Source: Patescibacteria group bacterium | Lineage (GTDB): Bacteria > Patescibacteriota > Patescibacteriia > SG8-24 | Length of the DNA stretch: 58,483 bases | NCBI GenBank assembly: GCA_028714475.1 | Contig: JAQTNC010000008.1 | Coordinates: forward strand, 1-58,483 | Reading direction: 5' to 3' | Shown: piece after piece, positions 1 to 58,483 of the stretch | Numbering within the stretch: position 1 is the stretch's first letter | Layout of the letters: each line of letters begins with the position of its first letter | Translations under genes and position numbers: made by a program | Notes under the pieces: model-generated | The model's input: only the letters and a program-made list of their open reading frames with translations | Database searches by the model: none | What the model was told of the DNA's origin: nothing

Positions 1-226
1 CAGCAGGAATTTCTCTTTTAATATGCTGGACATCCATTTAGACGATAAAAGGGGTTCCGCGTTACACCAGATGCCCCCTTAGAAACTTTGAACAGTATAT
101 TCATTATTGGCAGGAAAGGCAATGCGGCGGCCAGCCTAGCGGAAATACGGCCGAATGGTTGCGGGTCTTATACGCTGTGAGCCGGATTATTATGTCAGGT
201 CTGGACGTAAAGCGATCAGGTAGGGT

Positions 227-255
227 TTGACAAAACTATAGTTTCTGTCTACAAT
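227..255 (+). promoter_or_regulatory. sigma70-type promoter candidate
   Basis: TTGACA (227-232), 17-bp spacer, TACAAT (250-255) in an AT-rich stretch; points toward the repeat/HTH cassette. Confidence 0.45.
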
Positions 256-419
256 ATTGTGGACTAAACAGGATATTTATTATATTATGGTTAAATCGAC
301 GGCAACCCCGATTCCCTGCTTCGAACCATTGCCAAAGCCGTTAATATCTGCTAATCTGTCCGGTTCGTGGTCCGGGTGGCCTACTGCCCTCGGACCGGTC
401 AGGATATACTGGGTATATA

Positions 420-524
420 GGAATGCCCTTCGCCCCGGCTCCCGGGCCGGGGCGGCGGCGCAGTATTACATTATGGTGCGCCGACTGCATTTCGCTCAGG
501 GAATAAAAATGTTCTGGCCCGACC
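420..524. repeat. 105-bp GC-rich intergenic repeat, copy 1 (long form of the repeat family)
   Basis: Identical over 105 nt to 881-985. Contains hairpins CCCCGGC-TCCCGG-GCCGGGG and GGCGCA-(16 nt AT-rich)-TGCGCC. Confidence 0.9.
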
Positions 525-575
525 CGCGTGGAGGGCCTGCCCCTCGACTCCGCTGCGCTCCGCTCGGGGAAGAAC
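517..575. repeat. 59-bp repeat module (short form: CCCCTCGACTCCGCTGCGCTCCGCTCGGGG core)
   Basis: 58/59 identical, in inverted orientation, to 35564-35622. Confidence 0.85.
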
Positions 576-602
576 AAGGAGAGCCCACGAGGGCAAAAAC
601 TT

Positions 603-878
603 ATGAACCTCATCCGCGTTTCCATTTCTGAAGCCTCCCGCCTGTTCGGCGTTTCGACCAGGACGGTTCGGCGTGCCGTGGCGGAAGGCGAAGTGACGTA
701 TGTCGTCGTGCGCGGCCGGTACAAGCTGAACTTCGAGAGCCTGGTGAAGTGGTCGCAGGCGCGGCCGAAGATCCGCAACAAGCTCGCCCGCGAAGGCATC
801 GGCCAGTTCGTTGACCAGTGGAAGATCCGCAACCGCCTCTACAGCCCGAACCCGAAGGTGCTGGCGAAGGAGGAATGA
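603..878 (+). CDS. helix-turn-helix DNA-binding protein (excisionase/MerR-superfamily HTH_17-like)
   Basis: Frame of ORF 528..878 trimmed to ATG 603, because the upstream part is repeat DNA. MNLIRVSISEASRLFGVSTRTVRRAVAEGEV is a typical HTH. Confidence 0.7.
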   Translation: MNLIRVSISEASRLFGVSTRTVRRAVAEGEVTYVVVRGRYKLNFESLVKWSQARPKIRNKLAREGIGQFVDQWKIRNRLYSPNPKVLAKEE

Positions 879-880
879 TC

Positions 881-985
881 GGAATGCCCTTCGCCCCGGC
901 TCCCGGGCCGGGGCGGCGGCGCAGTATTACATTATGGTGCGCCGACTGCATTTCGCTCAGGGAATAAAAATGTTCTGGCCCGACC
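881..985. repeat. 105-bp GC-rich intergenic repeat, copy 2
   Basis: Perfect direct repeat of 420-524; begins 3 nt after the HTH gene stop. Confidence 0.9.
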
Positions 986-999
986 TTATGGAGGGTCTG

Positions 1000-1075
1000 C
1001 CCCTCGCCCCGGCTCCCGGGCCGGGGCGGCGGCGAAATAATGCACTAAGGTGCGCCGACTGCGCTCCGCTCGGGG
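1000..1075. repeat. repeat-family member (long-form variant)
   Basis: CCCCTCGCCCCGGCTCCCGGGCCGGGGCGGCGGCG-AAATAATGCACTAAGG-TGCGCCGACTGCGCTCCGCTCGGGG; same framework as 420-524 and 5279-5356. Confidence 0.85.
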
Positions 1076-1086
1076 AAGAAATCTAT

Positions 1087-3144
1087 ATGACCATCGGCTA
1101 TCGTCAACACACTGTCATCGTCATCATTGCCGCCGTCGCGCTCGCGACGCTTTTGGCGATGCCGGTTGAGGCGAAGCTGAACGCGCCGGCGGACAAGTTC
1201 GTCCGCACGGCGAACTTCTATTACCGCGCGGGCACGGACATCACGCCCGGCCTCTTCCCCCAACTCGCGAAATACGACGTGCTCGTCCTGCCGTCCGAGG
1301 CGCAGATATTCAACCCGTCGCTCGCCCGCGAACTGAAGAAGCTCAACCCGAACATCACCCTGCTCGCTTACGTGCCGACCAAATCCTGGAACGACACCTA
1401 CTGGACCGACGCGCTTCACGCGAAACTCAAGGCTGGCATCCAGGACGACTGGTGGCTCGTGGATTCGTCCGGCAACCGCGTCTCGGTCTGGCCGGGCACG
1501 ACGATGATCAACACGGTGAGCGGCTGGCAGAATTGGCTGCCGCAATACGTGAAGGACCACGTCATGTCCTCCGGCTTCTGGGACGGCATCATGTACGACG
1601 AATTTTCCGGCAACGTCTCCTGGGTGAACGGCGGGAACATCGACCTCCACCGGACCGGCCAGCGGACCGATCCCGCGCTCGCGGACGTGGCTTGGCAAAG
1701 AGCCACGACCAACATGCTCAAGCGCACGCGCGACCTGCTCGGTCCGGACGCCGTCATCATCACGAACGGCGACTCGACCGACGTCTTCCAGCCGTACGTG
1801 AACGGCCGCGTCTTCGAGTCCTTCCCTACTCCGTGGGAGGCGGGCGGAACCTGGGGCGGCGTCATGGCCAACTACCTGCGCCTCCAGTCGCGCGTCGCCA
1901 AACCGTCAGTCTTCATCGTGAACGCCAACACCGGCGGCAGCGGCAACCAGGCCGACTACCGCAAGGTCCGTTACTCGCTCGGCTCGACGCTCCTCGGCGA
2001 CGGGTTCTTCAGCTTTGACCTGGGCGAAGGCGACCATGGCCAGCTCTGGTGGTACGACGAGTTCAACGCCAACCTCGGCCGGCCGCTTGGCGCGCCGAGC
2101 GAACTCCTCTCCCCTGCCCGCAAGAACGTGGCGGCCGGATTGTGGCGCCGCGATTTCGAGAACGGCATGGTGCTCGTGAACTCGACGGGCGAGACGCATG
2201 CCGTCCGTCTGGATGGCGAGCTAGAAAAGATCCGCGGCACGCAGGCGCCGCAGATCAACGACGGCGCGGTGGTCACTTCCGTGAACGTGCCGCCGAATGA
2301 CGGCCTCATTCTCCTCAAGCCCCTGAACAACCTGCAAGGAACCGGTTTCCCGAATGGCGCGTTCGCCCGCGTCTATGACGCCAAGGGCGCGCAACAACGA
2401 AACGGCTTCTTCTCTTATGTCCGGCCGTTTCCTGGCAACGCTGTGGTCATCATCAAGGACATAGACGGCGACGGCCGGACGGAAAAAACCGTCGGCGCGG
2501 GCGGCCAACTGACCGTCTATGATGCGGACGGCAACCGCAAATGGTCGGCGCGGCCTTTTGGCGACAAGTGGAGCGGCGCGGTCAACGTGGCGGCGGCGGA
2601 CACGAACGGCGACGGCAAGACGGAAATCATCGCCGCTGCCGGAGCCGACACTACGCCACAGGTTCGGGTCTATTCCCCGACTGGCGAGGCGCTCGGGCCG
2701 TCCTTTCTCGCTTTCGCGGCCAACTTCAAGGGCGGCGTGAACGTGGCGGCCGGCGACCTCTATGGAACTGGACGGGCGGCCATCATCGTGGGCGCCGGGC
2801 CGGGCGGCGGGCCGCACGTGCGCGTTTTCAGCCAAGGCGGTCGCCTGCTCAATACCGGCTTCTTCGCCTATGACTCGCGCTTCCGCGGCGGGGTGAGCGT
2901 GGCCGTTGGCGACGTGAACGGCGACGGCAAGACGGAAATCATCACCGGCGCCGGGCCGGGCGGCGGGCCGCACGTGCGCCTCTTCAACCGTTTCGGAACC
3001 TCGCTTGGACGCGGCTTCTTCGTCGGCAGCCAGACCAACCGCGGCGGCGTGAAGGTGGCGGTGGCGGACGCGAACGGCGACGGCCGGCCGGACATCATTG
3101 CCATGACCGCTGACGTTTTCCAGATTTCGGCGTCGGCGCGGTGA
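1087..3144 (+). CDS. secreted glycoside-hydrolase-like (GH114/GHL-type TIM barrel) protein with C-terminal FG-GAP/VCBS repeats
   Basis: Frame of 811..3144 trimmed to ATG 1087. Signal/TM VIVIIAAVALATLLAMPVEA. KYDVLVLPSE...GFWDGIMYDEF resembles GH114-type hydrolases. Repeated DxNGDGKTEI and GPGGGPHVR motifs indicate FG-GAP. Confidence 0.8.
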   Translation: MTIGYRQHTVIVIIAAVALATLLAMPVEAKLNAPADKFVRTANFYYRAGTDITPGLFPQLAKYDVLVLPSEAQIFNPSLARELKKLNPNITLLAYVPTKSWNDTYWTDALHAKLKAGIQDDWWLVDSSGNRVSVWPGTTMINTVSGWQNWLPQYVKDHVMSSGFWDGIMYDEFSGNVSWVNGGNIDLHRTGQRTDPALADVAWQRATTNMLKRTRDLLGPDAVIITNGDSTDVFQPYVNGRVFESFPTPWEAGGTWGGVMANYLRLQSRVAKPSVFIVNANTGGSGNQADYRKVRYSLGSTLLGDGFFSFDLGEGDHGQLWWYDEFNANLGRPLGAPSELLSPARKNVAAGLWRRDFENGMVLVNSTGETHAVRLDGELEKIRGTQAPQINDGAVVTSVNVPPNDGLILLKPLNNLQGTGFPNGAFARVYDAKGAQQRNGFFSYVRPFPGNAVVIIKDIDGDGRTEKTVGAGGQLTVYDADGNRKWSARPFGDKWSGAVNVAAADTNGDGKTEIIAAAGADTTPQVRVYSPTGEALGPSFLAFAANFKGGVNVAAGDLYGTGRAAIIVGAGPGGGPHVRVFSQGGRLLNTGFFAYDSRFRGGVSVAVGDVNGDGKTEIITGAGPGGGPHVRLFNRFGTSLGRGFFVGSQTNRGGVKVAVADANGDGRPDIIAMTADVFQISASAR

Positions 3145-3178
3145 CGAAAGCGCGTAGGAGATATATAATATAGGAAGA

Positions 3179-3232
3179 CCCTTCGACTTCGCCCCCTTCG
3201 CCGCGGGCTCCGGGGGACTCCGCTCAGGGAAT
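3179..3232. repeat. repeat-family member
   Basis: CCCTTCGACTTCGCCCCCTTCGCCGCGGGCTCCGGGGGACTCCGCTCAGGGAAT; ends 10 nt before ATG 3242. Confidence 0.75.
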
Positions 3233-3241
3233 ATTTTTTAT

Positions 3242-5263
3242 ATGAAATCCCGTAAAACCCGACGCCAACCAGAAGAAACCAGCGTCCTGCCCGTCCCAAT
3301 AGAGGAGTTGGCCACCGTTCGCGCCGAAGAAAACGGGAAAAAGGGGCGACGCGGCAATAATTTCTTCATCGGCACCCTGAACGTGTTTTCCGGACTGACC
3401 CAGCCTTTCGCGGATCCGATGCGCAAGGTCTGCTATGAGCCGTTCCAGACACACTGGGAGGAGCGTTATCGGAAGCGTTACCCGCGCCATGGGGGAAAGC
3501 TGCTCATCCTCGACCTCACCCTGCTCGCCGTCTTTGGCGCCTTGCTGGTCGGCGGTCTGTTCTCGTATTTCGTTTTGCCGATTTTTCCCCAGCCGCAGAT
3601 CGTCTCGCTCACCGTGCTCTCCCCCCAGAAAGTCGTCAGCGGCCAGCCGACGGACTTCATCATCAGCTACCGCAACGAAACCGGCTCCCCGCTCGCCTCC
3701 GCCGAGCTGAAGGTCAACCTGCCGGAAGGGTTCGTGCCGGACGAGCCGGCCGGGGCGCAGGAAGAAAATGCGGCTGCGAATACGGCCGCCCCGACGAATG
3801 TCCAAGGGGAAGAGACGACCAGCCAAACCTTCCCCATCGGCGATCTGAAGCCGTTTGGCCAAGGCGAAATCCGCCTCAAGGGCACGATCTTCCTCCCCAT
3901 CGGCCTCAAGACGACACTGGCCGCCGAGTTCATCTACTGGCGTGAGGGCGAATCATCCCCAACGCGGCAGGCCGTCTATAACGAATGGCTGATCGAGGAT
4001 TCGCTCCTCGACGTGGGGTTGCGCACCGAGGACGAGATACTGCGCGGCCGCCAGAATTCCTTCGCCGTCACCTACGTCAACAACGGCGACACACCGATTG
4101 ACGCGGTCATCCGCCTCACGACGCCGGACGATTTCGTGCTGACCGGTGCCCAACCGACCATGACCGGAGCGAATGAGTGGCGATTGCGCGGCATCGAACC
4201 CGGCGCCCGCGGCTCCATTGACGTTTACGGGATTCTCCGCGCCAACGGCGCGCGCGGCGCTGAGCCGAACTTCACCGTTCGCGGTTACCTGTTGCGCGAT
4301 GGGTCGCGCTATCTCACCCAGGAAACCCGCCAGAGCGTGGCGACACTCACGACCGGTTTCGAGATCGGCCAGGAAGTCGCCGAGCCGGCTGGAAGCACCT
4401 CGCTCAAGCCGGGCCAGGAAGTCGCCGTCACCGTGCGCTACCGCAACGGCGGCGACCAACCCATCGAGAACCTGAAAATCACCGTCCAGCCGACGGAACG
4501 TTACGTGGCCATGACGCCCGATGAACAATTGGCCTGGGACAAGGAAACGACCCCCGAACTTCGCAAGGTCGCGCCAGGGACTGAAGGCGAAATCACGGCG
4601 CATTTCCGCGTTCGCCCGGACATCAATCCGGAGCTGATCGGCGCCGACCCGTTCCCGCTCATGGAAATAAAGACCTACGCGGAATACTCGACGCCGGAAC
4701 AGCCGACGAAACCAGTTCACGCGGAAGCGGCAGCGTTGACCCTGCCCATCACGACGGACCTGCAGGCCCATGCCGCCGCCTTCTATTACACCCAGGATGG
4801 CGACCAGGTCGGCGTCGGGCCATTGCCGCCGCGCGTCGGCCAGACGACCAAGTACCGCATCGTCCTGCAGGCGCTCAATTCAACCAATGCCGTTCATGAC
4901 GCGCGCCTGGAGGCCGTCCTGCCCCCCGGCGTGGAATGGACCGGTGTCTTCAGCGTGACACAAGGAGAGCCGCTCGTGCGCCTGCCGGTCGAAAACCGCA
5001 TCCAATGGGAGATTGGCGAAGTGGCCGCCGGCGCGACCGGCCCGGCCGCACCCACCGCCAGTTTTGAGGTTTCCCTGACGCCGACCCCGAACGAAGTCGG
5101 CACGGTCCCGACCCTGCTCAAGGACATTGTAATTTCCGGGCTTGATGCCGTGACGGACGTCAAGGTGCGCGGCATGGCTCCGGCCGTGACCGCCGACCTG
5201 CCGCTCGACGAGAAGGCCAGCGGCACCGGCACGGTCATGCCCGCGAGCGTGAAAACGCCGTAG
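3242..5263 (+). CDS. membrane-anchored protein with repeated Ig-like (DUF11/CARDB-type) beta-sandwich modules
   Basis: 673-aa ORF. TM LTLLAVFGALLVGGLFSYFVL, then repeats such as VLSPQKVVSGQPTDFIISYRNETGSPL. Function unknown. Confidence 0.75.
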   Translation: MKSRKTRRQPEETSVLPVPIEELATVRAEENGKKGRRGNNFFIGTLNVFSGLTQPFADPMRKVCYEPFQTHWEERYRKRYPRHGGKLLILDLTLLAVFGALLVGGLFSYFVLPIFPQPQIVSLTVLSPQKVVSGQPTDFIISYRNETGSPLASAELKVNLPEGFVPDEPAGAQEENAAANTAAPTNVQGEETTSQTFPIGDLKPFGQGEIRLKGTIFLPIGLKTTLAAEFIYWREGESSPTRQAVYNEWLIEDSLLDVGLRTEDEILRGRQNSFAVTYVNNGDTPIDAVIRLTTPDDFVLTGAQPTMTGANEWRLRGIEPGARGSIDVYGILRANGARGAEPNFTVRGYLLRDGSRYLTQETRQSVATLTTGFEIGQEVAEPAGSTSLKPGQEVAVTVRYRNGGDQPIENLKITVQPTERYVAMTPDEQLAWDKETTPELRKVAPGTEGEITAHFRVRPDINPELIGADPFPLMEIKTYAEYSTPEQPTKPVHAEAAALTLPITTDLQAHAAAFYYTQDGDQVGVGPLPPRVGQTTKYRIVLQALNSTNAVHDARLEAVLPPGVEWTGVFSVTQGEPLVRLPVENRIQWEIGEVAAGATGPAAPTASFEVSLTPTPNEVGTVPTLLKDIVISGLDAVTDVKVRGMAPAVTADLPLDEKASGTGTVMPASVKTP

Positions 5264-5278
5264 CGGATGAGATAGGTA

Positions 5279-5356
5279 CCCCTTCGCCCCGGCTCCCGGG
5301 CCGGGGCGGCGGCGAAATATTACATTATGGTGCGCCGACTGCTCTCCGCTCAGGGG
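5279..5356. repeat. repeat-family member (long form)
   Basis: CCCCTTCGCCCCGGCTCCCGGGCCGGGGCGGCGGCG-AAATATTACATTATGG-TGCGCCGACTGCTCTCCGCTCAGGGGAT. Confidence 0.85.
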
Positions 5357-5376
5357 ATATTCAATAAGTAACGAGA

Positions 5377-5399
5377 CCCCCGGATATACCGGGGGTTTT
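5377..5399 (+). terminator. intrinsic terminator candidate
   Basis: CCCCCGG-ATATA-CCGGGGG followed by TTTT, downstream of CDS 3242..5263. Confidence 0.6.
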
Positions 5400-5492
5400 G
5401 ACTTATTTATGAAGAAAATATCGATTTTCCGCGTCGTCGATTGACTGGAAGCCAGCCTAAATTTGATGGGCATTTGTGCTTGGTATCGGCTA

Positions 5493-5521
5493 TTGACAAA
5501 AATCGTTTTTTGTGCTAATTT
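5493..5521 (+). promoter_or_regulatory. sigma70-type promoter candidate
   Basis: TTGACA, 17-bp spacer, TAATTT in an AT-rich gap upstream of the GT4 gene; the leader would include repeat 5584-5667. Confidence 0.35.
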
Positions 5522-5583
5522 TATGCGTCGGCCTTATGGGCGAAAACTGCCCGTTCAGGCTTAAACATCAACTTATATTGAAA

Positions 5584-5667
5584 GCCCCCTCGACTGCGCC
5601 CCGCACCAGTCCCGCGTACCACTCGCTCCGCTCGGGTACGCGGTCCGGTACAGGGCTCCGCTCGGGG
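5584..5667. repeat. repeat-family member
   Basis: GCCCCCTCGACTGCGCC...GTACCACTCGCTCCGCTCGGGTAC...GGCTCCGCTCGGGG; ends 14 nt before ATG 5682. Confidence 0.75.
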
Positions 5668-5681
5668 AATACTGGATACTT

Positions 5682-6848
5682 ATGAAAATCGCCATGATTG
5701 GCCAAAAAGGCATTCCCGCCTCCTCCGGGGGCATCGAGCGGCACGTCGAAGAGATGTCCCGCCGTTTGGGTATGCTCGGCCATGACGTGACGGTTTACAC
5801 CCGCGCTTGGTACGCGCCGGACACAAAATCCGGTGCCGAGCTGATGCCGGGCGTGCGCGCCGCAGTCACCCCTTGCCTCCACACCAAACACCTGGACGCC
5901 ATCACCCATACTTTCATCGCAACCCTGCACGCCATCCGAAACGGTCATGACGTCATCCATTATCACGGCGTCGGGCCGTCGTTGCTCGCCTGGCTGCCGC
6001 GGCTCTTCGCCCCGCGCACGAAAGTCGTAGTGACTTTCCACTGCATCGATCGCCGCCAGCAGAAATGGGGCCGCTTCGCGCGGTTCATGCTCGGCGTCGG
6101 CGAATGGGCCGCCTGCCGGTTCCCGCATGAGACGGTGGTCGTGTCGCGCACCTTGCAGGAATACTGCCGATCCCGATTTGGCCGCGCGACCACTTACGCC
6201 CCGAACGGCGTGACTCCGGCGGCGACAACCAATACAGATAATCTGTCGCGCTGGGGGCTGGAACCGAACGGCTACATCCTGACCGTGGCTCGCCTCATCG
6301 AACCGAAGGGCATTCACTTCCTCGTTGAAGCTTTCCGCGAGCTGAAACGGCGTGGCGCGTCGGCCAATCTCAAGCTCGTCATCGTCGGCGATTCGTCTTT
6401 TACCGATGACTATGCCCGCCGCCTCAAGAGCCAGGCCGCCGACCTTAATGACGTCATCTTCACCGGCGCCTTGGCGGGCGAATCGTTGAACGATCTCTAT
6501 GCCAACTGCCGCGTGTTCTCGCTGCCGTCGGAAACGGAAGGCTTGCCGCTCGTCGTGCTGGAGGCGATGAGCCACGGCCGGCCGGTGTTGGTCTCCGACA
6601 TTCCGGAAATGAAAGAGGCGGTCGGCGTTGCCGGCGTGACCCACCGCTGTCGCGATGCCAAGGATTTGGCCGACAAGCTCGCCGACCTCATCGTCAATCC
6701 GACCGCTGCCGAACAGCTCGGCTTGGCCGGATGTGCGCGTGTTGCTTCCCTCTACTCCTGGGATGAATCGGCCGCTATCGTGAACCAGGTTTACCATGAG
6801 GCCAAAGACCCAACCAACAAATGCCGCGAGGCGGAGTGTCGGTGCTAA
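5682..6848 (+). CDS. glycosyltransferase family 4 (GT-B)
   Basis: MKIAMIGQKGIPASSGGIERHVEE N-terminus; EGLPLVVLEAMSHGRPVLVSD motif. Confidence 0.9.
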   Translation: MKIAMIGQKGIPASSGGIERHVEEMSRRLGMLGHDVTVYTRAWYAPDTKSGAELMPGVRAAVTPCLHTKHLDAITHTFIATLHAIRNGHDVIHYHGVGPSLLAWLPRLFAPRTKVVVTFHCIDRRQQKWGRFARFMLGVGEWAACRFPHETVVVSRTLQEYCRSRFGRATTYAPNGVTPAATTNTDNLSRWGLEPNGYILTVARLIEPKGIHFLVEAFRELKRRGASANLKLVIVGDSSFTDDYARRLKSQAADLNDVIFTGALAGESLNDLYANCRVFSLPSETEGLPLVVLEAMSHGRPVLVSDIPEMKEAVGVAGVTHRCRDAKDLADKLADLIVNPTAAEQLGLAGCARVASLYSWDESAAIVNQVYHEAKDPTNKCREAECRC

Positions 6849-6923
6849 ATGCATCAACAAAGTAACGGCGGTTCGCGCAGAGCGAGCCGCCGTTTTGGTT
6901 TACCTCCGATGAAGATACGCGTA

Positions 6924-6954
6924 CCCCTCGACTCCGCTACGCTCCGCTCGGGGG
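6924..6954. repeat. repeat-family member (short form)
   Basis: CCCCTCGACTCCGCTACGCTCCGCTCGGGGG between the two convergent GT4 genes. Confidence 0.8.
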
Positions 6955-6975
6955 ATAACTGCGAACAAATAAAAC

Positions 6976-8199
6976 TCAAATCCCTTTTGCCCCCGCCGCG
7001 CGATACACCGCCATCACCTGCTCATAATGCCGTTCGGGGGTGAATTCGGTTTCTGCCCAAGCGCGGCCAGCCAAACCCATTCGCTTACACCAGTCCGCAT
7101 CATGCCACAGGCCGTCCATGACCTCGGCCAGGCCGCCAGCATCGCCGGCCGAAACCGGCACGCCGGTCTCGCCTGGCCTCACGAGCTCGGCCAAGCCGCC
7201 AATTTCCGAAGCCACCACCGGCTTGCCGGCCGCGTAAGCCTCAAGGGCCGTGAGGCCAAACACCTCGTACCAAATTGACGGCATGACCACGAACCGCGCG
7301 CCGGCATACTCCGCCGCCAAAGCCGCGCCGCTCTTGAAGCCGCGGAACTCGATGTTACTCGCGCCCAACTCGGCGGCCAGCTTTTTCAGCGCGGTTTCCT
7401 CCGGCCCGGTGCCGACGATGCGCACCGGCACGTGCCGCGACTGTGCCGCGGCGCGCACGAGCGTGGCCACGCCCTTCTCCGCCGACAAGGCGCCAGCGAA
7501 CAACGCGTAATCCCCCGCCCCAACGGCCGGCGTGACGGACAAATCGGCAAAATGCGGCACGTGGACTATTTTCTCCGCCGGCCAGCCGTAATCAGCGAAC
7601 AGCGCCTGCATGAATCGGCTCGGCACGATGATGCGGTCGAGATTGTCCCACAACCCGAGTTTCCGATGAAGCGTCATCTCGGCGGCGCAGAGCGCGCTCG
7701 CCATGAGCGAACCCTTAACGCAACGGTGTTTGACGGCCCGCCAGAAACGGTCAGGCTTCGTCACCTCGCAGATGTTGCCGTCATGAAACAACGCGTAATT
7801 CGGCGCGAGCAAGGCGTAATCATGGGCGGTCAACACCACCGGCAATCCGCGTCGTTTGGCCACCGGCAGGATGGACGGGGAGATCTGATGATAGATGTTA
7901 TGGACATGGATCAGGTCGGGCCGGAACTCGTCGAGCAGGGCGGAAAATTTCCGGCGCGCCTCGAAAGAATACAGGTACCGGGCCGCGGTGCGCAGTCCTT
8001 GCCAGTCATACGCGGTTTTTTCGGTCTGCACCTGGCTCACGAAATATTTTCGCCACGGCGTCGGCGCGTCACGCTCGGTGCGCATGGCGAACGGCGCGAC
8101 CTCGTGGCCGTGCCCCCGCAACAGCCTCTCCAAATCAAAAACGTATCGCTCGGCGCCGCGATGCGGGAAATAATACTTGTTGGCGAAAACTATTCGCAT
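6976..8199 (-). CDS. glycosyltransferase family 4 (GT-B)
   Basis: Frame of 6976..8304 trimmed to ATG 8199, because the upstream part is repeat DNA. MRIVFANKYYFPHRGAERYVF; EVFGLTALEAYAAGKPVVASEIGG. Confidence 0.9.
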   Translation of the reverse strand: MRIVFANKYYFPHRGAERYVFDLERLLRGHGHEVAPFAMRTERDAPTPWRKYFVSQVQTEKTAYDWQGLRTAARYLYSFEARRKFSALLDEFRPDLIHVHNIYHQISPSILPVAKRRGLPVVLTAHDYALLAPNYALFHDGNICEVTKPDRFWRAVKHRCVKGSLMASALCAAEMTLHRKLGLWDNLDRIIVPSRFMQALFADYGWPAEKIVHVPHFADLSVTPAVGAGDYALFAGALSAEKGVATLVRAAAQSRHVPVRIVGTGPEETALKKLAAELGASNIEFRGFKSGAALAAEYAGARFVVMPSIWYEVFGLTALEAYAAGKPVVASEIGGLAELVRPGETGVPVSAGDAGGLAEVMDGLWHDADWCKRMGLAGRAWAETEFTPERHYEQVMAVYRAAGAKGI

Positions 8200-8208
8200 G
8201 GTGGTTTG

Positions 8209-8298
8209 GCCCCCTCGACTCCTCCCTCGACTCGCTTCGCTCGCTCGGGATCCGCTCGGGGAATAACAAGGTTCTGCCCCGAGCCTGTCGAGGGGCAG
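8209..8298. repeat. repeat-family member with terminal hairpin CTGCCCC-N11-GGGGCAG
   Basis: GCCCCCTCGACTCCTCCCTCGACTCGCTTCGCTCGCTCGGGATCCGCTCGGGGAATAAC...TTCTGCCCCGAGCCTGTCGAGGGGCAG. Confidence 0.8.
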
Positions 8299-8331
8299 GA
8301 ACAAAACAAACCCAACTGTTTCGACGCTCTT

Positions 8332-9876
8332 CTATGCATATATCTTTTCCCTGCGCGCCAGGGCATAAACCAAGCCGCCGTACAGCCAGACGTACAGCGC
8401 GAGCGTCCGCACCTCAAGATAAGTCGCGAGAAAAGCCTGAAAGGTCACGGCGAGCAGACAGCCGAAATAGCCGAGCGCCATGCCCTTGAGAAAAGGGTCC
8501 TTCGCCTCGCGCCAAACGTGCAAGGCCATGAGTGCCAGCGCGCCGAACATCCACAGGTAGAAAATCAGGCCGAGCGTGCCGGTCTCCCCCCATAGGGAAA
8601 ACCAGTTGTTATCGATGTAACCCTCGCTGCCGTACACGCCGAACGGCAGGTTCAGCCGCTCATAGACGCGCGTGTTGCCAAGTGCGGCCGCCGCGCCGCC
8701 GCCGTACTGCCCCGGACCGACGCCCAAAAGCGGCGACGACCGCACGACCACGAGCGGCGTCTGCACCATCCAGTAGAGCCGACCGAGGCCGTAATACTCG
8801 CCGCGCCAACGCTCGTACGAAAACGACTCGAAGAAACGCTCGATCGGCGTTTGCCCGGGATAGTCGGTGAGATACCGCACGACCAAACCCGAATAGCCCC
8901 AATAGGCCACGGCCGCGATGATGACGGCAACGAAAGCCGTCCGCACCCTCCTGTCCCCCTTCAGCATCGCGCCGATGACGAAAAAGGCGCCGATAAAACC
9001 GAACCACGAAGCGCGCGACAGGGTGAGGAGCAGGGCGACCACCGCCACCACGACGAAAAGGAAAAGCGGCTGGCGCTGGCGGACGGCCTTCAACTCATAG
9101 AGCCAGCCGACCGCGAGCAGGAGGAAGAAACAAAGGAACGTGCCGAGCTGATCATACCGGCCGAGCGTGGCGAAGACGCGCGTGCCCGGTTCCCAGAACT
9201 GATCTGTTCCCGAGGACAGCTGGATGTCCTCGAAGAAACGTCGGGCGCTCGGCAGGAGGAATTCGTCGAAATAGCCGCCGGTCGCCCATTGGACGATGCC
9301 GAGGCCAGCCTCGAGAAAAGCGATGACCAACATCAGGTAGGAGAGGCGACGCGCGAACTCGCGGTTAGGCGCGAGATAAGCGACGGCGAAGAACAGGAGG
9401 ATGAAGCGGATGATCTGACGCAGACCGAGGATGCCGATGAACGGCGGAACGGCGTTCACGACAAGCGAAGACAGGGCCACCAACAGGAAAAACGCGAACG
9501 GCAAGTCAATCGGCGTCGGCACCCACGGCCGGCGACGGGACAGAACGCGGATGACGGCCGCGGCGACGACGGCATAGACCAGCACTTCGGAAAAATACTT
9601 GGCGTAAACGTAAACGTCGTCGGTCAGGAACTTGAGCAGGAACGGCTCAAGCGGGATGTAGGCGACGATGAAATACAGGGCGCTCTCCGGTCGGTAGAAG
9701 GCCAACGCGAAAACCGCGGCCGCAAGCAAGAAGGCAAAAATCTTCCACGGCGACGACAGGGCGACGAGCGTGCCGATGGCCAAGCCGGCCACGATGAGCG
9801 CGGCTGGCGGGAAGGTCGGCGATTGGCTCTCCGAGCCGCGAATTTGGCCGTTGATTTTGCTGAAAAAATTGATCAT
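8332..9876 (-). CDS. O-antigen ligase/polymerase-like (Wzy_C family) polytopic membrane protein
   Basis: 514 aa with many TM helices; LLTLSRASWFGFIGAFF-type motif. Confidence 0.85.
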   Translation of the reverse strand: MINFFSKINGQIRGSESQSPTFPPAALIVAGLAIGTLVALSSPWKIFAFLLAAAVFALAFYRPESALYFIVAYIPLEPFLLKFLTDDVYVYAKYFSEVLVYAVVAAAVIRVLSRRRPWVPTPIDLPFAFFLLVALSSLVVNAVPPFIGILGLRQIIRFILLFFAVAYLAPNREFARRLSYLMLVIAFLEAGLGIVQWATGGYFDEFLLPSARRFFEDIQLSSGTDQFWEPGTRVFATLGRYDQLGTFLCFFLLLAVGWLYELKAVRQRQPLFLFVVVAVVALLLTLSRASWFGFIGAFFVIGAMLKGDRRVRTAFVAVIIAAVAYWGYSGLVVRYLTDYPGQTPIERFFESFSYERWRGEYYGLGRLYWMVQTPLVVVRSSPLLGVGPGQYGGGAAAALGNTRVYERLNLPFGVYGSEGYIDNNWFSLWGETGTLGLIFYLWMFGALALMALHVWREAKDPFLKGMALGYFGCLLAVTFQAFLATYLEVRTLALYVWLYGGLVYALARREKIYA

Positions 9877-9961
9877 TTTTGTCGGTTCGGCGCCATTTGA
9901 TTATGCCGTCCTTGGGCTGAGTTATTGTATCGTTTTAGCGAAAAAATTAAAATAGGATATT

Positions 9962-10007
9962 TTCTGCCCCGAGCCTGTCGAGGGGCGGCCCTCGACTTCG
10001 CTCGGGC
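9962..10007. repeat. repeat-family member
   Basis: TTCTGCCCCGAGCCTGTCGAGGGGC (25 nt, identical to 8272-8296) followed by GGCCCTCGACTTCGCTCGGGC. Confidence 0.8.
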
Positions 10008-10161
10008 TAGAACTTTTTTCTGTTTTGGACATTTCAAAGAACGCCCCGATTTCTCCAATATCAAAATCAGGACGGACTCCACAAACCCATACAAGAGGTT
10101 TGGTGGTGTCCGCCCTGAAGTGAAGTGCCCGGTTAGGGGCTGCTGGCTGAACGTTGCGTGA

Positions 10162-11325
10162 TCAGTTGCTGGGGGTCGGAGGGTGGGCGATGCCAGGCGC
10201 ATTCCCGGTTCCCACGAGCCTGCCGTTCTGCACGACAGTGGCCTTGTAGCCGCAGTGCGTTACGTAACGCCAGTCACGCGCCTCGGGAGCCACCTGACAG
10301 CTGTCGCAGAGCGCCTCGCCCTGCTCGTCCGCCGCCGTCGTGAGCTTGCAGTAGCAGTTCACATACTCTGCGCACGCCTCACCCATCTTCTCGTGGTGAG
10401 AATACGCGCCGTAGTACTGCCAGCACTCCTTCGTGAGACAAAGGGGCCGCAGGCCGTTTTCCGGCTTCTCGTCCGGAATGGCGTAGGCAGAGTTGAACTC
10501 GACGGTCGAGCCGACAGTCAGGCCGGCAACCTCGGTCTTCCAGACATTGCCGCCGTCCGTCAGTTGCTTGCCCTTGGTGACCCAACTCGAGTTGGGAAGG
10601 CCGGTGCCGAACAACGCGACGACAGGTGACAGGGTTTGGACGACGACGCTGGGCAACTCCGGGAAGTAGCTCTTGTCGAAGGCGAACACGTTCGCGCTCG
10701 GATTCGAGAAGGGGCATACTGCCGCCGGTTTTCCAGCCGACCCAGCCGCGCCGGCCGTTCCAGCGCTTCCGCCGGTGGCCGTGCCGCCAGTTCCCTGACC
10801 GCCCGTGGCCGGAGCGTTGCCGCCCGTGGCCGGAGCGTTGCCGCCCGTGGCTACCGGAGGTTGCCCGCCGGTCGCCGAGCCGCCAGTTCCCTGACCGCCC
10901 GTGGACGGATTCACGATCGTGATGTTGACCACCACGGTGGTGGTCTGGTCGTTGTTCTGCGTCGTCGTCTGCACCGGAACTACCAAGGAGGTGTCGCCTT
11001 CGATATCCACGTCCCCGCCGGTGGCCTCGGAGTCGCCGCTGGTCGCGTCCGCGCTCGGGTTCGCCGTGGCGGACGGATCCGCGTTGGCGCTGGAGCTCGG
11101 GTTCGCGTTGGCCGCGGAATCCGAAGCGGAATCGCTGTTGGCAGACGCGTTCGTACTGCTGCTTCCAGCCGCGCCGGGTGTTCCCGCGAGACCGGCTGGG
11201 GCGGCGGGAGCCTGGCCAGCCGTGTTGGGGCTGGAGGGCGCCGCGCCCTTGTCGCCGGGCTCGTAGCCGCACGCCAGGGCAGAAAGAACCGAGAGAACCG
11301 CGAAAATCGAACGTAGATGGGTCAT
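10162..11325 (-). CDS. lipoprotein with low-complexity linker and Cys-rich C-terminal domain (function unknown)
   Basis: Frame of 10162..11574 trimmed to ATG 11325, with GAGGT upstream. Lipobox LSALAC-G. TGG/NAPATGG repeats. C-terminal domain with 12 Cys. Confidence 0.75.
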   Translation of the reverse strand: MTHLRSIFAVLSVLSALACGYEPGDKGAAPSSPNTAGQAPAAPAGLAGTPGAAGSSSTNASANSDSASDSAANANPSSSANADPSATANPSADATSGDSEATGGDVDIEGDTSLVVPVQTTTQNNDQTTTVVVNITIVNPSTGGQGTGGSATGGQPPVATGGNAPATGGNAPATGGQGTGGTATGGSAGTAGAAGSAGKPAAVCPFSNPSANVFAFDKSYFPELPSVVVQTLSPVVALFGTGLPNSSWVTKGKQLTDGGNVWKTEVAGLTVGSTVEFNSAYAIPDEKPENGLRPLCLTKECWQYYGAYSHHEKMGEACAEYVNCYCKLTTAADEQGEALCDSCQVAPEARDWRYVTHCGYKATVVQNGRLVGTGNAPGIAHPPTPSN

Positions 11326-11464
11326 GTTTACCTCTTCTTGAGGATCGGGATTGGGTTGATGGTGAATCTTGCCATGGCCGCGAGTCACCCCGCAGCCACG
11401 TTGGTGTTGGGGGATGGGGCGCGGCGAATTCCGCGCCCCGGTGATACACGCCTTCGCCGATGGG

Positions 11465-12391
11465 CTAGAACGTGTAGATGGCGGAACCGACGGCACCGCC
11501 AGCGAAACTCGGGCCTTCCTTCTGATAGCTAACGCCCGCGAGGACGCCAGCTGCCAGTTGGAAATCTCGGACAACGGTCAAGGCAACGCCCGCGTCGCCG
11601 AGAACGGCATGGACCTTGGCGGTTTCGGCGTTCCTGCGAACGTCACCTACCAAGTACTCGACTCCGGTTCTCAACGAAACTAGGCTGCCCAAGCGCGTCT
11701 CGAGGCCGAACCTCGCGGATGCGCCCCAGGGTCTGCTGGACGCGGCCAGGTTGACGTTCCCGCCCAACGTAGCTGAAACCACGTTGGAGACTCGGAACTT
11801 CAGCTCCGGCCCGACCGAGAAGGCAGAGTACCGCCCACCGTCGAGCAAAAGCACGAACCCGCCGCCTTGAACCGAAAGGCGAATCCATCTCTTGCTGGCT
11901 TGCACGGACATGGCGTCCAAACGGGCATCTTGGAACTCGTCGTGTTGCTCGTTGGCATCCATCCGGCTGACCAGAGGATCGTAGAGCTCCCTCATCTTTT
12001 CCTCGGTCCGTCGGTCGCCGGCAGCACGGTCCAGAATCTCCTGGTTGCTGGCCGCGGTCAGTGCGCGGAGGCTGTCCTCCATGATCCCGAGTTGCTCTTT
12101 CAGCGCCTCGACGTCATCCGCCGACGCGCCGTTTGCCTCGAGCTGCGCAATCCGCTGCCGCATGCTATAGATGTTGCCTTCGAGAATCTTCGCCTTCTTG
12201 GCCGCGGGATCTTCTTCATCCGTCGCCGTGTCCGCCGGCGCCGGTGGGTCTTTCACCACCTGACATCCGACCGGGCAAGGTTCGGGCGTCGGAACGCAAC
12301 CATCGCCGCAGGTTTCCCCACCGGCGCTTGCGCTGCTGGCCGAGAACAGAACCGCGAGGGCAACCAGAACCAATGATGACAATTGCTTCAT
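11465..12391 (-). CDS. secreted protein: Cys-rich N-terminal segment, coiled coil, C-terminal 8-strand OMP-like beta-barrel candidate
   Basis: Signal peptide LVLVALAVLFSASSASA. Coiled coil QRIAQLEANG...LKEQLGIMEDSLRAL. C-terminal alternating-hydrophobic strands ending in ...GSAIYTF. Confidence 0.75.
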   Translation of the reverse strand: MKQLSSLVLVALAVLFSASSASAGGETCGDGCVPTPEPCPVGCQVVKDPPAPADTATDEEDPAAKKAKILEGNIYSMRQRIAQLEANGASADDVEALKEQLGIMEDSLRALTAASNQEILDRAAGDRRTEEKMRELYDPLVSRMDANEQHDEFQDARLDAMSVQASKRWIRLSVQGGGFVLLLDGGRYSAFSVGPELKFRVSNVVSATLGGNVNLAASSRPWGASARFGLETRLGSLVSLRTGVEYLVGDVRRNAETAKVHAVLGDAGVALTVVRDFQLAAGVLAGVSYQKEGPSFAGGAVGSAIYTF

Positions 12392-12797
12392 CTCACTTCT
12401 CCCATGCTGTGCCCCATAAGGGCGTTGTGCCCATGAGGGCGTAACCTATCTACGCTCACGCAATGTTCAGTTGTAATGAGCGCCGGCCAACACCTTTCGA
12501 TGATGGCCTCAAACCGCCCGGCGTGTCGATGGCGACAAGGAGGAGATGTCGCTATCGCCCGCCGGTCGGTTCGAAGTCACCAAGACCGGCTCTAAATTGA
12601 CCCAATACAATAACACAATTCGACGATTTTGTCAAGGGTTTTATCCCTCAAATTCGCCGAATTGTCGGGTTTCGCCCAGCCGCTGGCCGCTTTACCTCAA
12701 CCTAACCGGCTATTGGGCCGCCCCTAGCCTAAAATAAGCGGAAAAAACAGTCAAGGCTGTGAGTGGAGCAGTCCAAGAGGGCTGCCCCTACTAAACC

Positions 12798-12821
12798 AAA
12801 AAGAGCCCGGCTAGGGGCTCT
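12798..12821 (-). terminator. intrinsic terminator candidate downstream of the wzz-like gene
   Basis: Minus strand AGAGCCC-CTAGCC-GGGCTCT followed by TTTTT. Confidence 0.6.
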
Positions 12822-12849
12822 TGGCTTGTCTCAGACCTGTTTGTCAGAA

Positions 12850-13476
12850 CTAATCCCCAAAGACGCCGCGCCGGCGACTCGTCGCCAGCACGTAGCCGGA
12901 ACCGACGATGATGCCCAGCACCAAGCCGGTGAAGGCGTTGGCCGGGATGTTCGGCTTGACCGGGAAGCGCGACTGCAAGGGCTCGTCCACGAGCTTAATT
13001 TCCAGGTCGCCGCCGCCGACGTATTGCGCGCCGTCGGTCGTGAGGACGAAGGCGATGGCGCGGGCGAACTGCTCGGCCTGGTCGCGATCAACATGATACA
13101 CGGTCACCGCGAGCATGCCCGTACCGCGGATGACCTGGGTGTCGATCATCTCGCGCCACTGCCGCCGCTTCTTGACCTCGTCAGCGCTGAAGACGGAGGC
13201 ATCGGTGTTGAACTTGGCGCCCATCACTTTTTCGTAGAAGGAAGTGGTGTAGATGATTTGCCCAAGATTGTCGGCGATGCGCTCCGAAGCCTTGATGGCA
13301 GTGTACGGGTCCGCCTGGGACAGCTGTTTCTGGATGATGAGCAGGCGCATCGTGGAGCTGTACTGCAAGGGAAAAACAAAACTCAAGCCGGCGCCGAACA
13401 GCGCGGCCATGAGCCCGAACATCACGATGGTTTTGGAGCCGCGCCAGAGCGTGGCCACGTAATTGATCTCTTGCAT
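12850..13476 (-). CDS. Wzz-like polysaccharide chain-length determinant (PCP family) protein
   Basis: Two terminal TM helices (IVMFGLMAALFGAGLSFVF; GLVLGIIVGSGYVL) around a periplasmic-type domain. N-terminal motif LWRGSKTIV. Confidence 0.75.
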   Translation of the reverse strand: MQEINYVATLWRGSKTIVMFGLMAALFGAGLSFVFPLQYSSTMRLLIIQKQLSQADPYTAIKASERIADNLGQIIYTTSFYEKVMGAKFNTDASVFSADEVKKRRQWREMIDTQVIRGTGMLAVTVYHVDRDQAEQFARAIAFVLTTDGAQYVGGGDLEIKLVDEPLQSRFPVKPNIPANAFTGLVLGIIVGSGYVLATSRRRGVFGD

Positions 13477-13531
13477 GTGGGTGCCGGCAAAACAGGGTGA
13501 CCGTTCAGACTAGCACAATGGCGGCCTTTTG

Positions 13532-14725
13532 TCAATCCCGCGACGCGCCCGGCGCCTCGTCCAGTTTCACTTTGACCGTCAGGTTGGCGCCGGCCTCGCC
13601 GCGCTGAACCGCCAAAGTCAGTTCGGTTCCCGGCTCGTATTCAGCCAAGACGTCAGAGAGCGGCCGCCCAGCGGAAATCTCCCGGTCGTTGACTGCCAGG
13701 ATGACGTCGCCTTCCTTGAGGTTGGCGTCCGCTGCCGGGCTGTTTCGGATCACGGCCGGGCGGCGACCGTCCAAGGAGTCGGTCAACATGGCGCCTCGGT
13801 TGAGATCCGGCCGCGAGGAAGCGCCGGAAACCACCTGCGACAGGTCCACGTAATTGACGCCCAACCTGGACCTGACCGGTGCCTTGCCGCGCAGGACGAA
13901 AAGCAGCTGATCCTCGAAGGCCGGCAAGGGAATGCCGAACGATCCGACCGCGTCGTTGCCGGAGAGCACGCCGATGAACCCGCCGCGGCTATCGACCAGC
14001 ATCGACCCCGGCAAGGCGCCGTTCGCCGACGACAGGCGCAACAGGGATTGAAGGCTCTCCGAGGACACGACGTAATCCGCCGCCCTAGTCGGCAGAGTCC
14101 GGCCATAACCGACGAAATCAATCCGATGGGCGCCGCGCAAGGCGTCATATGAGAATACGCCGTCGCCAGCCCCCAACGCCGCTTCGCCGAACGCGGCGAC
14201 CGGCAGGTTGGACGCATCCACCTTAAGGAAAACCGCGCCCGAATAATCATCGCGGATAATCGTCTGAACGGCATAAACCTTGGCGCCGATGGCCGCGACC
14301 AGGTTGGCGGCGCGTTCGGATGACTTGGCAAATGGTTCCCCGGCCGTCACGATCCAGCCGTCGGACGTGAGAACGCCGCCGGCCGCCACGGCCTCCTGCG
14401 GCAGGTAAACCTGATCCAAAAGCCCGATGCCGGCGGGTTTGACGCGGAAGATCAGCGCCAACGAGCGGCTTGAGGTGTCCACCGGCGTCGGCACAGCGCC
14501 GTACTCCTCCGATTGCCGCGTGGTCCGGCCGCGCATGATCGACAAGGCGCTGGCGCCGGAAGAATCCGGCGTCGGCAGAAAATAGGCGGCCACGAACATC
14601 ATGCCGACGGCGCCGGCGGCGAAGCCGAACAGGACACTGAAAAACAGCGGCGTGACCAGTGAGGTCGCGCGGCTTTCCGGTCGGCTCGACGATTCGGCCG
14701 GAGTTGGATTGTTCTTATTGGTCAT
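13532..14725 (-). CDS. membrane-anchored HtrA/DegP-like (S1C fold) protein with C-terminal PDZ domain; catalytic triad apparently degenerate
   Basis: The region aligning to the His motif is GGVLTSDGWIVTAGEPF. LKVD occupies the Asp region and GALPGSMLVDSRGGFIGV the Ser region. PDZ: GAMLTDS...NSPAADANLKEGDVILAVN. Confidence 0.8.
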   Translation of the reverse strand: MTNKNNPTPAESSSRPESRATSLVTPLFFSVLFGFAAGAVGMMFVAAYFLPTPDSSGASALSIMRGRTTRQSEEYGAVPTPVDTSSRSLALIFRVKPAGIGLLDQVYLPQEAVAAGGVLTSDGWIVTAGEPFAKSSERAANLVAAIGAKVYAVQTIIRDDYSGAVFLKVDASNLPVAAFGEAALGAGDGVFSYDALRGAHRIDFVGYGRTLPTRAADYVVSSESLQSLLRLSSANGALPGSMLVDSRGGFIGVLSGNDAVGSFGIPLPAFEDQLLFVLRGKAPVRSRLGVNYVDLSQVVSGASSRPDLNRGAMLTDSLDGRRPAVIRNSPAADANLKEGDVILAVNDREISAGRPLSDVLAEYEPGTELTLAVQRGEAGANLTVKVKLDEAPGASRD

Positions 14726-14740
14726 AGTCGGGAAGGGTGA

Positions 14741-15523
14741 TTAAAGCCAGCGGGCCGTCAGCAGCAACACGGCGGCCAAGGCCAAGGCAAAAGCGAATTC
14801 ACGGCGAAGATGGACGGTCGCGGAACCGGTCAGGACCTGACGGCTGACCTGCAGCAAGGCGGCCAGGAGGACGGTGATGACGGCGGCGTCCACCAAGTGC
14901 GAAACCGGCAGGAACGTCAGGACGACATGCAGTTCGGCGGAAAACAGGGCCACGAAGCCGACAATCGCGCGGTGCCGATCAGGCTCAACGCCGCCGCGCC
15001 GGAACGCTCCGAAGGCCACGAAGGCGGCGGCGGCGGCCATGACCGCCGCGAGCAACACGACCGGCACGCCGTAGTACTGCCGGATGCCGAACGCGAAAGC
15101 GGCCATGAAGTAGAAGCCGACCAGGTCCACCAAGGCGGCGAGATGGGTCAAGTCAGTCTGACTGCCGGCGTCAGCCGCGACCGCTGACCTCAAGTTGTCG
15201 AAATAGGTCAGGACCAAAATTGCCGCCAGGGCGATGACCCCGTAGCGGCCCCACTGGGTCTCCGCCAAAAGCACGTAGAGGAAGGCGCCGGCGGCCATGA
15301 AAACCGGCGGGGCGGCCAGATAAAGCCCTTGCCGGCCTTCATGTCTCGTCAAGCGATAGGCCATGGCAGCCGTCGCGCCAACGGCAAGGGCGGCTAACAC
15401 GCCCCAAACCAGCAGCGGCCCGGTAGGCGTTCCTTCGGCCGCCATCCGCCCGAACCACCAGAAAACGAGGGCGAGAAACGGCGCGGCCAGCCAATAACCA
15501 TGGCGGTGGTTTGGTCTTTTCAT
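14741..15523 (-). CDS. polytopic membrane protein, function unknown
   Basis: 260 aa with about 7-8 hydrophobic helices, tightly packed in an operon. Confidence 0.7.
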   Translation of the reverse strand: MKRPNHRHGYWLAAPFLALVFWWFGRMAAEGTPTGPLLVWGVLAALAVGATAAMAYRLTRHEGRQGLYLAAPPVFMAAGAFLYVLLAETQWGRYGVIALAAILVLTYFDNLRSAVAADAGSQTDLTHLAALVDLVGFYFMAAFAFGIRQYYGVPVVLLAAVMAAAAAFVAFGAFRRGGVEPDRHRAIVGFVALFSAELHVVLTFLPVSHLVDAAVITVLLAALLQVSRQVLTGSATVHLRREFAFALALAAVLLLTARWL

Positions 15524-15532
15524 AAGCGAACG

Positions 15533-16249
15533 CTACTTTTTTGGCGCCAAGCCGATCTGCAGGCTACCCGGTTCCGTTTTCACTTCCTGGATGGTGCCCG
15601 CCGACGAGATGCCGGACGTCACGGCCTGCCCCAAAATTTCGCCGATGGCCTTGCCGATGGCGTCCACCGCGAAGGAAGGCAGTTGCCAGGCGCCGATGAC
15701 GATTTCCGTGGCTTCCAGCTTCAACGCCCCGTTCACCAAGTTCGGACGGAAGGAGGCACGGACGGTCACCGGCCGCTCCGGCCGCGGCGAAACCAGGAAC
15801 AGTTCCAAACGACCGGTGTCAACGACCAGTTGTGCCTCGCTCACCGGGAACGGCAGCTGGTCGGCGGCGGCGGCGAACGCCCCACGGACCATGGTCGTGA
15901 GTTCCGCCTCGGTCAGCCGCAGGCGCACCAATCCGAGTTGCGGTTCCGGCTTGGCGCTGGCCGCCTCCTCCATGATGATGGCTTGCGTGCTGCGGCTGTC
16001 CGGCGTCACGATGCGGGTCGGCGCGGCCGGGCGATATTGCCATTTCGTCAGGACCGGCACATTGGCCACGCCGGTCTTGGCCACGATCGAAGCGACCAGA
16101 TAAAGCGGCACGGCGATGATCAAAATCTCCACGAACAGGCAACCGACGCAGGACCAAAGGCGACGACGACGCTCGTCGCGCCGGATCTCGCCGATGATTT
16201 CCTTCTTCATCTCTTCCTTTTCCGCATTCTTTTCCGTGTTCGGAATCAT
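15533..16249 (-). CDS. N-terminally anchored membrane protein, function unknown
   Basis: Frame of 15533..16279 (TTG start) trimmed to ATG 16249 to avoid overlap. TM CVGCLFVEILIIAVPLYLVASIV. The start is uncertain. Confidence 0.65.
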   Translation of the reverse strand: MIPNTEKNAEKEEMKKEIIGEIRRDERRRRLWSCVGCLFVEILIIAVPLYLVASIVAKTGVANVPVLTKWQYRPAAPTRIVTPDSRSTQAIIMEEAASAKPEPQLGLVRLRLTEAELTTMVRGAFAAAADQLPFPVSEAQLVVDTGRLELFLVSPRPERPVTVRASFRPNLVNGALKLEATEIVIGAWQLPSFAVDAIGKAIGEILGQAVTSGISSAGTIQEVKTEPGSLQIGLAPKK

Positions 16250-16263
16250 AAGTAATCGGCCGA

Positions 16264-16722
16264 TCACTCGGCCAGCCAAGGATTATCCGCCATGACCTGG
16301 CGGGTGGCGTCGATGACGGTTGCCTGATCGCCGTCCGAACCGGCCAAGGCCCGTCGCCACTTGTCGAGCAGCAAAACGAAAGACATGTGGGTTCCCGTCG
16401 CCGCCTTCGGCACGCGCATCGAGAAGCCAAGAAGGCTTTGCCGCGTTTGGCCCTCCAGCTGAACGAGCATCGGGTCGGGCTGAACCAAATCCTCCGGCGA
16501 CAGTTTTACCGCCTGTTCGAAGAACGGCTTGAGGATGGGCTTGATGGCGGCTTGGTACTCCTCCACGGTCGGGGCCGTGATGGTCGGGGCAATCTCGCCC
16601 TGACCGCCGTTGCCCGACAAGATGACGTGCGCCATGCCATAAGCCAGCCCCGCCAAGACCACGGCGGCGAAAACGAACAGGCCAGCCAAACGCCAATAAA
16701 CGCGATGTTTTTCCTTCCGCAT
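16264..16722 (-). CDS. N-terminally anchored membrane protein, function unknown
   Basis: 152 aa; TM WRLAGLFVFAAVVLAGLAYGMAHVIL. Confidence 0.65.
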   Translation of the reverse strand: MRKEKHRVYWRLAGLFVFAAVVLAGLAYGMAHVILSGNGGQGEIAPTITAPTVEEYQAAIKPILKPFFEQAVKLSPEDLVQPDPMLVQLEGQTRQSLLGFSMRVPKAATGTHMSFVLLLDKWRRALAGSDGDQATVIDATRQVMADNPWLAE

Positions 16723-16772
16723 AACACAGGAAATATACCAAAAGCTAGCGGTATTGGGAAGGCGGCTCGGCG

Positions 16773-16801
16773 TTGACAGGCACCGGGTCTCGTGTTAAGG
16801 T
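16773..16801 (+). promoter_or_regulatory. weak sigma70-type promoter candidate
   Basis: TTGACA, 17-bp spacer, TAAGGT upstream of the mTERF-like gene. Confidence 0.3.
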
Positions 16802-16858
16802 CGGCTCTGACCTTTGTGCAATTTCACCCAACCACAGCCCACGAGAAGCGAGGTTTGC

Positions 16859-17725
16859 ATGGCTTCAGCAGAAACGAATGTTGCTCCTCAAGCCGCTGAT
16901 TCTTCGGTCACGTTCACGTTTTCTCCTGAAGGCGCCAAACGCCTGTGGGGAATCAAGCCCGAAACGCGGGTGCTGCGCATCGACCCGCCTAACATGAGGA
17001 GAACGTTTGACTACTTCGTCGGCTACGGGTTCACCGCCGGGCAGCTGAAAGTGATGGGACGCAAGCGGGCAACCATCTTTGCCGTGTTGACCGAGGATGA
17101 GGCTCGTTCGGCCATCGCGAGATTCGAGAGTCTGGGTTTCGACCCGCCGGCCATACGCCACATCCTGGCGACCAACCCCGGCGCCGTGCTGATACCGAGG
17201 AATCGAATCGAAGCCCTGATCAGGAGCCTCACGGACATCGAGCTGACGCGCCAGCAAGCGCTCTTCATCATCACGAAAGCGCCGCTGCTCATCGGCCGCG
17301 AACAGGAAAAGATCGACGCTCACATCGAGCTGTTCGTTGACCGCCTGTTGACGATGGAGGATGTCCATGCCGTGCTCGTGGATTTCGGCGGGATTCTAAG
17401 CAACAGCACCGCCCGCAACCACGAGATGCTGGATATCCTGTTCGCCATGGGCTTCGACGTGACCAAGCGGTGTCGTCGATTCGAGTTCGCGCCGGAGCTC
17501 ATCCGCGGCCGAATTGCCTTTCTGCAGAAGAAGGGCGACGACGCGGACGAATACGCGGTCTTCCTCGACAACGATGAGTTCGAGGAGACCCACGGCATCA
17601 CCCGCGCCGAACTGGTCGCGCTTGATCCCGGTTCGGACTGGTACCGCGAGGAAGCGGCCCGCTGTCGTGAGCAGCTGCGCCTCGCTATCGCCAAAGCCAA
17701 CCGCGGCGAAGGCGACAGAATCTAG
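16859..17725 (+). CDS. mTERF-like helical-repeat protein
   Basis: Frame of 16814..17725 trimmed to ATG 16859, with GAGGT upstream. Tandem ~30-35-aa motifs, e.g. LGFDPPAIRHILATNPGAVLIPRNRIEALIRSL and LTRQQALFIITKAPLLIGREQEKIDAHIELFV. Confidence 0.75.
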   Translation: MASAETNVAPQAADSSVTFTFSPEGAKRLWGIKPETRVLRIDPPNMRRTFDYFVGYGFTAGQLKVMGRKRATIFAVLTEDEARSAIARFESLGFDPPAIRHILATNPGAVLIPRNRIEALIRSLTDIELTRQQALFIITKAPLLIGREQEKIDAHIELFVDRLLTMEDVHAVLVDFGGILSNSTARNHEMLDILFAMGFDVTKRCRRFEFAPELIRGRIAFLQKKGDDADEYAVFLDNDEFEETHGITRAELVALDPGSDWYREEAARCREQLRLAIAKANRGEGDRI

Positions 17726-17847
17726 TGTCTCGGCGATAGGTTGGTAGCGACACGACTGGCAACTTGCCAAACGACTCCGGCGGCGCCTTACGGCCGTCGG
17801 GGTTTTGTTTTTATGAATCCTGCGGACTCACGTTCGGAACTTCGTTC

Positions 17848-18489
17848 CTATTTTCCCTTCAGCTCTAACTCAAATTCTTTCAAGAACTTCTTGAGGAAAT
17901 CCGTCCGTCGTTCCGCGATTTTTTTCGCACCCTTAGTGTGCATCCTCTCCTTAACTTTCAGCAACCGGGTGAAAAACAGGTCCAAGGCGTATTTCATGTC
18001 GTCCGGTTGCCGGTTTGCCGCAAACGGATCTTCGTTGTTATAAAAGGTCCTTTTCATGCCTCCGGTGGACGCGAAAGTCCGCATGACAGAAATCGCCCCC
18101 GTTGCCTCCAGCCCATCTGCATCCTGCAAGATTTTGGCCTCTAACAAATCAGGGACGATGCCTTTTGAAAAAGAGCAGGATCTTATCGCCTGAACAACCT
18201 TTTCGATTTTTTCCTTCGGATAATCATCGACGGCTTCCAAAATCTTTTTGGTTTGTTCCGCGCTTTCATCGGCGCTGTGTATTCTGCGCGGATCGTTCTT
18301 GGGATAATTCACGATGTCGTGAAACAGGGCGGCGGGAACAATGATGTCTAAATCGGCTTTCTCCTCCCTAGCGATCTTTTCTGCCGTAGACAAGACCCTA
18401 AAGGCATGATTCAAATCGTGCGATGGGTCGTCGCCGCTGATTTTACTCGCGGCTATTCCGGTTAAGGCATCGCGTAAACCTCTTTTCAT
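17848..18489 (-). CDS. HD-domain phosphohydrolase
   Basis: HDLNHAFRV ... ALFHDIV (H..HD motif); visibly lower GC than the flanks. Confidence 0.85.
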   Translation of the reverse strand: MKRGLRDALTGIAASKISGDDPSHDLNHAFRVLSTAEKIAREEKADLDIIVPAALFHDIVNYPKNDPRRIHSADESAEQTKKILEAVDDYPKEKIEKVVQAIRSCSFSKGIVPDLLEAKILQDADGLEATGAISVMRTFASTGGMKRTFYNNEDPFAANRQPDDMKYALDLFFTRLLKVKERMHTKGAKKIAERRTDFLKKFLKEFELELKGK

Positions 18490-18492
18490 AGA

Positions 18493-18975
18493 TTACGATG
18501 GTTCGTTTCTCTTTTGCCGGTCAATAACCAGGTTTCTTGGTCCATACGCCAAAGGCAAAAGTTCCTTAATGCTGGTGACGATTATTTTGTCCTTATTCGT
18601 GGTGGACAAAATTACCTTCAGGTCGGTGTCAGACAAATCAGCCATTTCGTTCATCACCTGGCGGCAATCGCCGCAAGGAGCCGTGACTTCGCTGGTGGGG
18701 TCGCTGCCGTTTCGCGCAATTGTTGCAATGCTCTTAAATTTTCTGATGCCCATGGAGTTTGCGCGCAATATGGCGGCTCTTTCGGCACACAAAGAAGAAC
18801 CGTAGGCAGTGTTTGCATAATTCGTTCCGCTAACTAATTCGTCGGCAACGGATATTAAACACGCGCCAACACGAAAACCATAAATCGGCTCGTAGGCGTT
18901 TTCCATGACTTTTTCCGCCTCGGCCAATGCCTTTTGCTCAATTTCATTAAGGTCAGAGTATTTGATGGATTCCAT
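18493..18975 (-). CDS. cdd: cytidine deaminase (homotetrameric type)
   Basis: Zinc motifs CAERAAI and PCGDCRQVM; 160 aa; lower GC. Confidence 0.9.
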   Translation of the reverse strand: MESIKYSDLNEIEQKALAEAEKVMENAYEPIYGFRVGACLISVADELVSGTNYANTAYGSSLCAERAAILRANSMGIRKFKSIATIARNGSDPTSEVTAPCGDCRQVMNEMADLSDTDLKVILSTTNKDKIIVTSIKELLPLAYGPRNLVIDRQKRNEPS

Positions 18976-19126
18976 AATTCATAATATTTATGCCACGCTT
19001 GGTTGCGCAACAAACCGTGAACAAAGCTGGGTTACGAAATATTCTTACCATACTCTTCTTACTCATTCAATCCACGTTTATAGGTGTGGCCGCGCCGCGT
19101 GAACACCAGCGTTCGCCTAGAGAAGG

Positions 19127-19208
19127 CCCCGTACCACTCCCATGTACCACTCCCCTATACCAATCGCTCCGCTCCGGTATAGGGTCGGGTGCATGGTCGG
19201 GTACAGGG
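19127..19208. repeat. repeat-family member (imperfect long palindrome around CGCTCCGCTCCGG)
   Basis: CCCCGTACCACTCCCATGTACCACTCCCCTATACC-AATCGCTCCGCTCC-GGTATAGGGTCGGGTGCATGGTCGGGTACAGGG. Confidence 0.65.
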
Positions 19209-19248
19209 CACGTAAAAAGCCATCGCTACCGCGATGGCTTTTTACGTG
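19209..19248. terminator. 18-bp perfect palindromic hairpin (bidirectional terminator-like)
   Basis: CACGTAAAAAGCCATCGC-TACC-GCGATGGCTTTTTACGTG; same architecture as the hairpin after tRNA-Asp (25480-25517). Confidence 0.6.
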
Positions 19249-19260
19249 GTGGAGATGGGG
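19247..19260 (-). repeat. direct partial copy of the ssrA 3' end (att-like)
   Basis: TGGTGGAGATGGGG is identical to 19429-19442, in the same orientation as ssrA. Confidence 0.7.
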
Positions 19261-19373
19261 AGAGATTTCACGCGACGAAACCGCTGTTGACGCGGTTTCG
19301 TCTTCACGGGCACCTTCGGGTTCCCGTGAACCCTCCTCCAAATGTGGAAAACTACGTTTTCCACCCCTTTCCT

Positions 19374-19401
19374 GTTCGACTCCCCCCTTTCGATTCCACC
19401 A
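19374..19401 (+). repeat. inverted partial copy of the ssrA T-arm/acceptor 3' end
   Basis: GTTCGACTCCCCCCTTTCGATTCCACCA on the plus strand versus GTTCGACTCCCCCCATCTCCACCA at the true ssrA 3' end on the minus strand. Confidence 0.7.
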
Positions 19402-19428
19402 AAAAGACCAACTCGCGGTTGGTCTTTT
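19401..19428 (-). terminator. intrinsic terminator of ssrA
   Basis: Minus strand AGACCAAC-CGCGA-GTTGGTCT followed by TTTTT, immediately after the CCA end. Confidence 0.7.
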
Positions 19429-19822
19429 TGGTGGAGATGGGGGGAGTCGAACCCCCGTCTGGTGAGGCATCTCGCGACACCGCTACGATCATAGCCCGCT
19501 TGAAATTTCGGTCAGCCGATGAGGAACGGGCGAAACCCGGCTGGCCTAACCCCGCTGATTATTCGACCGACGCCACGAGATACTGCGTCGGCTCTGCTTC
19601 ATAAATGGCACCCGGATCCGGCCTATGAAGCGTCAACCGGTCGGATGGGTTCACGCGTTACGCGTAAACCGGAGAAAACGAAGGCGCAAAGGCGTTAGCC
19701 AGAGCGCTCTTCGCCTTGGAAATCAAGTTCGCACTTGTATCCTTGCCCGATGATTAACGAGGTCACGGACATCCTCGGATCGCATGCCGTAAAACGAACT
19801 CCCGTCGATGCCCAGCATCCCC
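19429..19822 (-). ncRNA. ssrA: tmRNA (transfer-messenger RNA)
   Basis: 5' end GGGGATGCTGGGCATCGACGGG and 3' end GACGGGGGTTCGACTCCCCCCATCTCCACCA. Predicted tag ORF GCG AAC TTG ATT TCC AAG GCG AAG AGC GCT CTG GCT TAA encodes ANLISKAKSALA. Adjacent to smpB. Confidence 0.9.
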
Positions 19823-19920
19823 TTTTTTAATCGTAGCGGTCGGGCTTGTCCCGACCCCACCAATGATTTCGGTGGTGCGCGGGCAAGCCGCGCCGCTACG
19901 TTCCAAAAAGCGAACGCCGT

Positions 19921-20385
19921 TCACCACTTCTTCGCCGCCCCGCGCATCTCGCGATCGAGATCGCGCTTCTTGATGGTCTCGCGCTTCTCGTATTGCTTCT
20001 TGCCGCGCGCCAAACCGAATTCAAGCTTGATGAGCGAACCCTTAGTATATACAGATAATGGCACTAATGTCAATCCTTTCTGCTCCAGTTTGCCCGCCAA
20101 ACGCTGAAGTTCGCGGCGATGGATGAGCAGTCGCCGCGTCCGATCCGGATCGTAATCCGCGAGCGGCCCGGCCTTGTCGTATTTCGGCAGATGCGCGTTC
20201 AGGAGCTGGAGCTGGCCGCCCACGATGGTCACGTACGCGCCCTGCAGACTCATCCGGCCGTTGCGGACCGCCTTCACCTCTTGGCCAGCCAACTGCAAAC
20301 CGGCCTCGAATTTCTCGAGGATTTCGTAGTCATGAAAGGCTTTCTTGTTCGCGGCGAGCTGCGGCATACGAACGTACTGTACCAT
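19921..20385 (-). CDS. smpB: SsrA-binding protein SmpB
   Basis: NKKAFHDYEILEKFEAGLQLAGQEVKA...LIHRRELQRL. An alternative ATG lies at 20367. Confidence 0.93.
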   Translation of the reverse strand: MVQYVRMPQLAANKKAFHDYEILEKFEAGLQLAGQEVKAVRNGRMSLQGAYVTIVGGQLQLLNAHLPKYDKAGPLADYDPDRTRRLLIHRRELQRLAGKLEQKGLTLVPLSVYTKGSLIKLEFGLARGKKQYEKRETIKKRDLDREMRGAAKKW

Positions 20386-20400
20386 CGCTGGCGGGCAGGC

Positions 20401-22257
20401 TCAATGCGCCATGAGACCAGCGCGATGCGCCATGAAAGCCGTGTAATCAGCGCTCATCGGGTCAGGATCAGCCTGAAGCGCCTTCATGAGCGCGTCCTGG
20501 GCCGCGGCCCGGTCGCCCTTCTCCAAAAGCGCGCCGGCATAAACGTACAAGGCCCGGCTTGTCAGTTGCCCCATGGCATAATCGCGTGTCGGCACGGGCA
20601 TGAAGGCCGGCAACGGCGGCGCGGACAGCTCGATATCAGGAAGCGTGACTCCAACCGGATGCAATTCGTAAACGAACCCGTTGGACCGCGAACCCCAGAT
20701 GATCGGTTCGGCTCCCCCACCGCTCTTGACCATGAGGCGGTCAACCGGATAGGTCGTGAAGATCGGCCGCCCCACAAAACGCGGGTCGGTCAGCGTCGCT
20801 CGAGCCAACGTTCGGCGACGCAACGACAAGCCGGTCAGGCCATGGGCGGGCGGAAGCGATACCCGCGTCGGAAAGTTGGTGAGGGACGACTCCTGAATCA
20901 CGGTCAGGTCCAGCCGCGTCTTTTCGACTACCTGAAGATAGGTCAGGACGAACAGCTCCGTGTCATTGGCCGTCTCCCGGTCATTGATGACCAGCACGGC
21001 GTCCGACGGAAGGCTGGCAAGCAATCCGCGGACATACCGTTCCGGAAAAGAATCTACGAAAGGCCGAACGGACAGCCAAGAGGACGAGTAAAGCAGAAGC
21101 GGCAGCGCGGCCGCCAAGACGACCACCAGACCTTTGCTGAAGCCGCGCTCACGCAAACGACCGAACAGCCAAACGGCTCCGACGGCGGAAATCGCGGCGA
21201 AAGCGACATAAGCCGGCAAGCAATAAATGCGGTAAATGTAGGATGACTCGTTTGACCAATCGAAAGACCGAAACATCACGGCTAAAGGAGCCGCCGAGAC
21301 GACGCCCATGAGGGCGAAAAGCGCGGCCGCGCCGGGTCGGCGCAACCGCGCCAAACCAACGAGGCCGCCGACGGCCGCTACGGCGATGAGCGGACCCGTC
21401 TCCGCGAGCGGACGAACCAACTGTTCCCAAATCAAACCGAACTTGTTCCAACCTCCGCCGCCGAAATCCGCGTATCGAGTGCGCAGGACATAAGCCATGA
21501 AGTCGGAAAAGCCGTTGATCGGTCCCGCGGCATAGGGCGCACCCATCGCGAATCGCAACGGCAGCAGCAGATACAAGAGCGGGCCGAAAGAAAAACAGGC
21601 CAACAGCTTGGCTGCTTCGGCCGGCTGTCGCCGCCACGTCGGCTTCGCCACGATGAAAGCGGCCAGGAAAAAGGGCAGGGTCAGGACTGTGATCGCCAGA
21701 TGATTGGCCGCCGCCAGACCCAGCCAGAACGCCGCCCATCTCAGCCATTTGGTGGTCTTCTCGTCGCCGGCCGCGCACACGACCGCGTAAACCGCCGCCA
21801 TCATGAGCAGGGCCTGCAACGGGTAATTCTTGGCGTATACGGCCTGGCTCAACCAGGTCGGGGTGACAGCCACCGCTAGGCAGACGGCGGCCGCCAAGAA
21901 CTTGGCCGGCCAGCCGAAATGCCAGCCCGCGCGGCGAACGACGGTCGCGGCCGTAAGATACGCGAGCGCCACGGCTGCCGCCGCACACAACGCGGAAAAC
22001 AAGGCGACCCGCCACGGCACGGTCCCGAAAGGCAGGTGCGCGAACGGATAAGCCAAGAGGACATAGAGCGGCGCGCCGGAAGGATGCAGGATGCCGAGCG
22101 TCGCCGCGGCCGTCACGAACTCCGCGCTGTCCTCAAGGGAAACCGTCTGCGGCAAGAGCGGCAGGTAGCACGAAAGCGCCACCAGGCCAACCAAGAGAGC
22201 CGCGAGGCGGTCCTGCTTTTCTTCCGTCTTTCGCTGACGCCAAAATCTCCAGAACAT
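20401..22257 (-). CDS. DUF2723/TMEM260-like GT-C membrane glycosyltransferase with C-terminal TPR-like region
   Basis: Frame of 20401..22383 trimmed to Met43, because the upstream part overlaps the rplT terminator. DSAEFVTAAATLGILHPSGAPLYVLL motif; many TM helices. Confidence 0.8.
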   Translation of the reverse strand: MFWRFWRQRKTEEKQDRLAALLVGLVALSCYLPLLPQTVSLEDSAEFVTAAATLGILHPSGAPLYVLLAYPFAHLPFGTVPWRVALFSALCAAAAVALAYLTAATVVRRAGWHFGWPAKFLAAAVCLAVAVTPTWLSQAVYAKNYPLQALLMMAAVYAVVCAAGDEKTTKWLRWAAFWLGLAAANHLAITVLTLPFFLAAFIVAKPTWRRQPAEAAKLLACFSFGPLLYLLLPLRFAMGAPYAAGPINGFSDFMAYVLRTRYADFGGGGWNKFGLIWEQLVRPLAETGPLIAVAAVGGLVGLARLRRPGAAALFALMGVVSAAPLAVMFRSFDWSNESSYIYRIYCLPAYVAFAAISAVGAVWLFGRLRERGFSKGLVVVLAAALPLLLYSSSWLSVRPFVDSFPERYVRGLLASLPSDAVLVINDRETANDTELFVLTYLQVVEKTRLDLTVIQESSLTNFPTRVSLPPAHGLTGLSLRRRTLARATLTDPRFVGRPIFTTYPVDRLMVKSGGGAEPIIWGSRSNGFVYELHPVGVTLPDIELSAPPLPAFMPVPTRDYAMGQLTSRALYVYAGALLEKGDRAAAQDALMKALQADPDPMSADYTAFMAHRAGLMAH

Positions 22258-22349
22258 AACGTCATAATTATACGGTGCCTGTCCCCCTTGTCCACACCCT
22301 ATTTCGTGCGAAGCAGTTTCGCTCGGCCGGGCGCGAATTAAAGAATGAC

Positions 22350-22376
22350 AAAAAAACTTCCCGCCGAAGCGGGAAG
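22350..22376 (-). terminator. intrinsic terminator downstream of rplT
   Basis: Minus strand CTTCCCGC-TTCG-GCGGGAAG followed by TTTTTTT. Confidence 0.65.
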
Positions 22377-22392
22377 CTTTCATGCAATCAAT

Positions 22393-22737
22393 CTATTTCG
22401 TCGCCTTGACCACTTCGGCAAAAATCGCCGGATGCTCCGCGGCCAGCTGGGACATGATCTTGCGATCAATGACGATGCCCGCCTTCTTGAGCGCGTCGAT
22501 GAGCCGGCTGTACGACAGACCGTTCTCGCGCGCCGCGGCGTTGATGCGAATCTGCCAGAGCGAGCGCATGTCGCGCTTCTTGCGTCGGCGGTCGCGATAG
22601 GCGTTCTTGCCCGCCTTTAGGATGGCAACCTTGGCCAGCTTGACCTTGCTCTTCCGGCCCCACATGTACCCCTTGGTCTGGGCCAGGATGTTCTTGCGGC
22701 GTTTGAGATGGGCTTTGCCGCGTTTGACTCTCGGCAT
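22393..22737 (-). CDS. rplT: 50S ribosomal protein L20
   Basis: MPRVKRGKAHLKRRKNILAQTKGY...; frame of 22393..22770 trimmed to Met12. Confidence 0.95.
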   Translation of the reverse strand: MPRVKRGKAHLKRRKNILAQTKGYMWGRKSKVKLAKVAILKAGKNAYRDRRRKKRDMRSLWQIRINAAARENGLSYSRLIDALKKAGIVIDRKIMSQLAAEHPAIFAEVVKATK

Positions 22738-22778
22738 AACAGTAATGAATGGGCGGCCGCGAACGGCCAACCGGAAAG

Positions 22779-22964
22779 TTACTTCAGGATAACGCTCTTG
22801 ATGGTGTTGGCGATAACGCCTTCCATCTTTCGGTCGCGCCGCTTCATGCGGGTGACCTTACCCGGCTCGCGGGAATTGAAATGGTCCTGACCGCAGACGC
22901 GCTTGAGCACCTTGCCGGTCTTGGTGACCTTGAAGCGCTTAGCGATGGCTTTTTGAGTCTTCAT
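22779..22964 (-). CDS. rpmI: 50S ribosomal protein L35
   Basis: MKTQKAIAKRFKVTKTGKVLKR...; lies between infC and rplT. Confidence 0.93.
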   Translation of the reverse strand: MKTQKAIAKRFKVTKTGKVLKRVCGQDHFNSREPGKVTRMKRRDRKMEGVIANTIKSVILK

Positions 22965-23075
22965 AAGGTATGTCTCTTCGGGGACGCCCGCCGGTTCGGG
23001 ACCGGGGCGGCCCGTACCGAGGCAGGTTAAAGCGGGCTTTTCGCCCGCTTCCCTTTTTTCAGCGATGAAACGATA

Positions 23076-23618
23076 TTACGCCTTACCCACGATACTTGTC
23101 AACTGTCCGCCTTGGCGCACGACCGGCTGTTCAACCTTGACCGGCATTTCGGCGTTCAAAGTGGTGATGAACTGCTGGATAATCTGGGTGGCCCGGTCGC
23201 CGTGCCGCTTTTCTCGGCCGCGGAGGATGATCTCCACCTTGACCTTGTCGCCGTTGTCCAGGAACTTCTTGGCCTGGCCGCGGCGCGTTTCCAAATCATG
23301 CTCGCCGATGCGGACCGACAGGCGCACGCCCTTCACCTCGACGGTCTTGGCCTTGGCCTTCTGCTTCTGGATCTCCTTGTTCCGCTCGAACTTGTACTTG
23401 CCGAAGTCGATGATCTTGGCGATGGGCGGGTCGGTGTTCGTCTGGATGACGACCAGGTCCTGCTCGCGCTCGCGCGCCTTCTGCAGGGCCTCGCCTGTCG
23501 ACATGATGCCCAAATGCTCGCCTTCGTCGGTGATGACGCGGAGCTGGGGAAAGCGGATCTGCTCGTTGATGATGTAGACGACGGCGGGTGTCTTCGGCCG
23601 GAAGCGGCGACGGGAAAT
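23076..23618 (-). CDS. infC: translation initiation factor IF-3
   Basis: INEQIRFPQLRVITDEGEHLGIMSTGEALQKAREREQDLV... The start is uncertain: ATT at 23618 fits the IF-3 N-terminal length, TTG at 23624 is an alternative, and the ORF-track ATG at 23765 lies upstream of a promoter-like site. Confidence 0.88.
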   Translation of the reverse strand: MSRRRFRPKTPAVVYIINEQIRFPQLRVITDEGEHLGIMSTGEALQKAREREQDLVVIQTNTDPPIAKIIDFGKYKFERNKEIQKQKAKAKTVEVKGVRLSVRIGEHDLETRRGQAKKFLDNGDKVKVEIILRGREKRHGDRATQIIQQFITTLNAEMPVKVEQPVVRQGGQLTSIVGKA

Positions 23619-23654
23619 TCGCAAGGCTTTGTCGGTTAGAGGAGTTACTAGGCT

Positions 23655-23683
23655 AGGATAAGCTTTTTTCAGGATGTTGTCAA
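23655..23683 (-). promoter_or_regulatory. sigma70-type promoter candidate for infC-rpmI-rplT
   Basis: Minus strand TTGACA, 17-bp spacer, TATCCT in an AT-rich segment. Confidence 0.4.
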
Positions 23684-23780
23684 CTAAAGTGAATCCAACC
23701 TTACCCTGTCGGCCATTTGACAGAAACACGAAAATATGATACTTGTTTTGGCAAACAAAGGGCAAGAAAGGAGTTTGACG

Positions 23781-24137
23781 ATGGGGCGGTTTTATCCTTC
23801 TGCATTAAGAGGCTCAGCGAGGTCCGGTACGGTTTCTAATCCCAAAAACGACACGGTGATGGTCGACGGACGAGTCGTCCACTACACCGTTTGGCCGGAC
23901 CAGGTTGACTGTATCATGAGCATCGACGTGCCGGGCAAACATGTTGGGGATGCCCAGCCGCTGTCCAGAGATGTCGTCTTCTACGATGTCGAACCGGTGC
24001 CCGAAAACGAGCAGGCGTCCGTAATCGATGCCATCAGAGCTCACGAGACGGAAAAGCTTAGTCAAACACCTGCGGCTAAAGCGGTGGTCAAGCACGCCGC
24101 CCTCGATCGATGCCGTTTTGGATTCTGGAAACATTAG
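23781..24137 (+). CDS. hypothetical protein
   Basis: Frame of 23736..24137 trimmed to ATG 23781, preceded by AAAGGAG; no recognisable family. Confidence 0.6.
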   Translation: MGRFYPSALRGSARSGTVSNPKNDTVMVDGRVVHYTVWPDQVDCIMSIDVPGKHVGDAQPLSRDVVFYDVEPVPENEQASVIDAIRAHETEKLSQTPAAKAVVKHAALDRCRFGFWKH

Positions 24138-24161
24138 GCAACGACCAACATCTTCGCGCCT

Positions 24162-24202
24162 GACCGGCCCAGCACCCTTGCTTGGCCGGTCGCGTGTTTT
24201 TT
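24162..24202 (+). terminator. intrinsic terminator candidate
   Basis: GACCGGCC-(14 nt)-GGCCGGTC then GCGTGTTTTTT. Confidence 0.5.
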
Positions 24203-24242
24203 AAGCCCACTTTATGCCTTGATACACGACCTGCCTTGAGCC

Positions 24243-24271
24243 TTTACAAATACGGCAAAGGTGGTTAATGT
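24243..24271 (+). promoter_or_regulatory. weak sigma70-type promoter candidate
   Basis: TTTACA, 17-bp spacer, TAATGT. Confidence 0.3.
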
Positions 24272-24365
24272 TAGCTCCTTCCCAGACTGTTTATGGGAGG
24301 CTTGCCAGGGCATAAGGCCAGCAAGAATGTAGTTGTTTCCCAACCGATTTTCTCCGGAGGTATCA

Positions 24366-24641
24366 ATGGACTCACAGCGACCCATTCCGCGCCCCATAAC
24401 CTGTCTCGACGGCGGCGAAGACGCGACGGGCGAAGACTTCTTCGGCCAATCTGGCGGACAAGCTGGTCCCCCCTTTGGCCAAGCGAGCGCGACTCGACGG
24501 CACCGTGACGGCAGTTACGACCCGCCCGAGCATGACCGCTCCGGGCGCTGCAACGGCCCCACCTATCTCCTGTTGGGTTTAGTCGGCCTCATCGGCGCGC
24601 TCCTCGGCAGTTTGGCTGCCTTCAGCGTCATGACGCCGTAG
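24366..24641 (+). CDS. small tail-anchored membrane protein, function unknown
   Basis: ATG 24366 preceded by GGAGG; C-terminal TM YLLLGLVGLIGALLGSLAAFSVM. Confidence 0.5.
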   Translation: MDSQRPIPRPITCLDGGEDATGEDFFGQSGGQAGPPFGQASATRRHRDGSYDPPEHDRSGRCNGPTYLLLGLVGLIGALLGSLAAFSVMTP

Positions 24642-24883
24642 ATCCACAAGGTGCGCGACGTCGCCGCCTAAGCCGCGGCGCAACCTCGGCGGTGTACCAG
24701 AAGTACGAGCCACCGCCCCACCTCCGCGCTGCCAGATCAGCAGCCTGAACGGCTGCGCCAAGCTGATGGCATCGAAGAGTAACCGTCGCTGGACGGCCCC
24801 TTCCCGCTTCGAACGCGTCCCGCCAGGGTTCAACTCCTGGCGGGCGCTGTTTGTTTAGCCGATTTTTCCTACGTCCGTCCCTA

Positions 24884-24912
24884 TTGATTATTTTTCTCGC
24901 CTATCATATATT
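24884..24912 (+). promoter_or_regulatory. sigma70-type promoter candidate for the tRNA-like/GIY-YIG/tRNA-Asp transcript
   Basis: TTGATT, 17-bp spacer, TATATT. Confidence 0.35.
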
Positions 24913-25000
24913 GTCTCTTGTCGCGGGCTGACGGCATCTCGGATGAAGCGCCTCCATTGAGGCAAGAAGCCGAGACCGTCGCTCAAAAATTCAGCATTGG

Positions 25001-25066
25001 CGTGGGTCCGTGGTGTAGCCCGGTTAACACGGGCCGCACTGCTGCGGCCAGACCGAGGGTTCGAAT
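25001..25066 (+). pseudogene. truncated tRNA-Asp-like element, copy 1 (no anticodon, no 3' acceptor strand)
   Basis: 66 nt identical to 25311-25376. tRNA-Asp positions 1-26 and variable/T-stem/T-loop are retained, and the anticodon arm is replaced by GGCCGCA-CTGC-TGCGGCC. Confidence 0.8.
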
Positions 25067-25070
25067 CCAT

Positions 25071-25328
25071 ATGGTCACCGTCCTATACATCCTAAAAAAT
25101 ACAAAAGGCAGCTATTACGTCGGGGTCACCGAGGACATCCAGCGCAGGCTGTCCGAGCATAATGTTGGGAAAAGTCTTGCCACGAGAGGAAGAGGACCGT
25201 GGGACCTGGTCTACACGGAAACCTTCCCCTCGCCGCAAGAAGCGAAGAGGCGGGAATATCAGATTAAGCAAAAGAAACGGAAGTCGTATATCGAGTGGTT
25301 GCTGAAGAATCGTGGGTCCGTGGTGTAG
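25071..25328 (+). CDS. small stand-alone GIY-YIG nuclease family protein
   Basis: Frame of 24918..25328 trimmed to ATG 25071. LYILKNTKGSYYVGVTEDIQRRLSEHN...REYQIKQ. The stop codon lies inside repeat copy 2. Confidence 0.85.
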   Translation: MVTVLYILKNTKGSYYVGVTEDIQRRLSEHNVGKSLATRGRGPWDLVYTETFPSPQEAKRREYQIKQKKRKSYIEWLLKNRGSVV

Positions 25329-25376
25329 CCCGGTTAACACGGGCCGCACTGCTGCGGCCAGACCGAGGGTTCGAAT
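25311..25376 (+). pseudogene. truncated tRNA-Asp-like element, copy 2
   Basis: Identical to 25001-25066; diverges after GGTTCGAAT. Confidence 0.8.
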
Positions 25377-25404
25377 GCACGACACGATTCGCTAAGCATG
25401 GCGT

Positions 25405-25482
25405 GGGTCCGTGGTGTAGCCCGGTTAACACGTCTCCCTGTCACGGAGAAGACCGAGGGTTCGAATCCCTTCGGACCCGCCA
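25405..25482 (+). tRNA. tRNA-Asp (anticodon GTC), CCA encoded
   Basis: Manual cloverleaf: acceptor GGGTCCG/CGGACCC, D stem GTGT/ACAC, anticodon arm TCTCC-CTGTCAC-GGAGA, T arm GAGGG-TTCGAAT-CCCTT. Confidence 0.9.
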
Positions 25483-25517
25483 CGTAAAAAACCCAGCTTG
25501 CTGGGTTTTTTACGTGG
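25480..25517 (+). terminator. palindromic terminator hairpin after tRNA-Asp
   Basis: CCACGTAAAAAACCCAGC-TT-GCTGGGTTTTTTACGTGG. Confidence 0.7.
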
Positions 25518-25713
25518 CGCCCCGTGATGAACTGCGAAGCGGTTCATTTTACGGGGCTTTCCCTAAACGAACGCTGGGTTTCACGTGGCGCGGCCACTTA
25601 ATTTTGATACGGCTTGCCCGGTGTTTTTACGTGGCGTCCCGTGTGGCTCGCCGCGCGAGCCGCTTTACGGGACATTCCTTGGACGAACGCCGGTGTTCAC
25701 GTGGCGCAACCAC
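25507..25713 (+). repeat. two 90-nt degenerate direct repeats (25507-25596 and 25624-25713)
   Basis: Shared frame TTTTTACGTGGCGYCCCGTG-[variable hairpin]-TTTACGGGRC...ACGAACGCYGG..TTCACGTGGCGC..CCAC. Confidence 0.7.
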
Positions 25714-25836
25714 GAGACGAAAGGATTCGAACCCATACCCGCTGCCAATCTTGACTTTTTCCTTGATTTATGCTATGTTTAGCCTGTAATCTCGCTTAAT
25801 TACAAACTGACTTTGAAAGGCTAAGGTCCAAGAAAT

Positions 25837-26517
25837 ATGCCAACCAGACCACCTGCCGCAGAACAACCTCCTGTCATTTCCGACTCCGACATAGAGGGGG
25901 CTTTTGAGGCAATCACCGAGCAGCCACCCGCAAGCGGCGTCCAACAGGCAACCGAAGCCAGGCCAGACGCGCCCGAAATCAAGCAGGCCCGCGTCGGCGA
26001 GGTCGCGAACCGATTCGCTGGTGAAGCCGTTGGCCTGCTCAAGGCCGATAAGGGAGAAGGCAAACAGGGGCTGGCAACGCTGAAGGATCGCTTCCTACAA
26101 GAGGCCCGTCAAACCGTTCCGGACATAACGAACGGGGAGGCCATGGATAGTCTCCGGGCGTACCTCAAAAGCCAGCACGACGCGCACTTCTCCCTCGATG
26201 AAACGTTGGCTGGCGACATCGACGCATTTGCGCGTTCGTTAGAATTTGAGGCCAAGGTTGAATCGAAATCCGCCAAGGCCTTCCTGACGATGTTGAACAG
26301 CGACAGCTACGAGACGATGGAAGACGCCATGAACGGTCTGGATGAATACAAGAGGCAGGCAACGGCAGCTGACATGGGTGCCGACGAAATGAACAGCGAA
26401 TTCAACGCCCTCTACCAGATGGCGCAAAGGCATTTCGGCGGCGAAAGCCGGGGTGAGAAGGGGGCGTTGGAAGCTTCAGACGAAGACATTGAAGGTGCCC
26501 TCAATCAACTCGGATAA
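25837..26517 (+). CDS. acidic hypothetical protein
   Basis: 226 aa, D/E-rich; related terminal motifs SDSDIEGAFEAI (N-terminus) and SDEDIEGALNQL (C-terminus). Confidence 0.65.
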   Translation: MPTRPPAAEQPPVISDSDIEGAFEAITEQPPASGVQQATEARPDAPEIKQARVGEVANRFAGEAVGLLKADKGEGKQGLATLKDRFLQEARQTVPDITNGEAMDSLRAYLKSQHDAHFSLDETLAGDIDAFARSLEFEAKVESKSAKAFLTMLNSDSYETMEDAMNGLDEYKRQATAADMGADEMNSEFNALYQMAQRHFGGESRGEKGALEASDEDIEGALNQLG

Positions 26518-26615
26518 ACGTCGATACAAGCAACGCCAATGACGAATAAGCGGCCTGCCTCATGGCGGGTCGTTTTGAATTCGTCATAACTAATAAGAGC
26601 CCGCGCTTGGCAGGC

Positions 26616-27032
26616 TCAAAAAGGAATCCGGGCGCCGTGCGCGTCGCGGATTCGGGCGCGGGTTTCCTCGACCGAGAGGGCCCGGGCCGAATCGAGAACG
26701 AGCGGCGTGACGCGACCCTCGGCGCTGACTTCGAAAATTGGACAGCCGCGACTGGCCAGGAAATCCGCCTCGGCACAAACTCCCGCCCCGAACTTCCCGT
26801 CGCGGAAAGGGAGAAAAACGCCGGCGCTGCAGGGGGGCAACATCTCTTGCAAGAAATACGTCATGCCGTTCCCCGTCTCTCGCCGATAGCGCTGGCAGGC
26901 CTCCTGATGCTCGGGCTGGTTCGGATTCAGGACTTCCCAATCCGGGAAGGCGGCCTCGATGGCCTCGACCAAGGACCTTTCCAACTCCGTGTCGTAGGTG
27001 TTGATGGGGTGACCAAAATAGATCTTCGACAT
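26616..27032 (-). CDS. hypothetical protein, possibly nucleoside 2-deoxyribosyltransferase-like fold (weak)
   Basis: MSKIYFGHPINTYD... and GVCAEADFLASRGCPIF give only pattern-level similarity. Confidence 0.6.
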   Translation of the reverse strand: MSKIYFGHPINTYDTELERSLVEAIEAAFPDWEVLNPNQPEHQEACQRYRRETGNGMTYFLQEMLPPCSAGVFLPFRDGKFGAGVCAEADFLASRGCPIFEVSAEGRVTPLVLDSARALSVEETRARIRDAHGARIPF

Positions 27033-27095
27033 CAGCTGGCCTTTCGCGAAAGGACGTGATGACGGTATGTTATCGCAACGACTCGCGAAGTCAAG

Positions 27096-27119
27096 AAAAG
27101 GCCCTTTTCCGGGCCTTTT
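27096..27119 (-). terminator. terminator hairpin candidate downstream of ppsA
   Basis: AAAAGGCCC-TTTTCC-GGGCCTTTT. Confidence 0.5.
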
Positions 27120-27129
27120 CTGAAATCAA

Positions 27130-29616
27130 TTATTTCTTGCCTTTCGCCGCGGCGGCCTTTCCGCCCCTTTGCCTCGCGAGCTTCGCTTCCGTCTCAGCGA
27201 TAGCGATCGAGGTCTTGATGACCGAGTCGGGGTTGAGTGACATGCTGTCTATCCCCTCCTCCACCAGGAACTGGGCGAACTCGGGATAATCCGACGGCGC
27301 CTGGCCGCAGATGCCGACCTTCACGTGTTTCTTCTTGGCGACGCGGATGAGATGCCGGATGGATTCGTAAATGGCGTCGTTGCGCTCGTTGTAGAGATGG
27401 CTCACGTATGACGAATCGCGGTCAACGCCGAGCGTGAGCTGGGTTAAATCATTCGAACCGATGCTGAAGCCGTCGAAGATGTCGGCGAACTGGTCGGCGA
27501 GGATGACGTTCGACGGGATTTCCGCCATGACGTACACCTTGAGGCCGTCCTTGCCGCGGACCAAACCCGCCTCGGCCATGGCCTTGAGCACGTCCTTCCC
27601 TTCCTGCGGCGTGCGGCAAAACGGAATCATCACGACCAGATTCTTGAGCCCCATCTCCTCGCGCACCTTGCGGATGGCGCGGCACTCGAGCAGAAAGGCT
27701 TCCTTGTATTTCGGGTCGTAGTAACGCGATGCGCCGCGCCAGCCGATCATCGGGTTCGATTCGACCGGTTCGTAGGCCTTGCCGCCGATGAGGTTCGCAT
27801 ACTCGTTCGTCTTGAAGTCCGAGAAGCGCAGGATGACCTCCTTGGGTGAGAACGCCGCGGCGAGCCGGCCGACGCCTTCCGCGAGACGATCCACGAAAAA
27901 TTTGGTCTTGTCCGTGTAGCCGATGGTCAGGTCATCAATCGCTTCCTTGACGTGCAGATCCGGCAGACGGTCGTAATTGAGCAGCGCGAGCGGGTGAATC
28001 TTGATGAAGTTGGTGAAGATGAACTCGGCGCGCGCGAGGCCCACGCCGGCATTCGGCAGGAAGGAGTGGTCGAAGGCCATCTCCGGCTCGGCGATGTTCA
28101 GCATGACCGCCGTCTTCGGCGTCTTGAAGTCATCGAGCTTGGTGCGCTTGACTTCGAACGGGATGAGGCCGGCGTAAACCTTGCCTTCCTCGCCCTCGGC
28201 GCAGGAGACCGTCACTTCCATGCCGTCCTTGAGCTTCTCCATCGCCTCCCTCGTGCCGACGACCGCCGGCGTGCCCATTTCGCGAGAGACAATGGCCGCG
28301 TGACAGGTTCGGCCGCCGCTGTTGGTCACGATGGCCGCGGCCTTCTTCATGATCGGCACCCAATCCGGGTCGGTCATCTCGGCGACCAGCACCTCGCCGG
28401 CCTTGAACCGCGGCATGTCCGCGATGTCGCGGATAACGCGGACGCGGCCGGAGCCGATGCGCGTTCCGACCGACAGCCCGGTCACGAGCACTTCCGCCTT
28501 TTTCGACTTGATGACGTATTCCTCGAGCACGTGGCGATCCCGGCCAGCCTGAACCGTTTCCGGACGCGCCTGCACGATGAACAGCTGTCCCGTGACGCCA
28601 TCCTTGGCCCACTCGATGTCCATCGGCTCCAAATGACCGACGAGCTTGGAATAGTATTCCTCGATGGCCACGCCCCATTTTGCCAACTGGAGGACCTCAT
28701 CATCGTTCAAGCACGGCTGTTGGCGCTCGTCGGCGGGCACCGGCACGGAATGAATCGGCGCGCCGGACTCTAGGCTGTAGACGATCTTCGTCTCCTTGGA
28801 ACCGATGGTGCGCCCGATGATGGGCCGAAAACCCTGCTTGAGTGTCGGCTTGAAGACGTAATACTGGTCCGGATTGACCTTGCCCTGCACGACGCTTTCG
28901 CCGAGGCCATAGGCGCCGTTGATCAAGACCGCGTTCTCGAAACCGCTCTCGGTGTCGATCGAGAACATCACGCCGGCGCAGGCGAGATCGGAACGCACCA
29001 TCTTCTGCACGCCGACCGAGAGCGCGACCTTGAGGTGGTCAAAACCCTTCTCGACGCGGTAGGCAATGGCGCGGTTGGTGAAAAGCGAGGCGATGCAGCG
29101 CTTGACCGCGTCCAGGAGCGCGAATTCGCCCTTGATGTTGAGATAAGTGTCCTGCTGGCCGGCGAACGACGCGCCCGGCAAATCCTCGGCCGTGGCGGAG
29201 GAACGCACGGCGACCGCCGGTTCCTTGGTGCCGATGCGCTCGCCCAGCTGGCGGTATGACTCCGTGATGGACGCCCGAACGTCTTCCGGCAATTCGGCGG
29301 CGAGGATGGCCTGGCGCACGCGTCCGCCGGCGTTCGCGAGAGCATCAACGTCCCGGGTGTCGAGGCCGCGCAGCGCGTCAGCAATGACCTGCCGGAGCCC
29401 GGTGGCGTCCATGAATCTCCAATAGGCGTCGGCCGTCACGGCGAAACCGTCCGGCACCGGGATGCCGCGCTTGCCGAGGTTGCGGAACATCTCGCCGAGA
29501 CTGGCGTTCTTGCCGCCGACCGAAGCGACATCGGTCATGTTGACGACGGAAAAATCCTTGACGTAAACGGGGGCGACGACATTCCGCTGGGGCTTGTTGA
29601 TCTTGGTTTTGGCCAT
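27130..29616 (-). CDS. ppsA: phosphoenolpyruvate synthase (pyruvate, water dikinase)
   Basis: 828 aa; VASVGGKNASLGEM N-terminus; mobile-His domain GGRTCHAAIVSREMGTPAVVG; PEP-utilising C-terminal domain. Confidence 0.95.
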   Translation of the reverse strand: MAKTKINKPQRNVVAPVYVKDFSVVNMTDVASVGGKNASLGEMFRNLGKRGIPVPDGFAVTADAYWRFMDATGLRQVIADALRGLDTRDVDALANAGGRVRQAILAAELPEDVRASITESYRQLGERIGTKEPAVAVRSSATAEDLPGASFAGQQDTYLNIKGEFALLDAVKRCIASLFTNRAIAYRVEKGFDHLKVALSVGVQKMVRSDLACAGVMFSIDTESGFENAVLINGAYGLGESVVQGKVNPDQYYVFKPTLKQGFRPIIGRTIGSKETKIVYSLESGAPIHSVPVPADERQQPCLNDDEVLQLAKWGVAIEEYYSKLVGHLEPMDIEWAKDGVTGQLFIVQARPETVQAGRDRHVLEEYVIKSKKAEVLVTGLSVGTRIGSGRVRVIRDIADMPRFKAGEVLVAEMTDPDWVPIMKKAAAIVTNSGGRTCHAAIVSREMGTPAVVGTREAMEKLKDGMEVTVSCAEGEEGKVYAGLIPFEVKRTKLDDFKTPKTAVMLNIAEPEMAFDHSFLPNAGVGLARAEFIFTNFIKIHPLALLNYDRLPDLHVKEAIDDLTIGYTDKTKFFVDRLAEGVGRLAAAFSPKEVILRFSDFKTNEYANLIGGKAYEPVESNPMIGWRGASRYYDPKYKEAFLLECRAIRKVREEMGLKNLVVMIPFCRTPQEGKDVLKAMAEAGLVRGKDGLKVYVMAEIPSNVILADQFADIFDGFSIGSNDLTQLTLGVDRDSSYVSHLYNERNDAIYESIRHLIRVAKKKHVKVGICGQAPSDYPEFAQFLVEEGIDSMSLNPDSVIKTSIAIAETEAKLARQRGGKAAAAKGKK

Positions 29617-29665
29617 AAGGCAGTGCGTTCAAGCCGGCGTCTTCGCGTCGGCTGCGGGTAATTGA

Positions 29666-31114
29666 CTATTTGACGTGGCGGATTTCCACGAGGTTGACGC
29701 CGCCGGAGGTGCCCACCGGCTCGCCGGCGACGATAATTAAGGTGTCGTCGGTCTTGACCATCTTCTCGCGCTTGAGCCAGCCGACGGAACGGTCCACCAG
29801 TTCCTCCACGGTGTTGCAGCGCGGCAGGATGAACGGCAAAACGCCCCAGGAAAGGTTGAGCTGGTGCCGGACGCGCTCGTTGTCAGTGGCGACGAGAATC
29901 GGCAGTTCCGGCCGATAACGGCTCACCACGCGGCCGGTTCCGCCCGAAAGGGAAGCGACGAGAATCAGCTTGGCTCGCGAGTCGCGCGCCAGGATGGTGG
30001 CGACGTTCGACAAGGCTTGTTCGGTATCGCGGCCATAGCCCGGCAATTCCGAATTGTCGGTGTTGTCGTACTTCGAGGCCTCGGTTTCGCGGACGATGCG
30101 GGCCATCGTCTCGACCGACTCGACCGGATACTGGCCGCCGGCGGTCTCGCCGGAAAGCATCACCGCGTCGGTATGGTCGATGACCGCGTTGGCGACATCG
30201 GACACCTCGGCGCGCGTTGGCCGGGGATTTCGAATCATGGAATCGAGCATCTGCGTCGCGACGATGACCGGTTTGCTGGCCGCGCGGCACTTATCGATGA
30301 TCATCTTCTGGATGAGCGGCACCTCCTCGGCCGGCATCTCGATGCCCAAGTCGCCGCGCGCCACCATGATGCCGTCCGCCGCCTCGACGATCTCGTCAAT
30401 GTTCCTGACCGCCTCGTGCTTCTCGATCTTGGCGACGATGCGGATCGGCGAGCCGTAGGCATAGGCCGAGCCCAACTCCGTCTCGTGCTGCTTGATGAGG
30501 TAGCGCAGATCATAGACCTCCTTGGCCGTGCGGACGAACGACAGTGCCACCCAATCCACGCGCTGTTCCACGCCGAATTTCACGTCCGCGACGTCCTTCT
30601 CGGTCACGGCCGGGATGGAGAGGGTCGCCGTCGGCACGTTGATGCCCTTGTTGGACTTGAGTATGCCGCCCGTCACCACCTCGCAACTGATGTCGCGTCC
30701 GTCAACGGCGGCGACGCGCACGTCCATGAGCCCGTCGTCAAGCAGCAGGCGGTCGCCGATTTTCACGTCAGCATGAAGGTTGGCGTACCCGACAGGGATC
30801 TTTGGCAAAGCCGCCGCCGGATCGGTGGACAAGACGACCGTGGCCTTCGACTCCAGCTCCACCCCTTCCGCCGGCAATTTGCCGACGCGCACCTTCGGCC
30901 CCTGCAAATCCTGGAGAATGGCCACCGGTTCCTTGGTCTTGCTCGACAGGACCCGCAAGTCGCGAATCATGGCCGCGTGCTCCTCGTGCGTGCCGTGCGA
31001 AAAATTCAGCCGGGCGACGTTCATGCCCGCCTTGACCATGTCCGCCAAGACCTCCGGCCGGTTTGAAGCCGGGCCGATGGTACAGACGATTTTTGTTCGC
31101 TTATTTTGGCGCAT
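29666..31114 (-). CDS. pyk: pyruvate kinase
   Basis: RTKIVCTIGPAS...MNVARLNFSHG...MVARGDLGIE...ATQMLDSM. Confidence 0.95.
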   Translation of the reverse strand: MRQNKRTKIVCTIGPASNRPEVLADMVKAGMNVARLNFSHGTHEEHAAMIRDLRVLSSKTKEPVAILQDLQGPKVRVGKLPAEGVELESKATVVLSTDPAAALPKIPVGYANLHADVKIGDRLLLDDGLMDVRVAAVDGRDISCEVVTGGILKSNKGINVPTATLSIPAVTEKDVADVKFGVEQRVDWVALSFVRTAKEVYDLRYLIKQHETELGSAYAYGSPIRIVAKIEKHEAVRNIDEIVEAADGIMVARGDLGIEMPAEEVPLIQKMIIDKCRAASKPVIVATQMLDSMIRNPRPTRAEVSDVANAVIDHTDAVMLSGETAGGQYPVESVETMARIVRETEASKYDNTDNSELPGYGRDTEQALSNVATILARDSRAKLILVASLSGGTGRVVSRYRPELPILVATDNERVRHQLNLSWGVLPFILPRCNTVEELVDRSVGWLKREKMVKTDDTLIIVAGEPVGTSGGVNLVEIRHVK

Positions 31115-31200
31115 AAATCGGCCCAGCCCCAGCCAGGCATTTCTTTACTTAATTATACCAAAAAAACGCGGCCTCTTGAACCGCGCTCTCAGCCCTGAAT

Positions 31201-31665
31201 TCAGGCCGCTTTTTGCTTTTCGGCCAACTGGTCAACCTCTTCCCGGAAGGTCTTGATGTCGTCGAAGGACTTGTACACCGAAGCGAACCGCAGGTAGGCC
31301 ACGGGGTCAAATTCCCGCAGGTGCAGAATCACGATTTCGCCAACTTCCTGGGTGGACATGATGTCTTTCCGGAGACGCTGCAGATCGCGCTCGATGGCGC
31401 CGACCAGGGTCTTGAACTGTTCCGGCGTGCACGGCCGCTTCTCGAGGGATTTCTTGAGGCCGGCTTCAAGCTTCTCACGGTCATACGCCTCGCGTCGCCC
31501 GTCGCGCTTGACGAGCGTCAGATCCAGCAGTTCCATCTCCTCGACGGTCGTGAATCGGTTGCCGCAGCCGTCGCACTCGCGCCGCCGGCGGATGCGCAAA
31601 CCATCGCCGCTTTCGCGCGAATCCACGACCTTGGTTTCCTCATGGCTGCAGACGGGACAATGCAT
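31201..31665 (-). CDS. nrdR: transcriptional repressor NrdR
   Basis: MHCPVCSHEETKVVDSR...RRRECDGCGNRFTT zinc ribbon plus ATP-cone. Confidence 0.95.
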   Translation of the reverse strand: MHCPVCSHEETKVVDSRESGDGLRIRRRRECDGCGNRFTTVEEMELLDLTLVKRDGRREAYDREKLEAGLKKSLEKRPCTPEQFKTLVGAIERDLQRLRKDIMSTQEVGEIVILHLREFDPVAYLRFASVYKSFDDIKTFREEVDQLAEKQKAA

Positions 31666-31668
31666 AGT

Positions 31669-31797
31669 AGCGGCAGGGCTTACCCCTGCACCTCCTTAAA
31701 CAATCGACAGCAGCGGCAGGGCTTACCCCTGCACCTCCTTAAACAATCGACAGCAGCGGCAGGGCTTACCCCTGCACCTCCTTAAACAAACGACAGC
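31669..31797 (-). repeat. 3 x 43-bp tandem repeat, each unit carrying AAGGAGGTG plus a hairpin
   Basis: Minus-strand unit GCTGTCGATTGTTTAAGGAGGTGCAGGGGTAAGCCCTGCCGCT. Period 43 is confirmed by the TAA positions at 31697, 31740 and 31783. Only the third unit differs, by one mismatch. Confidence 0.9.
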
Positions 31798-31846
31798 AAA
31801 AGGCCTGCATTTATTGTGGTGGCGGGATGAACCCGCCCGCTACCCC

Positions 31847-33079
31847 CTACCCCATCTTGCGCCGGATGAAAGCCGGGATCTCGATATCCTCTTCCGCGGC
31901 TGCCGTCGCCGCTTGCGGCTCGTAGGCCGATGGCTCGCGCGTCACGCCGAGCGTGCGCTTGACGAATGGACGGGTCGGCTCTTCGGCCGCCTCTTCCGTC
32001 GCGCCCACCCGCGTCGCGTTCGCGTCAGCCGACTTCGTGGCGTCCGCCTGGATGTCCTTCTTCAGGAAACGGTTCGCCGAATAGACCGGTTCGCCGACGC
32101 CCTTGGCCGCGATGAGCGGCTTGTGGTCGCCGTCAAAGCCCGTGGCAATGACGCAGACTTTGAGTTCGTCCTTCATGGTCTCGTCCACGGCCATGCCCCA
32201 GATGACCCTGGCGTTCTCATGGGCGTTGGCGGTGATGACCTTGGTCGCTTCCGAAACCTCATGCATGCCCATCTTGGAGTTGCCGGTGATGGAAACGAGG
32301 ATACCACGGGCGCCCTCGATGGAAACCTCGAGAAGCGGGCTCGAAACGGCCGCCTTGGCCGCCTCGACCGCGCGGTTGTCGCCGGTGGCGCGGCCGATGC
32401 CCATGAGCGCCGTGCCGGTCTCGGCCATGATGGCGCGCACATCGGCAAAATCAACGTTGATGAGGCCGTGCACCGTGATGAGCTCCGAGATGCCCTGGAC
32501 GCCCTGGCGCAAAACATCGTCCACGGTGTCGAAAGCGTCCAAAAGCGAGGTCTTCTTGTCCACGATCTGCAGGACGCGGTCGTTCGGGATGGTGATGATG
32601 GAATCAACGTGCTGGGCCAGTTCGGCGTGGGACTTCTCGGCGATGTCGCGGCGCTGGGCGCCCTCGAACGCGAACGGTTTGGTGACCACCGCGACGGTGA
32701 GCGCCCCCAAATCGCGGGCGATTTCCGCCACGATCGGCGCGCCGCCGGAACCCGTGCCGCCACCCAAGCCGCACGTCACGAAAACCATGTCCGCGCCCTT
32801 GAGCGCGTCGCGGAGCTCGTTCTGGCTTTCCATGGCCGCCTGCTTGCCCACGTCCGGATTCATGCCCGCGCCCAAACCACGCGTGATGGTCTTGCCGAGA
32901 TGGATCTTCACCGGCGCCTGCGAATAATGCAGGGCCTGAACGTCGGTGTTGGCCGCGATGAATTCCACGCCCTTGATTTTGGACGTGATCATTCGGTTGG
33001 TGGCGGAGCAGCCGCTGCCGCCGATGCCGATGACTTTTATCTTCGCGAACGTCTCGATGGCTGGTTTCACTTCGGCCAT
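31847..33079 (-). CDS. ftsZ: cell division protein FtsZ
   Basis: IKVIGIGGSGCSATNRM...GGGTGSGGAPIVAEIAR tubulin signature. Confidence 0.97.
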   Translation of the reverse strand: MAEVKPAIETFAKIKVIGIGGSGCSATNRMITSKIKGVEFIAANTDVQALHYSQAPVKIHLGKTITRGLGAGMNPDVGKQAAMESQNELRDALKGADMVFVTCGLGGGTGSGGAPIVAEIARDLGALTVAVVTKPFAFEGAQRRDIAEKSHAELAQHVDSIITIPNDRVLQIVDKKTSLLDAFDTVDDVLRQGVQGISELITVHGLINVDFADVRAIMAETGTALMGIGRATGDNRAVEAAKAAVSSPLLEVSIEGARGILVSITGNSKMGMHEVSEATKVITANAHENARVIWGMAVDETMKDELKVCVIATGFDGDHKPLIAAKGVGEPVYSANRFLKKDIQADATKSADANATRVGATEEAAEEPTRPFVKRTLGVTREPSAYEPQAATAAAEEDIEIPAFIRRKMG

Positions 33080-33152
33080 AATTGATGGGCAAGCGCAGTC
33101 GGGAAATACCCGGCGCCGGTCTATAAAAAATTTCAGGTTTCAACTCATAAGA

Positions 33153-33181
33153 ACTATATGGCTAGATATCCACATTGTCAA
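33153..33181 (-). promoter_or_regulatory. sigma70-type promoter candidate for ftsZ
   Basis: Minus strand TTGACA, 17-bp spacer, TATAGT in the AT-rich ftsA-ftsZ gap. Confidence 0.5.
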
Positions 33182-33298
33182 GAATATTGGCTTATTGAAC
33201 AAAAAAATTGTTCATGGATATTTTCCGAGACGTTGACGTTCTCGTCGCCGTTGGCGGCTAAACACTCCGAAGTCAAACAGGTGTGGGGCAGCCGCAAC

Positions 33299-33323
33299 AA
33301 AAAACCGGCGAAAAACGCCGGTT
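33299..33323 (-). terminator. intrinsic terminator downstream of ftsA
   Basis: AACCGGCG-AAAAA-CGCCGGTT flanked by A and T tracts. Confidence 0.6.
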
Positions 33324-33342
33324 TTAAATGCTTTTTGATGAA

Positions 33343-34596
33343 TCAATTTCGCCCGCCAGCGAAGCCCTTGAACAAACGCTTCGCCTTCTCGATGAGGCCG
33401 GATGAGGCGAAGGCCATGGTGCCGCCGCGGCCGGCCGCCACCGCGTCGTTCATCCCCCACTGGATGAGGCCGATAGCCGTGGTGAAAGACAAATCGTTAA
33501 CGCGATCGGTGATGCTCGTGACGTTCAGCGGGTAGCCGAGCGAAACCGGCAGCCGCAACTTGTTCTTGGCGAGTTCCACCAATCCGGAAAGCTTGGCGCC
33601 GCCACCGGTGAAAACGACGCCCGCCGGCAGAAGGCCACTCCGGTCGATTTTCTTGAGTTCGTTGTCGATCCTCTCCAAGATTTCCTCCATCCGCGCCTGA
33701 ACGATCTGGCCGACGTACTTGAGGGAAACCTCCTCGTCGGAGTCAGACCCTAATTCTCGCAGGTTGACCTCCGCCTTCTTGTCCACGTCCTTGGCCACGG
33801 CGTAGGCGTGCTTCAGCTTGACCCGTTCGGCGATGTCAATGGACGTGCGCAGGCCGATGGCGATGTCTGCCGTCACGTGATCGGCGCCGATCGGCAAGGT
33901 GGCCAGATGCAGGATTTCCCCCTGCTCGAAGACCGCCAGGCTGGTCGTCGAACCGCCGATGTTGACGATGGCCACGCCGAGATCCTTCTGCCGCGCGGTC
34001 GCGACGCATTCGGCGGCCGCCAGGATGCCGAGCACCAGGCGCTCGATGTTGGCGCCGGTCCGGTAAACGCACTTGGTCAGGTTCTTGATGTGCGCCGTCT
34101 GCCCCTGGATGATCTGCGCGTCCACTTCCAGGCGAATGCCGGTCATGCCGACCGGATCCTTCACGCCCGCCTGGCCGTCCACGACGTAAGAGCGCGGGAT
34201 GACGTGGATGATCTCGTAATTGGTCGGCGTCGCGACGGTCTGGGCGTGATCCAGGGCCCGTTCCACGTCCTCCTCCCTGATTTCGCCGTCCGGCCGGGAA
34301 ACGGCCACCACCCCCTTGCTGACCTGGGAGGTGATGTAGGCGCCGGACAGGGAAACCCAAGCCGAGCTGACCGGGGCCCCGGTCATGCGTTCGACCTTCT
34401 CGATGCAGGATGAAACGGAAGACACGGCGTCCTCAATCGAATTGATGGCACCGCGGTTGATGCCTTCGGACGGCACTTCGGCCGCTCCGATGATATGCAG
34501 GCCTTCCCGGTCTCCGGCGGGCATGCGCTGACCGACCGCGATGCGGACGGCTGTTGAGCCGATGTCGATGCCGGCAAACAAGGTGTCTTTGGCCAT
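33343..34596 (-). CDS. ftsA: cell division protein FtsA
   Basis: FAGIDIGSTAVRIAVG... actin-like ATPase; located upstream of ftsZ. Confidence 0.95.
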   Translation of the reverse strand: MAKDTLFAGIDIGSTAVRIAVGQRMPAGDREGLHIIGAAEVPSEGINRGAINSIEDAVSSVSSCIEKVERMTGAPVSSAWVSLSGAYITSQVSKGVVAVSRPDGEIREEDVERALDHAQTVATPTNYEIIHVIPRSYVVDGQAGVKDPVGMTGIRLEVDAQIIQGQTAHIKNLTKCVYRTGANIERLVLGILAAAECVATARQKDLGVAIVNIGGSTTSLAVFEQGEILHLATLPIGADHVTADIAIGLRTSIDIAERVKLKHAYAVAKDVDKKAEVNLRELGSDSDEEVSLKYVGQIVQARMEEILERIDNELKKIDRSGLLPAGVVFTGGGAKLSGLVELAKNKLRLPVSLGYPLNVTSITDRVNDLSFTTAIGLIQWGMNDAVAAGRGGTMAFASSGLIEKAKRLFKGFAGGRN

Positions 34597-34613
34597 ATAG
34601 GAAGTGTTCCTCG

Positions 34614-34979
34614 CTATCGAAATAAGGCGCTCACGGGCGGCCAGAAGATGACCAACCCGATGACGACGGAACCGATGGCCGCGACCAAAACCGAAGCGGC
34701 CATGATGTCCTTGATATCCTCGACGTAATGATGAAGTCGCGGCTTGAGCAAATCTGCCAGCCGTTCGTACACGCTATTCATCAATTCTAGCACCAGCACC
34801 AAGACGGTCGCAAGCGCCAAAATGCCCCGTTCCGCCGAACTCAAGTCGAAAACGAACATGAGCACCAAGACCGCGGCGGCGGCGGCCGTTTCCAGACGAA
34901 AATTCGGCTCCTCGCGGAAGATCCGAACGAGGCCGCGCCAGGCATAAGTGAAGCTCCTGATTAGTTTGCGGGAATCCAT
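34614..34979 (-). CDS. dgkA: diacylglycerol/undecaprenol kinase (DAGK_prokar family)
   Basis: 121 aa, 3 TM helices; RSFTYAWRGL...ELMNSVYERLADL. Confidence 0.9.
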   Translation of the reverse strand: MDSRKLIRSFTYAWRGLVRIFREEPNFRLETAAAAAVLVLMFVFDLSSAERGILALATVLVLVLELMNSVYERLADLLKPRLHHYVEDIKDIMAASVLVAAIGSVVIGLVIFWPPVSALFR

Positions 34980-34983
34980 GGGC

Positions 34984-35033
34984 TAGTCATTAGCCGTTAG
35001 TCATTAGCTACTAGCGCTAATGACTAATGACTA
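34984..35033. repeat. AT-rich long imperfect hairpin
   Basis: TTAGTCATTAGC-TACTAGC-GCTAATGACTAA (12-bp stem) extended by TAGTCA/TGACTA, between ybeY and dgkA. Confidence 0.7.
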
Positions 35034-35044
35034 AAAGCTAAAGA

Positions 35045-35485
35045 CTATAAATATCCGGCCTTCATGAGCGCGTCCTGCTGGATGCGGAACATGACTGCTT
35101 CCTGACGCGGCGTGGCGTGGTCGTAACCGAGCAGATGCAGAAGGCCGTGGCAGAACAGCAGGGCGAAGTGATCGGCCGCCGGTCGCCCGATGCGCCGAGC
35201 GTCGCTGGCCATCCTGGCAGAACAGACGACGACGTCGCCCAAGAAGACCGTGGGGCCGGCCGGCAGGTTGCTATAAGGAGAGCCGAAGGATAACACGTCG
35301 GTCACGCGGTCTTGTCGGCGGTGGCTGCGATTCAGGCGACGGATTTCCTTCTCCCCCACCACGGCCAAGGCCACCTGGAATTTTCCGACCCGTCCGACCT
35401 GGCGGAGCACGGTTTCAGCCAGTCTTTTTATGGCTGACGCGTTGATTCCTTTCGGTAGTCGCCCCGAGATGTCCACAGTGACCAT
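35045..35485 (-). CDS. ybeY: rRNA maturation endoribonuclease YbeY
   Basis: HGLLHLLGYDH metal-binding motif. Confidence 0.93.
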   Translation of the reverse strand: MVTVDISGRLPKGINASAIKRLAETVLRQVGRVGKFQVALAVVGEKEIRRLNRSHRRQDRVTDVLSFGSPYSNLPAGPTVFLGDVVVCSARMASDARRIGRPAADHFALLFCHGLLHLLGYDHATPRQEAVMFRIQQDALMKAGYL

Positions 35486-35563
35486 ATGCGGCTAGTATAT
35501 CAGCAAAAACGCGCGGGGGCGAGGGGCGTAGACGCTTTCTTCTTGTCCGCGCAAACCCCCACC

Positions 35564-35622
35564 GTTCTGCCCCGAGCGGAGCGCAGCGGAGTCGAGGGGC
35601 AGGCCCTCCACGCGGGTCGGGC
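35564..35622. repeat. repeat-family member, inverted copy of 517-575
   Basis: 58/59 identity in reverse complement. Confidence 0.85.
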
Positions 35623-35722
35623 AAGAAATGCTTTTTTCCCTAAATTCATGAGGAATGCCCTCGGCTATTGGGTAAGATAACCAAAAAACAGCCCGTTTTC
35701 CGGGCTGTTTTTAGCGATTCTT

Positions 35723-36946
35723 TCATTGCCCCGCGGCTGGTTGTCCGGTCGGCTCGGTCGCCGGCGGTTCGGCTGGAGCTGGAGCTACTGGTACCGGTGC
35801 CGGGCCGGTCACCTTGAGGCTGGCAATCAGCATCTGGAAGGTGGCCTTGTAGCGGATTTCCATCTGGTCGCCGAGGTTGTAGCTGACGACAAAGATGCGG
35901 CCGGGCGTGGCGATGAACGCCGTCATGCGGTCAGGGCCGATGATCTCCTCGTAGCCGTTGCGCGTCCGCAAGGACTGAACCTGGGAACTGCTCACGCCGG
36001 GCGACTTTTCCAGGAACCAGTCGATGATTTGCCGGTTCTCGGGATTGGCCTCGACCAGCACCTCGATAAACTCGCCGGTCGGCGCGGTGAAGTACGCTTC
36101 CTGTTCCTGATCGCCGTTGACCCTCTTCTGCCACGAGGACGGGTAAAGCAACTCGTAATTCTGGACGGTGTTGCGGTAGGTCGCGATGCCGGGGTTGTCC
36201 GCCAGCATGGAAGGCGACGGCTTGAGCGGATTGAACAGGTTCAGAACCTCGTTCACGTCCACGAACGAGTCGTGGTCCGTGTCCGGGTCGTTGGGATTGG
36301 TGCCGTAGATGGACGTCTCCTCGATGTCCGTCAGGCCGTCGCTGTCCGAATCCTTTGACGGCAACGGTTCTGGCGGTGGGCAGTCGGCCTGACAGGTCGC
36401 GTAAGTCTCCGGGCTTTCACATTTGCCGTCGCCGCAAGTCGGTTTGGGTTGGCAATCCTTGGCGCAGTTTTCCGCCGTCTCGCCGGCTTCGCACTGGCCG
36501 TTGCCGCATTCCGTCTTCGCCTGACAATCGGCCGAACAATTGTCGGTCGTCTCTCCGCTCTCGCACTGGCCGTTGCCACAAACGGTCTTTGGCGGCTGAG
36601 TCGGGGGCTGGTTAGTTATCGGCGGAGTGGCGGGTTTTGGCTTAACGTAGAGAAAATAATAAGCTGCCCCGCCACCGCCACCTAAAAGCAGGACGACAAC
36701 CAGGGCGATGATGACCGCCGACGAACCTTTCTTCTTTGCCCCGCCGGGAGCTGGCGGTTTTGGCGGCGCGGTCGGGGATTTCGGCGAGACGGTCGGCGGC
36801 GCTTTGGGTGCGTCAACGACGCGCTTCCTCAAGGCGGCACCGTAAAACTTGTCCGGAATGACGTGGATCACCGGTTCTGGCGCTGGCGTGGCGGCGTCGG
36901 CTGGCCGCTCCAGTTGGTTCGATTTTTCAGTGGGGTTGGTGGCCAT
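35723..36946 (-). CDS. membrane-anchored surface protein with CGNGxCE Cys-rich modules and TSP type-3-like Ca-binding repeats
   Basis: TM AVIIALVVVLLLGG. CGNGQCESGETTDNCSADCQ present 3 times. DSDSDGLTDIEE..NPNDPDTDHD. Confidence 0.8.
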   Translation of the reverse strand: MATNPTEKSNQLERPADAATPAPEPVIHVIPDKFYGAALRKRVVDAPKAPPTVSPKSPTAPPKPPAPGGAKKKGSSAVIIALVVVLLLGGGGGAAYYFLYVKPKPATPPITNQPPTQPPKTVCGNGQCESGETTDNCSADCQAKTECGNGQCEAGETAENCAKDCQPKPTCGDGKCESPETYATCQADCPPPEPLPSKDSDSDGLTDIEETSIYGTNPNDPDTDHDSFVDVNEVLNLFNPLKPSPSMLADNPGIATYRNTVQNYELLYPSSWQKRVNGDQEQEAYFTAPTGEFIEVLVEANPENRQIIDWFLEKSPGVSSSQVQSLRTRNGYEEIIGPDRMTAFIATPGRIFVVSYNLGDQMEIRYKATFQMLIASLKVTGPAPVPVAPAPAEPPATEPTGQPAAGQ

Positions 36947-36955
36947 AAGCCAGAA

Positions 36956-37618
36956 TCAAGGCTGGGGCGGCGCTTGCGGCACGCCAAACAGCTTGCCGGG
37001 GCCGTTCGGGTTATAGCCGTTCTTGACTTCGGCGCCGTCCTGAAAGCCGTCGCCGTCCGTATCCGGATTGAGCGGGTTGGTGTGGTAAATCTGAACCTCC
37101 TCGCGGTCCGTCAAGCCATCGCCGTCGGTGTCGGTCTTGGTTGGATCAGTGCCCAACTGCTGTTCTTCCGCATCCGTGAGACCGTCCCCATCTGTGTCCA
37201 CCGCCGGTGGAGGCTCGACGGCCGGCGGGGTGACGGCCGGTTCGGTTGGGGTGGTGGGTTGCTCGGTCGTTGGCGGTGCCGGTTGGGTGGGTTCGGTCGG
37301 CGCTGGCGTCGGGGTGGTCGGCTCGGCTGGAGCACTCGGCGCTGGTGTTTCGACAGGCGGCTGGTTCGTCGCCGTCTGGCTCGCTGGCGGTGTTACCTGG
37401 GGACGGAGGAAAAACCAATATCCGGCCCCGCCCAATCCGGCCAATACCACCAATCCGACCATCACGAAAATCAGCCACGACGGCCCGGCCACGGTCACTG
37501 GGGCAGGCACGGAAACAGTGGTCGGGGTATTCGGAACCGGCCCATTCGGCGCTGTTCTCGCCTTAAAGGGGTCGGTTTCCGCGAAGATGTCTGGTGGTTC
37601 CTGCACGTTGTCAAACAT
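36956..37618 (-). CDS. membrane-anchored Pro/Thr-rich protein with TSP type-3-like repeats
   Basis: TM WLIFVMVGLVVLAGLGGAGYWFF; DTDGDGLTDAEE, DTDGDGLTDREE, DTDGDGFQDGAE. Confidence 0.8.
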   Translation of the reverse strand: MFDNVQEPPDIFAETDPFKARTAPNGPVPNTPTTVSVPAPVTVAGPSWLIFVMVGLVVLAGLGGAGYWFFLRPQVTPPASQTATNQPPVETPAPSAPAEPTTPTPAPTEPTQPAPPTTEQPTTPTEPAVTPPAVEPPPAVDTDGDGLTDAEEQQLGTDPTKTDTDGDGLTDREEVQIYHTNPLNPDTDGDGFQDGAEVKNGYNPNGPGKLFGVPQAPPQP

Positions 37619-37798
37619 AATGACTGGTGATTGCTAGGCTATACTTATTATATTGCAACCCGTCATCCTTATCTCGCTTAAGTATAGCATGTCGAAGTGT
37701 CGGTTGGCATCGGGGCCTTGGGGCGTTGTTGGCGCTAATCAAACGAACATTCGGGTCACGGTCGCCGCCTGCGGCGAAACGTTGAACAATGACCTTTG

Positions 37799-38155
37799 CT
37801 AGCGGCCTCCCCCACGATTGCCCTTATGAGCCGCCTCTTCCGCCGAGTTCGTAAAGCCGCTCTGATTCCATATTTCCTTCTGGACGGCCGGGGTTGGCGG
37901 CTCGTCAGCGGCGTTTATCAGCTGCATGCCTGCCACTATGTCCCCTTCTTGGGCAGCGCCAGCGGCCGGTGAACCGCTTATCGCGCCGCCTGGGGTGCCT
38001 GGGCCGCCCGCTCCGCCGGGCAACTGGCTACTTGGCCCTCCGGCGGCAGGAGTCGGGACGGTCTGGCCGCGCCTGACCGCCATGACCGCGACGATGCCGA
38101 TGGCGACCAACAAAACCGCCGCCACGCCGATGATGATCATTGTCCTTTTTTGCAT
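37799..38155 (-). CDS. small N-terminally anchored protein, function unknown
   Basis: TM MIIIGVAAVLLVAIGIVAVMAV; starts 11 nt after the giant gene stop. Confidence 0.6.
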   Translation of the reverse strand: MQKRTMIIIGVAAVLLVAIGIVAVMAVRRGQTVPTPAAGGPSSQLPGGAGGPGTPGGAISGSPAAGAAQEGDIVAGMQLINAADEPPTPAVQKEIWNQSGFTNSAEEAAHKGNRGGGR

Positions 38156-38166
38156 ACGCTGGGATG

Positions 38167-41100
38167 CTAGGGTGTCGGTTTCGTGTCGCTTATCGTATTA
38201 GGCGCTGAAACCTGGTGCGGCCCGCTGGTCTTCATGATGTGGTGCCACACGTCCCAATACTTGCCGTTGTTGGTGGGCGGAAGGTACGGCCCGGACAACG
38301 CGCAGTCGGTATCAGAATTGCACCAAGTCGCGTAAACCTTGGCGTTCATGGCGGCGAACTTGTTCCGGCCGCAAGTAGCGCCGCAGTTATAGTCGTCCAC
38401 GTAGAATTTCCATATCGTGTCGTTTGGATGCGGCTGACCGCTCCAGTTCCAAATCATGATTTCCGGAGCCGTGCTGAAATCATTGCAGTCCTCCGTGCCA
38501 TTCTCATGATAACAGGAAAGGTACGCGTACGGATCGGCATCGAGCTTGCCCTGCTTGCCGGCGAAGAAGATTTCCCCGTAAGTCGAGTCCGGCGGCACCA
38601 ACAGGTGAGAATCCAGGTAGTCGCCGTTCAGGTTGCCGTCCCAAACCAGAGCCACCATCATGTGGTTCGCCGGCGGCTTGGGCATGAGGAAAACGTTAAC
38701 GTCAAAGGCCGACTGGCCGGGTTCGCTCACGATGTCGGGCGTGAAATCGTGCGAGAAGTACCCTCTCGTGTGACGGTCGGTCAGGGCCAGATAAATCGAG
38801 TATTTTGACGGGATGTCCCAACCGGGCTTGAACTCGTCAACCTGGACGATGGTCTTGCAGCGGTTGTTGCTCGTGTTGGGGCGCCTGATCTGTTGCGCGA
38901 AGCTGAACCGCCCGTTGCCGTCGGTCGTGGCAAACTCCCCGCCGGCGCCGCATTTGCTGCCGCCACCGCGGCTCGTGCATTCATCGTTGCTTTCACAGGG
39001 CATGCGGTCGCCATCGCAAATCATCGGCTGGACGCGGACGGTGGCTCCGGAGATCTTCTGGAAGCTGTAGACGGCGTCCATGACGGTGCCGGCCAGCGTT
39101 ATCTTTTCCGAAGTCGGCGTGTTGGAATCAGCCAGGACGCTCCAGTTGTCGTCAACCTTGTAGTTGCAGTCGTTGTCCTTGCCGTCACAGACTTCCGTCA
39201 CGGCGGACACGACGCGCGGCGTTCCGGTCGGGTTGCCGCTGTCGTCAACCTGCTGGGCGGAATAGGCGCCGTGTACCGTCTTATCAAGCGGCGCACAATC
39301 CAAGGCATCCGGCACGCCGTCATTATCGTCATCTGGGTCGCAGGCGTCGGTTATCCCGTCGTCGTCGAAATCCGAACCCTCGTTCTTGCACAAGGAGGTG
39401 TTTGGCATGGGGCAGGACCGCTGGCAGTTCTTGCCGCTGCAGACCGCGTCGCCGACGATGCGGCCGTATGCCTGATCGTAAGCCGTCGTGCTGACGCAGG
39501 TCCAGTTAACGAGATACTGCGGCTGGCCCGGTTCGCACTGTTCGAGCCCCGGCGGACGGAAAGCCGCGTCCTGCACGATGCTGTCGCCGCAATAGCCGCC
39601 GGAAACGGTCACGAGCTTGCAGGCGGTCGAACAGTGGTTGCAGGACAGGCCGTAAGGCGCCTCGCAGCGCTGGCCGTTCTTGGCACCGTCATCGCACTGC
39701 TCGCCTTTCGTGATGCTGACATAACCGTCGCCGCAAACCGCCTCCCGGCACATGTACGGCGGGTTCTTGAGCGGGTCAATGACGCAGGCGTCGCGGTTGT
39801 TGTCGTTGCCGTCATCGCACTGTTCGCCGGTCTCCTTGACGCCGTTGCCGCACTGGCCCGGCGCGGTGCAGCTCCAGTTGCCCCATTGGCAGGCGGCACC
39901 ATCGTCAGCGGTCGTGGCCGGATCGTTGGCCCCGCAGACGCGCCGCCATTTCCGTTCCGGCTTGGCCGAATCGCACGAAGCGCCGCACTTGTAGCCGTTC
40001 GGGCATTGGCTGTCTTCCGTGCATCCGTCCTGGATGTCACCGGCATCAGTCGTGTTCACGCACCGCTTGGCGTATTCCTCGGTCTCACCGTCGCACTGCT
40101 CCGATCCGTTCTTGACGCCGTCGCCGCAACGCGGCCCGACGCCGGTACAGTCCCAGGAGCAGGAATTGGCGTTGGCGCCGCCTCCGCCGCACTGTCCGCC
40201 AAACGACTGCAGAACGCCGTTCAGGCTATAGACGCCGTTGTTGTCGCCGCAATCGCAGGCCTCGTTCGGCTGTTTGACGCCGTCGCCGCAGGAGGTCCGG
40301 CCGGTGCCGAGACAGTGGGCATCGCAATGTCCGTAGGTGCCGTTCAGCGAGCCGTCATCGCAGGCTTCAGGATACTGGACGCGGCCATCGCCGCAAATCC
40401 CGGCTTGGCAGGCGCCGAAGCCGCCCCAAGCGCACTGCGGCGTGCAGGTTCGCTCACGGACGCCGACGCGGAAAGAATCCTCGTTCGGGTAAAGGAGAGA
40501 ATCGATCTGGCGCAGCGGCTTGCACGGGCCGACATTGGTGTCGCCGACCTTGCAGGAATTGTCGTCAGTACAGGATTTGGTCCGCTGCTTGTCGCACACC
40601 GCGAAGACCCGGCACTCGTTGTCGATGTCCGGCAGCGAATTCGGTTCACACATTTCCATGTTGGTGCAGACGCCGCGGCCGGCATCCCAAGCGCAGGTAC
40701 CCGCCGGCGAACAGGAGCCTTCGGAACCGCCGCACTCGCCCAACTGCCGCTGGACGACCCCATCTCCGCAAACGCCGCCGCGACCCATCTCGATGTCGCT
40801 GCAGTTGGCGACCGTGGTGTTGACGCCGTAAAGATTCAGGATGCCGCCGTCGGCGTACTGACAGGTGCCGGTGGCGTTATTCCAGGCGCAGCCGGGGGTG
40901 CCGCCGCAAGCGGCCAAATCGGTCTTCTCCAGACAGGTGCCGCCGCCCCAAGTCAGGTTGGGGTTAGGCCCGCACCAGTAGGTGTTCCAGGAGCAGAAGC
41001 CGTTCTGGTCGTTGTTGCAGGAGTTCGCGTCCCCGATCGGCAGGCAGCGTTCCGTGGTCAGCAGCTCAAAGTCGGCGTTAAGCGAGAAGTTGGTGCCGCC

Positions 41101-44100
41101 GGCCGACACGTATTCATAGATATGGGAACCAGCCGGACAAAGATAAACCTTGTTCGTGGCGTCCCAGCAGGTGTTCAGGTCATATTGGCCGCCATAGGAC
41201 AGCCGACAGTTCATATAGCTGTTGAGCGGGTCAATCGGCAGGCGGTCCATCCCCAAGTCCTTGGCCAACACCTCGGTCCACGACGGCCAGCCGCTGACGG
41301 TCCGGCCGCGCAGGTAGGTGCCGGCTTCCAGCCGCGGATAGGCCTGGCCCTTGAGGGCAACCAAGGTGCTCCGGAAGTTCAGCAGATCCGACCAGCGTTG
41401 CAGGTCGCGCCTCATCTTGGACTTGTCGGCCAAGCAGATGTTGCCGGCGCGGCCGTCCACGAAGCCGCCGGCGGCGTCCACGCGGCATTCCCGATCCGTT
41501 CGGCAGGAGATGGCGCGACTGGTGGCGTCAAGCGTCTGTTGGCCGTTCTCGTCGATGCAATAGCCGATGTCCCGGACATTGCGGTTGAAATCCATGTTGG
41601 CCAGGATGCGGTTGAACACGGCGACCGTCTCGGGCGTTGACCCTTCGCTGTAGGAAAGGATGTTGACGTTCGTGAAGATCTTGGTCGCGGTCTTAGCCGC
41701 GGCGTTCGCGTAAACGGTCCGCCCTTCGCGCACGGCCTCGTAGCCGTCCACGCTCGTCGGCGTCGGCGCGCCAGTGAAGCCTTGGCTCAAGTACCAATCC
41801 GACACGCTCATGTGCTTGGGGTTGGTCATGATGCGCAAGCCGATGGCGTTCTTAGCCCACTCGGCATCCGGCGACACGCCCGTCAGGTCGTAGGTGAAGA
41901 GGTATTCGCGGTAAATGTCCGGCCGAGTCGGCGCGATGCGGATAAGCCGCTCCTCGTTGAGCGCCGGCAGAGTTTCGGTTTCCGCGCCGGCCTTCTGCCC
42001 GTCACGGCAGTAATAAAAGGAAAGGTTGGTGTCCGGATCGTAGAACGGGAACCAGACGAATTCGTTCGGCAGACAGTCCTGGCGGTTGTAGTCGCCGTTC
42101 GCCTGCCGGTCCCACGGCAAGCTGATCTTGCCGTCGCTGTCGCAGGTGCGACGGCGCGGCCACGGTTCCTCGCAAAGCATGACCGTCACGCTGGCCGAAT
42201 CGCTGAAGGACAGCCGATCCACCTTGTCCGGCAGGCGCTTATAGACATTGGCCTTGACGGTCACGATGTCCTGCCCGTTCTTCGGATAGACGTCGCTCGA
42301 ACCGGCGGGCGCCTGGCGCCGCACGTTCACCCAGGCCTGGTTGGTCTGCGATGACGGGAACGAGCAGTCATCGGCGCAGGACGTCACCTCGCCGACGGAA
42401 CAGTAGCCGTCGCCGCATTGGGCGGGCTTGGCGTCACGGCAATCGGCGCTGTTCGGATCCTCGGCCACGCCGCAAACGCCCGCGCCGCACGAGGCCGGAC
42501 AGCGGCGCGTCGGGTCGTTGGAACAGGCCGGCATGTACTCGCAGACGCCGTTGCCCGCGGCCGGCGGGAGGTAGGTGGGGGTGATCTCGATGACGGAGTC
42601 AGGCGTCACCTGTTGCCATTCCCAGAAGAAGGAATATTCCGGCGTCGAGGCGATTTCGGCCTCATCGGTTTCGCCATGCGGATGGGCACGGGCGGCGAAC
42701 AACTCGTCGCCGTCAACCTTGTCCTTGGGATCCGGGGCATCGCCCAGGTTCTCGGCGGTGGTGAAGAGATGCGAGCCCGGTGCCACCGTCACGTAGTCTA
42801 TTTCGCAGATGTCGGCCTTCGTGCGGAAATGCGTCTGGAAGGAGGTCGGCATCGGCACGCCGTCACTGCCGGTCACGGCCTGTTCGGCCTTGGCGGTCCG
42901 CTGCCCAGGCGTGTCCGTGGCCAGGTAATCGTAGCCGACCGCCTTGACGCGATACCAAGCGTTGGGCTTCAGGGCCACTTTCGGATAGAAGGTGACCACC
43001 GAGCCGTTGACCATGACTTGACCGGGAATCGGGCAGTAAACCGCGTTGGCCGGAGGGTTGGCGGCCGCGACGCCCGGCACCAACGAGCGGAAGAACGACT
43101 TGATGGCGTTCCAGGCGCCCCGCAACAGGCTCGGTCGGCCGGTCGGGGCCTGGTCGGGGGATGACCAATCAAAGGCCAACGGCACGCGCGTGAGGCAGCG
43201 TCCGCCGGTGCCGCATTTCCCTTCATCAAGGCCGTTCGCGCCGGGCGTGCAGGAAACGTTCGGGTTGTCCTCGCAGATTGACGAACAGGTGCTGCCGGAA
43301 ACGTTCTCGGCGACGACGATGCCCTTGTTAACGCTCTCCTTCTTGATTTCGCGGTCGAAGGTCATCCGCACGACCGTATTGCGGCAGACCTTGTCGCGGT
43401 TGTCCGTCGGATAGGTTTCGCTGACTTGCGGCGTTGGGGCGCAACAACCGCCGGCGTCACAGCCGAGGTCGTTCGTGGGCGTGACGGTCTGGCCGTCGCA
43501 GTACTGTTGGGAGTCGCCGGTCTGGGCTATCTGCGGGCTGCGGCAGACGCAGGACATCGTCACGGTCGCCTGGCCGGCACTGGCAGGCGGCACACCCGTG
43601 AGCGTCGCGCTCAAGCTGTCGCTGGCGCTCACGACGCCCTGGGGCCGTCCGCCAACGATGATCTGGAAAGGATCGGCGTAAGGCCGGTTGGCGGTGGTTT
43701 CGCACCGAGCGTCCTCGCCGTCGCCAGCCGCGCCGTCGCCGCAGAAAGACGGGTTCGGGTAACGGAACGAGGCGCCGGCGAGCAGACATCGGCTCGTGCA
43801 CCACGGCGGCAACTCGCCGCCCACGGCTTCACATTTCTCGCCGTTCTCCGGAACGCCGTTGCCGCAACAATTATGGTAATTCGGGTCGCCGATGACCGCG
43901 CAGGGGCTGGTCCCTTTTTTCAGGCAGGTGGACTGGTCGCAGAAGATTGCCACCTGGCCCACGCCGAGATCACAGCCGTTGTCCTCGCCCGGTTCGGTGA
44001 TGCCGTTGCCGCAATAGTTGACGCAGGGCGCACCGGGCATCAAGGCAGGGTCGCTGCAGGAAGGCGCGGTTCCCTCGTTCAGACAGTCGGCGCCACAGCC

Positions 44101-47100
44101 GTCGCCGGAGGCATTGTTGCCGTCATCGCAGGATTCGCCGTCGCCGATGACGCCGTCGCCGCAAGTCGCTCCGCCCGCCGTCGCGCCCAAGAGGACACAA
44201 CCGCGGTTGTTCAGGTCAGGACGATTGGCGGCATCCACGGCCGGATCCTTACAGCCCGGCGGGAAGACGCCGCCGTACTTCTCGCAGGTTTCCCCGGCAT
44301 CGAGAACGCCGTTGCCGCAGGTCGGCGCGACTGTGCCGAGCTTGAGGCAGGTTTTCTGGTCACAGCCGTTCGGCCACGCGCCGCTCACCGACTTTTCGCA
44401 ATCCTCGCCCTTCTCGAGACGGCCGTTGCCGCATTGAGCCAAGACGTTCTGGGAGCCGGCGTTCAAACAGGCAGGCGTACAGCCGACGGCTGGCGCGGCG
44501 GTTCTGACGCGCGCGTTCCGGGTGCCGTCAGGCAGGAAGCCGGCGATGACATTCTTGGTTTCCGTGAATGACCATTGCCAATCCTGCCGCGAATCCAGCT
44601 GCTGGCCGGAAGCACTGCAGGCGTCGGGCTCGCCGAAGGCCGCGACGCTGAAGCCGGCCCTTTCGCCGACATACCGGAGTTGGGTCGCCTTGGGGTCAAG
44701 CGTCGTGCGGTCCGCCTGGCAAATCGAAGGGGTGTCCTTAACGCGGAATTTCCAGGTGAAGTATGCGCCGCTCGTCAAGCCCTTGAGCGCCACGCCGCTC
44801 ATGCTGCGGAGATAGGTACCGTCGGCTTCGGTGAGCGGTGCGCCCTTGAGTCGAACCACGTAATAGGCGCCGTTTTCCATCGGCTGGGCCAGCTGGGCGA
44901 CCACGTTCGTGAAGCCGGCCGTGGTGCCGTTCGTCGTGAAAGAGGTGATGGTCGGCGCGTGGTCGGCGTCATACGGCGGGTTGCAGGTCTCGTTGCGGCA
45001 CTTGGCGATGATGAAAGTGCTCGCGGACAGCGACGCGGAATCCATCGGCACGTTGAAGGTCGCCGCCACGGCCGCGTTCGGGCAGGCCTCGAGGCAGTTC
45101 GGCGCGTAGGACACGACCGCCGGGTCAGCGAACTTGACCGTGATCAAGGAGGCTCCTTCCTTATAGTAAGTCGCGGCTGACGTCTGGGGGTGCACGCGCA
45201 CCGTGAGCGAGGCCGGCTGTCCGGTCGGCGTTTCCTTGGCGGCCGTGACCGGCTGGAAGCAGGCGTTCTGGTTCTGGAGCAGTGCCAGGATCTGGGCATC
45301 GCTCGTGGACCAAGCCATGTCATAAGGCTGAACCGGCCGGCACGGCAGGCTGTTGCAGTTGGCGGCGAGGAAGCCGGCGGCGAAACCGACCGAGGAGGTG
45401 CCAGGGGCGTTCGGGGCGAGCGGAATGGAAGCCGGCTCGCCGATGTGATCGATGGTGTAGCGCGACGACTCAACCATCACGCGCGAAAGCTCGCACGGCT
45501 CACTGCTGTCCGCGGTCGCGAAAGTATACTGGAAATCGCCGCCCTCCGTGCCGTCGTAATCGCCGTCAAGCAGCCGGCCGTTCAAAGCCGGGGCATTCCG
45601 GACGCCGACGCCGGTGGTCTTGTTGGAAAAGAGGGTGACGCGATAACGGGTCGCTTTCTTCAACAAGCCTTGGTTATAGGCAGGCAACGGATCAAGGGTC
45701 ATGACCAAGCCGCCGACCGTGACGCCCAAGGCGAACTGGCCGCTCACGCTCATGGGCGTGCAGTTGGTGCCGTCGGTTCCGCACGCCAATTCCTCCACGC
45801 GCACCGTCGGCTCGGTTCCGGTCAGCCGGAACGAGGCGGCATCCATGGGTTGCGTGAACTTGACGCGCAGTTGGGCGTTCACGCAGGCGTTACTGCTGTT
45901 CGCGGCCGGCGACGGCGACTGCGTTTCACAGGGCGGTTCCTGGCCGCAAGACGGACAGCGCACGACTTTCGGCAGGTCCGGCAGGACGCCCGTGCTGAAA
46001 TGCCAGGCGAACGCCGAGCCGACCGCCACCGGCTGACAAGCCGGGCGTTCGAGAGTCGGCGCCTCGCAGTAACCAAGGGGGCAACACACGGCGGCCGAAT
46101 TGCTCTGTCGGCAATACGGCGTTCCGCCGGCCTCGTTGCAGTCCTGAACCTTGAAAGGCAAGGTGTTGGCGCTCGGCGCGTTGTTCGCGACCACGCGCAC
46201 CGGGCCGGACTTCGGCCAACTGCCCTTGTCGCTTTGGGAACCGGGAACGGCCGGCGTGATGGTGTCGGAACTCCAAGAATAATTTCCCACGGCCGACATG
46301 GTGTGGCTCTGGTCCACGTAGAAATTGACGGCGTACACCGGCGGGCTCTGCTCACCGCGTTCGCCGAAACCTTCGCCGCGGATGGCGAGGAGCGTGCCGG
46401 GCGGACCGTTATCCGGATCGATGGAACAGATGCCGGGGCTCGGCGGGTTGCCGTTCATGGCCAGCGTTTTCTCGTTACTGTTGAGTCCGGCCTGCGTCCG
46501 CACCTTCACCTGGTAATTCTCCAGGCGGAACGCCGGGCAGTTGCCGCCCTCGCAGGTGTATGCGGCCGGCGTCTTGATGACGACGTAATTGTTGCGCCAG
46601 GTGACGGCGCACGGCGGATCTGGCGGCGGTTCGCCGAAGGCGTAATCCTCGGGATGCGAAGTGGAAGTGAAGATGATCTTGCCGGGCTTGGCGCCGAAGC
46701 CGCTGCCCACGATGGTGATGTAGGACGAGACCGGCGAAGCGGCCGGCAGGATCTCGGTGATGACCGGCTTTTCCTGGCCAGCGGCCGGCACCACGCCGAA
46801 GCGCGGATCGTTGGCCGTCTTCTCGCAGGCGAACGGCGGCTGAGGGTCGCAGACATCGGCTTTCACGACGTAAACGCCGTCCGCAAGTCCCGGCACGACC
46901 GCGTCAATGCGCTTGCCCGACGGATCCCAGGCCTTGGTCGAGGCCTCATAGCCGCCCAACATCAGTTTGCTTCGGCTGTCGCTGTTGTCGCCGAGCAGGT
47001 CGCCATAGACGCTGAAATCGGCGCCGACCGGCCCCATCATGGGCTCGATGTAACAGATGCCCGGTTTCTTCTGCGATATTTTCAGGAAAGGATTCTTGTA

Positions 47101-48903
47101 TCGCCCGTTCGTCGGCTGTCCGGCCGGATCGGCATCATAGGCAACGCCGTCCTTTCGCACCAGCTTGACGTAACTCGTGGCCTCTATCCCTTCCGGCACG
47201 ACGACCGCCACATGTTCGTTCGTCCAGGACTTCGGGTCGCACGGTTGGGCAGCCTTGTCCTGCTTGAAGATGACCTGACCGGGATTGGTTCCGAAATTAA
47301 GGCCAAAGATGTCAACGATTTGCCCGGCCGCACCGGACTCCGGGGAAACGGAAGTGATGACCGGCACGTCGGCGCAATGCCCGCCTACGCAGAAAGTGGT
47401 GCAGTCGGAATCCTGCGTGCACTCGTCGCCCGGACAGCCGCCGCATTGCGAATCGTGGCCGCAGTCAACGCCGGTCTCGAAAGGCGCGACGGTCGCGTTG
47501 CCGTCCTGAATCCCGTTGCAGCAATGGCCCGGATTGACGTGGAAAAGGGCCTCGACCGTTTCGCCGGCCCGCGGCACGCCGTCGTAAGGCGTGCCTTTGA
47601 GAATATAATCGCGATTCGGCTCAAGAGCGGCGAGATTGACGTACAGGTCCTCGACCGTGAACGAGTCGGTGCTGTTCACGTTGTTGACCGTGGTCAACCG
47701 TTGGCTGTCGCTGTCCACCAAAGCCAACTGCAGGGCATCGATCTCATCGCTCGTATGACCCGTCTCTCCCGGCGGGAATTCCAAACGGAAATCCACGCGC
47801 GCCGCGAGGAAATCGTCAGACACGCCGGCGGAAACGCGGGTCCGCTCAAGACAAACGCCCGGCGGCGACTTCGGCGCGTTAATCCAGCCGACCGGCGCTT
47901 CGGTGTCCACCTTGTCGCTGAAAGCCATCGCCCGATCGCACAGGGTCGCCGCGAGCGGCGTGTTGTCCCACATGTTGGGCGGATTCGGCAGGATGGTGGC
48001 GGGGTTGGTGCAGTAAAGCGATCGCGGCTGAACACCCGGCGTCTCGGGCAGATCGCGGATGGCGGTCGGCGTGACCTCGTTGCCGCCGAGACCCGTGACC
48101 CCGCCCTTGACCTGGACGTAGTACCAGCGTCGGCCCTCGAAATAGGTCGGGTCGTCGCCGGGATTCACGAGCGGCGTGGCAGACGGCTTGAACTCGACGG
48201 CATTACCGGAGACGGAACGGGTTCCGGACACGATCGTGTCGCAGGCCTGGGCGCTGAACGGCTCGTTCTCGTTCGGCCGCTCGTTGCAGCGCCGGACCAC
48301 GAAAGTGTCCACGGTCACGCTGGCCGGATCAACGTTGGCATTGAAGACGACGCGGATGGCGTAATTCTTCGGCCAGCCTTCCGAGGAGTTCGGCAGGGTG
48401 CCGATGGGCGTGGTGCCGCTCACGCGGAACAGGTTGCCGCCGCCGCCGTCAAACCCGCCGCCGCCCGAGGAACAGGTCTGACCGGGCGGACAGCCTTCGT
48501 ATCCCCCGCCGCCCGTGCCTTCCAGGATGGCGTTCAGGATGAAAGTCGTGATGGCGAAGGAGGCCATGATAATGACGAGGCCGATGACCGCCTGCGTCAG
48601 GAGTTTTTTCGCCCGCAACACCTGCTCGTCGTCGCCGCGCGCCGTCATCCACAGGAATCCGGCGTAGATGACGAGCACGACCGCCACGATGCCCAAGAGG
48701 CCGATGATGGTCCTGATGATGTTGCCGATGATGGTGGTCAGACTCGCGGTCGTGAGTCCGGACGCCTGCCCCACCTGCGAGAGCCCCAAGTCAGGCGCCA
48801 CCGCCGCCACGGCCGGAAAACCGAAAGCCATGACCACGGCCAAGACGGCCGTCGTGAGGAGAAAGCTGGACAGGTTCCGGAAAATTGTTCGGTGGCGTTT
48901 CAT
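38167..48903 (-). CDS. giant (3,578 aa) surface protein with N-terminal T4SS-pilin (TrbC/VirB2)-like two-TM module followed by SbsA-Ig-like, IPT/TIG, Cys-rich CGxGxxExGExCD repeats, TSP3-like and CDGxDNDC motifs
   Basis: Single uninterrupted ORF. N-terminus IIGNIIRTIIGLLGIVAVVLVIYAGFLWMTARGDDEQVLRAKKLLTQAVIGLVIIMASFAI. IPT-like PVITSVSPESGAAGQIVDIFGLNFG. Cys repeats such as CGDGVIGDGESCDDGNNASGDGCGADC. Confidence 0.9.
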   Translation of the reverse strand: MKRHRTIFRNLSSFLLTTAVLAVVMAFGFPAVAAVAPDLGLSQVGQASGLTTASLTTIIGNIIRTIIGLLGIVAVVLVIYAGFLWMTARGDDEQVLRAKKLLTQAVIGLVIIMASFAITTFILNAILEGTGGGGYEGCPPGQTCSSGGGGFDGGGGNLFRVSGTTPIGTLPNSSEGWPKNYAIRVVFNANVDPASVTVDTFVVRRCNERPNENEPFSAQACDTIVSGTRSVSGNAVEFKPSATPLVNPGDDPTYFEGRRWYYVQVKGGVTGLGGNEVTPTAIRDLPETPGVQPRSLYCTNPATILPNPPNMWDNTPLAATLCDRAMAFSDKVDTEAPVGWINAPKSPPGVCLERTRVSAGVSDDFLAARVDFRLEFPPGETGHTSDEIDALQLALVDSDSQRLTTVNNVNSTDSFTVEDLYVNLAALEPNRDYILKGTPYDGVPRAGETVEALFHVNPGHCCNGIQDGNATVAPFETGVDCGHDSQCGGCPGDECTQDSDCTTFCVGGHCADVPVITSVSPESGAAGQIVDIFGLNFGTNPGQVIFKQDKAAQPCDPKSWTNEHVAVVVPEGIEATSYVKLVRKDGVAYDADPAGQPTNGRYKNPFLKISQKKPGICYIEPMMGPVGADFSVYGDLLGDNSDSRSKLMLGGYEASTKAWDPSGKRIDAVVPGLADGVYVVKADVCDPQPPFACEKTANDPRFGVVPAAGQEKPVITEILPAASPVSSYITIVGSGFGAKPGKIIFTSTSHPEDYAFGEPPPDPPCAVTWRNNYVVIKTPAAYTCEGGNCPAFRLENYQVKVRTQAGLNSNEKTLAMNGNPPSPGICSIDPDNGPPGTLLAIRGEGFGERGEQSPPVYAVNFYVDQSHTMSAVGNYSWSSDTITPAVPGSQSDKGSWPKSGPVRVVANNAPSANTLPFKVQDCNEAGGTPYCRQSNSAAVCCPLGYCEAPTLERPACQPVAVGSAFAWHFSTGVLPDLPKVVRCPSCGQEPPCETQSPSPAANSSNACVNAQLRVKFTQPMDAASFRLTGTEPTVRVEELACGTDGTNCTPMSVSGQFALGVTVGGLVMTLDPLPAYNQGLLKKATRYRVTLFSNKTTGVGVRNAPALNGRLLDGDYDGTEGGDFQYTFATADSSEPCELSRVMVESSRYTIDHIGEPASIPLAPNAPGTSSVGFAAGFLAANCNSLPCRPVQPYDMAWSTSDAQILALLQNQNACFQPVTAAKETPTGQPASLTVRVHPQTSAATYYKEGASLITVKFADPAVVSYAPNCLEACPNAAVAATFNVPMDSASLSASTFIIAKCRNETCNPPYDADHAPTITSFTTNGTTAGFTNVVAQLAQPMENGAYYVVRLKGAPLTEADGTYLRSMSGVALKGLTSGAYFTWKFRVKDTPSICQADRTTLDPKATQLRYVGERAGFSVAAFGEPDACSASGQQLDSRQDWQWSFTETKNVIAGFLPDGTRNARVRTAAPAVGCTPACLNAGSQNVLAQCGNGRLEKGEDCEKSVSGAWPNGCDQKTCLKLGTVAPTCGNGVLDAGETCEKYGGVFPPGCKDPAVDAANRPDLNNRGCVLLGATAGGATCGDGVIGDGESCDDGNNASGDGCGADCLNEGTAPSCSDPALMPGAPCVNYCGNGITEPGEDNGCDLGVGQVAIFCDQSTCLKKGTSPCAVIGDPNYHNCCGNGVPENGEKCEAVGGELPPWCTSRCLLAGASFRYPNPSFCGDGAAGDGEDARCETTANRPYADPFQIIVGGRPQGVVSASDSLSATLTGVPPASAGQATVTMSCVCRSPQIAQTGDSQQYCDGQTVTPTNDLGCDAGGCCAPTPQVSETYPTDNRDKVCRNTVVRMTFDREIKKESVNKGIVVAENVSGSTCSSICEDNPNVSCTPGANGLDEGKCGTGGRCLTRVPLAFDWSSPDQAPTGRPSLLRGAWNAIKSFFRSLVPGVAAANPPANAVYCPIPGQVMVNGSVVTFYPKVALKPNAWYRVKAVGYDYLATDTPGQRTAKAEQAVTGSDGVPMPTSFQTHFRTKADICEIDYVTVAPGSHLFTTAENLGDAPDPKDKVDGDELFAARAHPHGETDEAEIASTPEYSFFWEWQQVTPDSVIEITPTYLPPAAGNGVCEYMPACSNDPTRRCPASCGAGVCGVAEDPNSADCRDAKPAQCGDGYCSVGEVTSCADDCSFPSSQTNQAWVNVRRQAPAGSSDVYPKNGQDIVTVKANVYKRLPDKVDRLSFSDSASVTVMLCEEPWPRRRTCDSDGKISLPWDRQANGDYNRQDCLPNEFVWFPFYDPDTNLSFYYCRDGQKAGAETETLPALNEERLIRIAPTRPDIYREYLFTYDLTGVSPDAEWAKNAIGLRIMTNPKHMSVSDWYLSQGFTGAPTPTSVDGYEAVREGRTVYANAAAKTATKIFTNVNILSYSEGSTPETVAVFNRILANMDFNRNVRDIGYCIDENGQQTLDATSRAISCRTDRECRVDAAGGFVDGRAGNICLADKSKMRRDLQRWSDLLNFRSTLVALKGQAYPRLEAGTYLRGRTVSGWPSWTEVLAKDLGMDRLPIDPLNSYMNCRLSYGGQYDLNTCWDATNKVYLCPAGSHIYEYVSAGGTNFSLNADFELLTTERCLPIGDANSCNNDQNGFCSWNTYWCGPNPNLTWGGGTCLEKTDLAACGGTPGCAWNNATGTCQYADGGILNLYGVNTTVANCSDIEMGRGGVCGDGVVQRQLGECGGSEGSCSPAGTCAWDAGRGVCTNMEMCEPNSLPDIDNECRVFAVCDKQRTKSCTDDNSCKVGDTNVGPCKPLRQIDSLLYPNEDSFRVGVRERTCTPQCAWGGFGACQAGICGDGRVQYPEACDDGSLNGTYGHCDAHCLGTGRTSCGDGVKQPNEACDCGDNNGVYSLNGVLQSFGGQCGGGGANANSCSWDCTGVGPRCGDGVKNGSEQCDGETEEYAKRCVNTTDAGDIQDGCTEDSQCPNGYKCGASCDSAKPERKWRRVCGANDPATTADDGAACQWGNWSCTAPGQCGNGVKETGEQCDDGNDNNRDACVIDPLKNPPYMCREAVCGDGYVSITKGEQCDDGAKNGQRCEAPYGLSCNHCSTACKLVTVSGGYCGDSIVQDAAFRPPGLEQCEPGQPQYLVNWTCVSTTAYDQAYGRIVGDAVCSGKNCQRSCPMPNTSLCKNEGSDFDDDGITDACDPDDDNDGVPDALDCAPLDKTVHGAYSAQQVDDSGNPTGTPRVVSAVTEVCDGKDNDCNYKVDDNWSVLADSNTPTSEKITLAGTVMDAVYSFQKISGATVRVQPMICDGDRMPCESNDECTSRGGGSKCGAGGEFATTDGNGRFSFAQQIRRPNTSNNRCKTIVQVDEFKPGWDIPSKYSIYLALTDRHTRGYFSHDFTPDIVSEPGQSAFDVNVFLMPKPPANHMMVALVWDGNLNGDYLDSHLLVPPDSTYGEIFFAGKQGKLDADPYAYLSCYHENGTEDCNDFSTAPEIMIWNWSGQPHPNDTIWKFYVDDYNCGATCGRNKFAAMNAKVYATWCNSDTDCALSGPYLPPTNNGKYWDVWHHIMKTSGPHQVSAPNTISDTKPTP

Positions 48904-48924
48904 GGTCGTGATCGTGCGCGCGCG

Positions 48925-51327
48925 TCAGGGCGGACAGCTGAAGGTTTCCTGTCCGATGCGTTCACAGCAGGATGGCGCGCCGGCATTGGTCGGACAGCCG
49001 TAGCCCTGGCTCGGGAAAAAGCAGTTCTGCTTGACGTCGCGAAGCTTGGCCCGCGCCGTCGGCCGGTAAATCGGCGTGGCTTCCAGGTAGTTGTTGACGT
49101 CATCCTCGGTCCAGCCCAGGTCGTTGGCCTTGAAGAACGGTCGGTGCTCAAGGGTGATGAGCGTGACCTGGCGATTCTGGCCGTTCACGCTCACCGTGAT
49201 CGGGCCCGTTCCGGCGCTCACGAAGTAGGCCGGTTGGCCCAGAGGCTCGTTGGCGCAGTTTTGCTGGTTGGCGCCCTGGTCACAAGGCTTGGTGGGATTG
49301 AGCTTGCGCAACTCGCGGCCGGTGAGCAGGATGGTGGCCGGCGGGTTGATGTCGCTCTCAAGCCCGGTGCGGAAGGACGAGAGGCTCATGATCTTGCTCC
49401 AGGTGATCGTGACGGGCTGGGTGGCCGGGACATTCGAGGGGCCTTCGGGGGCGGGCGTGTCGCTGGTTGGCTCGGTAGGCGGCACGGCCGAGCTCGGCGG
49501 CGTGATGTCGATGATGGCCGGCGGCGTCAAGTCGATGTTGGAGCCGACCGTGTAGAGCCAGCTGACCGAATCCCCCCAAAGGTTGACGCGGCCACCGGCC
49601 AAACCCACGCCGTTATTGGTGACGTCGCCGATTGCGCCCGGGCCTTGCGCCTTGCCGTCCGCGTTGCCGTCGAGCGAATTGCTGACCATGTCGGTGACGC
49701 CGTCCGGCAGGACCAGGTTCGCGGCCGCCGGCGGATTGGTGGGCGAGACGGTGGCTGCCCGCGTCGTCACCCGCATCTGGACGTTTTTCGGCAGGCAATA
49801 AACCGGGTCGCCGCAGGAATTCTGGCTCACGCCCTCGCATTTGGTGCTCGGCACGAATTCGACGGTGCGGTATTTGTTGGCGATGTTCCAGCTGCCGTTC
49901 ACGACCACGAAAGTGGAAGTGTTGGTCGAGACGCAAACGCCGCCCTGCCACGCGCAGGAAGTGGCGGCGGAACAGTCCGTCTGGCTGGCCTTGTCCTCGC
50001 AGCCGAGCCGACAGACGGTGTTCGGCAGGCAACGCGCCTCGACCACGACGTTGTTGAAGCCGCCGCCGGAACCGTTCAGGCCGCTCACGGTCGTCGGATC
50101 CATCGCCTCGTCGAAATAAACCTGCAGGAGCTGGTTGCGGTCCAGGGCGTCGCTCGCGGGATTTTCCACGCCGGCCGGCACGATGGCGGTGATTTTCGGC
50201 GGCGTGACGTCGGCGGCGATGCCGGTGGCGAACGACCAGAAGTAGGAACCGTCGGCCTGCCCTTCGGCAAACGCCGGCTGAATGACCGGTTCGGCCGCCG
50301 TCGGCGACGGAGACCAGACCTTGAGGCCGTTCGGCCCGCCCCGCAAGCCGACGCGGTAATTGACGGGGATGGTTGAGCTGCCGAGGTATTCCTTGGGCAT
50401 GATGACGACCGTCTGTCCCTGGCTCGCCGGACTGAACACAGCCGGCACGGCCGTCACGGACACCAGCGGCGTTTTGTCGCCCACGAGCGCCTTTTCCTCG
50501 GCGGTCGCGGCGTAACGTCCGTTGAAGCGGGCGTCCATGTCGCCGTTCGGAATTTCCTTCAAGGCATCGTTAGGCAAAATGCGAATGTTGTCGGTATTGA
50601 GTTCCAGCTGGCCCGCGACCACTGACGCGCGCGCCGCCTGACTGCAACCCTGCGGACAAATCTGGTCGTCCGTGGTGACATATGTTCCCTTATCGTCGTA
50701 ATTTTTGAAAATCGTCGAGAGCCCCAGCGGCTTCTTGAAAGTGATGGTGATCTTGGTGTTTCGCGGCACGTCGGTTTGCCCGACTTCCGGGTAATGATAT
50801 TCGATGATGCCGTTGCCGAGGTTCTCCGGGCCGCAGCCGGCGCAATAGACGGTGACCAGCGAATTCGGCGAGGTCGGCGGCTGTTGATTGACGCCGCCGG
50901 TTCCGCCCGCGCCCCCGAGGATGGCATTCAGGATGAATTCGGCGATGGCGAACGCCGCCGCCCAGATTACCAAGCCGATGACGGCGTTCTTGATGATGTT
51001 CTTGGCCTCCTCGACGTCTTCGGCATTGCCGCGCGCCGTCATCCACTTGAAGCCGGCGTAAATGAGGAGCACAACCAGGATGATGCCGAGCACGCCGAAA
51101 ACCGCGCGGATGATGCCGCCGATGATGACCGGCAGGCTGGTCGTCACGAGACCGCTGGTTTGGCCGACCTGCTCAAGCGCCGTGAGCGGGTTGACGGTGG
51201 CGGCCATGGTCGGCAGCGCCCAGAGCGCCGCGATAGCCAAAAGGACGGCGCCGCCGACCACGAGTGGCCGCCGCGTCCGTCCTTCGGCTTCGCAATGATT
51301 TTTCTTTCGACTCCACCTTCCGAGCAT
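48925..51327 (-). CDS. 800-aa surface protein with the same N-terminal T4SS-pilin-like module plus SbsA-Ig-like domains
   Basis: IIGGIIRAVFGVLGIILVVLLIYAGFKWMTARGNAEDVEEAKNIIKNAVIGLVIWAAAFAI is paralogous to the N-terminus of the giant protein. Confidence 0.88.
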   Translation of the reverse strand: MLGRWSRKKNHCEAEGRTRRPLVVGGAVLLAIAALWALPTMAATVNPLTALEQVGQTSGLVTTSLPVIIGGIIRAVFGVLGIILVVLLIYAGFKWMTARGNAEDVEEAKNIIKNAVIGLVIWAAAFAIAEFILNAILGGAGGTGGVNQQPPTSPNSLVTVYCAGCGPENLGNGIIEYHYPEVGQTDVPRNTKITITFKKPLGLSTIFKNYDDKGTYVTTDDQICPQGCSQAARASVVAGQLELNTDNIRILPNDALKEIPNGDMDARFNGRYAATAEEKALVGDKTPLVSVTAVPAVFSPASQGQTVVIMPKEYLGSSTIPVNYRVGLRGGPNGLKVWSPSPTAAEPVIQPAFAEGQADGSYFWSFATGIAADVTPPKITAIVPAGVENPASDALDRNQLLQVYFDEAMDPTTVSGLNGSGGGFNNVVVEARCLPNTVCRLGCEDKASQTDCSAATSCAWQGGVCVSTNTSTFVVVNGSWNIANKYRTVEFVPSTKCEGVSQNSCGDPVYCLPKNVQMRVTTRAATVSPTNPPAAANLVLPDGVTDMVSNSLDGNADGKAQGPGAIGDVTNNGVGLAGGRVNLWGDSVSWLYTVGSNIDLTPPAIIDITPPSSAVPPTEPTSDTPAPEGPSNVPATQPVTITWSKIMSLSSFRTGLESDINPPATILLTGRELRKLNPTKPCDQGANQQNCANEPLGQPAYFVSAGTGPITVSVNGQNRQVTLITLEHRPFFKANDLGWTEDDVNNYLEATPIYRPTARAKLRDVKQNCFFPSQGYGCPTNAGAPSCCERIGQETFSCPP

Positions 51328-51361
51328 GGGACAGAAGGTTAAGTTCTTGAAACGGTTTCCC

Positions 51362-51811
51362 TCAGGAACCGCTTAACACTTTTTTGACAGCCGCGCTGAC
51401 CTTGGCTCCATCGGCGCGACCCTTCGCTTCCTTCATGACCTCGGCCATGACGCGGCCGAAATCCTTGGCCGTCACCGGAGCCAGCGCCGCGACTTTGGCC
51501 TCCGCGATTGCCGCCAACTCCTCGTCCGAAAGCTGTTCTGGCAGGTAACGCTCGATGAAGGCAATCTCCTTTTCAGCCTGATCCACCAAGTCCTGACGCT
51601 GGCCGGCGCGGTACGACTCCACGGCGTCACGGATCTTTTTCGCCTCGCGGCCCAGCGTCTCAATCACGTCCGCTTCCTCAAGCGGCTTCATCTTGTCGAT
51701 CTCCGCGCTCTTGAGCGCGGCGCGCATCTGGCGCAGGACCGAAACCGCGAAGGCATCGCGGGCCTTGGCCGACTGGACGTAATCGCTGTCGATTCTTTCC
51801 CTGGTCGTCAT
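51362..51811 (-). CDS. yqeY: GatB/YqeY domain protein
   Basis: DYVQSAKARDAFAVSVLRQMRAALKSAEI...EIAFIERYLPEQLS. Confidence 0.9.
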   Translation of the reverse strand: MTTRERIDSDYVQSAKARDAFAVSVLRQMRAALKSAEIDKMKPLEEADVIETLGREAKKIRDAVESYRAGQRQDLVDQAEKEIAFIERYLPEQLSDEELAAIAEAKVAALAPVTAKDFGRVMAEVMKEAKGRADGAKVSAAVKKVLSGS

Positions 51812-51833
51812 CGCATTGGTGATTGACCGCGCT

Positions 51834-52088
51834 TTAGCGGGCGCGGTTGCTTCGCTTCGGGCGAAAATCCTCTTCCGTCGCCTGTCCGGTCTTGATCAGG
51901 TATTCGCGTTTGCCGCGCAAATACTCGCGCCGCAAAGCTGCCTCACGGACAGCCGATTTGCTCTTGCCGCGGGTGTGGAACCGGATTTTCTTGACCTGCA
52001 ACAGTTTTCCGCTTTCCTGAACCCGCCGGCTGAATCGGCGCAACAGGCTCTCAAAGCTTTCGCCTTTCTTTCGTTTCACTTCAGCCAC
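51834..52088 (-). CDS. rpsU: 30S ribosomal protein S21
   Basis: GTG start preceded by GGGGGGTGA; AEVKRKKGESFESLLRRFSRRVQESG. Confidence 0.9.
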   Translation of the reverse strand: MAEVKRKKGESFESLLRRFSRRVQESGKLLQVKKIRFHTRGKSKSAVREAALRREYLRGKREYLIKTGQATEEDFRPKRSNRAR

Positions 52089-52217
52089 AATATCACCCCC
52101 CTTTCATTTAACAGGATAAACGCGTCTGGCCTTTCGGTCGAAAACGCGTAGATAAACGATAAAACGGCCAGATTCGGACTGATTTCCACAGCCGCCTTAC
52201 CTTATTAATAGATTACC

Positions 52218-52253
52218 AAAAACCGAGTTAGGCGTCAAACGAGCCTAACCCGG
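52218..52253 (-). terminator. intrinsic terminator downstream of hisS
   Basis: CCGAGTTAGGC-(9 nt)-GCCTAACCCGG with flanking A and T tracts. Confidence 0.55.
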
Positions 52254-52283
52254 TTTTTTTCAGCTAAAAATAGCCTAAAAACA

Positions 52284-53687
52284 TCAGCCTTTCCCCAGTT
52301 TCTTCCGAATCTCGTGAGCCGCCTTGTTGAAATCCACAATCTCCTGCATGCCCGATTCCATGTCGCGAATCAACACCGTGCCGTCAAGAACCTCTTTCTG
52401 CCCGATGATGGCCGTGTATCTGGCGCCGAGGCGGTTGGCCGTTTCCAACTGGCTTTTGAGCGCGTTCTTGGAGAAGGTAGCGGTGACCATGATGCCGGCC
52501 GAGCGCAGGTCCTCGAACATCTGGAACGCCTTGCGCCGCGCGTTGTCGCCGAGCTGGGCCACGAAAATGTCCGGACGGAACTCGTCCGGCGGCTCGGTTT
52601 CCTGCGTCTTCATCTGCAGGATGGCGCGCTCGAGGCCAAGACCGAAACCACACGCCGGCGTCGGCCGCCCGCCGAACTGCTCGACCAGGTTGTCGTACCG
52701 ACCGCCGCCGCCGAGCGCCTGCGGGGTCTGACTCTGGTCATCGGCCGGCGTCAGCTCGAAGACAGTGCGCGTGTAGTAATCCAGGCCGCGCACGAGGTGC
52801 GGGTTCAGGACGTACGGCACGCCCATCTCGTCAAGCGACTCGAGCACGCGCATCAGGTGGTTCTTGCATTCGTCATCGAGGAAGTCAACGATGTGCGGAG
52901 CGCCGTCGCGCACGGCCGTGCAATCCGGTTCCTTGCAATCGAGCAGGCGCAGCGGATTCTTGGCATAGCGGCGCTTGCAGTCCTCGCAGATATGCGAGCG
53001 TTTCGGCTTGTAGTAAGCCATCAGTTCCGTCAGGTAGTTCTGCCGGCACTGCTGGCAACCGAGACTGTTGATGTTCACCAGCGTCTTGATGCCGAGTTCC
53101 TTGTAGAAAAGGTACGCGAGCAGGACGACCTCGGCGTCCATGGCCGGATTGCCGTCGCCGAAGACCTCGATGCCAAACTGGTGGTGTTCGCGGTAACGCC
53201 CGGCTTGCGGCCGCTCGTAACGGAACATCGAGCCGACGTAATACAGCTTGATCGGCTGCGGCAGGGTGAACATGCCGTGGTTGATGTAGGCGCGCACGAC
53301 GCCCGGGCTGCCTTCCGGCCGCAGGGAGACGTTGTCGCCGCCCTTGTCGAGGAAGGTGAACATCTCCTTCTCCACCAGATCCGAATACTTGCCGGCCGAA
53401 CGGACGAACAGGCCGGTTTCCTCGAGGAGCGGCGTGTCAATGCGCTCGTAGCCGTAGGCGCGGGTCAGGTTCTCGATGCGCCGCCGCACGAAGTGCCAGT
53501 ATTTCTGTTCGCTCGGCAGGGTGTCGCGCATGCCGCGCAGCAGCTGCGGGGTCGAGCCCGGCTTGGGCGCGGGCGGCACGGCAGGTTTTGGCGCCGCAGC
53601 GGCCTTGGACGCCGGTTTGGCGGCCGGTTTCGACGCCGCTTTTGACGCAGACTTTGATGCCGGCTTCTTCGTATTCTTGGAAGCCAT
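52284..53687 (-). CDS. hisS: histidine--tRNA ligase with a Lys/Ala/Pro-rich N-terminal extension
   Basis: LLRGMRDTLP...MFRYERPQAGRYREHHQFG (class II motifs) and an anticodon-binding C-terminus. The first ~45 aa are KPASKSASKAASKPAAKPASK-type. Confidence 0.95.
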   Translation of the reverse strand: MASKNTKKPASKSASKAASKPAAKPASKAAAAPKPAVPPAPKPGSTPQLLRGMRDTLPSEQKYWHFVRRRIENLTRAYGYERIDTPLLEETGLFVRSAGKYSDLVEKEMFTFLDKGGDNVSLRPEGSPGVVRAYINHGMFTLPQPIKLYYVGSMFRYERPQAGRYREHHQFGIEVFGDGNPAMDAEVVLLAYLFYKELGIKTLVNINSLGCQQCRQNYLTELMAYYKPKRSHICEDCKRRYAKNPLRLLDCKEPDCTAVRDGAPHIVDFLDDECKNHLMRVLESLDEMGVPYVLNPHLVRGLDYYTRTVFELTPADDQSQTPQALGGGGRYDNLVEQFGGRPTPACGFGLGLERAILQMKTQETEPPDEFRPDIFVAQLGDNARRKAFQMFEDLRSAGIMVTATFSKNALKSQLETANRLGARYTAIIGQKEVLDGTVLIRDMESGMQEIVDFNKAAHEIRKKLGKG

Positions 53688-53732
53688 AAGGTGTTGCCTT
53701 AGGAGAGGAAATTATGCCAAAACAACACGCCG

Positions 53733-54476
53733 TCAAGGGGTGTTGTTGACGCTTGTCTTAACGTTTTCTTGGCTAAAAAAACCCATTTTCTCCGGTGGCC
53801 AGCCGCGGAACCAGACGCGGCCGACGATGAACTCTCGTTTGACCGGCCCGAAGATGCGCGAGTCCATGCTGGCGGCGCGATTGTCGCCCATGAGGAAGAA
53901 CTCGTCGTCCTTGAGCGCCACGTCCTTGTCGCCGGACGTGCGGAGGCCGGCCGCGAGGTACTCGCTTTCGTCGAGAACGTAACCGTCGGGATGAGCCTGG
54001 TCAAAAATCCGCACCCGTCCATCCGAAATCACGACCCGTTCGCTCGGCAAGCCGATGACGCGCTTGATGAAGAACTGGCTCGGGTCGTTCGGGTAACGGA
54101 AAACGACGATGTCGCCACGCTGGGGGTTGTCGAGGCGGTAGCTGATCTCGTCGATGATGAGGTATTCGTGGTCGTAGAAGTTCGGTTCCATCGAGGCGCC
54201 TTTCACGTAGAACGGCTGGATCAGGAAATAGCGGATCGGCACGATGATGGCGAGCGAGATGATCACCACGTGCAAAATCTCCCCGCCGAATTCAAGCGCC
54301 GAAGAGATAAAAGAGCGCCGCGCTACACCCGCGCCGCCGACCAGGACGTCTTTTGCGGTTTCCGATCCGGTTTCCGGCGCTTCGGTTTCAACCTCCGTCG
54401 TCGGATTCGTGTTCTCTTGGTTGTCTTGGTTGTTTTCCATGTTGATGTCCTTAACTCGTCGCATTTCCTTTCTCAA
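53733..54476 (-). CDS. lepB: signal peptidase I
   Basis: VKGASMEPNF...GDIVVF...IKRVIGLPSE...MGDNRAASMDSR. TTG at 54476; alternative ATG starts at 54464 and 54440. Confidence 0.93.
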   Translation of the reverse strand: MRKEMRRVKDINMENNQDNQENTNPTTEVETEAPETGSETAKDVLVGGAGVARRSFISSALEFGGEILHVVIISLAIIVPIRYFLIQPFYVKGASMEPNFYDHEYLIIDEISYRLDNPQRGDIVVFRYPNDPSQFFIKRVIGLPSERVVISDGRVRIFDQAHPDGYVLDESEYLAAGLRTSGDKDVALKDDEFFLMGDNRAASMDSRIFGPVKREFIVGRVWFRGWPPEKMGFFSQENVKTSVNNTP

Positions 54477-54480
54477 TTCT

Positions 54481-54596
54481 CTGGTGGCCGCAGAAGGGTG
54501 AATCGCGAACCGGTGAGCGATTCACGGGCGGCGTAGGCCGCCCGGGGTTCAGCGAGCAATTCAGATTCTTGCGAGCTGAACCGAACCTTCGACCTC
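54481..54596 (-). pseudogene. tRNA-Val 3'-half-like element with three hairpin insertions in the T loop
   Basis: Minus strand GAGGTCGAAGGTTCG-[35+22+26 nt hairpins]-CCCTTCTGCGGCCACCA, preceded by AAATGGTGCGGGG. Confidence 0.7.
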
Positions 54597-54628
54597 CCCG
54601 CACCATTTGTTCATCTGTTTCAATTCAC

Positions 54629-54705
54629 TGGTGGGCGCAGAAGGATTCGAACCTTCGACCTCTGTCGTGTGAGGACAGCGCTCTAACCAGCTGAGCTATG
54701 CGCCC
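54629..54705 (-). tRNA. tRNA-Val (anticodon CAC), CCA encoded
   Basis: Manual cloverleaf: GGGCGCA/TGCGCCC acceptor, GCTC/GAGC D stem, CTGTC-CTCACAC-GACAG anticodon arm, GAAGG-TTCGAAT-CCTTC T arm. Confidence 0.9.
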
Positions 54706-54740
54706 ATTGCGCCCACCAGTGAATTGGGAAATGGTGCGGG

Positions 54741-54768
54741 GCGCTCTAACCAGCTGAGCTATGCGCCC
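54741..54768 (-). pseudogene. tRNA-Val 5'-half copy (acceptor 5' strand plus D arm)
   Basis: GGGCGCATAGCTCAGCTGGTTAGAGCGC is identical to the first 28 nt of the real tRNA and is followed by CCCCGCACCATTT. Confidence 0.75.
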
Positions 54769-54806
54769 ATTGCGCCCACCAGAGAATTTTAAAGATGAAT
54801 TGCGGG

Positions 54807-54894
54807 GCGCTCCCTGTCCTCCGTAGCTTTAGCGAAGGAGGATAACCAGCTGCCACCCTTCGGGTGGTCACCCGCAGGGTGAAGCTATGCGCCC
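54807..54894 (-). pseudogene. tRNA-Val 5'-half copy carrying two 30-nt hairpin insertions
   Basis: GGGCGCATAGCT-[TCACCCTGCGGGTGACCACCCGAAGGGTGG]-CAGCTGGTTA-[TCCTCCTTCGCTAAAGCTACGGAGGACAGG]-GAGCGC. Confidence 0.75.
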
Positions 54895-54933
54895 ATTAAA
54901 ACTGACTCCGCATAAAAACTGCGAAGCATAGGC

Positions 54934-54961
54934 AGTTTAGCACAATTCAACGGTTTGGCAA
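54934..54961 (-). promoter_or_regulatory. weak promoter candidate for the tRNA-Val array/lepB
   Basis: Minus strand TTGCCA, 16-bp spacer, TAAACT. Confidence 0.3.
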
Positions 54962-55094
54962 ATCCTGCCGTGCGAAAGCGCCCCTGGCACCACAAAAACA
55001 AATATTTTGCATAATTTACGCTAAAAACAAATGAAATCAATTTGCCTTCGACGGCGTAAAACCAATACGCGCTCCGTCATTCCCAGATGAGAAA

Positions 55095-55108
55095 CTGACA
55101 ATTGTCAG
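55095..55108. promoter_or_regulatory. perfect 14-bp palindrome, candidate operator
   Basis: CTGACAATTGTCAG in the divergent region upstream of the LCP gene; related AACTGTCAAC at 55138-55149. Confidence 0.35.
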
Positions 55109-55241
55109 CTGACGGCACGCGGGCGCTCTACGGATGTAAACTGTCAACTCCGGCCCTCCGCCGCCCTTGCCAAATCCGCCGTTTCATCTATTATATATAT
55201 CGTCAGGGCGGTCTAAACCGTCCTTCTCATGGCGCACCGCG

Positions 55242-56711
55242 ATGAATAGCCTCAAGATTGACCTGATTGCGGAGGCCCAGGGAGATTTCTCTGCGCCAGC
55301 CGGCCACGAACCGATCCGAATCATCGTGAAGACGCTGGTTATCGGCGTCATTTTCGCATTGTCGTTCGGCGCTGGGAGGCTCTCGCTGTCGCCGACCGCC
55401 ACGGCCGCGCTCGCCACGCTCAACGAACTGCCGTTCTTCAGCCAGATGCACCTCATCGGCAGCGCGGACCGACGCATCATCGGCGAAGAGGAAGATCGCA
55501 TCAACATCCTCCTGCTCGGCATGGGCGGCGACGGCCACGAGGGACCGCTCCTCACCGACACCATCATGGTGGCGAGCTTCCGTCCGTCGGACAAGCAGGT
55601 CGCCTTGCTTTCCATCCCCCGTGATCTGGTCGTGCCGTTGCCGAAATACGGCTGGCGGAAAATCAACGCCGCCAACGCTTACGGCGAAATGGAGACGCCC
55701 GGGCAAGGCGCGGAGGCCTCCCGCCTGGCGATCGAGGGCCTGTTGGGCATCGATATCCCGTATTACGTGCGGATTGATTTCAGCGGCTTTCGCCAAATCA
55801 TCGATGACGTCGACGGCGTTGACATCACGGTGGATCGCGCGTTCAGCGACGCTTCCTACCCGACCAACCAGCACGGCTACCAGACCGTCGCCTTCCAGGC
55901 CGGTCCGCAACACATGGACGGCGAAACTGCCCTGCAGTTCACCCGCTCGCGCCACGGCAACAACGGCGAGGGTTCGGACTTCGCCCGCGCCAAGCGCCAG
56001 CAGAAGGTGCTCACGGCCCTCAAGACCAAGCTGATGGAGGACCGCAACCTGCGCAGCGCCTCCGTCATCAGCAACCTGCTTTCCACCCTGCACGCCAACA
56101 TCGCCACCAACCTGCAGATCGGCGAAATCCTGCGGCTCGCCAAGATGACCAAGGACATCGACACGTCGAACATCCGCCACGTGGTCATTGACGACAGCCC
56201 TGGTTCGCCGCTCGTTTCGGCCTGGATGAACGGCGCCTTCGTCATGGTGCCCAGGAACGACGATTGGGGGCTGTTGCGGTCGGCGGCGACCGGCGTTTTC
56301 GGGAACGGCGTGGCTGACGCGACTGGCACCGCGACCGGACAGGCGGCAGCCGCTCACGGCATCAACACGTCGGTCGTCGGAGAGCCGAACGTGGCGCCGT
56401 CGGTTGAAGTGGTTGGCGGAGCGGTGGAGATACAGAACGGCTCCGGCGCGATGGGCTTGGCCCGGACTGTGGCCGGTCGGCTAGCCGAACACGGTTTCAC
56501 GGTGACGAAAATCGGGAACGCCGATTCCTTCAAGCACAGCCGCACTCTCATCCTCGACCTCACCGACGGAAAGAAATCCGCCGCTCTCGAAAACCTGCGG
56601 GCCGCGCTCGGCGCCGAAGCCGAAACGGCTGATCCGAGAACCTGGCGCGGCACGCGACCGGACAACGCCGACTTCCTGGTCATTCTCGGCCAGGACGCCG
56701 CCACGTCATGA
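55242..56711 (+). CDS. LytR-CpsA-Psr (LCP) family cell-envelope phosphotransferase with C-terminal LytR_C domain
   Basis: Frame of 55167..56711 trimmed to ATG 55242. NILLLGMGGDGHEGPLLTDTIMVASF...LLSIPRDL. C-terminus VEIQNGSGAMGLARTVAGRL. Confidence 0.9.
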   Translation: MNSLKIDLIAEAQGDFSAPAGHEPIRIIVKTLVIGVIFALSFGAGRLSLSPTATAALATLNELPFFSQMHLIGSADRRIIGEEEDRINILLLGMGGDGHEGPLLTDTIMVASFRPSDKQVALLSIPRDLVVPLPKYGWRKINAANAYGEMETPGQGAEASRLAIEGLLGIDIPYYVRIDFSGFRQIIDDVDGVDITVDRAFSDASYPTNQHGYQTVAFQAGPQHMDGETALQFTRSRHGNNGEGSDFARAKRQQKVLTALKTKLMEDRNLRSASVISNLLSTLHANIATNLQIGEILRLAKMTKDIDTSNIRHVVIDDSPGSPLVSAWMNGAFVMVPRNDDWGLLRSAATGVFGNGVADATGTATGQAAAAHGINTSVVGEPNVAPSVEVVGGAVEIQNGSGAMGLARTVAGRLAEHGFTVTKIGNADSFKHSRTLILDLTDGKKSAALENLRAALGAEAETADPRTWRGTRPDNADFLVILGQDAATS

Positions 56712-56718
56712 AAGTTGG

Positions 56719-56785
56719 GAAGTTAACAGTTGACAGTTGACGGTGGCCGACGAATGCCAACTGATAACTGTTCACTGTCAACTTC
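56719..56785. repeat. inverted repeat carrying GTTGACAGT motifs between the LCP gene and der
   Basis: GAAGTTAACAGTTGACAGTTGAC ... GTTCACTGTCAACTTC. Confidence 0.5.
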
Positions 56786-56795
56786 TCCACTCCTT

Positions 56796-58169
56796 ATGGA
56801 CTTGAGACTCAAAAACACGCCGGTGGTCGCCCTGGTCGGGCGGCCGAACGTCGGCAAATCAACGTTCTTCAACCGCCTGCTCGAACGGCGGAAGGCTTTG
56901 ACGTCGGCGGAAGAGGGCACGACCCGCGACATCAATTACGGGCATTTCCATTGGCGCGGGTTGACCATGACGGCGATTGACACGGCCGGCCTCGATTTGA
57001 CGAGCGCGCGGGCGACGGAGGAGGCGCTCAAGCGCCAGGCGCGCGCCGCCGTGACCAAAGCCGACATCATCATCATGCTCACGGACGTGAAAGGCGGGGT
57101 CATGCCGCAGGATCGCGCGCTCGCGAACGAGCTGCGCAAGTCGAAGAAGACCGTCCTGCTCGTCGCCAACAAGGCCGACAACCCGTCGGCACGCCGCTTG
57201 GCCGAGGCGCCGGAGTGGCTGAAGCTCGGTCTCGGCGCGCCGAATCCCCTTTCCGCGGCCAACGGCTCCGGCGTCGGCGATTTGCTCGACGTGGTCGTGG
57301 CGGCGATTCACGAACAGAAGCTCGACCTCAAGCCTGTGCCGGAAATCGACCTGCGCGTCGCCATCATCGGCCGGCCGAACGTCGGCAAGTCCACGCTTTT
57401 GAACGCCCTCGCCGGCGAGGAACGCGTCCTGGTTTCCGAAGTCGCCTACACCACCAAGGAGCCGCAGGACACCCTGCTCTCCTTCGAGCGCGACGGCGTC
57501 ACGCATCACTTCCTGCTCGTGGACACGGTCGGCATCCGCAAGAAAGGACGCGTCGAGGAAGGGCTTGAGCGCGTCGGCGTAGACCTGACGCTCAAGGAGC
57601 TGAACCGCGCGGACGTCGCCTTCATGATGATTGACGCGGCCGCCGGCATCGGCCTGCAGGAAAAGAAGCTGGCCGGCATCATCGAGGAAGCGGACGCCGG
57701 ACTCATCACCGTCATCAACAAGTGGGACCTGGCGGAAGAGCGCGATCTCGGCACGGCCGATGAGTACCGCGGCTTCGCCCGGCGCGAACTGTCTTTTCTG
57801 GAATGGTCGCCGATGACCTTCATCGCCGCCAAGACCGGCAGCCACGTGGGGCGCCTGCTCGGTTATGCCCTCGACGTCGCGGCCGAACGCGCCCGCGCAA
57901 TCCCGCAGGCGGAGCTGGACAAGTTCATGGAACAGCTCAAGAAAACCCATCGCCTGATGTTCGGCAAGGGGCCGAACCGGCCGAAAGTCTATGGCCTCAC
58001 GCAGATCGGCACCAAGCCGCCGCGCTTCATGCTGGTCGTGAAGGACGTCAAGATCCTGCACCCGAACTTCGTCCGCTTCGTCACGAAGCAGTTGCGCGCC
58101 AAGTTCGGCTTCAAGGGCACGCCGGTGAAGATGCTGGGGCGCGAGATTGAGAAGAGCAAGAGGAAATAA
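56796..58169 (+). CDS. der: ribosome-associated GTPase Der (EngA)
   Basis: Frame of 56730..58169 trimmed to ATG 56796. Two G domains (GRPNVGKST twice, DTAG/DTVG, NKAD/NKWD) plus a KH-like C-terminus. Confidence 0.95.
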   Translation: MDLRLKNTPVVALVGRPNVGKSTFFNRLLERRKALTSAEEGTTRDINYGHFHWRGLTMTAIDTAGLDLTSARATEEALKRQARAAVTKADIIIMLTDVKGGVMPQDRALANELRKSKKTVLLVANKADNPSARRLAEAPEWLKLGLGAPNPLSAANGSGVGDLLDVVVAAIHEQKLDLKPVPEIDLRVAIIGRPNVGKSTLLNALAGEERVLVSEVAYTTKEPQDTLLSFERDGVTHHFLLVDTVGIRKKGRVEEGLERVGVDLTLKELNRADVAFMMIDAAAGIGLQEKKLAGIIEEADAGLITVINKWDLAEERDLGTADEYRGFARRELSFLEWSPMTFIAAKTGSHVGRLLGYALDVAAERARAIPQAELDKFMEQLKKTHRLMFGKGPNRPKVYGLTQIGTKPPRFMLVVKDVKILHPNFVRFVTKQLRAKFGFKGTPVKMLGREIEKSKRK

Positions 58170-58170
58170 T

Positions 58171-58483
58171 ATGACGTGGCTCATCGTCGGCCTCGGCAAT
58201 CCGGGAAAGAAATACGAGAAGACGCGGCACAACGTCGGGTTCAGGGTTGTTGACGCTCTCGTCGCGGAGCAGGCCGGCGTCGAGTGGAAAAAGAAATTCG
58301 AGGCCGAGGTCGCCGAGGGCCGCGTCGGCCGTGCCAAGGTTGTTTTTCTGAAGCCGCTCACCTACATGAACGAGTCCGGCCGCGCGGTTCAGGCGGCGGC
58401 GAAATTCTGGAAAATCCCGGCGACTAACATCGTGGTTATTCACGACGACAAGGATTTGTCTTTGGGGCAGATTCGCGTGCGTC
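58171..58483 (+). CDS. pth: peptidyl-tRNA hydrolase (5' partial, runs off the window)
   Basis: MTWLIVGLGNPGKKYEKTRHNVGFRVVDAL; ATG lies 2 nt after the der stop. Confidence 0.9.
   Translation, partial: MTWLIVGLGNPGKKYEKTRHNVGFRVVDALVAEQAGVEWKKKFEAEVAEGRVGRAKVVFLKPLTYMNESGRAVQAAAKFWKIPATNIVVIHDDKDLSLGQIRVR

Follow-up and report, generated by a model that had tools for sequence, protein, structure and literature searches.

A GIY-YIG mini-nuclease gene and hairpin-bearing partial tRNA copies in the tRNA-Asp transcription unit of a Patescibacteria genome: a probable selfish cassette

Why does the only tRNA-Asp gene of a very small bacterial genome lie behind a nuclease gene that is bracketed by two incomplete copies of that same tRNA? 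The question is raised by a locus in a stretch of 58,483 nucleotides, here called the window, from a Patescibacteria group bacterium (genome G000; 1.4 Mb in 43 contigs). A first-pass annotation of this DNA had pointed out two identical repeats, at positions 25001-25066 and 25311-25376. The two segments are indeed 100% identical, and when they are extended to 69 nt the identity is 99%, with one base being different. No further copy of the 66-mer is found in the 1.4 Mb and 43 contigs of the genome, in which tRNA-Asp(GTC) is present as a single copy. This true gene, at 25405-25482 on the forward strand, is the one real tRNA called here by ARAGORN and Infernal.

Each of the partial copies, or mimics, is made up of three parts. 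The first consists of 3 leader nt and nt 1-28 of tRNA-Asp (not nt 1-26, as had been proposed) and is 100% identical to the gene. The second is an 18-nt hairpin, GGCCGCA-CTGC-TGCGGCC, at the position of the 17-nt anticodon arm. The third corresponds to nt 44-60 of the true gene, i.e., the variable loop, the 5′ strand of the T-stem and the T-loop. The 3′ strands of the T-stem and the acceptor stem are missing from both mimics; apart from the boundary at nt 28, this is the composition that the first-pass annotation had given, including the exchange of the anticodon arm for the hairpin. On the forward strand, mimic copy 1 spans 25004-25068, including two nt beyond nt 60, with its hairpin at 25032-25049. 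Copy 2 spans 25314-25376 and is the same as copy 1 through the T-loop, with its hairpin at 25342-25359. An 11-nt leader segment, AGCATTGGCGT (24993-25003, forward strand), precedes copy 1 and recurs minus one T at 25395-25404, directly 5′ of the true tRNA. This duplicated leader forms the end of a 28-nt spacer (25377-25404, forward strand) between copy 2 and the gene.

The 0.3-kb insert contains a single ORF, which encodes the nuclease, an 85-aa GIY-YIG protein (25071-25328, forward strand). As had been noticed, its ATG (25071) lies 4 nt past copy 1, and its stop lies within copy 2. The five codons that precede the stop, and the stop itself, belong to this second mimic, where the reading 'GGG TCC GTG GTG TAG' ends with the TAG at 25326-25328 in the D-arm sequence 'GTGTAG'. 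The C-terminus 'GSVV' of the nuclease and its stop are thus encoded by a tRNA 5′ end.

The mimics do not behave as tRNAs. Neither of them is matched at E<=1 by the Rfam tRNA model (RF00005, Infernal) or called by ARAGORN, and the model scores the true gene alone (25405-25479, 67 bits). A search with all Rfam families at E<=1 over 23500-27500 returned nothing for the mimic either. Their folding energies are unremarkable (z -1.1 to -1.7), and the centroid structure is stable at the hairpin only. The suggestion that the copies might act as tRNA-like punctuation of an mRNA was therefore abandoned, as copies that lack the 3′ strands and fail the covariance model are unlikely to undergo processing of the RNase P/Z type.

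The locus has the arrangement of a single transcription unit. The promoter-like site TTGATT-17-TATATT reported at 24884-24912 (forward strand) is present, and no other one precedes the cassette and the tRNA; between it and tRNA-Asp, the 28-nt spacer included, no second promoter-like site is found. Promoter, mimic, ORF, mimic and tRNA therefore constitute one predicted transcription unit, in which the essential tRNA-Asp can be reached from the promoter only through the nuclease gene. As the cassette lies between the promoter and the single-copy tRNA-Asp, transcription of the tRNA must pass the nuclease gene. A TTGAWA-17-TAYAAT box is likewise found just 5′ of the mimic in the related genomes G012, G016, G004, G003 and G007. 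Translation may also draw on the mimic. The sequence GAGGG (25055-25059, forward strand), which is the 5′ strand of the T-stem and lies 11 nt 5′ of the ATG, loses its pairing partner through the truncation behind the T-loop and likely serves as a Shine–Dalgarno sequence, judging from its position. It lies 5-11 nt 5′ of the ATG in G012, G016, G004 and G003 as well as at the loci L031 and L033. This probable ribosome-binding site had not been mentioned in the first-pass annotation.

At the other end, a palindromic terminator-like module with 20-nt arms (25478-25519) overlaps the 3′ end of the tRNA. The palindrome is real, but it is not a specific bracket of the unit as had been thought, since it belongs to a repeat module that occurs genome-wide. 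The module (query positions 465-531) has matches at many sites in G000 and its relatives, and the same module is found 3′ of tRNA-Lys(ctt), tRNA-Ala(cgc) and tRNA-Ala(tgc) in the source genome.

Such an arrangement invites a reading in which the locus serves the host. The mimic would then be an RNA leader involved in ribosome binding, stability or processing, coupling a housekeeping nuclease of the UPF0213 type to the transcription of tRNA-Asp, and the repeats would be kept for their RNA function. The single unit devoid of an internal promoter and the conserved position of GAGGG are in line with this reading, and so is the strong purifying selection on both the ORF and the hairpin that is described below. 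The occurrence of the nuclease family across genomes, to which we return, bears on it as well.

The protein is a clear GIY-YIG domain. It matches Pfam PF01541 with 65.3 bits (cut-off 22.6; E 6e-18), in agreement with the assignment made at first sight. Its closest solved relatives are the UPF0213 proteins BH0048 (PDB 1zg2; 3e-15, profile 8e-20) and EF2693 (PDB 1ywl). The AlphaFold model (pLDDT 88.9) is confident and shows a bare GIY-YIG fold, in which helices flank a sheet of three strands, plus a basic C-terminal helix, the successive elements being E3-10, E15-20, H23-32, E44-52, H55-67 and H71-81. Foldseek ranks UPF0213 proteins first and second, followed by Slx1 and the N-domain of UvrC. 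Slx1 comes next after UPF0213 in sequence as well as in fold (profile E about 1e-5; TM 0.58-0.63, rmsd 2.9 A). Neither Pfam nor the AlphaFold model reveals a second domain or a DNA-binding domain in the 85-aa protein, and NCBIfam holds no family that matches it. The GIY-YIG catalytic residues are in place: among 20 relatives, no substitution is seen at Y16, R26 and E62, and Y6 is conserved in at least 90%. Purifying selection on the ORF is strong, with a dN/dS of about 0.1 (0.08-0.13 among G000, G012 and G016), while synonymous sites are near saturation (pS about 0.65).

To which extent is this layout shared? A DNA search for the cassette covered 40 relatives. Within the same Patescibacteria family, the cassette is found at tRNA-Asp in four further genera, represented by G012, G016, G004 and G003, and a fifth (G007) has a mimic that lacks the ORF. 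A pattern that matches only the mimic and excludes the real tRNA hit 11 sites in 6 of the 24 family genomes (6 of 17 genera), compared to none for the reversed control, and all 11 sites adjoin tRNA-Asp. The repeat and the GIY-YIG gene thus co-occur in relatives, which was one of the checks proposed for this locus. The three-copy layout recurs in G012 (81% identity), where extra hairpin-bearing partial copies lie downstream. In G016 and G004 the layout comprises two copies, in the order mimic, ORF, real tRNA-Asp, and the ORF stop lies inside the real tRNA. In G003 the contig breaks within the repeat region, and the mimic plus the first part of the ORF are located at its end. The mimic of G007 has a different hairpin, GTCCGAT-GGCC-ATCGGAC.

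The three-copy layout could in principle be a repeat-induced assembly artefact, or its likeness to a tRNA a matter of chance. The assembly is of the metagenome type, with 43 contigs, and the broken contig of G003 shows that such repeats are a place where assemblies end. However, the layout is retained in independent assemblies with diverged sequence, such as that of G012, which makes an artefact very unlikely. Moreover, a 66-nt identity, a conserved reading frame and a covarying hairpin cannot be accidental. Artefact and chance together are given next to no weight.

Cassette-free tRNA-Asp genes provide the counterpart. The tRNA-Asp cassette is absent from 18 of the 24 family genomes, and many other genera have an empty tRNA-Asp site in the same genomic setting, close to rplT/infC and/or ppsA; in G001 the empty site is flanked by infC, rplT and ppsA, all three. 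At the empty sites the promoter lies about 25-35 nt 5′ of tRNA-Asp with nothing in between. This comparison of occupied and empty sites, which the first-pass annotation had called for, reveals a presence/absence polymorphism at tRNA-Asp in a constant neighbourhood, as is typical of homing-type elements. Together with the relatives and the association with tRNA genes, it bears out the initial impression of a small nuclease cassette that is tied to a duplicated tRNA-like sequence and has left an insertion-type footprint. The patchy occurrence in one family is by itself no proof of horizontal movement.

Is the element then a classical free-standing homing endonuclease, in the style of SegB or I-TevI? 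Such an enzyme would make a double-strand cut in an empty tRNA-Asp gene, after which repair would copy the cassette in, and the hairpin-plugged copies would be immune. The GIY-YIG catalytic domain and the polymorphism between occupied and empty sites fit this scenario. The part of the tRNA that is replaced in the copies is exactly the anticodon arm, and SegB, a GIY-YIG enzyme of a tRNA cluster, does cut tRNA-gene DNA (PMC2330249; PMC13096335). Yet the 85-aa protein is a single domain devoid of a DNA-binding extension, unlike the known homing GIY-YIG enzymes. Furthermore, G000 and G012 keep an intact leader like that of an empty site, an unchanged tRNA-Asp and the terminator, and occupied and empty genomes do not differ in the anticodon arm of the real gene. 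A homing enzyme would therefore cut the only tRNA-Asp gene of its host. The identity of leader and tRNA in G000 and G012 to empty sites argues against a short recognition site there. Double-strand homing is consequently less likely than a hairpin-directed cassette, and we regard it as unlikely, though clearly less so than an artefact.

Comparison between the relatives indicates in addition that mimic and gene evolve together. Several lineage-specific substitutions are common to both: C5T and C18T at L031, GATC in G004 and at L031, TTCAAA in G004, and GGGTCGG at L033. G012 has duplicated its own 24-nt leader, which is unrelated to the leader of G000. The tRNA-derived flanks of the mimic track the resident tRNA, which amounts to concerted evolution, either by ongoing recombination or by selection for matching. 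The identity of the copies could also stem from selection for an RNA function instead of gene conversion driven by the nuclease.

The hairpin is constrained in a different way. Its 14 stem bases are unchanged in G000, G012, G016 and G003 despite the near-saturated synonymous divergence, and in G004, L031, L033 and G007 the stem changes by compensatory pairs. All of the cells (100%) in the alignment are paired; both-sided changes are found in four of the seven pairs and one-sided changes in none. None of 500 shuffles matched this covariation, and slid registers are paired for only 34-54%. The CCG/CGG core is invariant across the relatives compared. As all pairs are of the Watson-Crick type and the stem is palindromic, selection at the DNA level and at the RNA level are inseparable here. 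Since the hairpin covaries, a simple decay of a tandem tRNA array was rejected as an origin of the copies. That the covarying feature is the hairpin and not the tRNA part had gone unremarked in the first-pass annotation.

Hairpins of this kind are not confined to tRNA mimics. The motif CCGCA-N4-TGCGG occurs at 28 sites in the genome, compared to 3.5 in shuffled sequence and 8 for the reversed pattern, and many of these sites have a terminator-like context. A more generic scan for CCGC...GCGG gave 371 matches, 18 of them near tRNAs, and was set aside as too unspecific for a GC-rich genome.

Beyond the family, the association of the nuclease with tRNA genes proves to be general. Relatives that were fetched with peptide patterns from a species-level genome collection (25 loci) stem from Patescibacteria, Acidobacteriota, Bacteroidota, Marinimicrobia and others. 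At 19 of the 25 loci, a tRNA on the same strand lies at most 90 nt from the nuclease relative, and at four of the other six, fewer than 75 nt are available upstream of the ORF before the contig ends. A separate profile search covered 301 Patescibacteria genomes and found the family in 212 of them, i.e., in about 70% of those sampled, with up to 15 copies per genome. Among the 29 best loci of this search, a tRNA on the same strand and at most 150 nt away is found at 22, and these tRNAs represent ten amino-acid types; for comparison, about 1.6% of G000 falls within 200 nt of a tRNA. Most such loci contain partial copies of the adjacent tRNA in which a GC-rich hairpin replaces the anticodon arm or a neighbouring part. 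Two layouts recur. The one that is usual in Patescibacteria runs from a mimic (nt 1-28, hairpin, nt 44-60) over the ORF to the tRNA, and the other is its mirror image, from the tRNA over the ORF to a mimic composed of nt 8-27, hairpin and nt 44-76. In G239, the nuclease unit is present as a complete tandem duplicate.

The same survey weighs on the host-serving reading. The nuclease family is dispensable: it was not found in G001, which is 99% complete, and broken copies (L053, and further matches with internal stops) as well as the ORF-less relic in G007 exist, next to the 18 family genomes that do without the Asp cassette. Up to 15 copies in one genome, distributed over many different tRNA genes, are hard to reconcile with a housekeeping role, and the mirror layouts, in which the tRNA either precedes or follows the ORF, suit an element better than a regulon. 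A leader that serves the host is therefore improbable, even more so than double-strand homing.

The explanation that we favour, and hold to be probable, is that of a selfish cassette of a mini-nuclease and a hairpin, lodged inside the tRNA-Asp transcription unit and riding its promoter. Its architecture and conservation, the selection on ORF and hairpin, the presence/absence polymorphism and the association with tRNA genes are observed, whereas the substrate of the nuclease and the route by which the cassette moves are inferred. The cassette would have two working parts, the gene for the 85-aa single-domain GIY-YIG nuclease and the conserved hairpin of 7 bp and 4 nt. Partial duplication of the tRNA would allow it to fit between promoter and tRNA while the gene is left intact. 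The truncated T-arm would free GAGGG for the ribosome, and the 5′ end of a tRNA would supply the final codons and the stop. Most likely the hairpin would be the cognate site of the nuclease in single-stranded or extruded DNA, by analogy with the Ssn nucleases and their NTS/SRM hairpins, which serve as the precedent. A cut beside the hairpin would fall in the non-essential mimic and might provoke recombination with the homologous real tRNA. Such nuclease-provoked recombination would account for the concerted evolution, the tandem repeat of 310 nt in the source genome, the arrays found elsewhere and clean loss. For spread to naive, cassette-free genomes, nt 1-28 and nt 29-76 of the tRNA could serve as homology arms. 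In the two-copy relatives, cleavage by RNase P at the 5′ end of the tRNA would detach the stop codon and yield a non-stop mRNA, unlike in the source genome, where the ORF stop lies in a mimic that is unlikely to be processed.

Several known systems share part of these features. The Ssn proteins are single-domain GIY-YIG nucleases of 94 aa that bind the flanking NTS/SRM hairpin as ssDNA only and cut a few nt upstream of it (PMC11893778). The cassette nuclease resembles them in its single domain and in its size, about 85-95 aa, and the residues Y6, Y17 and E64 of SsnA from Neisseria meningitidis, which were mutated as Y6A, Y17A and E64A (PMC11893778), match the catalytic positions Y6, Y16 and E62. 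Short GC-rich hairpins with a CCG/CGG core are found on both sides of the gene in both cases. The source genome also contains canonical NTS-like repeats, such as CGTCATTCCCGCGAAGGCGGGAATCCAG, and two paralogues of the nuclease are flanked by hairpin repeats that resemble NTS. The Ssn family links small stand-alone GIY-YIG genes to flanking hairpin repeats (PMC11893778), and the earlier remark that genes of this size are usually taken for orphans with no known mobility signature no longer holds.

There are clear differences from Ssn as well. The published SRM pattern, HGTCWYN(0-2)YYVSBRHN(0-5)WNVSBRGN(0-2)RNCYNB, has no match in the cassette and none on contig C8, while genome-wide there are 29 matches against 14.6 in shuffles. 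The tRNA-Asp hairpin lacks the GTCWY box; nonetheless, a hairpin of similar size is present on both sides of the gene. It sits in the anticodon-arm slot of partial tRNAs, and the closest solved relatives of the protein are the UPF0213 proteins. Filing the cassette under Ssn/SRM was dropped, as the hairpin fails the published SRM pattern. The word tRNA does not occur in the paper on Ssn (PMC11893778).

SegB, from the tRNA cluster of phages T4 and T6, is similar in that a GIY-YIG gene lies among tRNA genes (PMC2330249; PMC13096335). In the T6 cluster it drives recombination-dependent tandem amplification of a unit of tRNA and nuclease, via microhomology shared by the tRNA 5′ end and the segB 3′ end (PMC13096335). 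This microhomology resembles the overlap of the ORF 3′ end with a tRNA 5′ end in the cassette and its 310-nt repeat. SegB differs in being a larger phage protein with DNA-binding parts, whereas the cassette is chromosomal and occurs in bacteria with tiny genomes, and hairpin-plugged partial tRNAs are not described for SegB. The cassette acts like both an Ssn/SRM pair and a free-standing homing gene, yet lacks defining traits of both.

The UPF0213 proteins BH0048 and EF2693 are the top match in sequence and in fold, of equal size and likewise single-domain. For these, neither a function nor a link to tRNA was found in the literature searched, and the depositors list them as hypothetical proteins. 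Slx1 is a branched-DNA endonuclease with a URI/GIY-YIG domain that is eukaryotic and dependent on Slx4, has a RING/zinc domain and shows no link to tRNA genes; its activity on branched structures is compatible with recognition of a hairpin by the cassette nuclease.

Duplication of part of a tRNA gene is also brought about by integrase-borne islands and prophages, which measure about 9-23 kb, enter by an integration process and have a simple direct repeat at their two ends (reviewed in 10.1101/2022.07.05.498093). The cassette differs in its insert of about 0.3 kb, the lack of an integrase, the duplication of the 5′ part and the replacement of the anticodon arm by a hairpin that breaks the repeat. 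An att duplication by an integrase was rejected on these grounds. In a paper on tRNA fragments, the only origins given for partial tRNAs are integrated mobile elements and CRISPR spacers. The literature searched, which lay mostly outside subscription journals, yielded no account of a tRNA-embedded GIY-YIG cassette with hairpin-plugged partial tRNAs.

A bolder proposal can be entertained as a possibility, although we are inclined to doubt it: the cassettes would form a major class of mobile elements that has gone undescribed. Their hairpin-specific ssDNA nuclease would use conserved tRNA segments as portable homology arms, the displaced copy would be plugged with the recognition hairpin, the essential tRNA would be read through the nuclease gene, and the outcome would be duplication, conversion and turnover of tRNAs across many phyla. 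If the selfish-cassette reading is true, many short 'hypothetical GIY-YIG' genes and 'pseudo-tRNA' fragments of bacterial genomes would be two halves of one element, and the newly found hairpin nucleases of the Ssn type would gain a genomic niche within tRNA transcription units. It would also identify a process by which tRNA genes become duplicated, homogenised and rearranged in very small genomes, where most tRNAs are encoded by one copy, and supply natural pairs of a very small nuclease and a short hairpin as possible single-strand DNA tools. In practice, hairpin-plugged copies will be miscalled by tRNA finders and annotators, and contigs break at such repeats.

Partial tRNA copies are common in the source genome beyond tRNA-Asp, and the following cases suggest that one or a few nucleases may serve several ORF-less mimics. 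The tRNA-Val(CAC) of the window has two partial copies around it, a 5′ one that ends in CCCCGCACCATTT and a 3′ one that begins with AAATGGTGCGGGG, and thus sits inside the split stem of a mimic. For tRNA-Thr(GGT), four tandem units of 95 nt are present. At three tRNAs, an insert of about 100 nt breaks the D-loop of the mimics.

A mimic, i.e., a partial tRNA copy in which the anticodon arm is replaced by a hairpin, is also found in split form in the window. The tRNA-Val(CAC) gene (54629-54705, minus strand) is nested inside such a split mimic spanning 54581-54768. Its upstream half (54729-54768, minus strand) consists of a leader and nt 1-28 of the tRNA followed by CCCCGCACCATTT; in its downstream half (54581-54608, minus strand), AAATGGTGCGGGG precedes the variable loop and the start of the T-arm. 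Both halves pair as a single long stem, with the real tRNA-Val(CAC) as loop content. There is no GIY-YIG gene near this nested tRNA at 54581-54768. Elsewhere in the source genome (G000), the tRNA-Thr(GGT) locus (contig C3:65334-65836; L067) carries four tandem 95-nt units 5′ of the gene, each opening with nt 1-26 of this tRNA. Units with a closed hairpin, CCCCGCGGCAACGCGGGG, alternate with units that carry an open left half, CCCCGCATTTTT, the right-hand counterpart of which, AAAAATGCGGGG, lies together with nt 44-76 on the 3′ side of the gene. In another Patescibacteria genome (G239:C1:482730-483287; L086), a unit of mimic and GIY-YIG ORF is present as a tandem duplicate with a spacing of 321 nt, 5′ of tRNA-Pro(tgg).

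Other 5′ partial copies, those of tRNA-Lys(ctt), tRNA-Ala(cgc) and tRNA-Pro(tgg) in G000, share an insert of approximately 100 nt (AGCCGCGGTTGTGCGGCTT...GGTGGCGGCCTTAGCCGC...) after the D-loop GGTA (C4:85690-86010, L066; C31:6700-6860, L068; C4:4850-5000, L070). The insert is present three times at the tRNA-Lys(ctt) locus, and it had no matches in Rfam at E<=0.1.

At C4:5530-5870 of G000, on the minus strand (L070, 1071-1321), a group I intron with an Rfam score of 68 bits splits the anticodon loop of tRNA-Phe(GAA); ARAGORN does not call this split tRNA. Within the intron is a hairpin, GGCCGCAGCATTGCGGCC, the stem of which is identical to that of the tRNA-Asp mimic, and a GIY-YIG paralogue (C4:5091-5312) is located immediately 3′ of the intron-bearing gene.

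At the 3′ end of tRNA-Asp, a palindromic terminator module is followed by two repeats with a spacing of approximately 117 nt (window 25478-25713). All three belong to a module dispersed at many sites of the genome; part of the cassette query had 26 matches in G000, and the module is also found 3′ of tRNA-Lys(ctt), tRNA-Ala(cgc) and tRNA-Ala(tgc). At 25718-25734, 240 nt 3′ of tRNA-Asp, the window contains a T-arm-like fragment in inverted orientation, CGAAAGGATTCGAACCC. A similar inverted T-arm starts the inserts of approximately 150-200 nt in relatives (L018, L023-L025 and L027); at their other end, these inserts carry the 3′ end of tRNA-Asp as a direct copy.

A full-length tRNA-like gene of G000, at C17:20330-20402 (minus strand), has an acceptor stem, D- and T-arms and CCA, with CCCCGC-TATCC-GCGGGG as anticodon arm. 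It is a complete hairpin-plugged tRNA, labeled 'tRNA-Asp(atc)' by ARAGORN, that could yield a stable RNA product. In the relative L033, the tRNA 3′ of the cassette (2235-2312) is of the tRNA-Asp type and is called tRNA-Glu because its anticodon is TTC (G34T). This gene may be a duplicate that underwent an anticodon shift or a pseudogene, or the base may have been misread in sequencing. G000 additionally contains cross-contig chimeras, each at 100% identity (C17:25870-25911 and C30:10846-10892): nt 1-42 of tRNA-Thr(cgt) adjoin tRNA-Gly(ccc) and, reciprocally, nt 28-74 of tRNA-Gly(ccc) adjoin tRNA-Thr(cgt).

Two further GIY-YIG paralogues of G000, without a tRNA, are present at C40:1790-2330 and C5:51850-52500 (L008 and L009). 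The hairpin repeats on both sides of them, ACGTCATCC... and CCACCCCCGCGGAAGCGGGGGT, are similar to the NTS repeats flanking Ssn nuclease genes (PMC11893778). Near-canonical NTS copies are found in G000 as well, e.g., CGTCATTCCCGCGAAGGCGGGAATCCAG at C3:14710.

What the first reader, a model, noticed from the sequence alone, without database searches (positions are those of the whole stretch)
38167..51327. Two adjacent genes fuse a T4SS-pilin (TrbC/VirB2)-like membrane module to very large extracellular proteins (3,578 aa and 800 aa)
Both proteins begin with the same ~130-aa architecture. A signal/TM is followed by L(T/S)QVGQxSGL and then two hydrophobic helices joined by a charged loop (VIYAGFLWMTARGDDEQVLRAKKLLTQAVIGLVIIMASFAI versus LIYAGFKWMTARGNAEDVEEAKNIIKNAVIGLVIWAAAFAI). 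That pattern is the hallmark of small stand-alone TrbC/VirB2-type pilins, in the form common in Patescibacteria/CPR genomes. Here it is followed by a Gly-rich linker and 670 to 3,400 aa of adhesin-like domains: SbsA-Ig-like, four IPT/TIG-like, two arrays of Cys-rich repeats, TSP3-like, CDGKDNDC, and an unassigned C-terminal domain. The two genes are 21 nt apart. No VirB4, VirD4 or VirB6-type gene is visible anywhere in the 58 kb. A pilin fold used as the membrane anchor, or as a polymerising base, of a giant surface protein would be an undescribed display mechanism.
Basis: partly seen in the sequence, partly recalled or inferred. Interest (0 to 1): 0.78.

Follow-up and report, generated by a model that had tools for sequence, protein, structure and literature searches.

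The report
Pilin-headed giant surface protein pair
Two neighbouring genes of an ultra-small (Patescibacteria) bacterium each start with a complete small "conjugation-type pilin" membrane hairpin and continue into a large extracellular protein (800 and 3,578 residues); the pair sits at the same chromosomal spot in 76 of 80 related species examined and has not been described in the papers I could search.

Summary
ORFs 48925-51327(-) (800 aa) and 38167-48903(-) (3,578 aa), 21 nt apart, both open with a signal peptide and a full-length match to Pfam PF18895 T4SS_pilin (above the gathering score). A Gly-rich linker and Ig-like, Cys-rich ectodomains follow. There is no other hydrophobic segment and no LPXTG.

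It is neither an artefact nor a one-off. The identical pair occurs on a second assembly. The giant is colinear with orthologues over more than 3,100 residues. In 76 of 80 species-representative genomes (Uhr-, Magasanik-, Falkow- and Komeilibacteria) a medium pilin-fusion gene is followed directly by a giant one. The shared order is lepB-hisS-yqeY-medium-giant-TSP3 genes-ftsA/ftsZ.

The fused hairpins keep the conserved residues of free pilins. The two hairpins of one genome co-evolve (55% vs 46.5% identity, p~1e-4). No T4SS machine gene lies in the window or within 10 kb in the 80 loci, although two cassette genomes are listed as VirB4-positive elsewhere.

Most likely these are modular VirB2-like pilins whose hairpin anchors and pairs two adhesin ectodomains on the cell surface. 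Incorporation at a pilus tip is possible but untested, and the fold search against solved pilins was inconclusive. I rate it a new variant of a known kind, of good interest.

The parts
48925..51327 (-). Medium pilin-fusion gene (800 aa, 84 kDa)
   Evidence: ORF and translation. PF18895 and Big_5. NF045849 at 41.8 bits against a cut-off of 40. At least 212 homologues of the ectodomain alone, and almost all of the 120 listed carry PF18895. AF2 model with pLDDT 85 and pTM 0.80.
50908..51327 (-). Medium protein aa 1-140: signal peptide (about 1-42, ..PTMA|A) plus pilin hairpin (helices 65-96 and 102-137; PF18895 match at aa 62-132)
   Evidence: The cleavage site is read from the sequence by the AxA rule and is inferred.
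50866..50910 (-). Medium protein Gly-rich flexible linker (aa 140-154)
   Evidence: pLDDT below 50 for residues 140-154 in an otherwise confident model.
48928..50865 (-). Medium protein ectodomain (aa 155-800): a chain of Ig-like beta domains ending in the conserved QNCFxPS...C...CC motif
   Evidence: AF2 pLDDT mostly above 90. Foldseek finds only Ig-like chains: LdtMt2 BIg domains at E 1.5e-4, an S-layer protein, and PrgB Ig domains. Invariant Q767, N768 and C769.
38167..48903 (-). Giant pilin-fusion gene (3,578 aa, 380 kDa, 184 Cys)
   Evidence: ORF. Identical protein on Logan contig SRR22315509_91142. Colinear with orthologues at about 34% identity over more than 3,100 aa.
48514..48903 (-). 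Giant protein aa 1-130: signal peptide (about 1-33, ..AVA|A) plus pilin hairpin (helices 55-86 and 92-131; PF18895 match at aa 52-122)
48409..48513 (-). Giant protein Gly-rich linker (aa 131-165)
   Evidence: Read from the sequence (..EGTGGGGYEGC..SSGGGGFDGGGG).
38170..48408 (-). Giant ectodomain (aa 166-3578). Order of domains: Big_5 172-276; four TIG domains 514-915; weak Big_5 at about 993-1091 and about 1261-1366; Cys-repeat array (DUF4215/myxo_disulf) about 1480-1700; Big_5 1824-1889; unassigned 2100-2900; second Cys-repeat array about 2900-3150; TSP3/MopE motifs 3178-3252; unassigned C-terminal domain 3270-3578
   Evidence: Pfam scans of the whole protein and of ten overlapping segments. 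TIGR02232. No hydrophobic segment after aa 130 and no LPXTG.
35723..37618 (-). Two downstream single-pass membrane proteins with TSP3 repeats (220 aa at 36956-37618; 407 aa at 35723-36946). They are syntenic with the cassette in other genomes.
   Evidence: Pfam TSP3_bac. Homologues lie downstream of the giant in 16 and 11 of the 80 loci; most loci do not extend past the giant, so the denominator is smaller than 80.
37799..38155 (-). 118-aa single-pass membrane protein with a Gly/Pro-rich tail, 11 nt downstream of the giant gene
   Evidence: No family was found. Conservation in other genomes was not detected.
51362..54476 (-). Conserved upstream neighbours: yqeY (51362-51811), hisS (52284-53687), signal peptidase I lepB (53733-54476)
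   Evidence: Pfam. Upstream synteny in 67, 66 and 62 of the 80 loci, and also.

Best explanation
The two genes are a vertically inherited pair of 'modular' VirB2-like pilins of ABY1-class Patescibacteria.

Shown:
- Each protein consists of a signal peptide, a complete PF18895 helix-loop-helix hairpin, a flexible Gly-rich linker, and a Cys-rich ectodomain built largely of Ig-like domains. The ectodomains are a 68-kDa Ig-domain stalk and a 365-kDa multi-domain adhesin-like protein.
- The hairpin is the only hydrophobic or sorting element in either protein.
- The pair and its neighbourhood are conserved in 76 of the 80 related loci examined.
- The fused hairpins keep the conserved residues of free pilins.
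- The two hairpins of one genome co-evolve.

Inferred:
- The proteins are inserted by Sec and cut by signal peptidase I after AxA.
- The hairpin sits in the cytoplasmic membrane with both ends outside and the charged loop inside. The whole C-terminal part is therefore displayed on the surface of this wall-bearing, outer-membrane-less cell.
- The two hairpins pack against each other, and possibly against free pilins. The Ig stalk and the giant adhesin are thereby presented together as a fixed attachment apparatus for a host cell or substrate.
- On this reading the pilin hairpin acts mainly as a membrane anchor and pairing module. It does not need the T4SS.
For: Architecture:
- Domain content and HMM scores.
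- Only three hydrophobic segments per protein, all in the first 140 aa. No LPXTG and no type IV prepilin motif.
- AF2 gives a confident hairpin (pLDDT about 90), a disordered linker and a beta-rich ectodomain. Foldseek matches only Ig-like chains, with no enzyme fold.

Conservation:
- 76 of 80 loci have a second pilin-headed ORF directly after the medium gene. Two more (L071, L085) have a diverged hairpin.
- Of the 38 downstream ORFs that end inside the locus, 27 are 2,900 aa or longer.
- The locus is a housekeeping and envelope neighbourhood (lepB, hisS, yqeY upstream; TSP3 proteins, ftsA, ftsZ downstream). No VirB4 was found in the window or in any of the 80 loci.
- The same positions are invariant or nearly invariant in the fused and the free modules: Y, G, M, T, G, A, I, G and L of the YAGxxWMTAxG...A...IGL pattern.

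Co-evolution:
- Within-genome giant-to-medium hairpin identity averages 55.0%, against 46.5% between genomes (permutation p about 1e-4).
- The partner is the best-matching medium hairpin for its giant in 24 of 77 genomes, where about 1 would be expected.
- In the window the two hairpins are 62-63% identical and nothing else is shared.
- DNA identity of the modules is 68% and the longest identical run is 19 nt, so this is not recent gene conversion.
Against: - A plain anchor would not need to keep the full free-pilin residue pattern. Free pilins are as similar to the fused hairpins (up to 57% identity) as orthologous fused hairpins are to each other.
- Small free pilin genes lie inside or beside the cassette in L023, L033, L052, L059 and L073.
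- Two cassette genomes are listed as VirB4-positive by PMC12102498 Table S1, so pilus assembly is not excluded.
- Topology, cleavage, pairing and surface location are all inferred.
- Lineage-specific amino-acid composition could contribute to the co-evolution signal.
Confidence: 0.5

Rival explanations
1. Pilus-tip or priming complex. The two hairpins are true assembly subunits. The T4SS encoded elsewhere extracts them from the membrane and builds free PF18895 pilins beneath them. The stalk protein and the giant adhesin then cap a VirB2-type filament. This would take the role that VirB5 has in Gram-negative systems and that modular minor pilins have in type IV pili.
For: - The fused hairpins retain the complete conserved pattern of free pilins, and their best sequence matches are free pilins.
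- Free pilin genes are interleaved in some cassettes.
- The module family is T4SS-linked elsewhere. Pilin genes lie near virB4 in 1,135 of 1,948 assemblies (PMC12102498). A Firmicute homologue lies 4 kb from a VirB4-like ATPase.
- Cassette genomes L080 and L086 are VirB4-positive.
- Bulky modular type IV pilins are modelled at filament tips (PMC8179133).
Against: - No T4SS gene lies within 10 kb in 80 loci or anywhere in the 58-kb window.
- The free-pilin arrays closest in sequence are also not next to VirB4.
- At least one Uhrbacteria assembly is listed as VirB4-negative, though it may be incomplete and it was not checked for the cassette.
- No VirB2-type pilus has yet been seen in Patescibacteria.
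- A 365-kDa cargo on a two-helix subunit has no precedent.
Confidence: 0.27
2. Precursor or polyprotein. The hairpin serves only for export. The protein is then cut in the Gly-rich linker. This releases a free pilin and a secreted or wall-bound ectodomain.
For: - The linker is flexible and poorly conserved.
- Classical TrbC and VirB2 pilins are trimmed at their C-terminus (established knowledge of RP4 TrbC/TraF, not tested here).
- Tandem multi-pilin ORFs exist that might also need processing.
Against: - No conserved cleavage motif is present at the junction in 103 aligned homologues.
- No dedicated protease gene lies in the cassette; lepB is a general signal peptidase.
- The ectodomains have no other anchoring signal.
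Confidence: 0.08
3. The hairpin is not a pilin in any functional sense. PF18895 proteins of this class would form a membrane oligomer, such as a ring or pore. The fusions would be its extracellular appendages.
For: - The structural search gave no conjugative pilin. The nearest geometric match is the ATP-synthase c-subunit hairpin (rmsd 2.7 Å, not significant).
- Covalent tandem arrays of up to 10 hairpins in one ORF resemble fused ring subunits.
- The free-pilin arrays sit beside a solute-binding protein gene.
Against: - HMM links to TrbC (19 of 58 relatives) and to the conjugation-cluster Mbov_0395 family.
- Pilin arrays lie inside essential T4SS clusters in Saccharibacteria (PMC10633639).
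Confidence: 0.1
4. Artefact: a mis-assembly, or a gene-call fusion of a small pilin gene with a downstream gene.
For: None was found. Read mapping could not be done.
Against: - The identical 800-aa and 3,578-aa pair lies on a separately assembled contig.
- The same fusion and the same order of domains occur in dozens of independent MAGs, including closed chromosomes.
Confidence: 0.01

Closest known systems
Free VirB2-like pilins of Patescibacteria (Pfam PF18895; arrays of 2-11 genes; essential in Ca. Southlakia epibionticum)
   Same: The same module at 45-57% identity over the whole length of a free pilin, with the same signal peptide type and the same conserved residues.
   Different: The free pilins are 100-170 aa and often lie next to virB4. 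Here the module carries 660-3,450 extra extracellular residues. It sits at a housekeeping locus with no T4SS gene.
Modular type IV pilins (S. sanguinis PilB/PilC, ETEC CofB, V. cholerae TcpB)
   Same: The same design logic: a small N-terminal pilin 'carrier' module, a short linker and a bulky functional module. These are thought to sit at filament tips (PMC8179133).
   Different: An unrelated pilin superfamily and machinery. There is no class III signal peptide or G|FTLIE motif here. The carrier here is a two-helix hairpin rather than an alpha1-beta pilin fold, and the cargo is up to ten times larger.
Mbov_0395 family pilin-like conjugal transfer protein (NCBIfam NF045849) of Mycoplasma ICEs and Firmicute conjugation clusters
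   Same: Homologous hairpin. The medium protein passes the family cut-off (41.8 vs 40). A Pontibacillus member scores 59 bits against the Patescibacteria pilin profile and lies 4 kb from a VirB4-like ATPase.
   Different: A small stand-alone protein (151 aa) inside a conjugation cluster, with no ectodomain.
T4SS adhesins: VirB5/TraC at the pilus tip; LPXTG adhesins such as PrgB in Gram-positive systems
   Same: Possibly the same role, namely contact with a target cell. PrgB Ig-like domains appear among the weak structural matches.
   Different: These are separate proteins with no pilin module. PrgB is sortase-anchored, and there is no LPXTG here.
Giant surface proteins of CPR bacteria (for example Vampirococcus lugosii, 1,392-4,163 aa)
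   Same: Very large, membrane-associated proteins rich in adhesion domains, proposed to bind the host (PMC8080830).
   Different: That paper mentions no VirB-type component. Here the pilin hairpin head and the paired medium gene are the defining features.

Membership tests
Pfam PF18895 T4SS_pilin | HMM score at or above the gathering score (26.6 bits) over most of the 71-position model | tested here: met
   41.2 and 46.0 bits for the N-terminal 140 aa scanned alone (35.7 and 42.7 bits for the whole proteins), model positions 2-71 of 71.
Pfam PF04956 TrbC/VirB2 pilin | HMM match to the classical TrbC/VirB2 model | tested here: inconclusive
   The two window proteins give no hit at E<=1. 19 of 58 close relatives hit at E<=0.01 (best 6.4e-7). 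However, 16 of 58 also hit an unrelated membrane family, so compositional noise is comparable.
NCBIfam NF045849 Mbov_0395 pilin-like conjugal transfer protein | Score at or above the curated cut-off of 40 bits | tested here: inconclusive
   The medium protein scores 41.8 and passes. The giant scores 33.6 and fails.
VirB2-type conjugative pilin (functional class) | Signal peptide followed by two hydrophobic helices joined by a short charged loop | tested here: met
   Hydropathy analysis. AF2 helices 65-96/102-137 and 55-86/92-131.
VirB2-type conjugative pilin (functional class) | Small mature protein (about 70-120 aa) | tested here: not met
   800 and 3,578 aa.
VirB2-type conjugative pilin (functional class) | Encoded with VirB4 and other T4SS machine genes | tested here: not met
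   None in the 58-kb window and none within 10 kb in 80 related loci (a single phmmer query with limited sensitivity). The rest of the genome was not available.
VirB2-type conjugative pilin (functional class) | Fold similarity to solved conjugative pilins (F, T, pKM101 and others) | tested here: inconclusive
   Foldseek of the module model against PDB gave a best E of 0.5 and no pilin among the 50 matches shown (64 with E<=10). A bare helical hairpin has little discriminating power.
VirB2-type conjugative pilin (functional class) | Polymerises into an extracellular filament | not testable with these tools
   Needs cryo-ET, cryo-EM or biochemistry.
Type IV (class III signal peptide) modular pilins | N-terminal prepilin motif G|(F/M)(T/S)L(I/L)E and a single long alpha1 helix | tested here: not met
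   No such motif in the first 60 residues of either protein.
Sortase-anchored (LPXTG) surface adhesins | C-terminal LPXTG motif, hydrophobic segment and charged tail | tested here: not met
   No LPXTG-like motif and no hydrophobic segment after residue 141.

The most novel reading that the evidence does not exclude
The medium and giant proteins are the founding subunits of a VirB2-type pilus in a monoderm bacterium. Their hairpins nucleate or cap a filament of free PF18895 pilins. This would make them the first modular conjugative-type pilins. They would replace the missing VirB5 tip adhesin and place a 365-kDa adhesin at the end of a T4SS pilus used for episymbiotic attachment.
Probability: 0.25. 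Interest if true: 0.88.

Novelty: new variant of a known kind. Interest (0 to 1): 0.68.

Why it matters
Patescibacteria are thought to live attached to other cells. In the one tractable species, the T4SS and its VirB2-like pilins are essential, yet nobody knows what the pilins do.

Across one whole class, two of the largest surface proteins are welded to this pilin hairpin. They are kept as a pair next to the cell-division genes. This gives a concrete and testable handle on two questions: what the hairpin family does (anchor, pairing module or filament subunit), and which molecules make host contact.

The finding also extends the 'graft a function onto a pilin' strategy to a second, unrelated pilin superfamily. 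That strategy is so far documented only for type IV pilins.

Finally, it warns annotators that 'pilin' hits in these genomes include 600 to 3,700-residue proteins.

Tried and rejected
- Foldseek of the isolated hairpin model against PDB gave no significant match and no conjugative pilin, so it neither supports nor refutes a VirB2 fold.
- A PDB sequence search with the pilin profile returned only spurious hits to designed 'Pizza' propeller proteins through a short AGxxWxT..G.. stretch.
- PDB searches with the medium-family profile and with the whole giant were also unhelpful. They gave nothing and one TIG-domain hit respectively.
- The third homologue search, on giant residues 2291-2800, returned only four smaller proteins and no giant orthologues. 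This is a limit of the word index. That region therefore has no function assigned.
- tblastn of the hairpin against 72,556 plasmids gave one weak hit (E 0.2). It became useful only after scoring it with the profile.
- Recent gene conversion as the cause of the similarity between the two hairpins is rejected. DNA identity is 68% and the longest identical run is 19 nt.
- Mis-assembly is rejected.
- I considered using the figure of 497 genomes as the family's spread. I rejected it because one of the search patterns is the pilin motif itself, so free pilins may be included. Only the 80 returned loci are counted.
- The Rfam scan found only a tmRNA and two tRNAs, nothing related to the finding.
Full report
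**1.

The window has a 3,578-aa ORF at 38167-48903(-) and an 800-aa ORF at 48925-51327(-), separated by 21 nt. Both N-termini match Pfam PF18895 T4SS_pilin over the entire 71-position model. Scores are 41-46 bits for the N-terminal 140 aa alone (36-43 for the whole proteins), against a gathering score of 26.6.

I built a profile from 109 free small pilins recovered with the giant's N-terminus. It aligns to both proteins over the full length of a free pilin, including the signal peptide (141 and 129 bits). It hits nothing else in the six-frame ORFs of the window.

Each protein has only three hydrophobic segments, all within the first 140 residues: a signal peptide and two helices. Neither has an LPXTG motif or a type IV prepilin motif.

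After a Gly-rich linker the giant carries, in order:
- Big_5 (SbsA-Ig-like) domains and four IPT/TIG domains;
- two DUF4215/myxo-type Cys-repeat arrays, and weak TSP3 and MopE motifs;
- two regions with no family, residues 2100-2900 and 3270-3578.

The giant has 184 cysteines and an acidic pI, as expected for an extracellular protein.

**2. The genes are real and are not a one-off**

The identical pair lies on a separately assembled 17-kb contig from run SRR22315509. The giant aligns colinearly with giants from other genomes, at about 34% identity over more than 3,100 residues and 27% in a more distant genome.

The ectodomain of the 800-aa protein alone finds at least 212 homologous clusters. 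Almost all of the 120 listed also carry PF18895. Sources name them 'pilin', 'Ig-like domain-containing protein' or 'hypothetical', from Uhrbacteria, Parcubacteria and Falkowbacteria.

Six context look-ups showed the same order each time: signal peptidase lepB, hisS, a small gene, yqeY, a 600-800-aa pilin fusion, then a pilin fusion of 3,271 to 3,705 aa as called (one copy cut at 2,739 aa by its contig end).

I then scanned one genome per species. Among the 80 best loci:
- 76 have a second pilin-headed ORF directly after the medium gene.
- Two more (L071, L085) have a diverged hairpin on a colinear giant.
- The remaining two end at the contig edge.
- Of the 38 downstream ORFs that end inside the locus, 27 are 2,900 aa or longer.
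- yqeY, hisS and lepB lie upstream in 67, 66 and 62 loci.
- Where the locus reaches far enough, the two TSP3 membrane proteins and then ftsA/ftsZ follow, as in the window.

The titled genomes are Uhr-, Magasanik-, Falkow- and Komeilibacteria. PMC12102498 Table S1 assigns the Magasanik- and Uhrbacteria entries I looked at to GTDB class ABY1.

**3. What the module is**

The family is very large. A search of 1.84 billion representative proteins gave 24,173 clusters at E<=1e-3. The best 150 break down as follows:
- about 64 are free pilins;
- about 60 are tandem 'polypilins' with 2-10 modules;
- 21 have one N-terminal module plus at least 300 further residues.

The link to classical VirB2/TrbC is by HMM only and is moderate. 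19 of 58 close relatives hit PF04956 (best 6e-7), but unrelated membrane families are hit nearly as often.

A clearer relative is the Mbov_0395 'pilin-like conjugal transfer protein' family. The medium protein passes its NCBIfam cut-off. A 151-aa Pontibacillus member lies 4 kb upstream of a VirB4-like ATPase and a peptidoglycan hydrolase, and it scores 59 bits against the Patescibacteria pilin profile. It shares the IY(A/S)GFxx(M/I)T..G....(A)K...GL.I motif. This fits the published conclusion that the Patescibacteria T4SS derives from monoderm conjugation systems (PMC12102498).

**4. Structure**

AlphaFold2 was run on the medium protein with a 103-sequence alignment and gave pLDDT 85 and pTM 0.80. 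The model shows:
- a signal helix;
- a helical hairpin at 65-96 and 102-137 (pLDDT about 90);
- a disordered linker at 140-154;
- a confident beta-rich ectodomain.

Foldseek matches the ectodomain only to chains of Ig-like domains (LdtMt2 BIg domains, an archaeal S-layer protein, PrgB Ig domains) and to no enzyme.

The giant's module modelled alone is the same hairpin. Foldseek finds no significant neighbour for it and no solved conjugative pilin. The structural membership test is therefore inconclusive, which is expected for a bare hairpin.

**5. Clues to mechanism**

- (a) The hairpin is the only possible membrane or assembly element.
- (b) The fused hairpins keep exactly the positions that are invariant in free pilins. 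Their best matches are free pilins at up to 57% identity. They are therefore under pilin-like constraint and not merely hydrophobic.
- (c) The giant and medium proteins share nothing but the hairpin (63% identity over 95 aa). Across 77 genomes the two hairpins of one genome are more alike than hairpins of different genomes (55.0% vs 46.5%, permutation p about 1e-4). The partner is the top match in 24 of 77 genomes. An ancient duplication with independent evolution predicts no such excess. Recent gene conversion is unlikely, given 68% DNA identity and a longest identical run of 19 nt. Co-adaptation of two interacting hairpins is the simplest reading, although a composition bias may contribute.
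- (d) No T4SS gene lies in the window or within 10 kb of the cassette in 80 genomes. The free-pilin arrays closest in sequence are likewise not next to VirB4. They sit between an NTP-transferase gene and a solute-binding-protein gene.
- (e) Two cassette genomes (L080, L086) are listed as VirB4-positive, with VirB1, VirB4 and a coupling protein elsewhere in the genome of L080. A few cassettes contain extra free pilin genes.

**6. Best explanation and rivals**

I commit to a pair of modular VirB2-like pilins. On this reading the hairpin, after Sec insertion and signal-peptidase cleavage, anchors the proteins in the cytoplasmic membrane with the ectodomain outside. The hairpin also pairs the Ig stalk with the giant adhesin, forming a fixed surface attachment apparatus (confidence 0.5).

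The architecture, conservation and co-evolution are shown. Topology, processing, pairing and adhesion are inferred.

The rivals are:
- The main rival (0.27) is that the T4SS picks the hairpins up so that they cap or nucleate a filament of free pilins. This would be analogous to VirB5 or to modular type IV minor pilins (PMC8179133).
- Cleavage in the linker (0.08).
- A non-pilus membrane oligomer (0.10).
- Artefact (0.01).

**7. Novelty**

Three things are already known:
- VirB2-like pilins and pilin arrays in Patescibacteria (PMC10633639, PMC12102498, PMC12857230);
- modular type IV pilins;
- giant CPR surface proteins.

Full-text searches for PF18895, T4SS_pilin, and VirB2 with fusion or adhesin terms found no description of VirB2-type pilin modules fused to large ectodomains, or of this conserved cassette. 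The most relevant survey does not mention such fusions. It accepted hits on HMM coverage, not protein coverage, and its Table S3 rows give no protein lengths.

I therefore rate this a new variant of a known kind. The sequences are already in databases. What is new is the architecture, its conservation and its implications. The literature library excludes most subscription journals, so a prior description cannot be fully ruled out.

Noticed in passing
Proteins P0126, P0122, P0130, P0203, P0229, P0116 and P0117 (metagenome representatives, not in the window): Single ORFs that carry 2-10 tandem PF18895 hairpins ('polypilins', up to 1,147 aa with 10 modules). They make up about 60 of the best 150 family representatives, although multi-module proteins are favoured by whole-sequence scoring. 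It is unexplained how covalently chained pilins would assemble.
   Followed up: partly
L090:968-11780 and L092:7643-10399: Arrays of 6 to more than 14 free or short-extended PF18895 genes in ABY1 genomes. They lie in a repeated context of NTP_transferase and SBP_bac_1 (solute-binding protein) genes, with no VirB4 within 10 kb. L090 includes 344-430-aa pilin-headed proteins.
   Followed up: partly
L091:11689-12144 (Pontibacillus plasmid NZ_CP062975.1): A Firmicute 'Mbov_0395 family pilin-like' protein lies 4 kb upstream of a VirB4-like ATPase. It is clearly homologous to the Patescibacteria pilin hairpin (59 bits). This sits uneasily with statements that Gram-positive T4SSs lack VirB2 homologues.
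   Followed up: partly
L011, L013, L020-L022 and many others in L010-L089: Many TPA metagenome-assembled genomes that carry this Patescibacteria-specific cassette are titled 'uncultured Gammaproteobacteria bacterium'. One is titled Kapaibacterium, and protein sources also name Eisenbacteria and Methylomirabilis. These are probably mislabelled or mis-binned records.
   Followed up: no
window 53733-54476 (-): Signal peptidase I (lepB) lies four to five genes upstream of the cassette in 62 of 80 genomes. It may be plain housekeeping synteny. It is nevertheless the enzyme expected to process both pilin heads.
   Followed up: partly
window 16814-17725 (+): A 303-aa ORF with an mTERF domain (PF02536, E 3e-10). 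This family is mainly known from organelles.
   Followed up: no
window 19429-20385 (-): tmRNA (tag ANLISKAKSALANAFAPSFSPVYA) directly next to smpB.
   Followed up: yes
window 811-5263 (+): Two further large envelope-type proteins: 777 aa with GHL15 plus FG-GAP repeats, and 673 aa with weak DUF11/NEW3 Ig-like hits and one hydrophobic segment. They are followed by glycosyltransferase and Wzy-like genes. Together this is a second surface-structure region in the window.
   Followed up: no
window 22400-25300: About 3 kb with no ORF assignable to any family and slightly lower GC (0.57-0.58 against about 0.62). No Rfam family is present other than tRNA-Asp at 25405.
   Followed up: partly
whole window: GC content of about 60-65%, which is high for Patescibacteria. 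The closest homologues of the cassette proteins are only 43-46% (medium) and 34% (giant) identical, so the source is a divergent lineage within the Uhrbacteria-like group.
   Followed up: no

Follow-up and report, generated by a model that had tools for sequence, protein, structure and literature searches.

The window analysed here is the whole of contig JAQTNC010000008.1 (58,483 nt; GCA_028714475.1) from a Patescibacteria group bacterium. Read on the minus strand, it carries an array of tRNA-Val(CAC) pieces, which are contiguous, all lie on that strand, span 414 nt and are located downstream of one promoter-like site (Table 1). The neighbours of the array are lepB, hisS, a gene of the LCP family and der, and no integrase or other mobile gene was found between or beside the tRNA-Val repeats. 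A preliminary description, made from the sequence alone, had listed the pieces and the complementary stretches that link them, and we found all of these in place, give or take 1 nt; the CCA of the 3′ half-like element, for instance, ends at 54482 rather than at 54481.

Table 1. Features of the tRNA-Val(CAC) array and its surroundings, in the order of minus-strand reading.
Feature	Position	Strand	Basis or remark
Promoter-like site TTGCCA-16 nt-TAAACT, TG before the second hexamer	54934-54961	-	about 40 nt upstream of unit A
Unit A, dead tRNA-Val 5′ half (positions 1-28) with two 30-nt hairpin inserts	54807-54894	-	sequence comparison
Outer stalk 5′ strand AATTCTCTGGTGGGCGCA, leader of unit B	54771-54788	-	complementary to 54475-54492 (I4, 94%)
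Unit B, intact copy of tRNA-Val positions 1-28	54741-54768	-	28/28 identical to the live gene (D1)
Palindrome (PAL) 5′ arm CCCCGCACCATTT, replacing the anticodon arm after G26	54729-54741	-	complementarity (I3)
Inner leader CAATTCACTGGTGGGCGCA (54726-54708) and spacer AT (54707-54706)	54706-54726	-	complementarity (I2, 19/19)
Functional tRNA-Val(CAC), CCA encoded	54629-54705	-	ARAGORN call; Rfam tRNA 72.8 bits
Inner trailer GTGAATTG (inner stalk 3′ strand), then 12-nt spacer	54609-54628	-	sequence, complementarity
Palindrome (PAL) 3′ arm AAATGGTGCGGGG	54596-54608	-	complementarity (I3)
Element D, dead tRNA-Val 3′ part (positions 44-57 and 61-76) with T-loop insert and C70-to-G	54482-54595	-	sequence comparison
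Outer stalk 3′ strand TGCGGCCACCAGAGAATT, ancestral tRNA 3′ end and trailer	54475-54492	-	I4; overlaps lepB TTG 54476
lepB (signal peptidase I), conserved downstream neighbour of tRNA-Val	53733-54476	-	ORF and comparison

The 19-nt inner leader is the exact complement of the 3′ end of the live tRNA and its trailer (54621-54639 versus 54708-54726, 19/19). The leader can sequester the acceptor 3′ strand and the CCA, as had been suggested. The exact non-overlapping inverted-repeat arms of the region are 19, 13, 13 and 12 nt long and exceed all those in 200 dinucleotide shuffles of the 471-nt region, where the longest arm was 6.75 nt on average and 11 nt at most. The minimum free energy (MFE) fold of the region (z = -10.55) nests the pieces just as the preliminary description had proposed. 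Searches of the window region and of eight nested loci gave no Rfam match for the inserts; the inner tRNA alone matches an Rfam family. A TGTGCTACAAT element similar to the promoter-like site of the window lies upstream of tRNA-Val in two relatives (L001 and L085). The whole array and lepB could form a single transcript, and the array is probably co-transcribed with lepB.

Around the live gene lie partial copies of the same gene unit. Unit A consists of GGGCGCATAGCT, an insert (54882-54853), CAGCTGGTTA, a second insert (54842-54813) and GAGCGC, is followed by CCCCGCA (54807-54801), and lacks a 3′ partner. Its tail, CCCCGCA-A-TTCATCT, matches AGATGAA..TGCGGGG upstream of element D over 7+7 bp, possibly by chance, since the MFE fold does not use this match. 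A tandem block of 63 nt, which comprises the leader, the 5′ half and one arm of the palindrome, is present in both A and B, with 98% identity between the copies. Element D, which is identical in a second sample, reads AGGTCGAAGGTTCGG, an 82-nt insert of three hairpins (54580-54499) and CCCTTCTGCGGCCACCA. Unit B and element D together make up an outer tRNA-Val copy that lacks only the anticodon arm relative to the live gene: it is identical to the latter at positions 1-28 and over 15 nt of the variable region, T-stem 5′ strand and T-loop start, and differs at one base in a 16-nt match comprising the 3′ strands of the T and acceptor stems and the CCA. Once the inserts are removed, the outer sequence folds into a cloverleaf-like shape. 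Decay is visible in the G3.G70 mismatch, in the 82-nt insertion into the T loop and in the unpartnered state of unit A.

All the inserts that we observed are in dead copies and none in the live gene; that of L162 lies within an acceptor strand. Insert 2 of unit A, TCCTCCTTCGCTAAAGCTACGGAGGACAGG, contains the CCTTCGCT..AGCTWCGG..CAGG motif of the GIY-YIG cassette leaders of L028, L038 and L173 (see below), as does part of insert 1, and the middle hairpin of element D, CGGGCGGC..GCCGCCCG, aligns with inserts that follow the CCA in L094 and L120. GTGCGGGG alone is not enriched (3 copies versus 4.7 expected). A BLAST search with 54440-54960 revealed no further copies of the hairpin inserts in the 58-kb window, and a dispersed palindromic repeat of the MITE or REP type was rejected on this ground.

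In the outer copy the anticodon arm has been swapped for a GC palindrome, CCCCGCA..TGCGGGG (PAL), the arms of which are exact complements over 13 nt, so that the junction is a perfect 13-bp helix. What had been taken for tags between tRNA halves are, judged by their sequence, the two arms of a palindromic module. The module was also found in L008, L164, L155 and L010; across several genomes it replaces the anticodon arm in pseudo-tRNAs of two isotypes (Val and Asp), and its uninterrupted form exists in pseudo-tRNAs elsewhere. The window itself has two tRNA-Asp pseudo-copies (24997-25069 and 25313-25376), in which the 17-nt arm is replaced by an 18-nt hairpin, SSCCGCA-NNNN-TGCGGSS. At its tRNA-Asp locus L164 carries CCCCGCAGTACTGCGGGG, which the outer tRNA-Val copy of L008 has as its hairpin without any difference. 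A viral origin of the palindrome was considered and rejected, as a search of 2.9 million viral contigs returned one unrelated hairpin match.

Another helix, absent from the preliminary description, connects the outer parts of the array. The leader of unit B (54788-54771) pairs at 17 of 18 positions with the 3′ end of element D and the trailer (54492-54475), and this outer pairing is told apart from the inner one by a double change of CAC/GTG to CTC/GAG. When the stalks of nine units were aligned, 83.8% of the cells were paired and 14 of the 24 pairs had changed on both sides; none of 500 shuffles reached the observed score, and slid controls were 37-45% paired. The locus thus has both a long helix between its flanks and compensatory change, as a leader/trailer processing stalk should. 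The helix adjoins lepB. Within the clade it is conserved and shows covariation, and the closest relatives keep it too. In L081 the leader has a T-to-C change and the pseudo-3′ end a matching A-to-G change, a covariation that is possible for a pseudo-3′ end and not for a real CCA end. In simple loci, the inner part of the stalk uses the acceptor 3′ strand of the tRNA and its CCA, and thus competes with the acceptor stem. The candidate starts of lepB are, as previously listed, TTG 54476, ATG 54464 and ATG 54440, the last of which is used by the gene call in another assembly.

Leader/trailer stalks of rRNA operons are substrates of RNase III. The stalk described here resembles them in being a 20-24-bp helix between the flanks of a mature RNA, the sequence of which drifts while pairing is kept; it differs in that it encloses a single tRNA, that its inner part (in simple loci) includes the acceptor 3′ strand and CCA, and that its 3′ strand reaches the lepB start. 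We conclude that the outer stalk is the leader/trailer helix retained from the ancestral state and that it is probably functional. Because the pairing is conserved with covariation and abuts the start of lepB, a role for it in processing or in lepB expression is plausible, and the earlier suggestion of tRNA-type processing near lepB stands as a plausible one on the same comparative grounds.

Similar but non-identical nests surround an intact tRNA-Val in ten relatives (L004, L006, L008, L010, L099, L126, L127, L129, L144 and L155). Their breakpoints vary, being in the D-loop, in the anticodon loop at 37/38 (the canonical insert position, used in L004, L126 and L155), in the T-arm or past the CCA. 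Decay of the outer stems is variable, with mismatches in L008 and L006 worse than the G3.G70 of the window, and some nests are incomplete, having only a 5′ fragment (L004 and L155) or only 3′ fragments (L010 and L129). Inside the L010 array ARAGORN predicts a tRNA-Pyl of doubtful validity. Identity to the best relatives is no higher than 76% in HisRS or 73% in LepB. Over about 290 nt, a contig of the same species agrees with the window at 100% identity in all but the anticodon arm, which has been swapped and still pairs; this difference is read from one short-read contig, near its terminus. Logan contigs of the same species end at the array. A single tRNA-Val and no 5′ halves are present in the closest relatives (L001, L082, L085 and L096). 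The preliminary description had held that plain relatives lacking conserved flanking helices would point to duplication debris: the half-genes are indeed missing there, but the flanking helix is conserved.

Small GIY-YIG nuclease genes are associated with tRNA genes both in the window and in other genomes. Between the two tRNA-Asp pseudo-copies of the window lies an ORF of 85 aa (25071-25328; Pfam GIY-YIG, E = 6e-18), homologues of which occur in the same tRNA-Asp architecture in four other MAGs (L161, L162, L164 and L166), with two to three partial tRNA-Asp copies per locus. Genes of a second GIY-YIG family start 115-165 nt past the CCA of tRNA-Leu, Ile, Ala, Val and tmRNA; such an ORF follows tRNA-Val in L028 (81 aa) and tRNA-Leu, Ile, Ala or tmRNA in L172-L177. 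The leader of this second family opens with YYCTTCG directly after the CCA, an arrangement that 9 of 75 tRNA/tmRNA genes show where 0.23 would be expected. Cassette remnants without an ORF follow tRNA-Val in L038, L081, L094 and L120, and presence/absence polymorphism is evident between L028 (ORF) and L038 (none), and between L081 (insert and pseudo-3′ end) and L082. The tRNA 3′ end is duplicated in L001, L162 and L166, and direct repeats of a tRNA or tmRNA 3′ end flank short inserts in L001, in L166 and at the tmRNA of the window (19150-19435).

The cassette proteins are stand-alone GIY-YIG domains of the UPF0213 type (PDB 1zg2 and 1ywl) of about 80-85 aa, without a DNA-binding domain. In the literature we found no description of homing or tRNA-gene cleavage by the UPF0213-type family, nor, for Patescibacteria, of tRNA genes that are nested or partial or of GIY-YIG genes linked to tRNAs. 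At the Val locus of the window, as at the ten other nested loci of tRNA-Val, neither a GIY-YIG ORF nor a detectable remnant of one was found. The locus of the window does share the palindrome and leader motifs, and the nuclease link there rests on these shared short modules.

These results can be combined into a model. The ancestral order, as shown in relatives, would have been promoter, leader, tRNA-Val, trailer and lepB, with the leader (..YTCTGGTGGGCG) pairing with the tRNA 3′ end and trailer. The resident unit would then have been broken where its anticodon arm begins and ends, with the arm becoming the GC palindrome, and a fresh complete unit of leader, tRNA and trailer placed at the centre of that palindrome. 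A further duplication of the 63-nt block would have given units A and B, and the dead copies would have acquired their hairpins, which are the two 30-nt inserts of A and the 82 nt in the T-loop of D. As the cause we propose small stand-alone GIY-YIG cassettes, which would colonise tRNA and tmRNA genes in Patescibacteria: breaks in DNA coding for conserved loops would be repaired by recombination among repeated tRNA segments, leaving partial, tandem and nested copies, while selection keeps one intact gene. The locus is most likely recombination debris around a nuclease-targeted tRNA gene, together with the ancestral stalk. That it comprises one live tRNA-Val(CAC) amid dead partial copies of the same unit, that these arose at the DNA level, and that nuclease-linked break repair produced them, we consider somewhat probable as a whole. 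Against the nuclease-debris reading, the exact swap of a 17-nt arm for an 18-nt palindrome in two unrelated tRNAs is left unexplained by it, the Val loci have no GIY-YIG ORF or detectable remnant, and the proteins of the family, at about 80 aa, have no DNA-binding domain.

The nearest precedent for nuclease-linked repair is SegB, a GIY-YIG endonuclease that recognises the T-loop DNA of tRNA genes (PMC2330249) and drives recombination-dependent segmental amplification of tRNA genes with truncated copies (PMC13096335). The tRNA clusters of T4 and T6 likewise have a GIY-YIG gene among tRNA genes, repeated and truncated segments, and presence/absence polymorphism. Unlike SegB, which belongs to phages, the cassettes described here are in cellular Patescibacteria chromosomes, their proteins are predicted catalytic domains of the UPF0213 type, of about 80-85 aa and without a DNA-binding domain, and they lie either directly behind a CCA or in fusion with the T-loop of a pseudo-tRNA. 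A conserved palindrome, moreover, takes the place of the anticodon arm in the pseudo-copies, and the Val locus has no ORF.

The same debris might have formed independently of any nuclease, by slippage or tandem duplication, by integrase-type scarring at a tRNA gene or through unrelated small palindromic repeats, which we regard as unlikely. The near-identical 63-nt tandem unit, the direct repeats of tRNA/tmRNA 3′ ends around short inserts and the Val locus without a nuclease ORF would all suit such an origin. Slippage or att duplication, however, would not yield copies of 5′ halves or an exact palindrome swap shared by Asp and Val. Direct repeats of a tRNA 3′ end flanking an insert are the classical att-site signature of tRNA-targeting integrases. 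Duplication of an integrative-element att site was accordingly tried and rejected: a 3′-part repeat is present (element D), but no integrase lies between or beside the repeats. Hairpin-forming insertions in RNA genes include the palindromic elements of Rickettsia. As in att duplication and in archaeal tRNA disruption by mobile elements (PMC3293823), partial copies flank an insert, a functional copy is restored, and 3′-end direct repeats are seen (L001, L166 and the tmRNA); here, however, there is no integrase, 5′ halves are duplicated, the pieces are nested, the arm is replaced by a palindrome and the inserts are only tens to hundreds of nt in length. With the mitochondrial repetitive hairpin elements (PMC2800124) the locus shares short self-complementary modules inserted into structural-RNA genes. 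The Rickettsia elements are similar in this respect. The modules described here differ from both in being found only in dead tRNA copies or right after a CCA, in having motifs common to nuclease-cassette leaders and in not being dispersed through the window; although they are not generic repeats, they recur beside tRNA genes and GIY-YIG ORFs elsewhere.

Exact inner helices, mostly loop-sited insertions and recurrent nests would be equally expected from constraint at the RNA level. The outer anticodon-less fold formed by B and D (acceptor stem, D arm, GC hairpin and T stem) could then be a selected processing platform, whose tRNA-like shape and long helices would be recognised by RNase P, RNase Z or RNase III, with the cuts releasing tRNA-Val and defining the 5′ end of the lepB mRNA. 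The predicted nesting and its z-score, the cloverleaf-like fold of the insert-free outer sequence, the recurrence in several lineages of nested layouts with the helix kept and the sequence changed, and the covariation of the outer stalk at the lepB start and of the L081 pseudo-3′ end with its leader all agree with this proposal. Nevertheless, we find a functional nested RNA rather improbable: the 5′ halves are missing from the closest relatives, breakpoints and architecture vary between genomes, the mismatches in the outer acceptor and T stems are uncompensated, some loci keep only one side of the nest, unit A is unpartnered, the acceptor stem of the live tRNA has a competitor in the 19-bp inner helix, and the sole Rfam family match is the inner tRNA. 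Of the structured RNA, the processing platform and the decayed nested duplication that the preliminary description had offered, the last comes closest to what we found.

That description had also likened the array to the split tRNA genes of Nanoarchaeum equitans. According to such a scheme, halves would be joined or spliced as RNA through the tags, with tRNA-Val within an 'intron'; we consider this extremely improbable. As in N. equitans and in archaeal introns with a bulge-helix-bulge motif, GC-rich complements follow the 5′ half and precede the 3′ half, and some relatives have the canonical 37/38 insert. However, the pieces are not at separate loci but contiguous on one strand, the perfect 13-bp helix is continuous with the stem and has none of the 3-nt bulges of a bulge-helix-bulge, the joined product would have no anticodon, an intact gene lies inside and the outer copies have decayed. 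The sequence between the halves is 133 nt long (54728-54596), 77 nt of it tRNA. The host, as the presence of tmRNA and lepB indicates, is a bacterium, and we know of no tRNA-splicing endonuclease in bacteria. A bacterial tRNA group I intron was rejected, since neither the window nor the nested loci matched Intron_gpI, even when permissive E-values were allowed.

Beyond our preferred reading of recombination debris around a nuclease-targeted gene, it is possible, though doubtful, that UPF0213-type GIY-YIG genes of about 80 aa are unrecognised selfish cassettes that home into Patescibacteria tRNA and tmRNA genes, and for which the palindrome copy is adaptive. The anticodon-less palindrome copy may then be, for example, a cleavage-resistant decoy, a repair template or the hairpin site of the nuclease. 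Such cassettes may drive segmental duplication, nested 'disrupt-and-replace' tRNA genes and the swapping of anticodon arms between strains, and the retained tRNA-like shells and stalks may double as processing signals for downstream mRNA.

If the link to the nucleases holds, UPF0213 minimal GIY-YIG domains, to which no function has been assigned so far, would gain a concrete and testable role, and the very small genomes of Patescibacteria would be seen to tolerate active elements that are directed at tRNA genes and reshape essential RNA genes, the cellular equivalent of the tRNA gene amplification that SegB drives in phages. The link would also account for unusual tRNA-like fragments that mislead the annotation of tRNAs in CPR bacteria, such as the tRNA-Pyl call in L010. 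Natural nested and broken tRNA genes of bacteria mimic archaeal split and intron-containing genes without splicing, which bears on the origin of disrupted tRNA genes. The conserved tRNA-Val leader/trailer stalk beside lepB is, in its own right, a candidate for linking the control or the processing of an essential secretion gene to a tRNA.

The array of tRNA-Val segments upstream of lepB noticed in the preliminary description is confirmed, and the exact complements listed there are present in the sequence. The exact inverted-repeat arms (19, 13, 13 and 12 nt) are far above chance, the maximum in 200 shuffles being 11 nt, and the fold of the array region has z = -10.55. A further pairing, absent from that description, joins the leader of unit B (the second 5'-half copy of tRNA-Val) at 17 of 18 positions to the 3' end and trailer of element D (the 3'-part copy); a double change from CAC/GTG to CTC/GAG sets this outer leader/3'-end pairing apart from the inner pair. 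The array therefore holds two complete leader...3'-end/trailer units, one inside the other. The T-loop of element D holds 82 nt, which form three hairpins, and the element has a single base change, C70 to G.

Features of the tRNA-Val array, in array order, and other elements of the window
Feature	Position	Strand	Description
Promoter-like site	54961-54934	minus	First in array order
Unit A	54894-54807	minus	tRNA-Val positions 1-28, split by two 30-nt hairpin inserts, then CCCCGCA
tRNA leader copy	between unit A and unit B	minus	AATTCTCTGGTGGGCGCAAT
Unit B	54768-54741	minus	Perfect copy of tRNA-Val positions 1-28, then CCCCGCACCATTT
Second leader	between unit B and live tRNA-Val	minus	CAATTCACTGGTGGGCGCAAT
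tRNA-Val(CAC)	54705-54629	minus	Sole tRNA call in the array by ARAGORN and Rfam
Trailer	between live tRNA-Val and element D	minus	GTGAATTG, 12-nt spacer, then AAATGGTGCGGGG
Element D	54595-54482	minus	Variable region, T arm, acceptor 3' strand and CCA
Trailer	after element D, overlapping lepB TTG	minus	GAGAATTG
tRNA-Asp array	24997-25520	plus	Two partial tRNA-Asp copies, GIY-YIG ORF and real gene
GIY-YIG ORF	25071-25328		85 aa (Pfam E = 6e-18)
Real tRNA-Asp	25405-25482
tmRNA	19822-19429	minus	Tag peptide of 24 aa, unusually long (ANLISKAKSALANAFAPSFSPVYA)
HisRS	53550-53687 (extension)	minus	~45-aa N-terminal extension, Lys/Ala/Pro/Ser-rich (MASKNTKKPASKSASKAASKPAAKPASKAAAAPKPAVPPAPKPG)
Terminator-like hairpins	25478-25519, 19395-19435, 19209-19248		Near-perfect 40-nt palindromes
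Dispersed repeat, ~110 nt	420-530, 880-990, 1000-1080, 5270-5370		Contains hairpin CGCCCCGGCTCCCGGGCCGGGGCG
Second repeated pre-ORF element	~540, ~5590		CCCCTCGACT..CTCCGCTCGGGGAA

The preliminary description likened the array to a split tRNA whose halves are joined by GC-rich tags. A second array in the window, around tRNA-Asp, bears on this reading. Two partial copies upstream of the real tRNA-Asp are identical to it at positions 1-28 and 46-64, with the 17-nt anticodon arm swapped exactly for a GC hairpin, GGCCGCACTGCTGCGGCC. The GIY-YIG ORF between the copies starts directly after the T-loop of copy 1 and runs into copy 2, whose 5' end supplies the final codons of the ORF (..GSVV*). In four other Patescibacteria MAGs, homologous ORFs have the same tRNA-Asp architecture, with GGCCGCAGTACTGCGGCC, CCCCGCAGTACTGCGGGG (locus L164) and GGCCGCAGGATTGCGGCC as the arm-replacing hairpins. 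An outer tRNA-Val has, in place of its anticodon arm, a hairpin identical to the 18-mer of L164; it lies in L008, a locus from another genome or sample, as are the other L-numbered ones. The L099 counterpart is AGCCGCAGTATTGCGGCT. The tRNA parts of every pseudo-copy match the tRNA of the genome that holds it, and only the palindrome and the ORF are foreign. Since the palindrome module is common to the Asp and Val copies, CCCCGCA...TGCGGGG in the window is the same module, split in the middle to take in the live gene unit. Rather than joining tags, the GC stretches form a palindromic module, and the split-tRNA reading is unsupported. A longer form of the palindrome, CCCCGCACCA..TGGTGCGGGG, recurs in L010, L155 and L006.

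Searches with HisRS and LepB assign the window to Patescibacteria/CPR. The tRNA-Val(CAC)-lepB synteny is widespread, and 62 loci with tRNA-Val(CAC) were collected. The closest relatives (L001, L082, L085 and L096, with 76% identity in HisRS or up to 69% in LepB) have a single tRNA-Val and no upstream 5' halves of it, so the array is lineage-specific and recent, consistent with the 28/28 identity of its copies. Change was also seen at the strain level. L168, a Logan contig of the same species from another sample, has a HisRS identical to that of the window and matches window positions 54390-54686 perfectly save for the tRNA-Val anticodon arm, with ~290 nt identical beyond (one contig end). The arm (L168 1-45 versus window 54686-54645) differs at 11 of 17 nt, being TCACA-TTCACAT-TGTGG in L168 versus CTGTC-CTCACAC-GACAG in the window; both are paired and both have anticodon CAC. 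Anticodon-arm borders are thus breakpoints three times, in the palindrome copy, the strain variant and element D, a conclusion resting on one contig end; Logan assemblies break at the array.

Fragments also surround an intact tRNA-Val in L004, L006, L008, L010, L099, L126, L127, L129, L144 and L155. The helix-flanked inner gene lies within the D-loop in L008, L099 and L144, at anticodon position 37/38 in L004, L006, L126 and L155 (common motif CCTGCCCGCCATGG), and in the palindrome in the window. Some nested loci have 5' fragments only or 3' fragments only, the outer acceptor and T stems contain uncompensated mismatches, dead copies hold extra 20-nt palindromes (CCTGCC..GGCAGG), and L162 has one insert within the acceptor strand. 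The live tRNA gene is interrupted at no nested locus, Rfam matched inner tRNAs only, and no GIY-YIG ORF was found at the nested Val loci. Such a pattern is what decaying DNA shows, not what a single conserved RNA would show. A complex array common to two genomes (L006 820-1500, L155 1030-1280) starts with a D-loop (GCTGGTTA) joined to CCCCGCACCAAAG..(95-260 nt)..CTTGGTGCGGGG, followed by a 5' half ending TTCACA joined to CCTGCCCGCCATGGCC and then by intact tRNA-Val. Within the fragment array of L010, ARAGORN called a 93-nt tRNA-Pyl(cta) (416-508, minus), probably a false positive from tRNA debris.

In the clade with the GGGCGCAT/GGGCGTAT-type tRNA-Val, the leader contains YTCTGGTGGGCG, the complement of the tRNA-Val 3' end CGCCCACCAGAR, a few nt upstream of +1. 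The resulting stalk extends outwards in lineage-specific sequence with complementarity kept: TTTCAATAT/ATATTGAAA in L082, CATTGC/GCAATG in L085 (GCAATG taking in the lepB ATG), TTCCTTAT/ATAAAGGAA in L096 and GATGATTCCCC/GGGAATCAT in L094. With the pairing partner picked wherever two candidate 3' ends existed, and the register set by the tRNA-end motif, 83.8% of cells are paired in an alignment of nine units and both sides have changed in 14 of 24 pairs; the score was reached by 0 of 500 shuffles, and slid registers pair at 37-45%. In L001, L081, L094 and L120, where an 85-120-nt insert follows CCA, the partner of the leader is a second pseudo-3' end further downstream, which in L081 co-varied with the leader in a manner impossible for a genuine CCA end. 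We conclude that the stalk is inherited and probably acts at the RNA level (processing, or lepB control), and the window's two inner helices are the stalk copied along with the gene. The earlier idea of 3'-end sequestration with a role for lepB is thereby borne out in part, through the conserved stalk.

The tmRNA 3' end, CTCCCCATCTCCACCA, is repeated ~170 nt downstream (region 19150-19435, minus strand), with an inverted T-arm copy and several hairpins in between, a layout resembling that of L001 tRNA-Val. The outer arms of the 40-nt hairpins include the tRNA or tmRNA terminus, over its final 5-7 nt (CGCCACGTAAAAA..TTTTTACGTGGCG; TCCACCAAAAAGACC..GGTCTTTTTGGTGGA), so that pairing reaches past the T-tract. 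A ACGTAAAAA..TTTTTACGT-type hairpin also follows tRNA-Val in L084, and tRNA-Asp is followed by three to four repeats of a unit ending ACGTGGCG.

A second GIY-YIG family comprises 117 clusters at E <= 1e-10. At all five loci sampled for genomic context, it starts 115-165 nt past CCA on the same strand as the tRNA or tmRNA; its hosts are tRNA-Leu, Ile (16S-23S spacer), Ala, Val and tmRNA. The 80-aa GIY-YIG genes of loci L172-L177, which lie at this distance from tRNA-Leu, tRNA-Ile, tRNA-Ala and tmRNA, represent a large family in Patescibacteria, and all share a cassette leader that opens YYCTTCG directly after CCA. Among 75 distinct tRNA/tmRNA genes, 9 are followed by this motif versus 0.23 expected; four of the nine cases are ORF-less remnants after tRNA-Val (L038, L081, L094, L120), at loci fetched independently of the nuclease. 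In unit A, the first 5'-half copy, the cassette-leader motif makes up insert 2 (TCCTCC TTCGCTAAAGCTAC GGAGGA CAGG) as well as the second hairpin of insert 1, as compared with L028 (CCACCC TTCGCT..AGCTAC GGGTGG CAGG) and L173; the stem sequence varies and pairing is kept. The middle hairpin of element D aligns with the L094 and L120 remnants, a weak alignment that is supportive only. Separately, the ~110-nt dispersed repeat opens GAATGCCCTTCGCC, which resembles GAATGCCCTTCG, a motif that the L176 and L177 GIY-YIG cassettes have in their leaders.

No earlier description of such an array was found in the literature searched. The GIY-YIG endonuclease SegB recognises tRNA genes at their T-loop-coding DNA (PMC2330249), and SegB breaks drive a recombination-dependent segmental amplification in which tRNA genes multiply together with truncated copies, also in trans (PMC13096335). 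The Patescibacteria GIY-YIG proteins are UPF0213-type stand-alone domains (PDB 1zg2, 1ywl). We consider it quite probable that the array originated as DNA-level debris; among the options offered previously, a decayed nested duplication comes closest. That GIY-YIG cassettes caused the array is a tentative proposal, with the chances a shade under even, and debris with the cassettes as its cause is, as a package, the account we lean towards. The Patescibacteria cassettes would cut conserved loop-coding tRNA-gene DNA, and repair among repeated segments would generate tandem and nested partial copies. Selection would retain one intact copy, and cassette-leader hairpins would accumulate in the dead ones.
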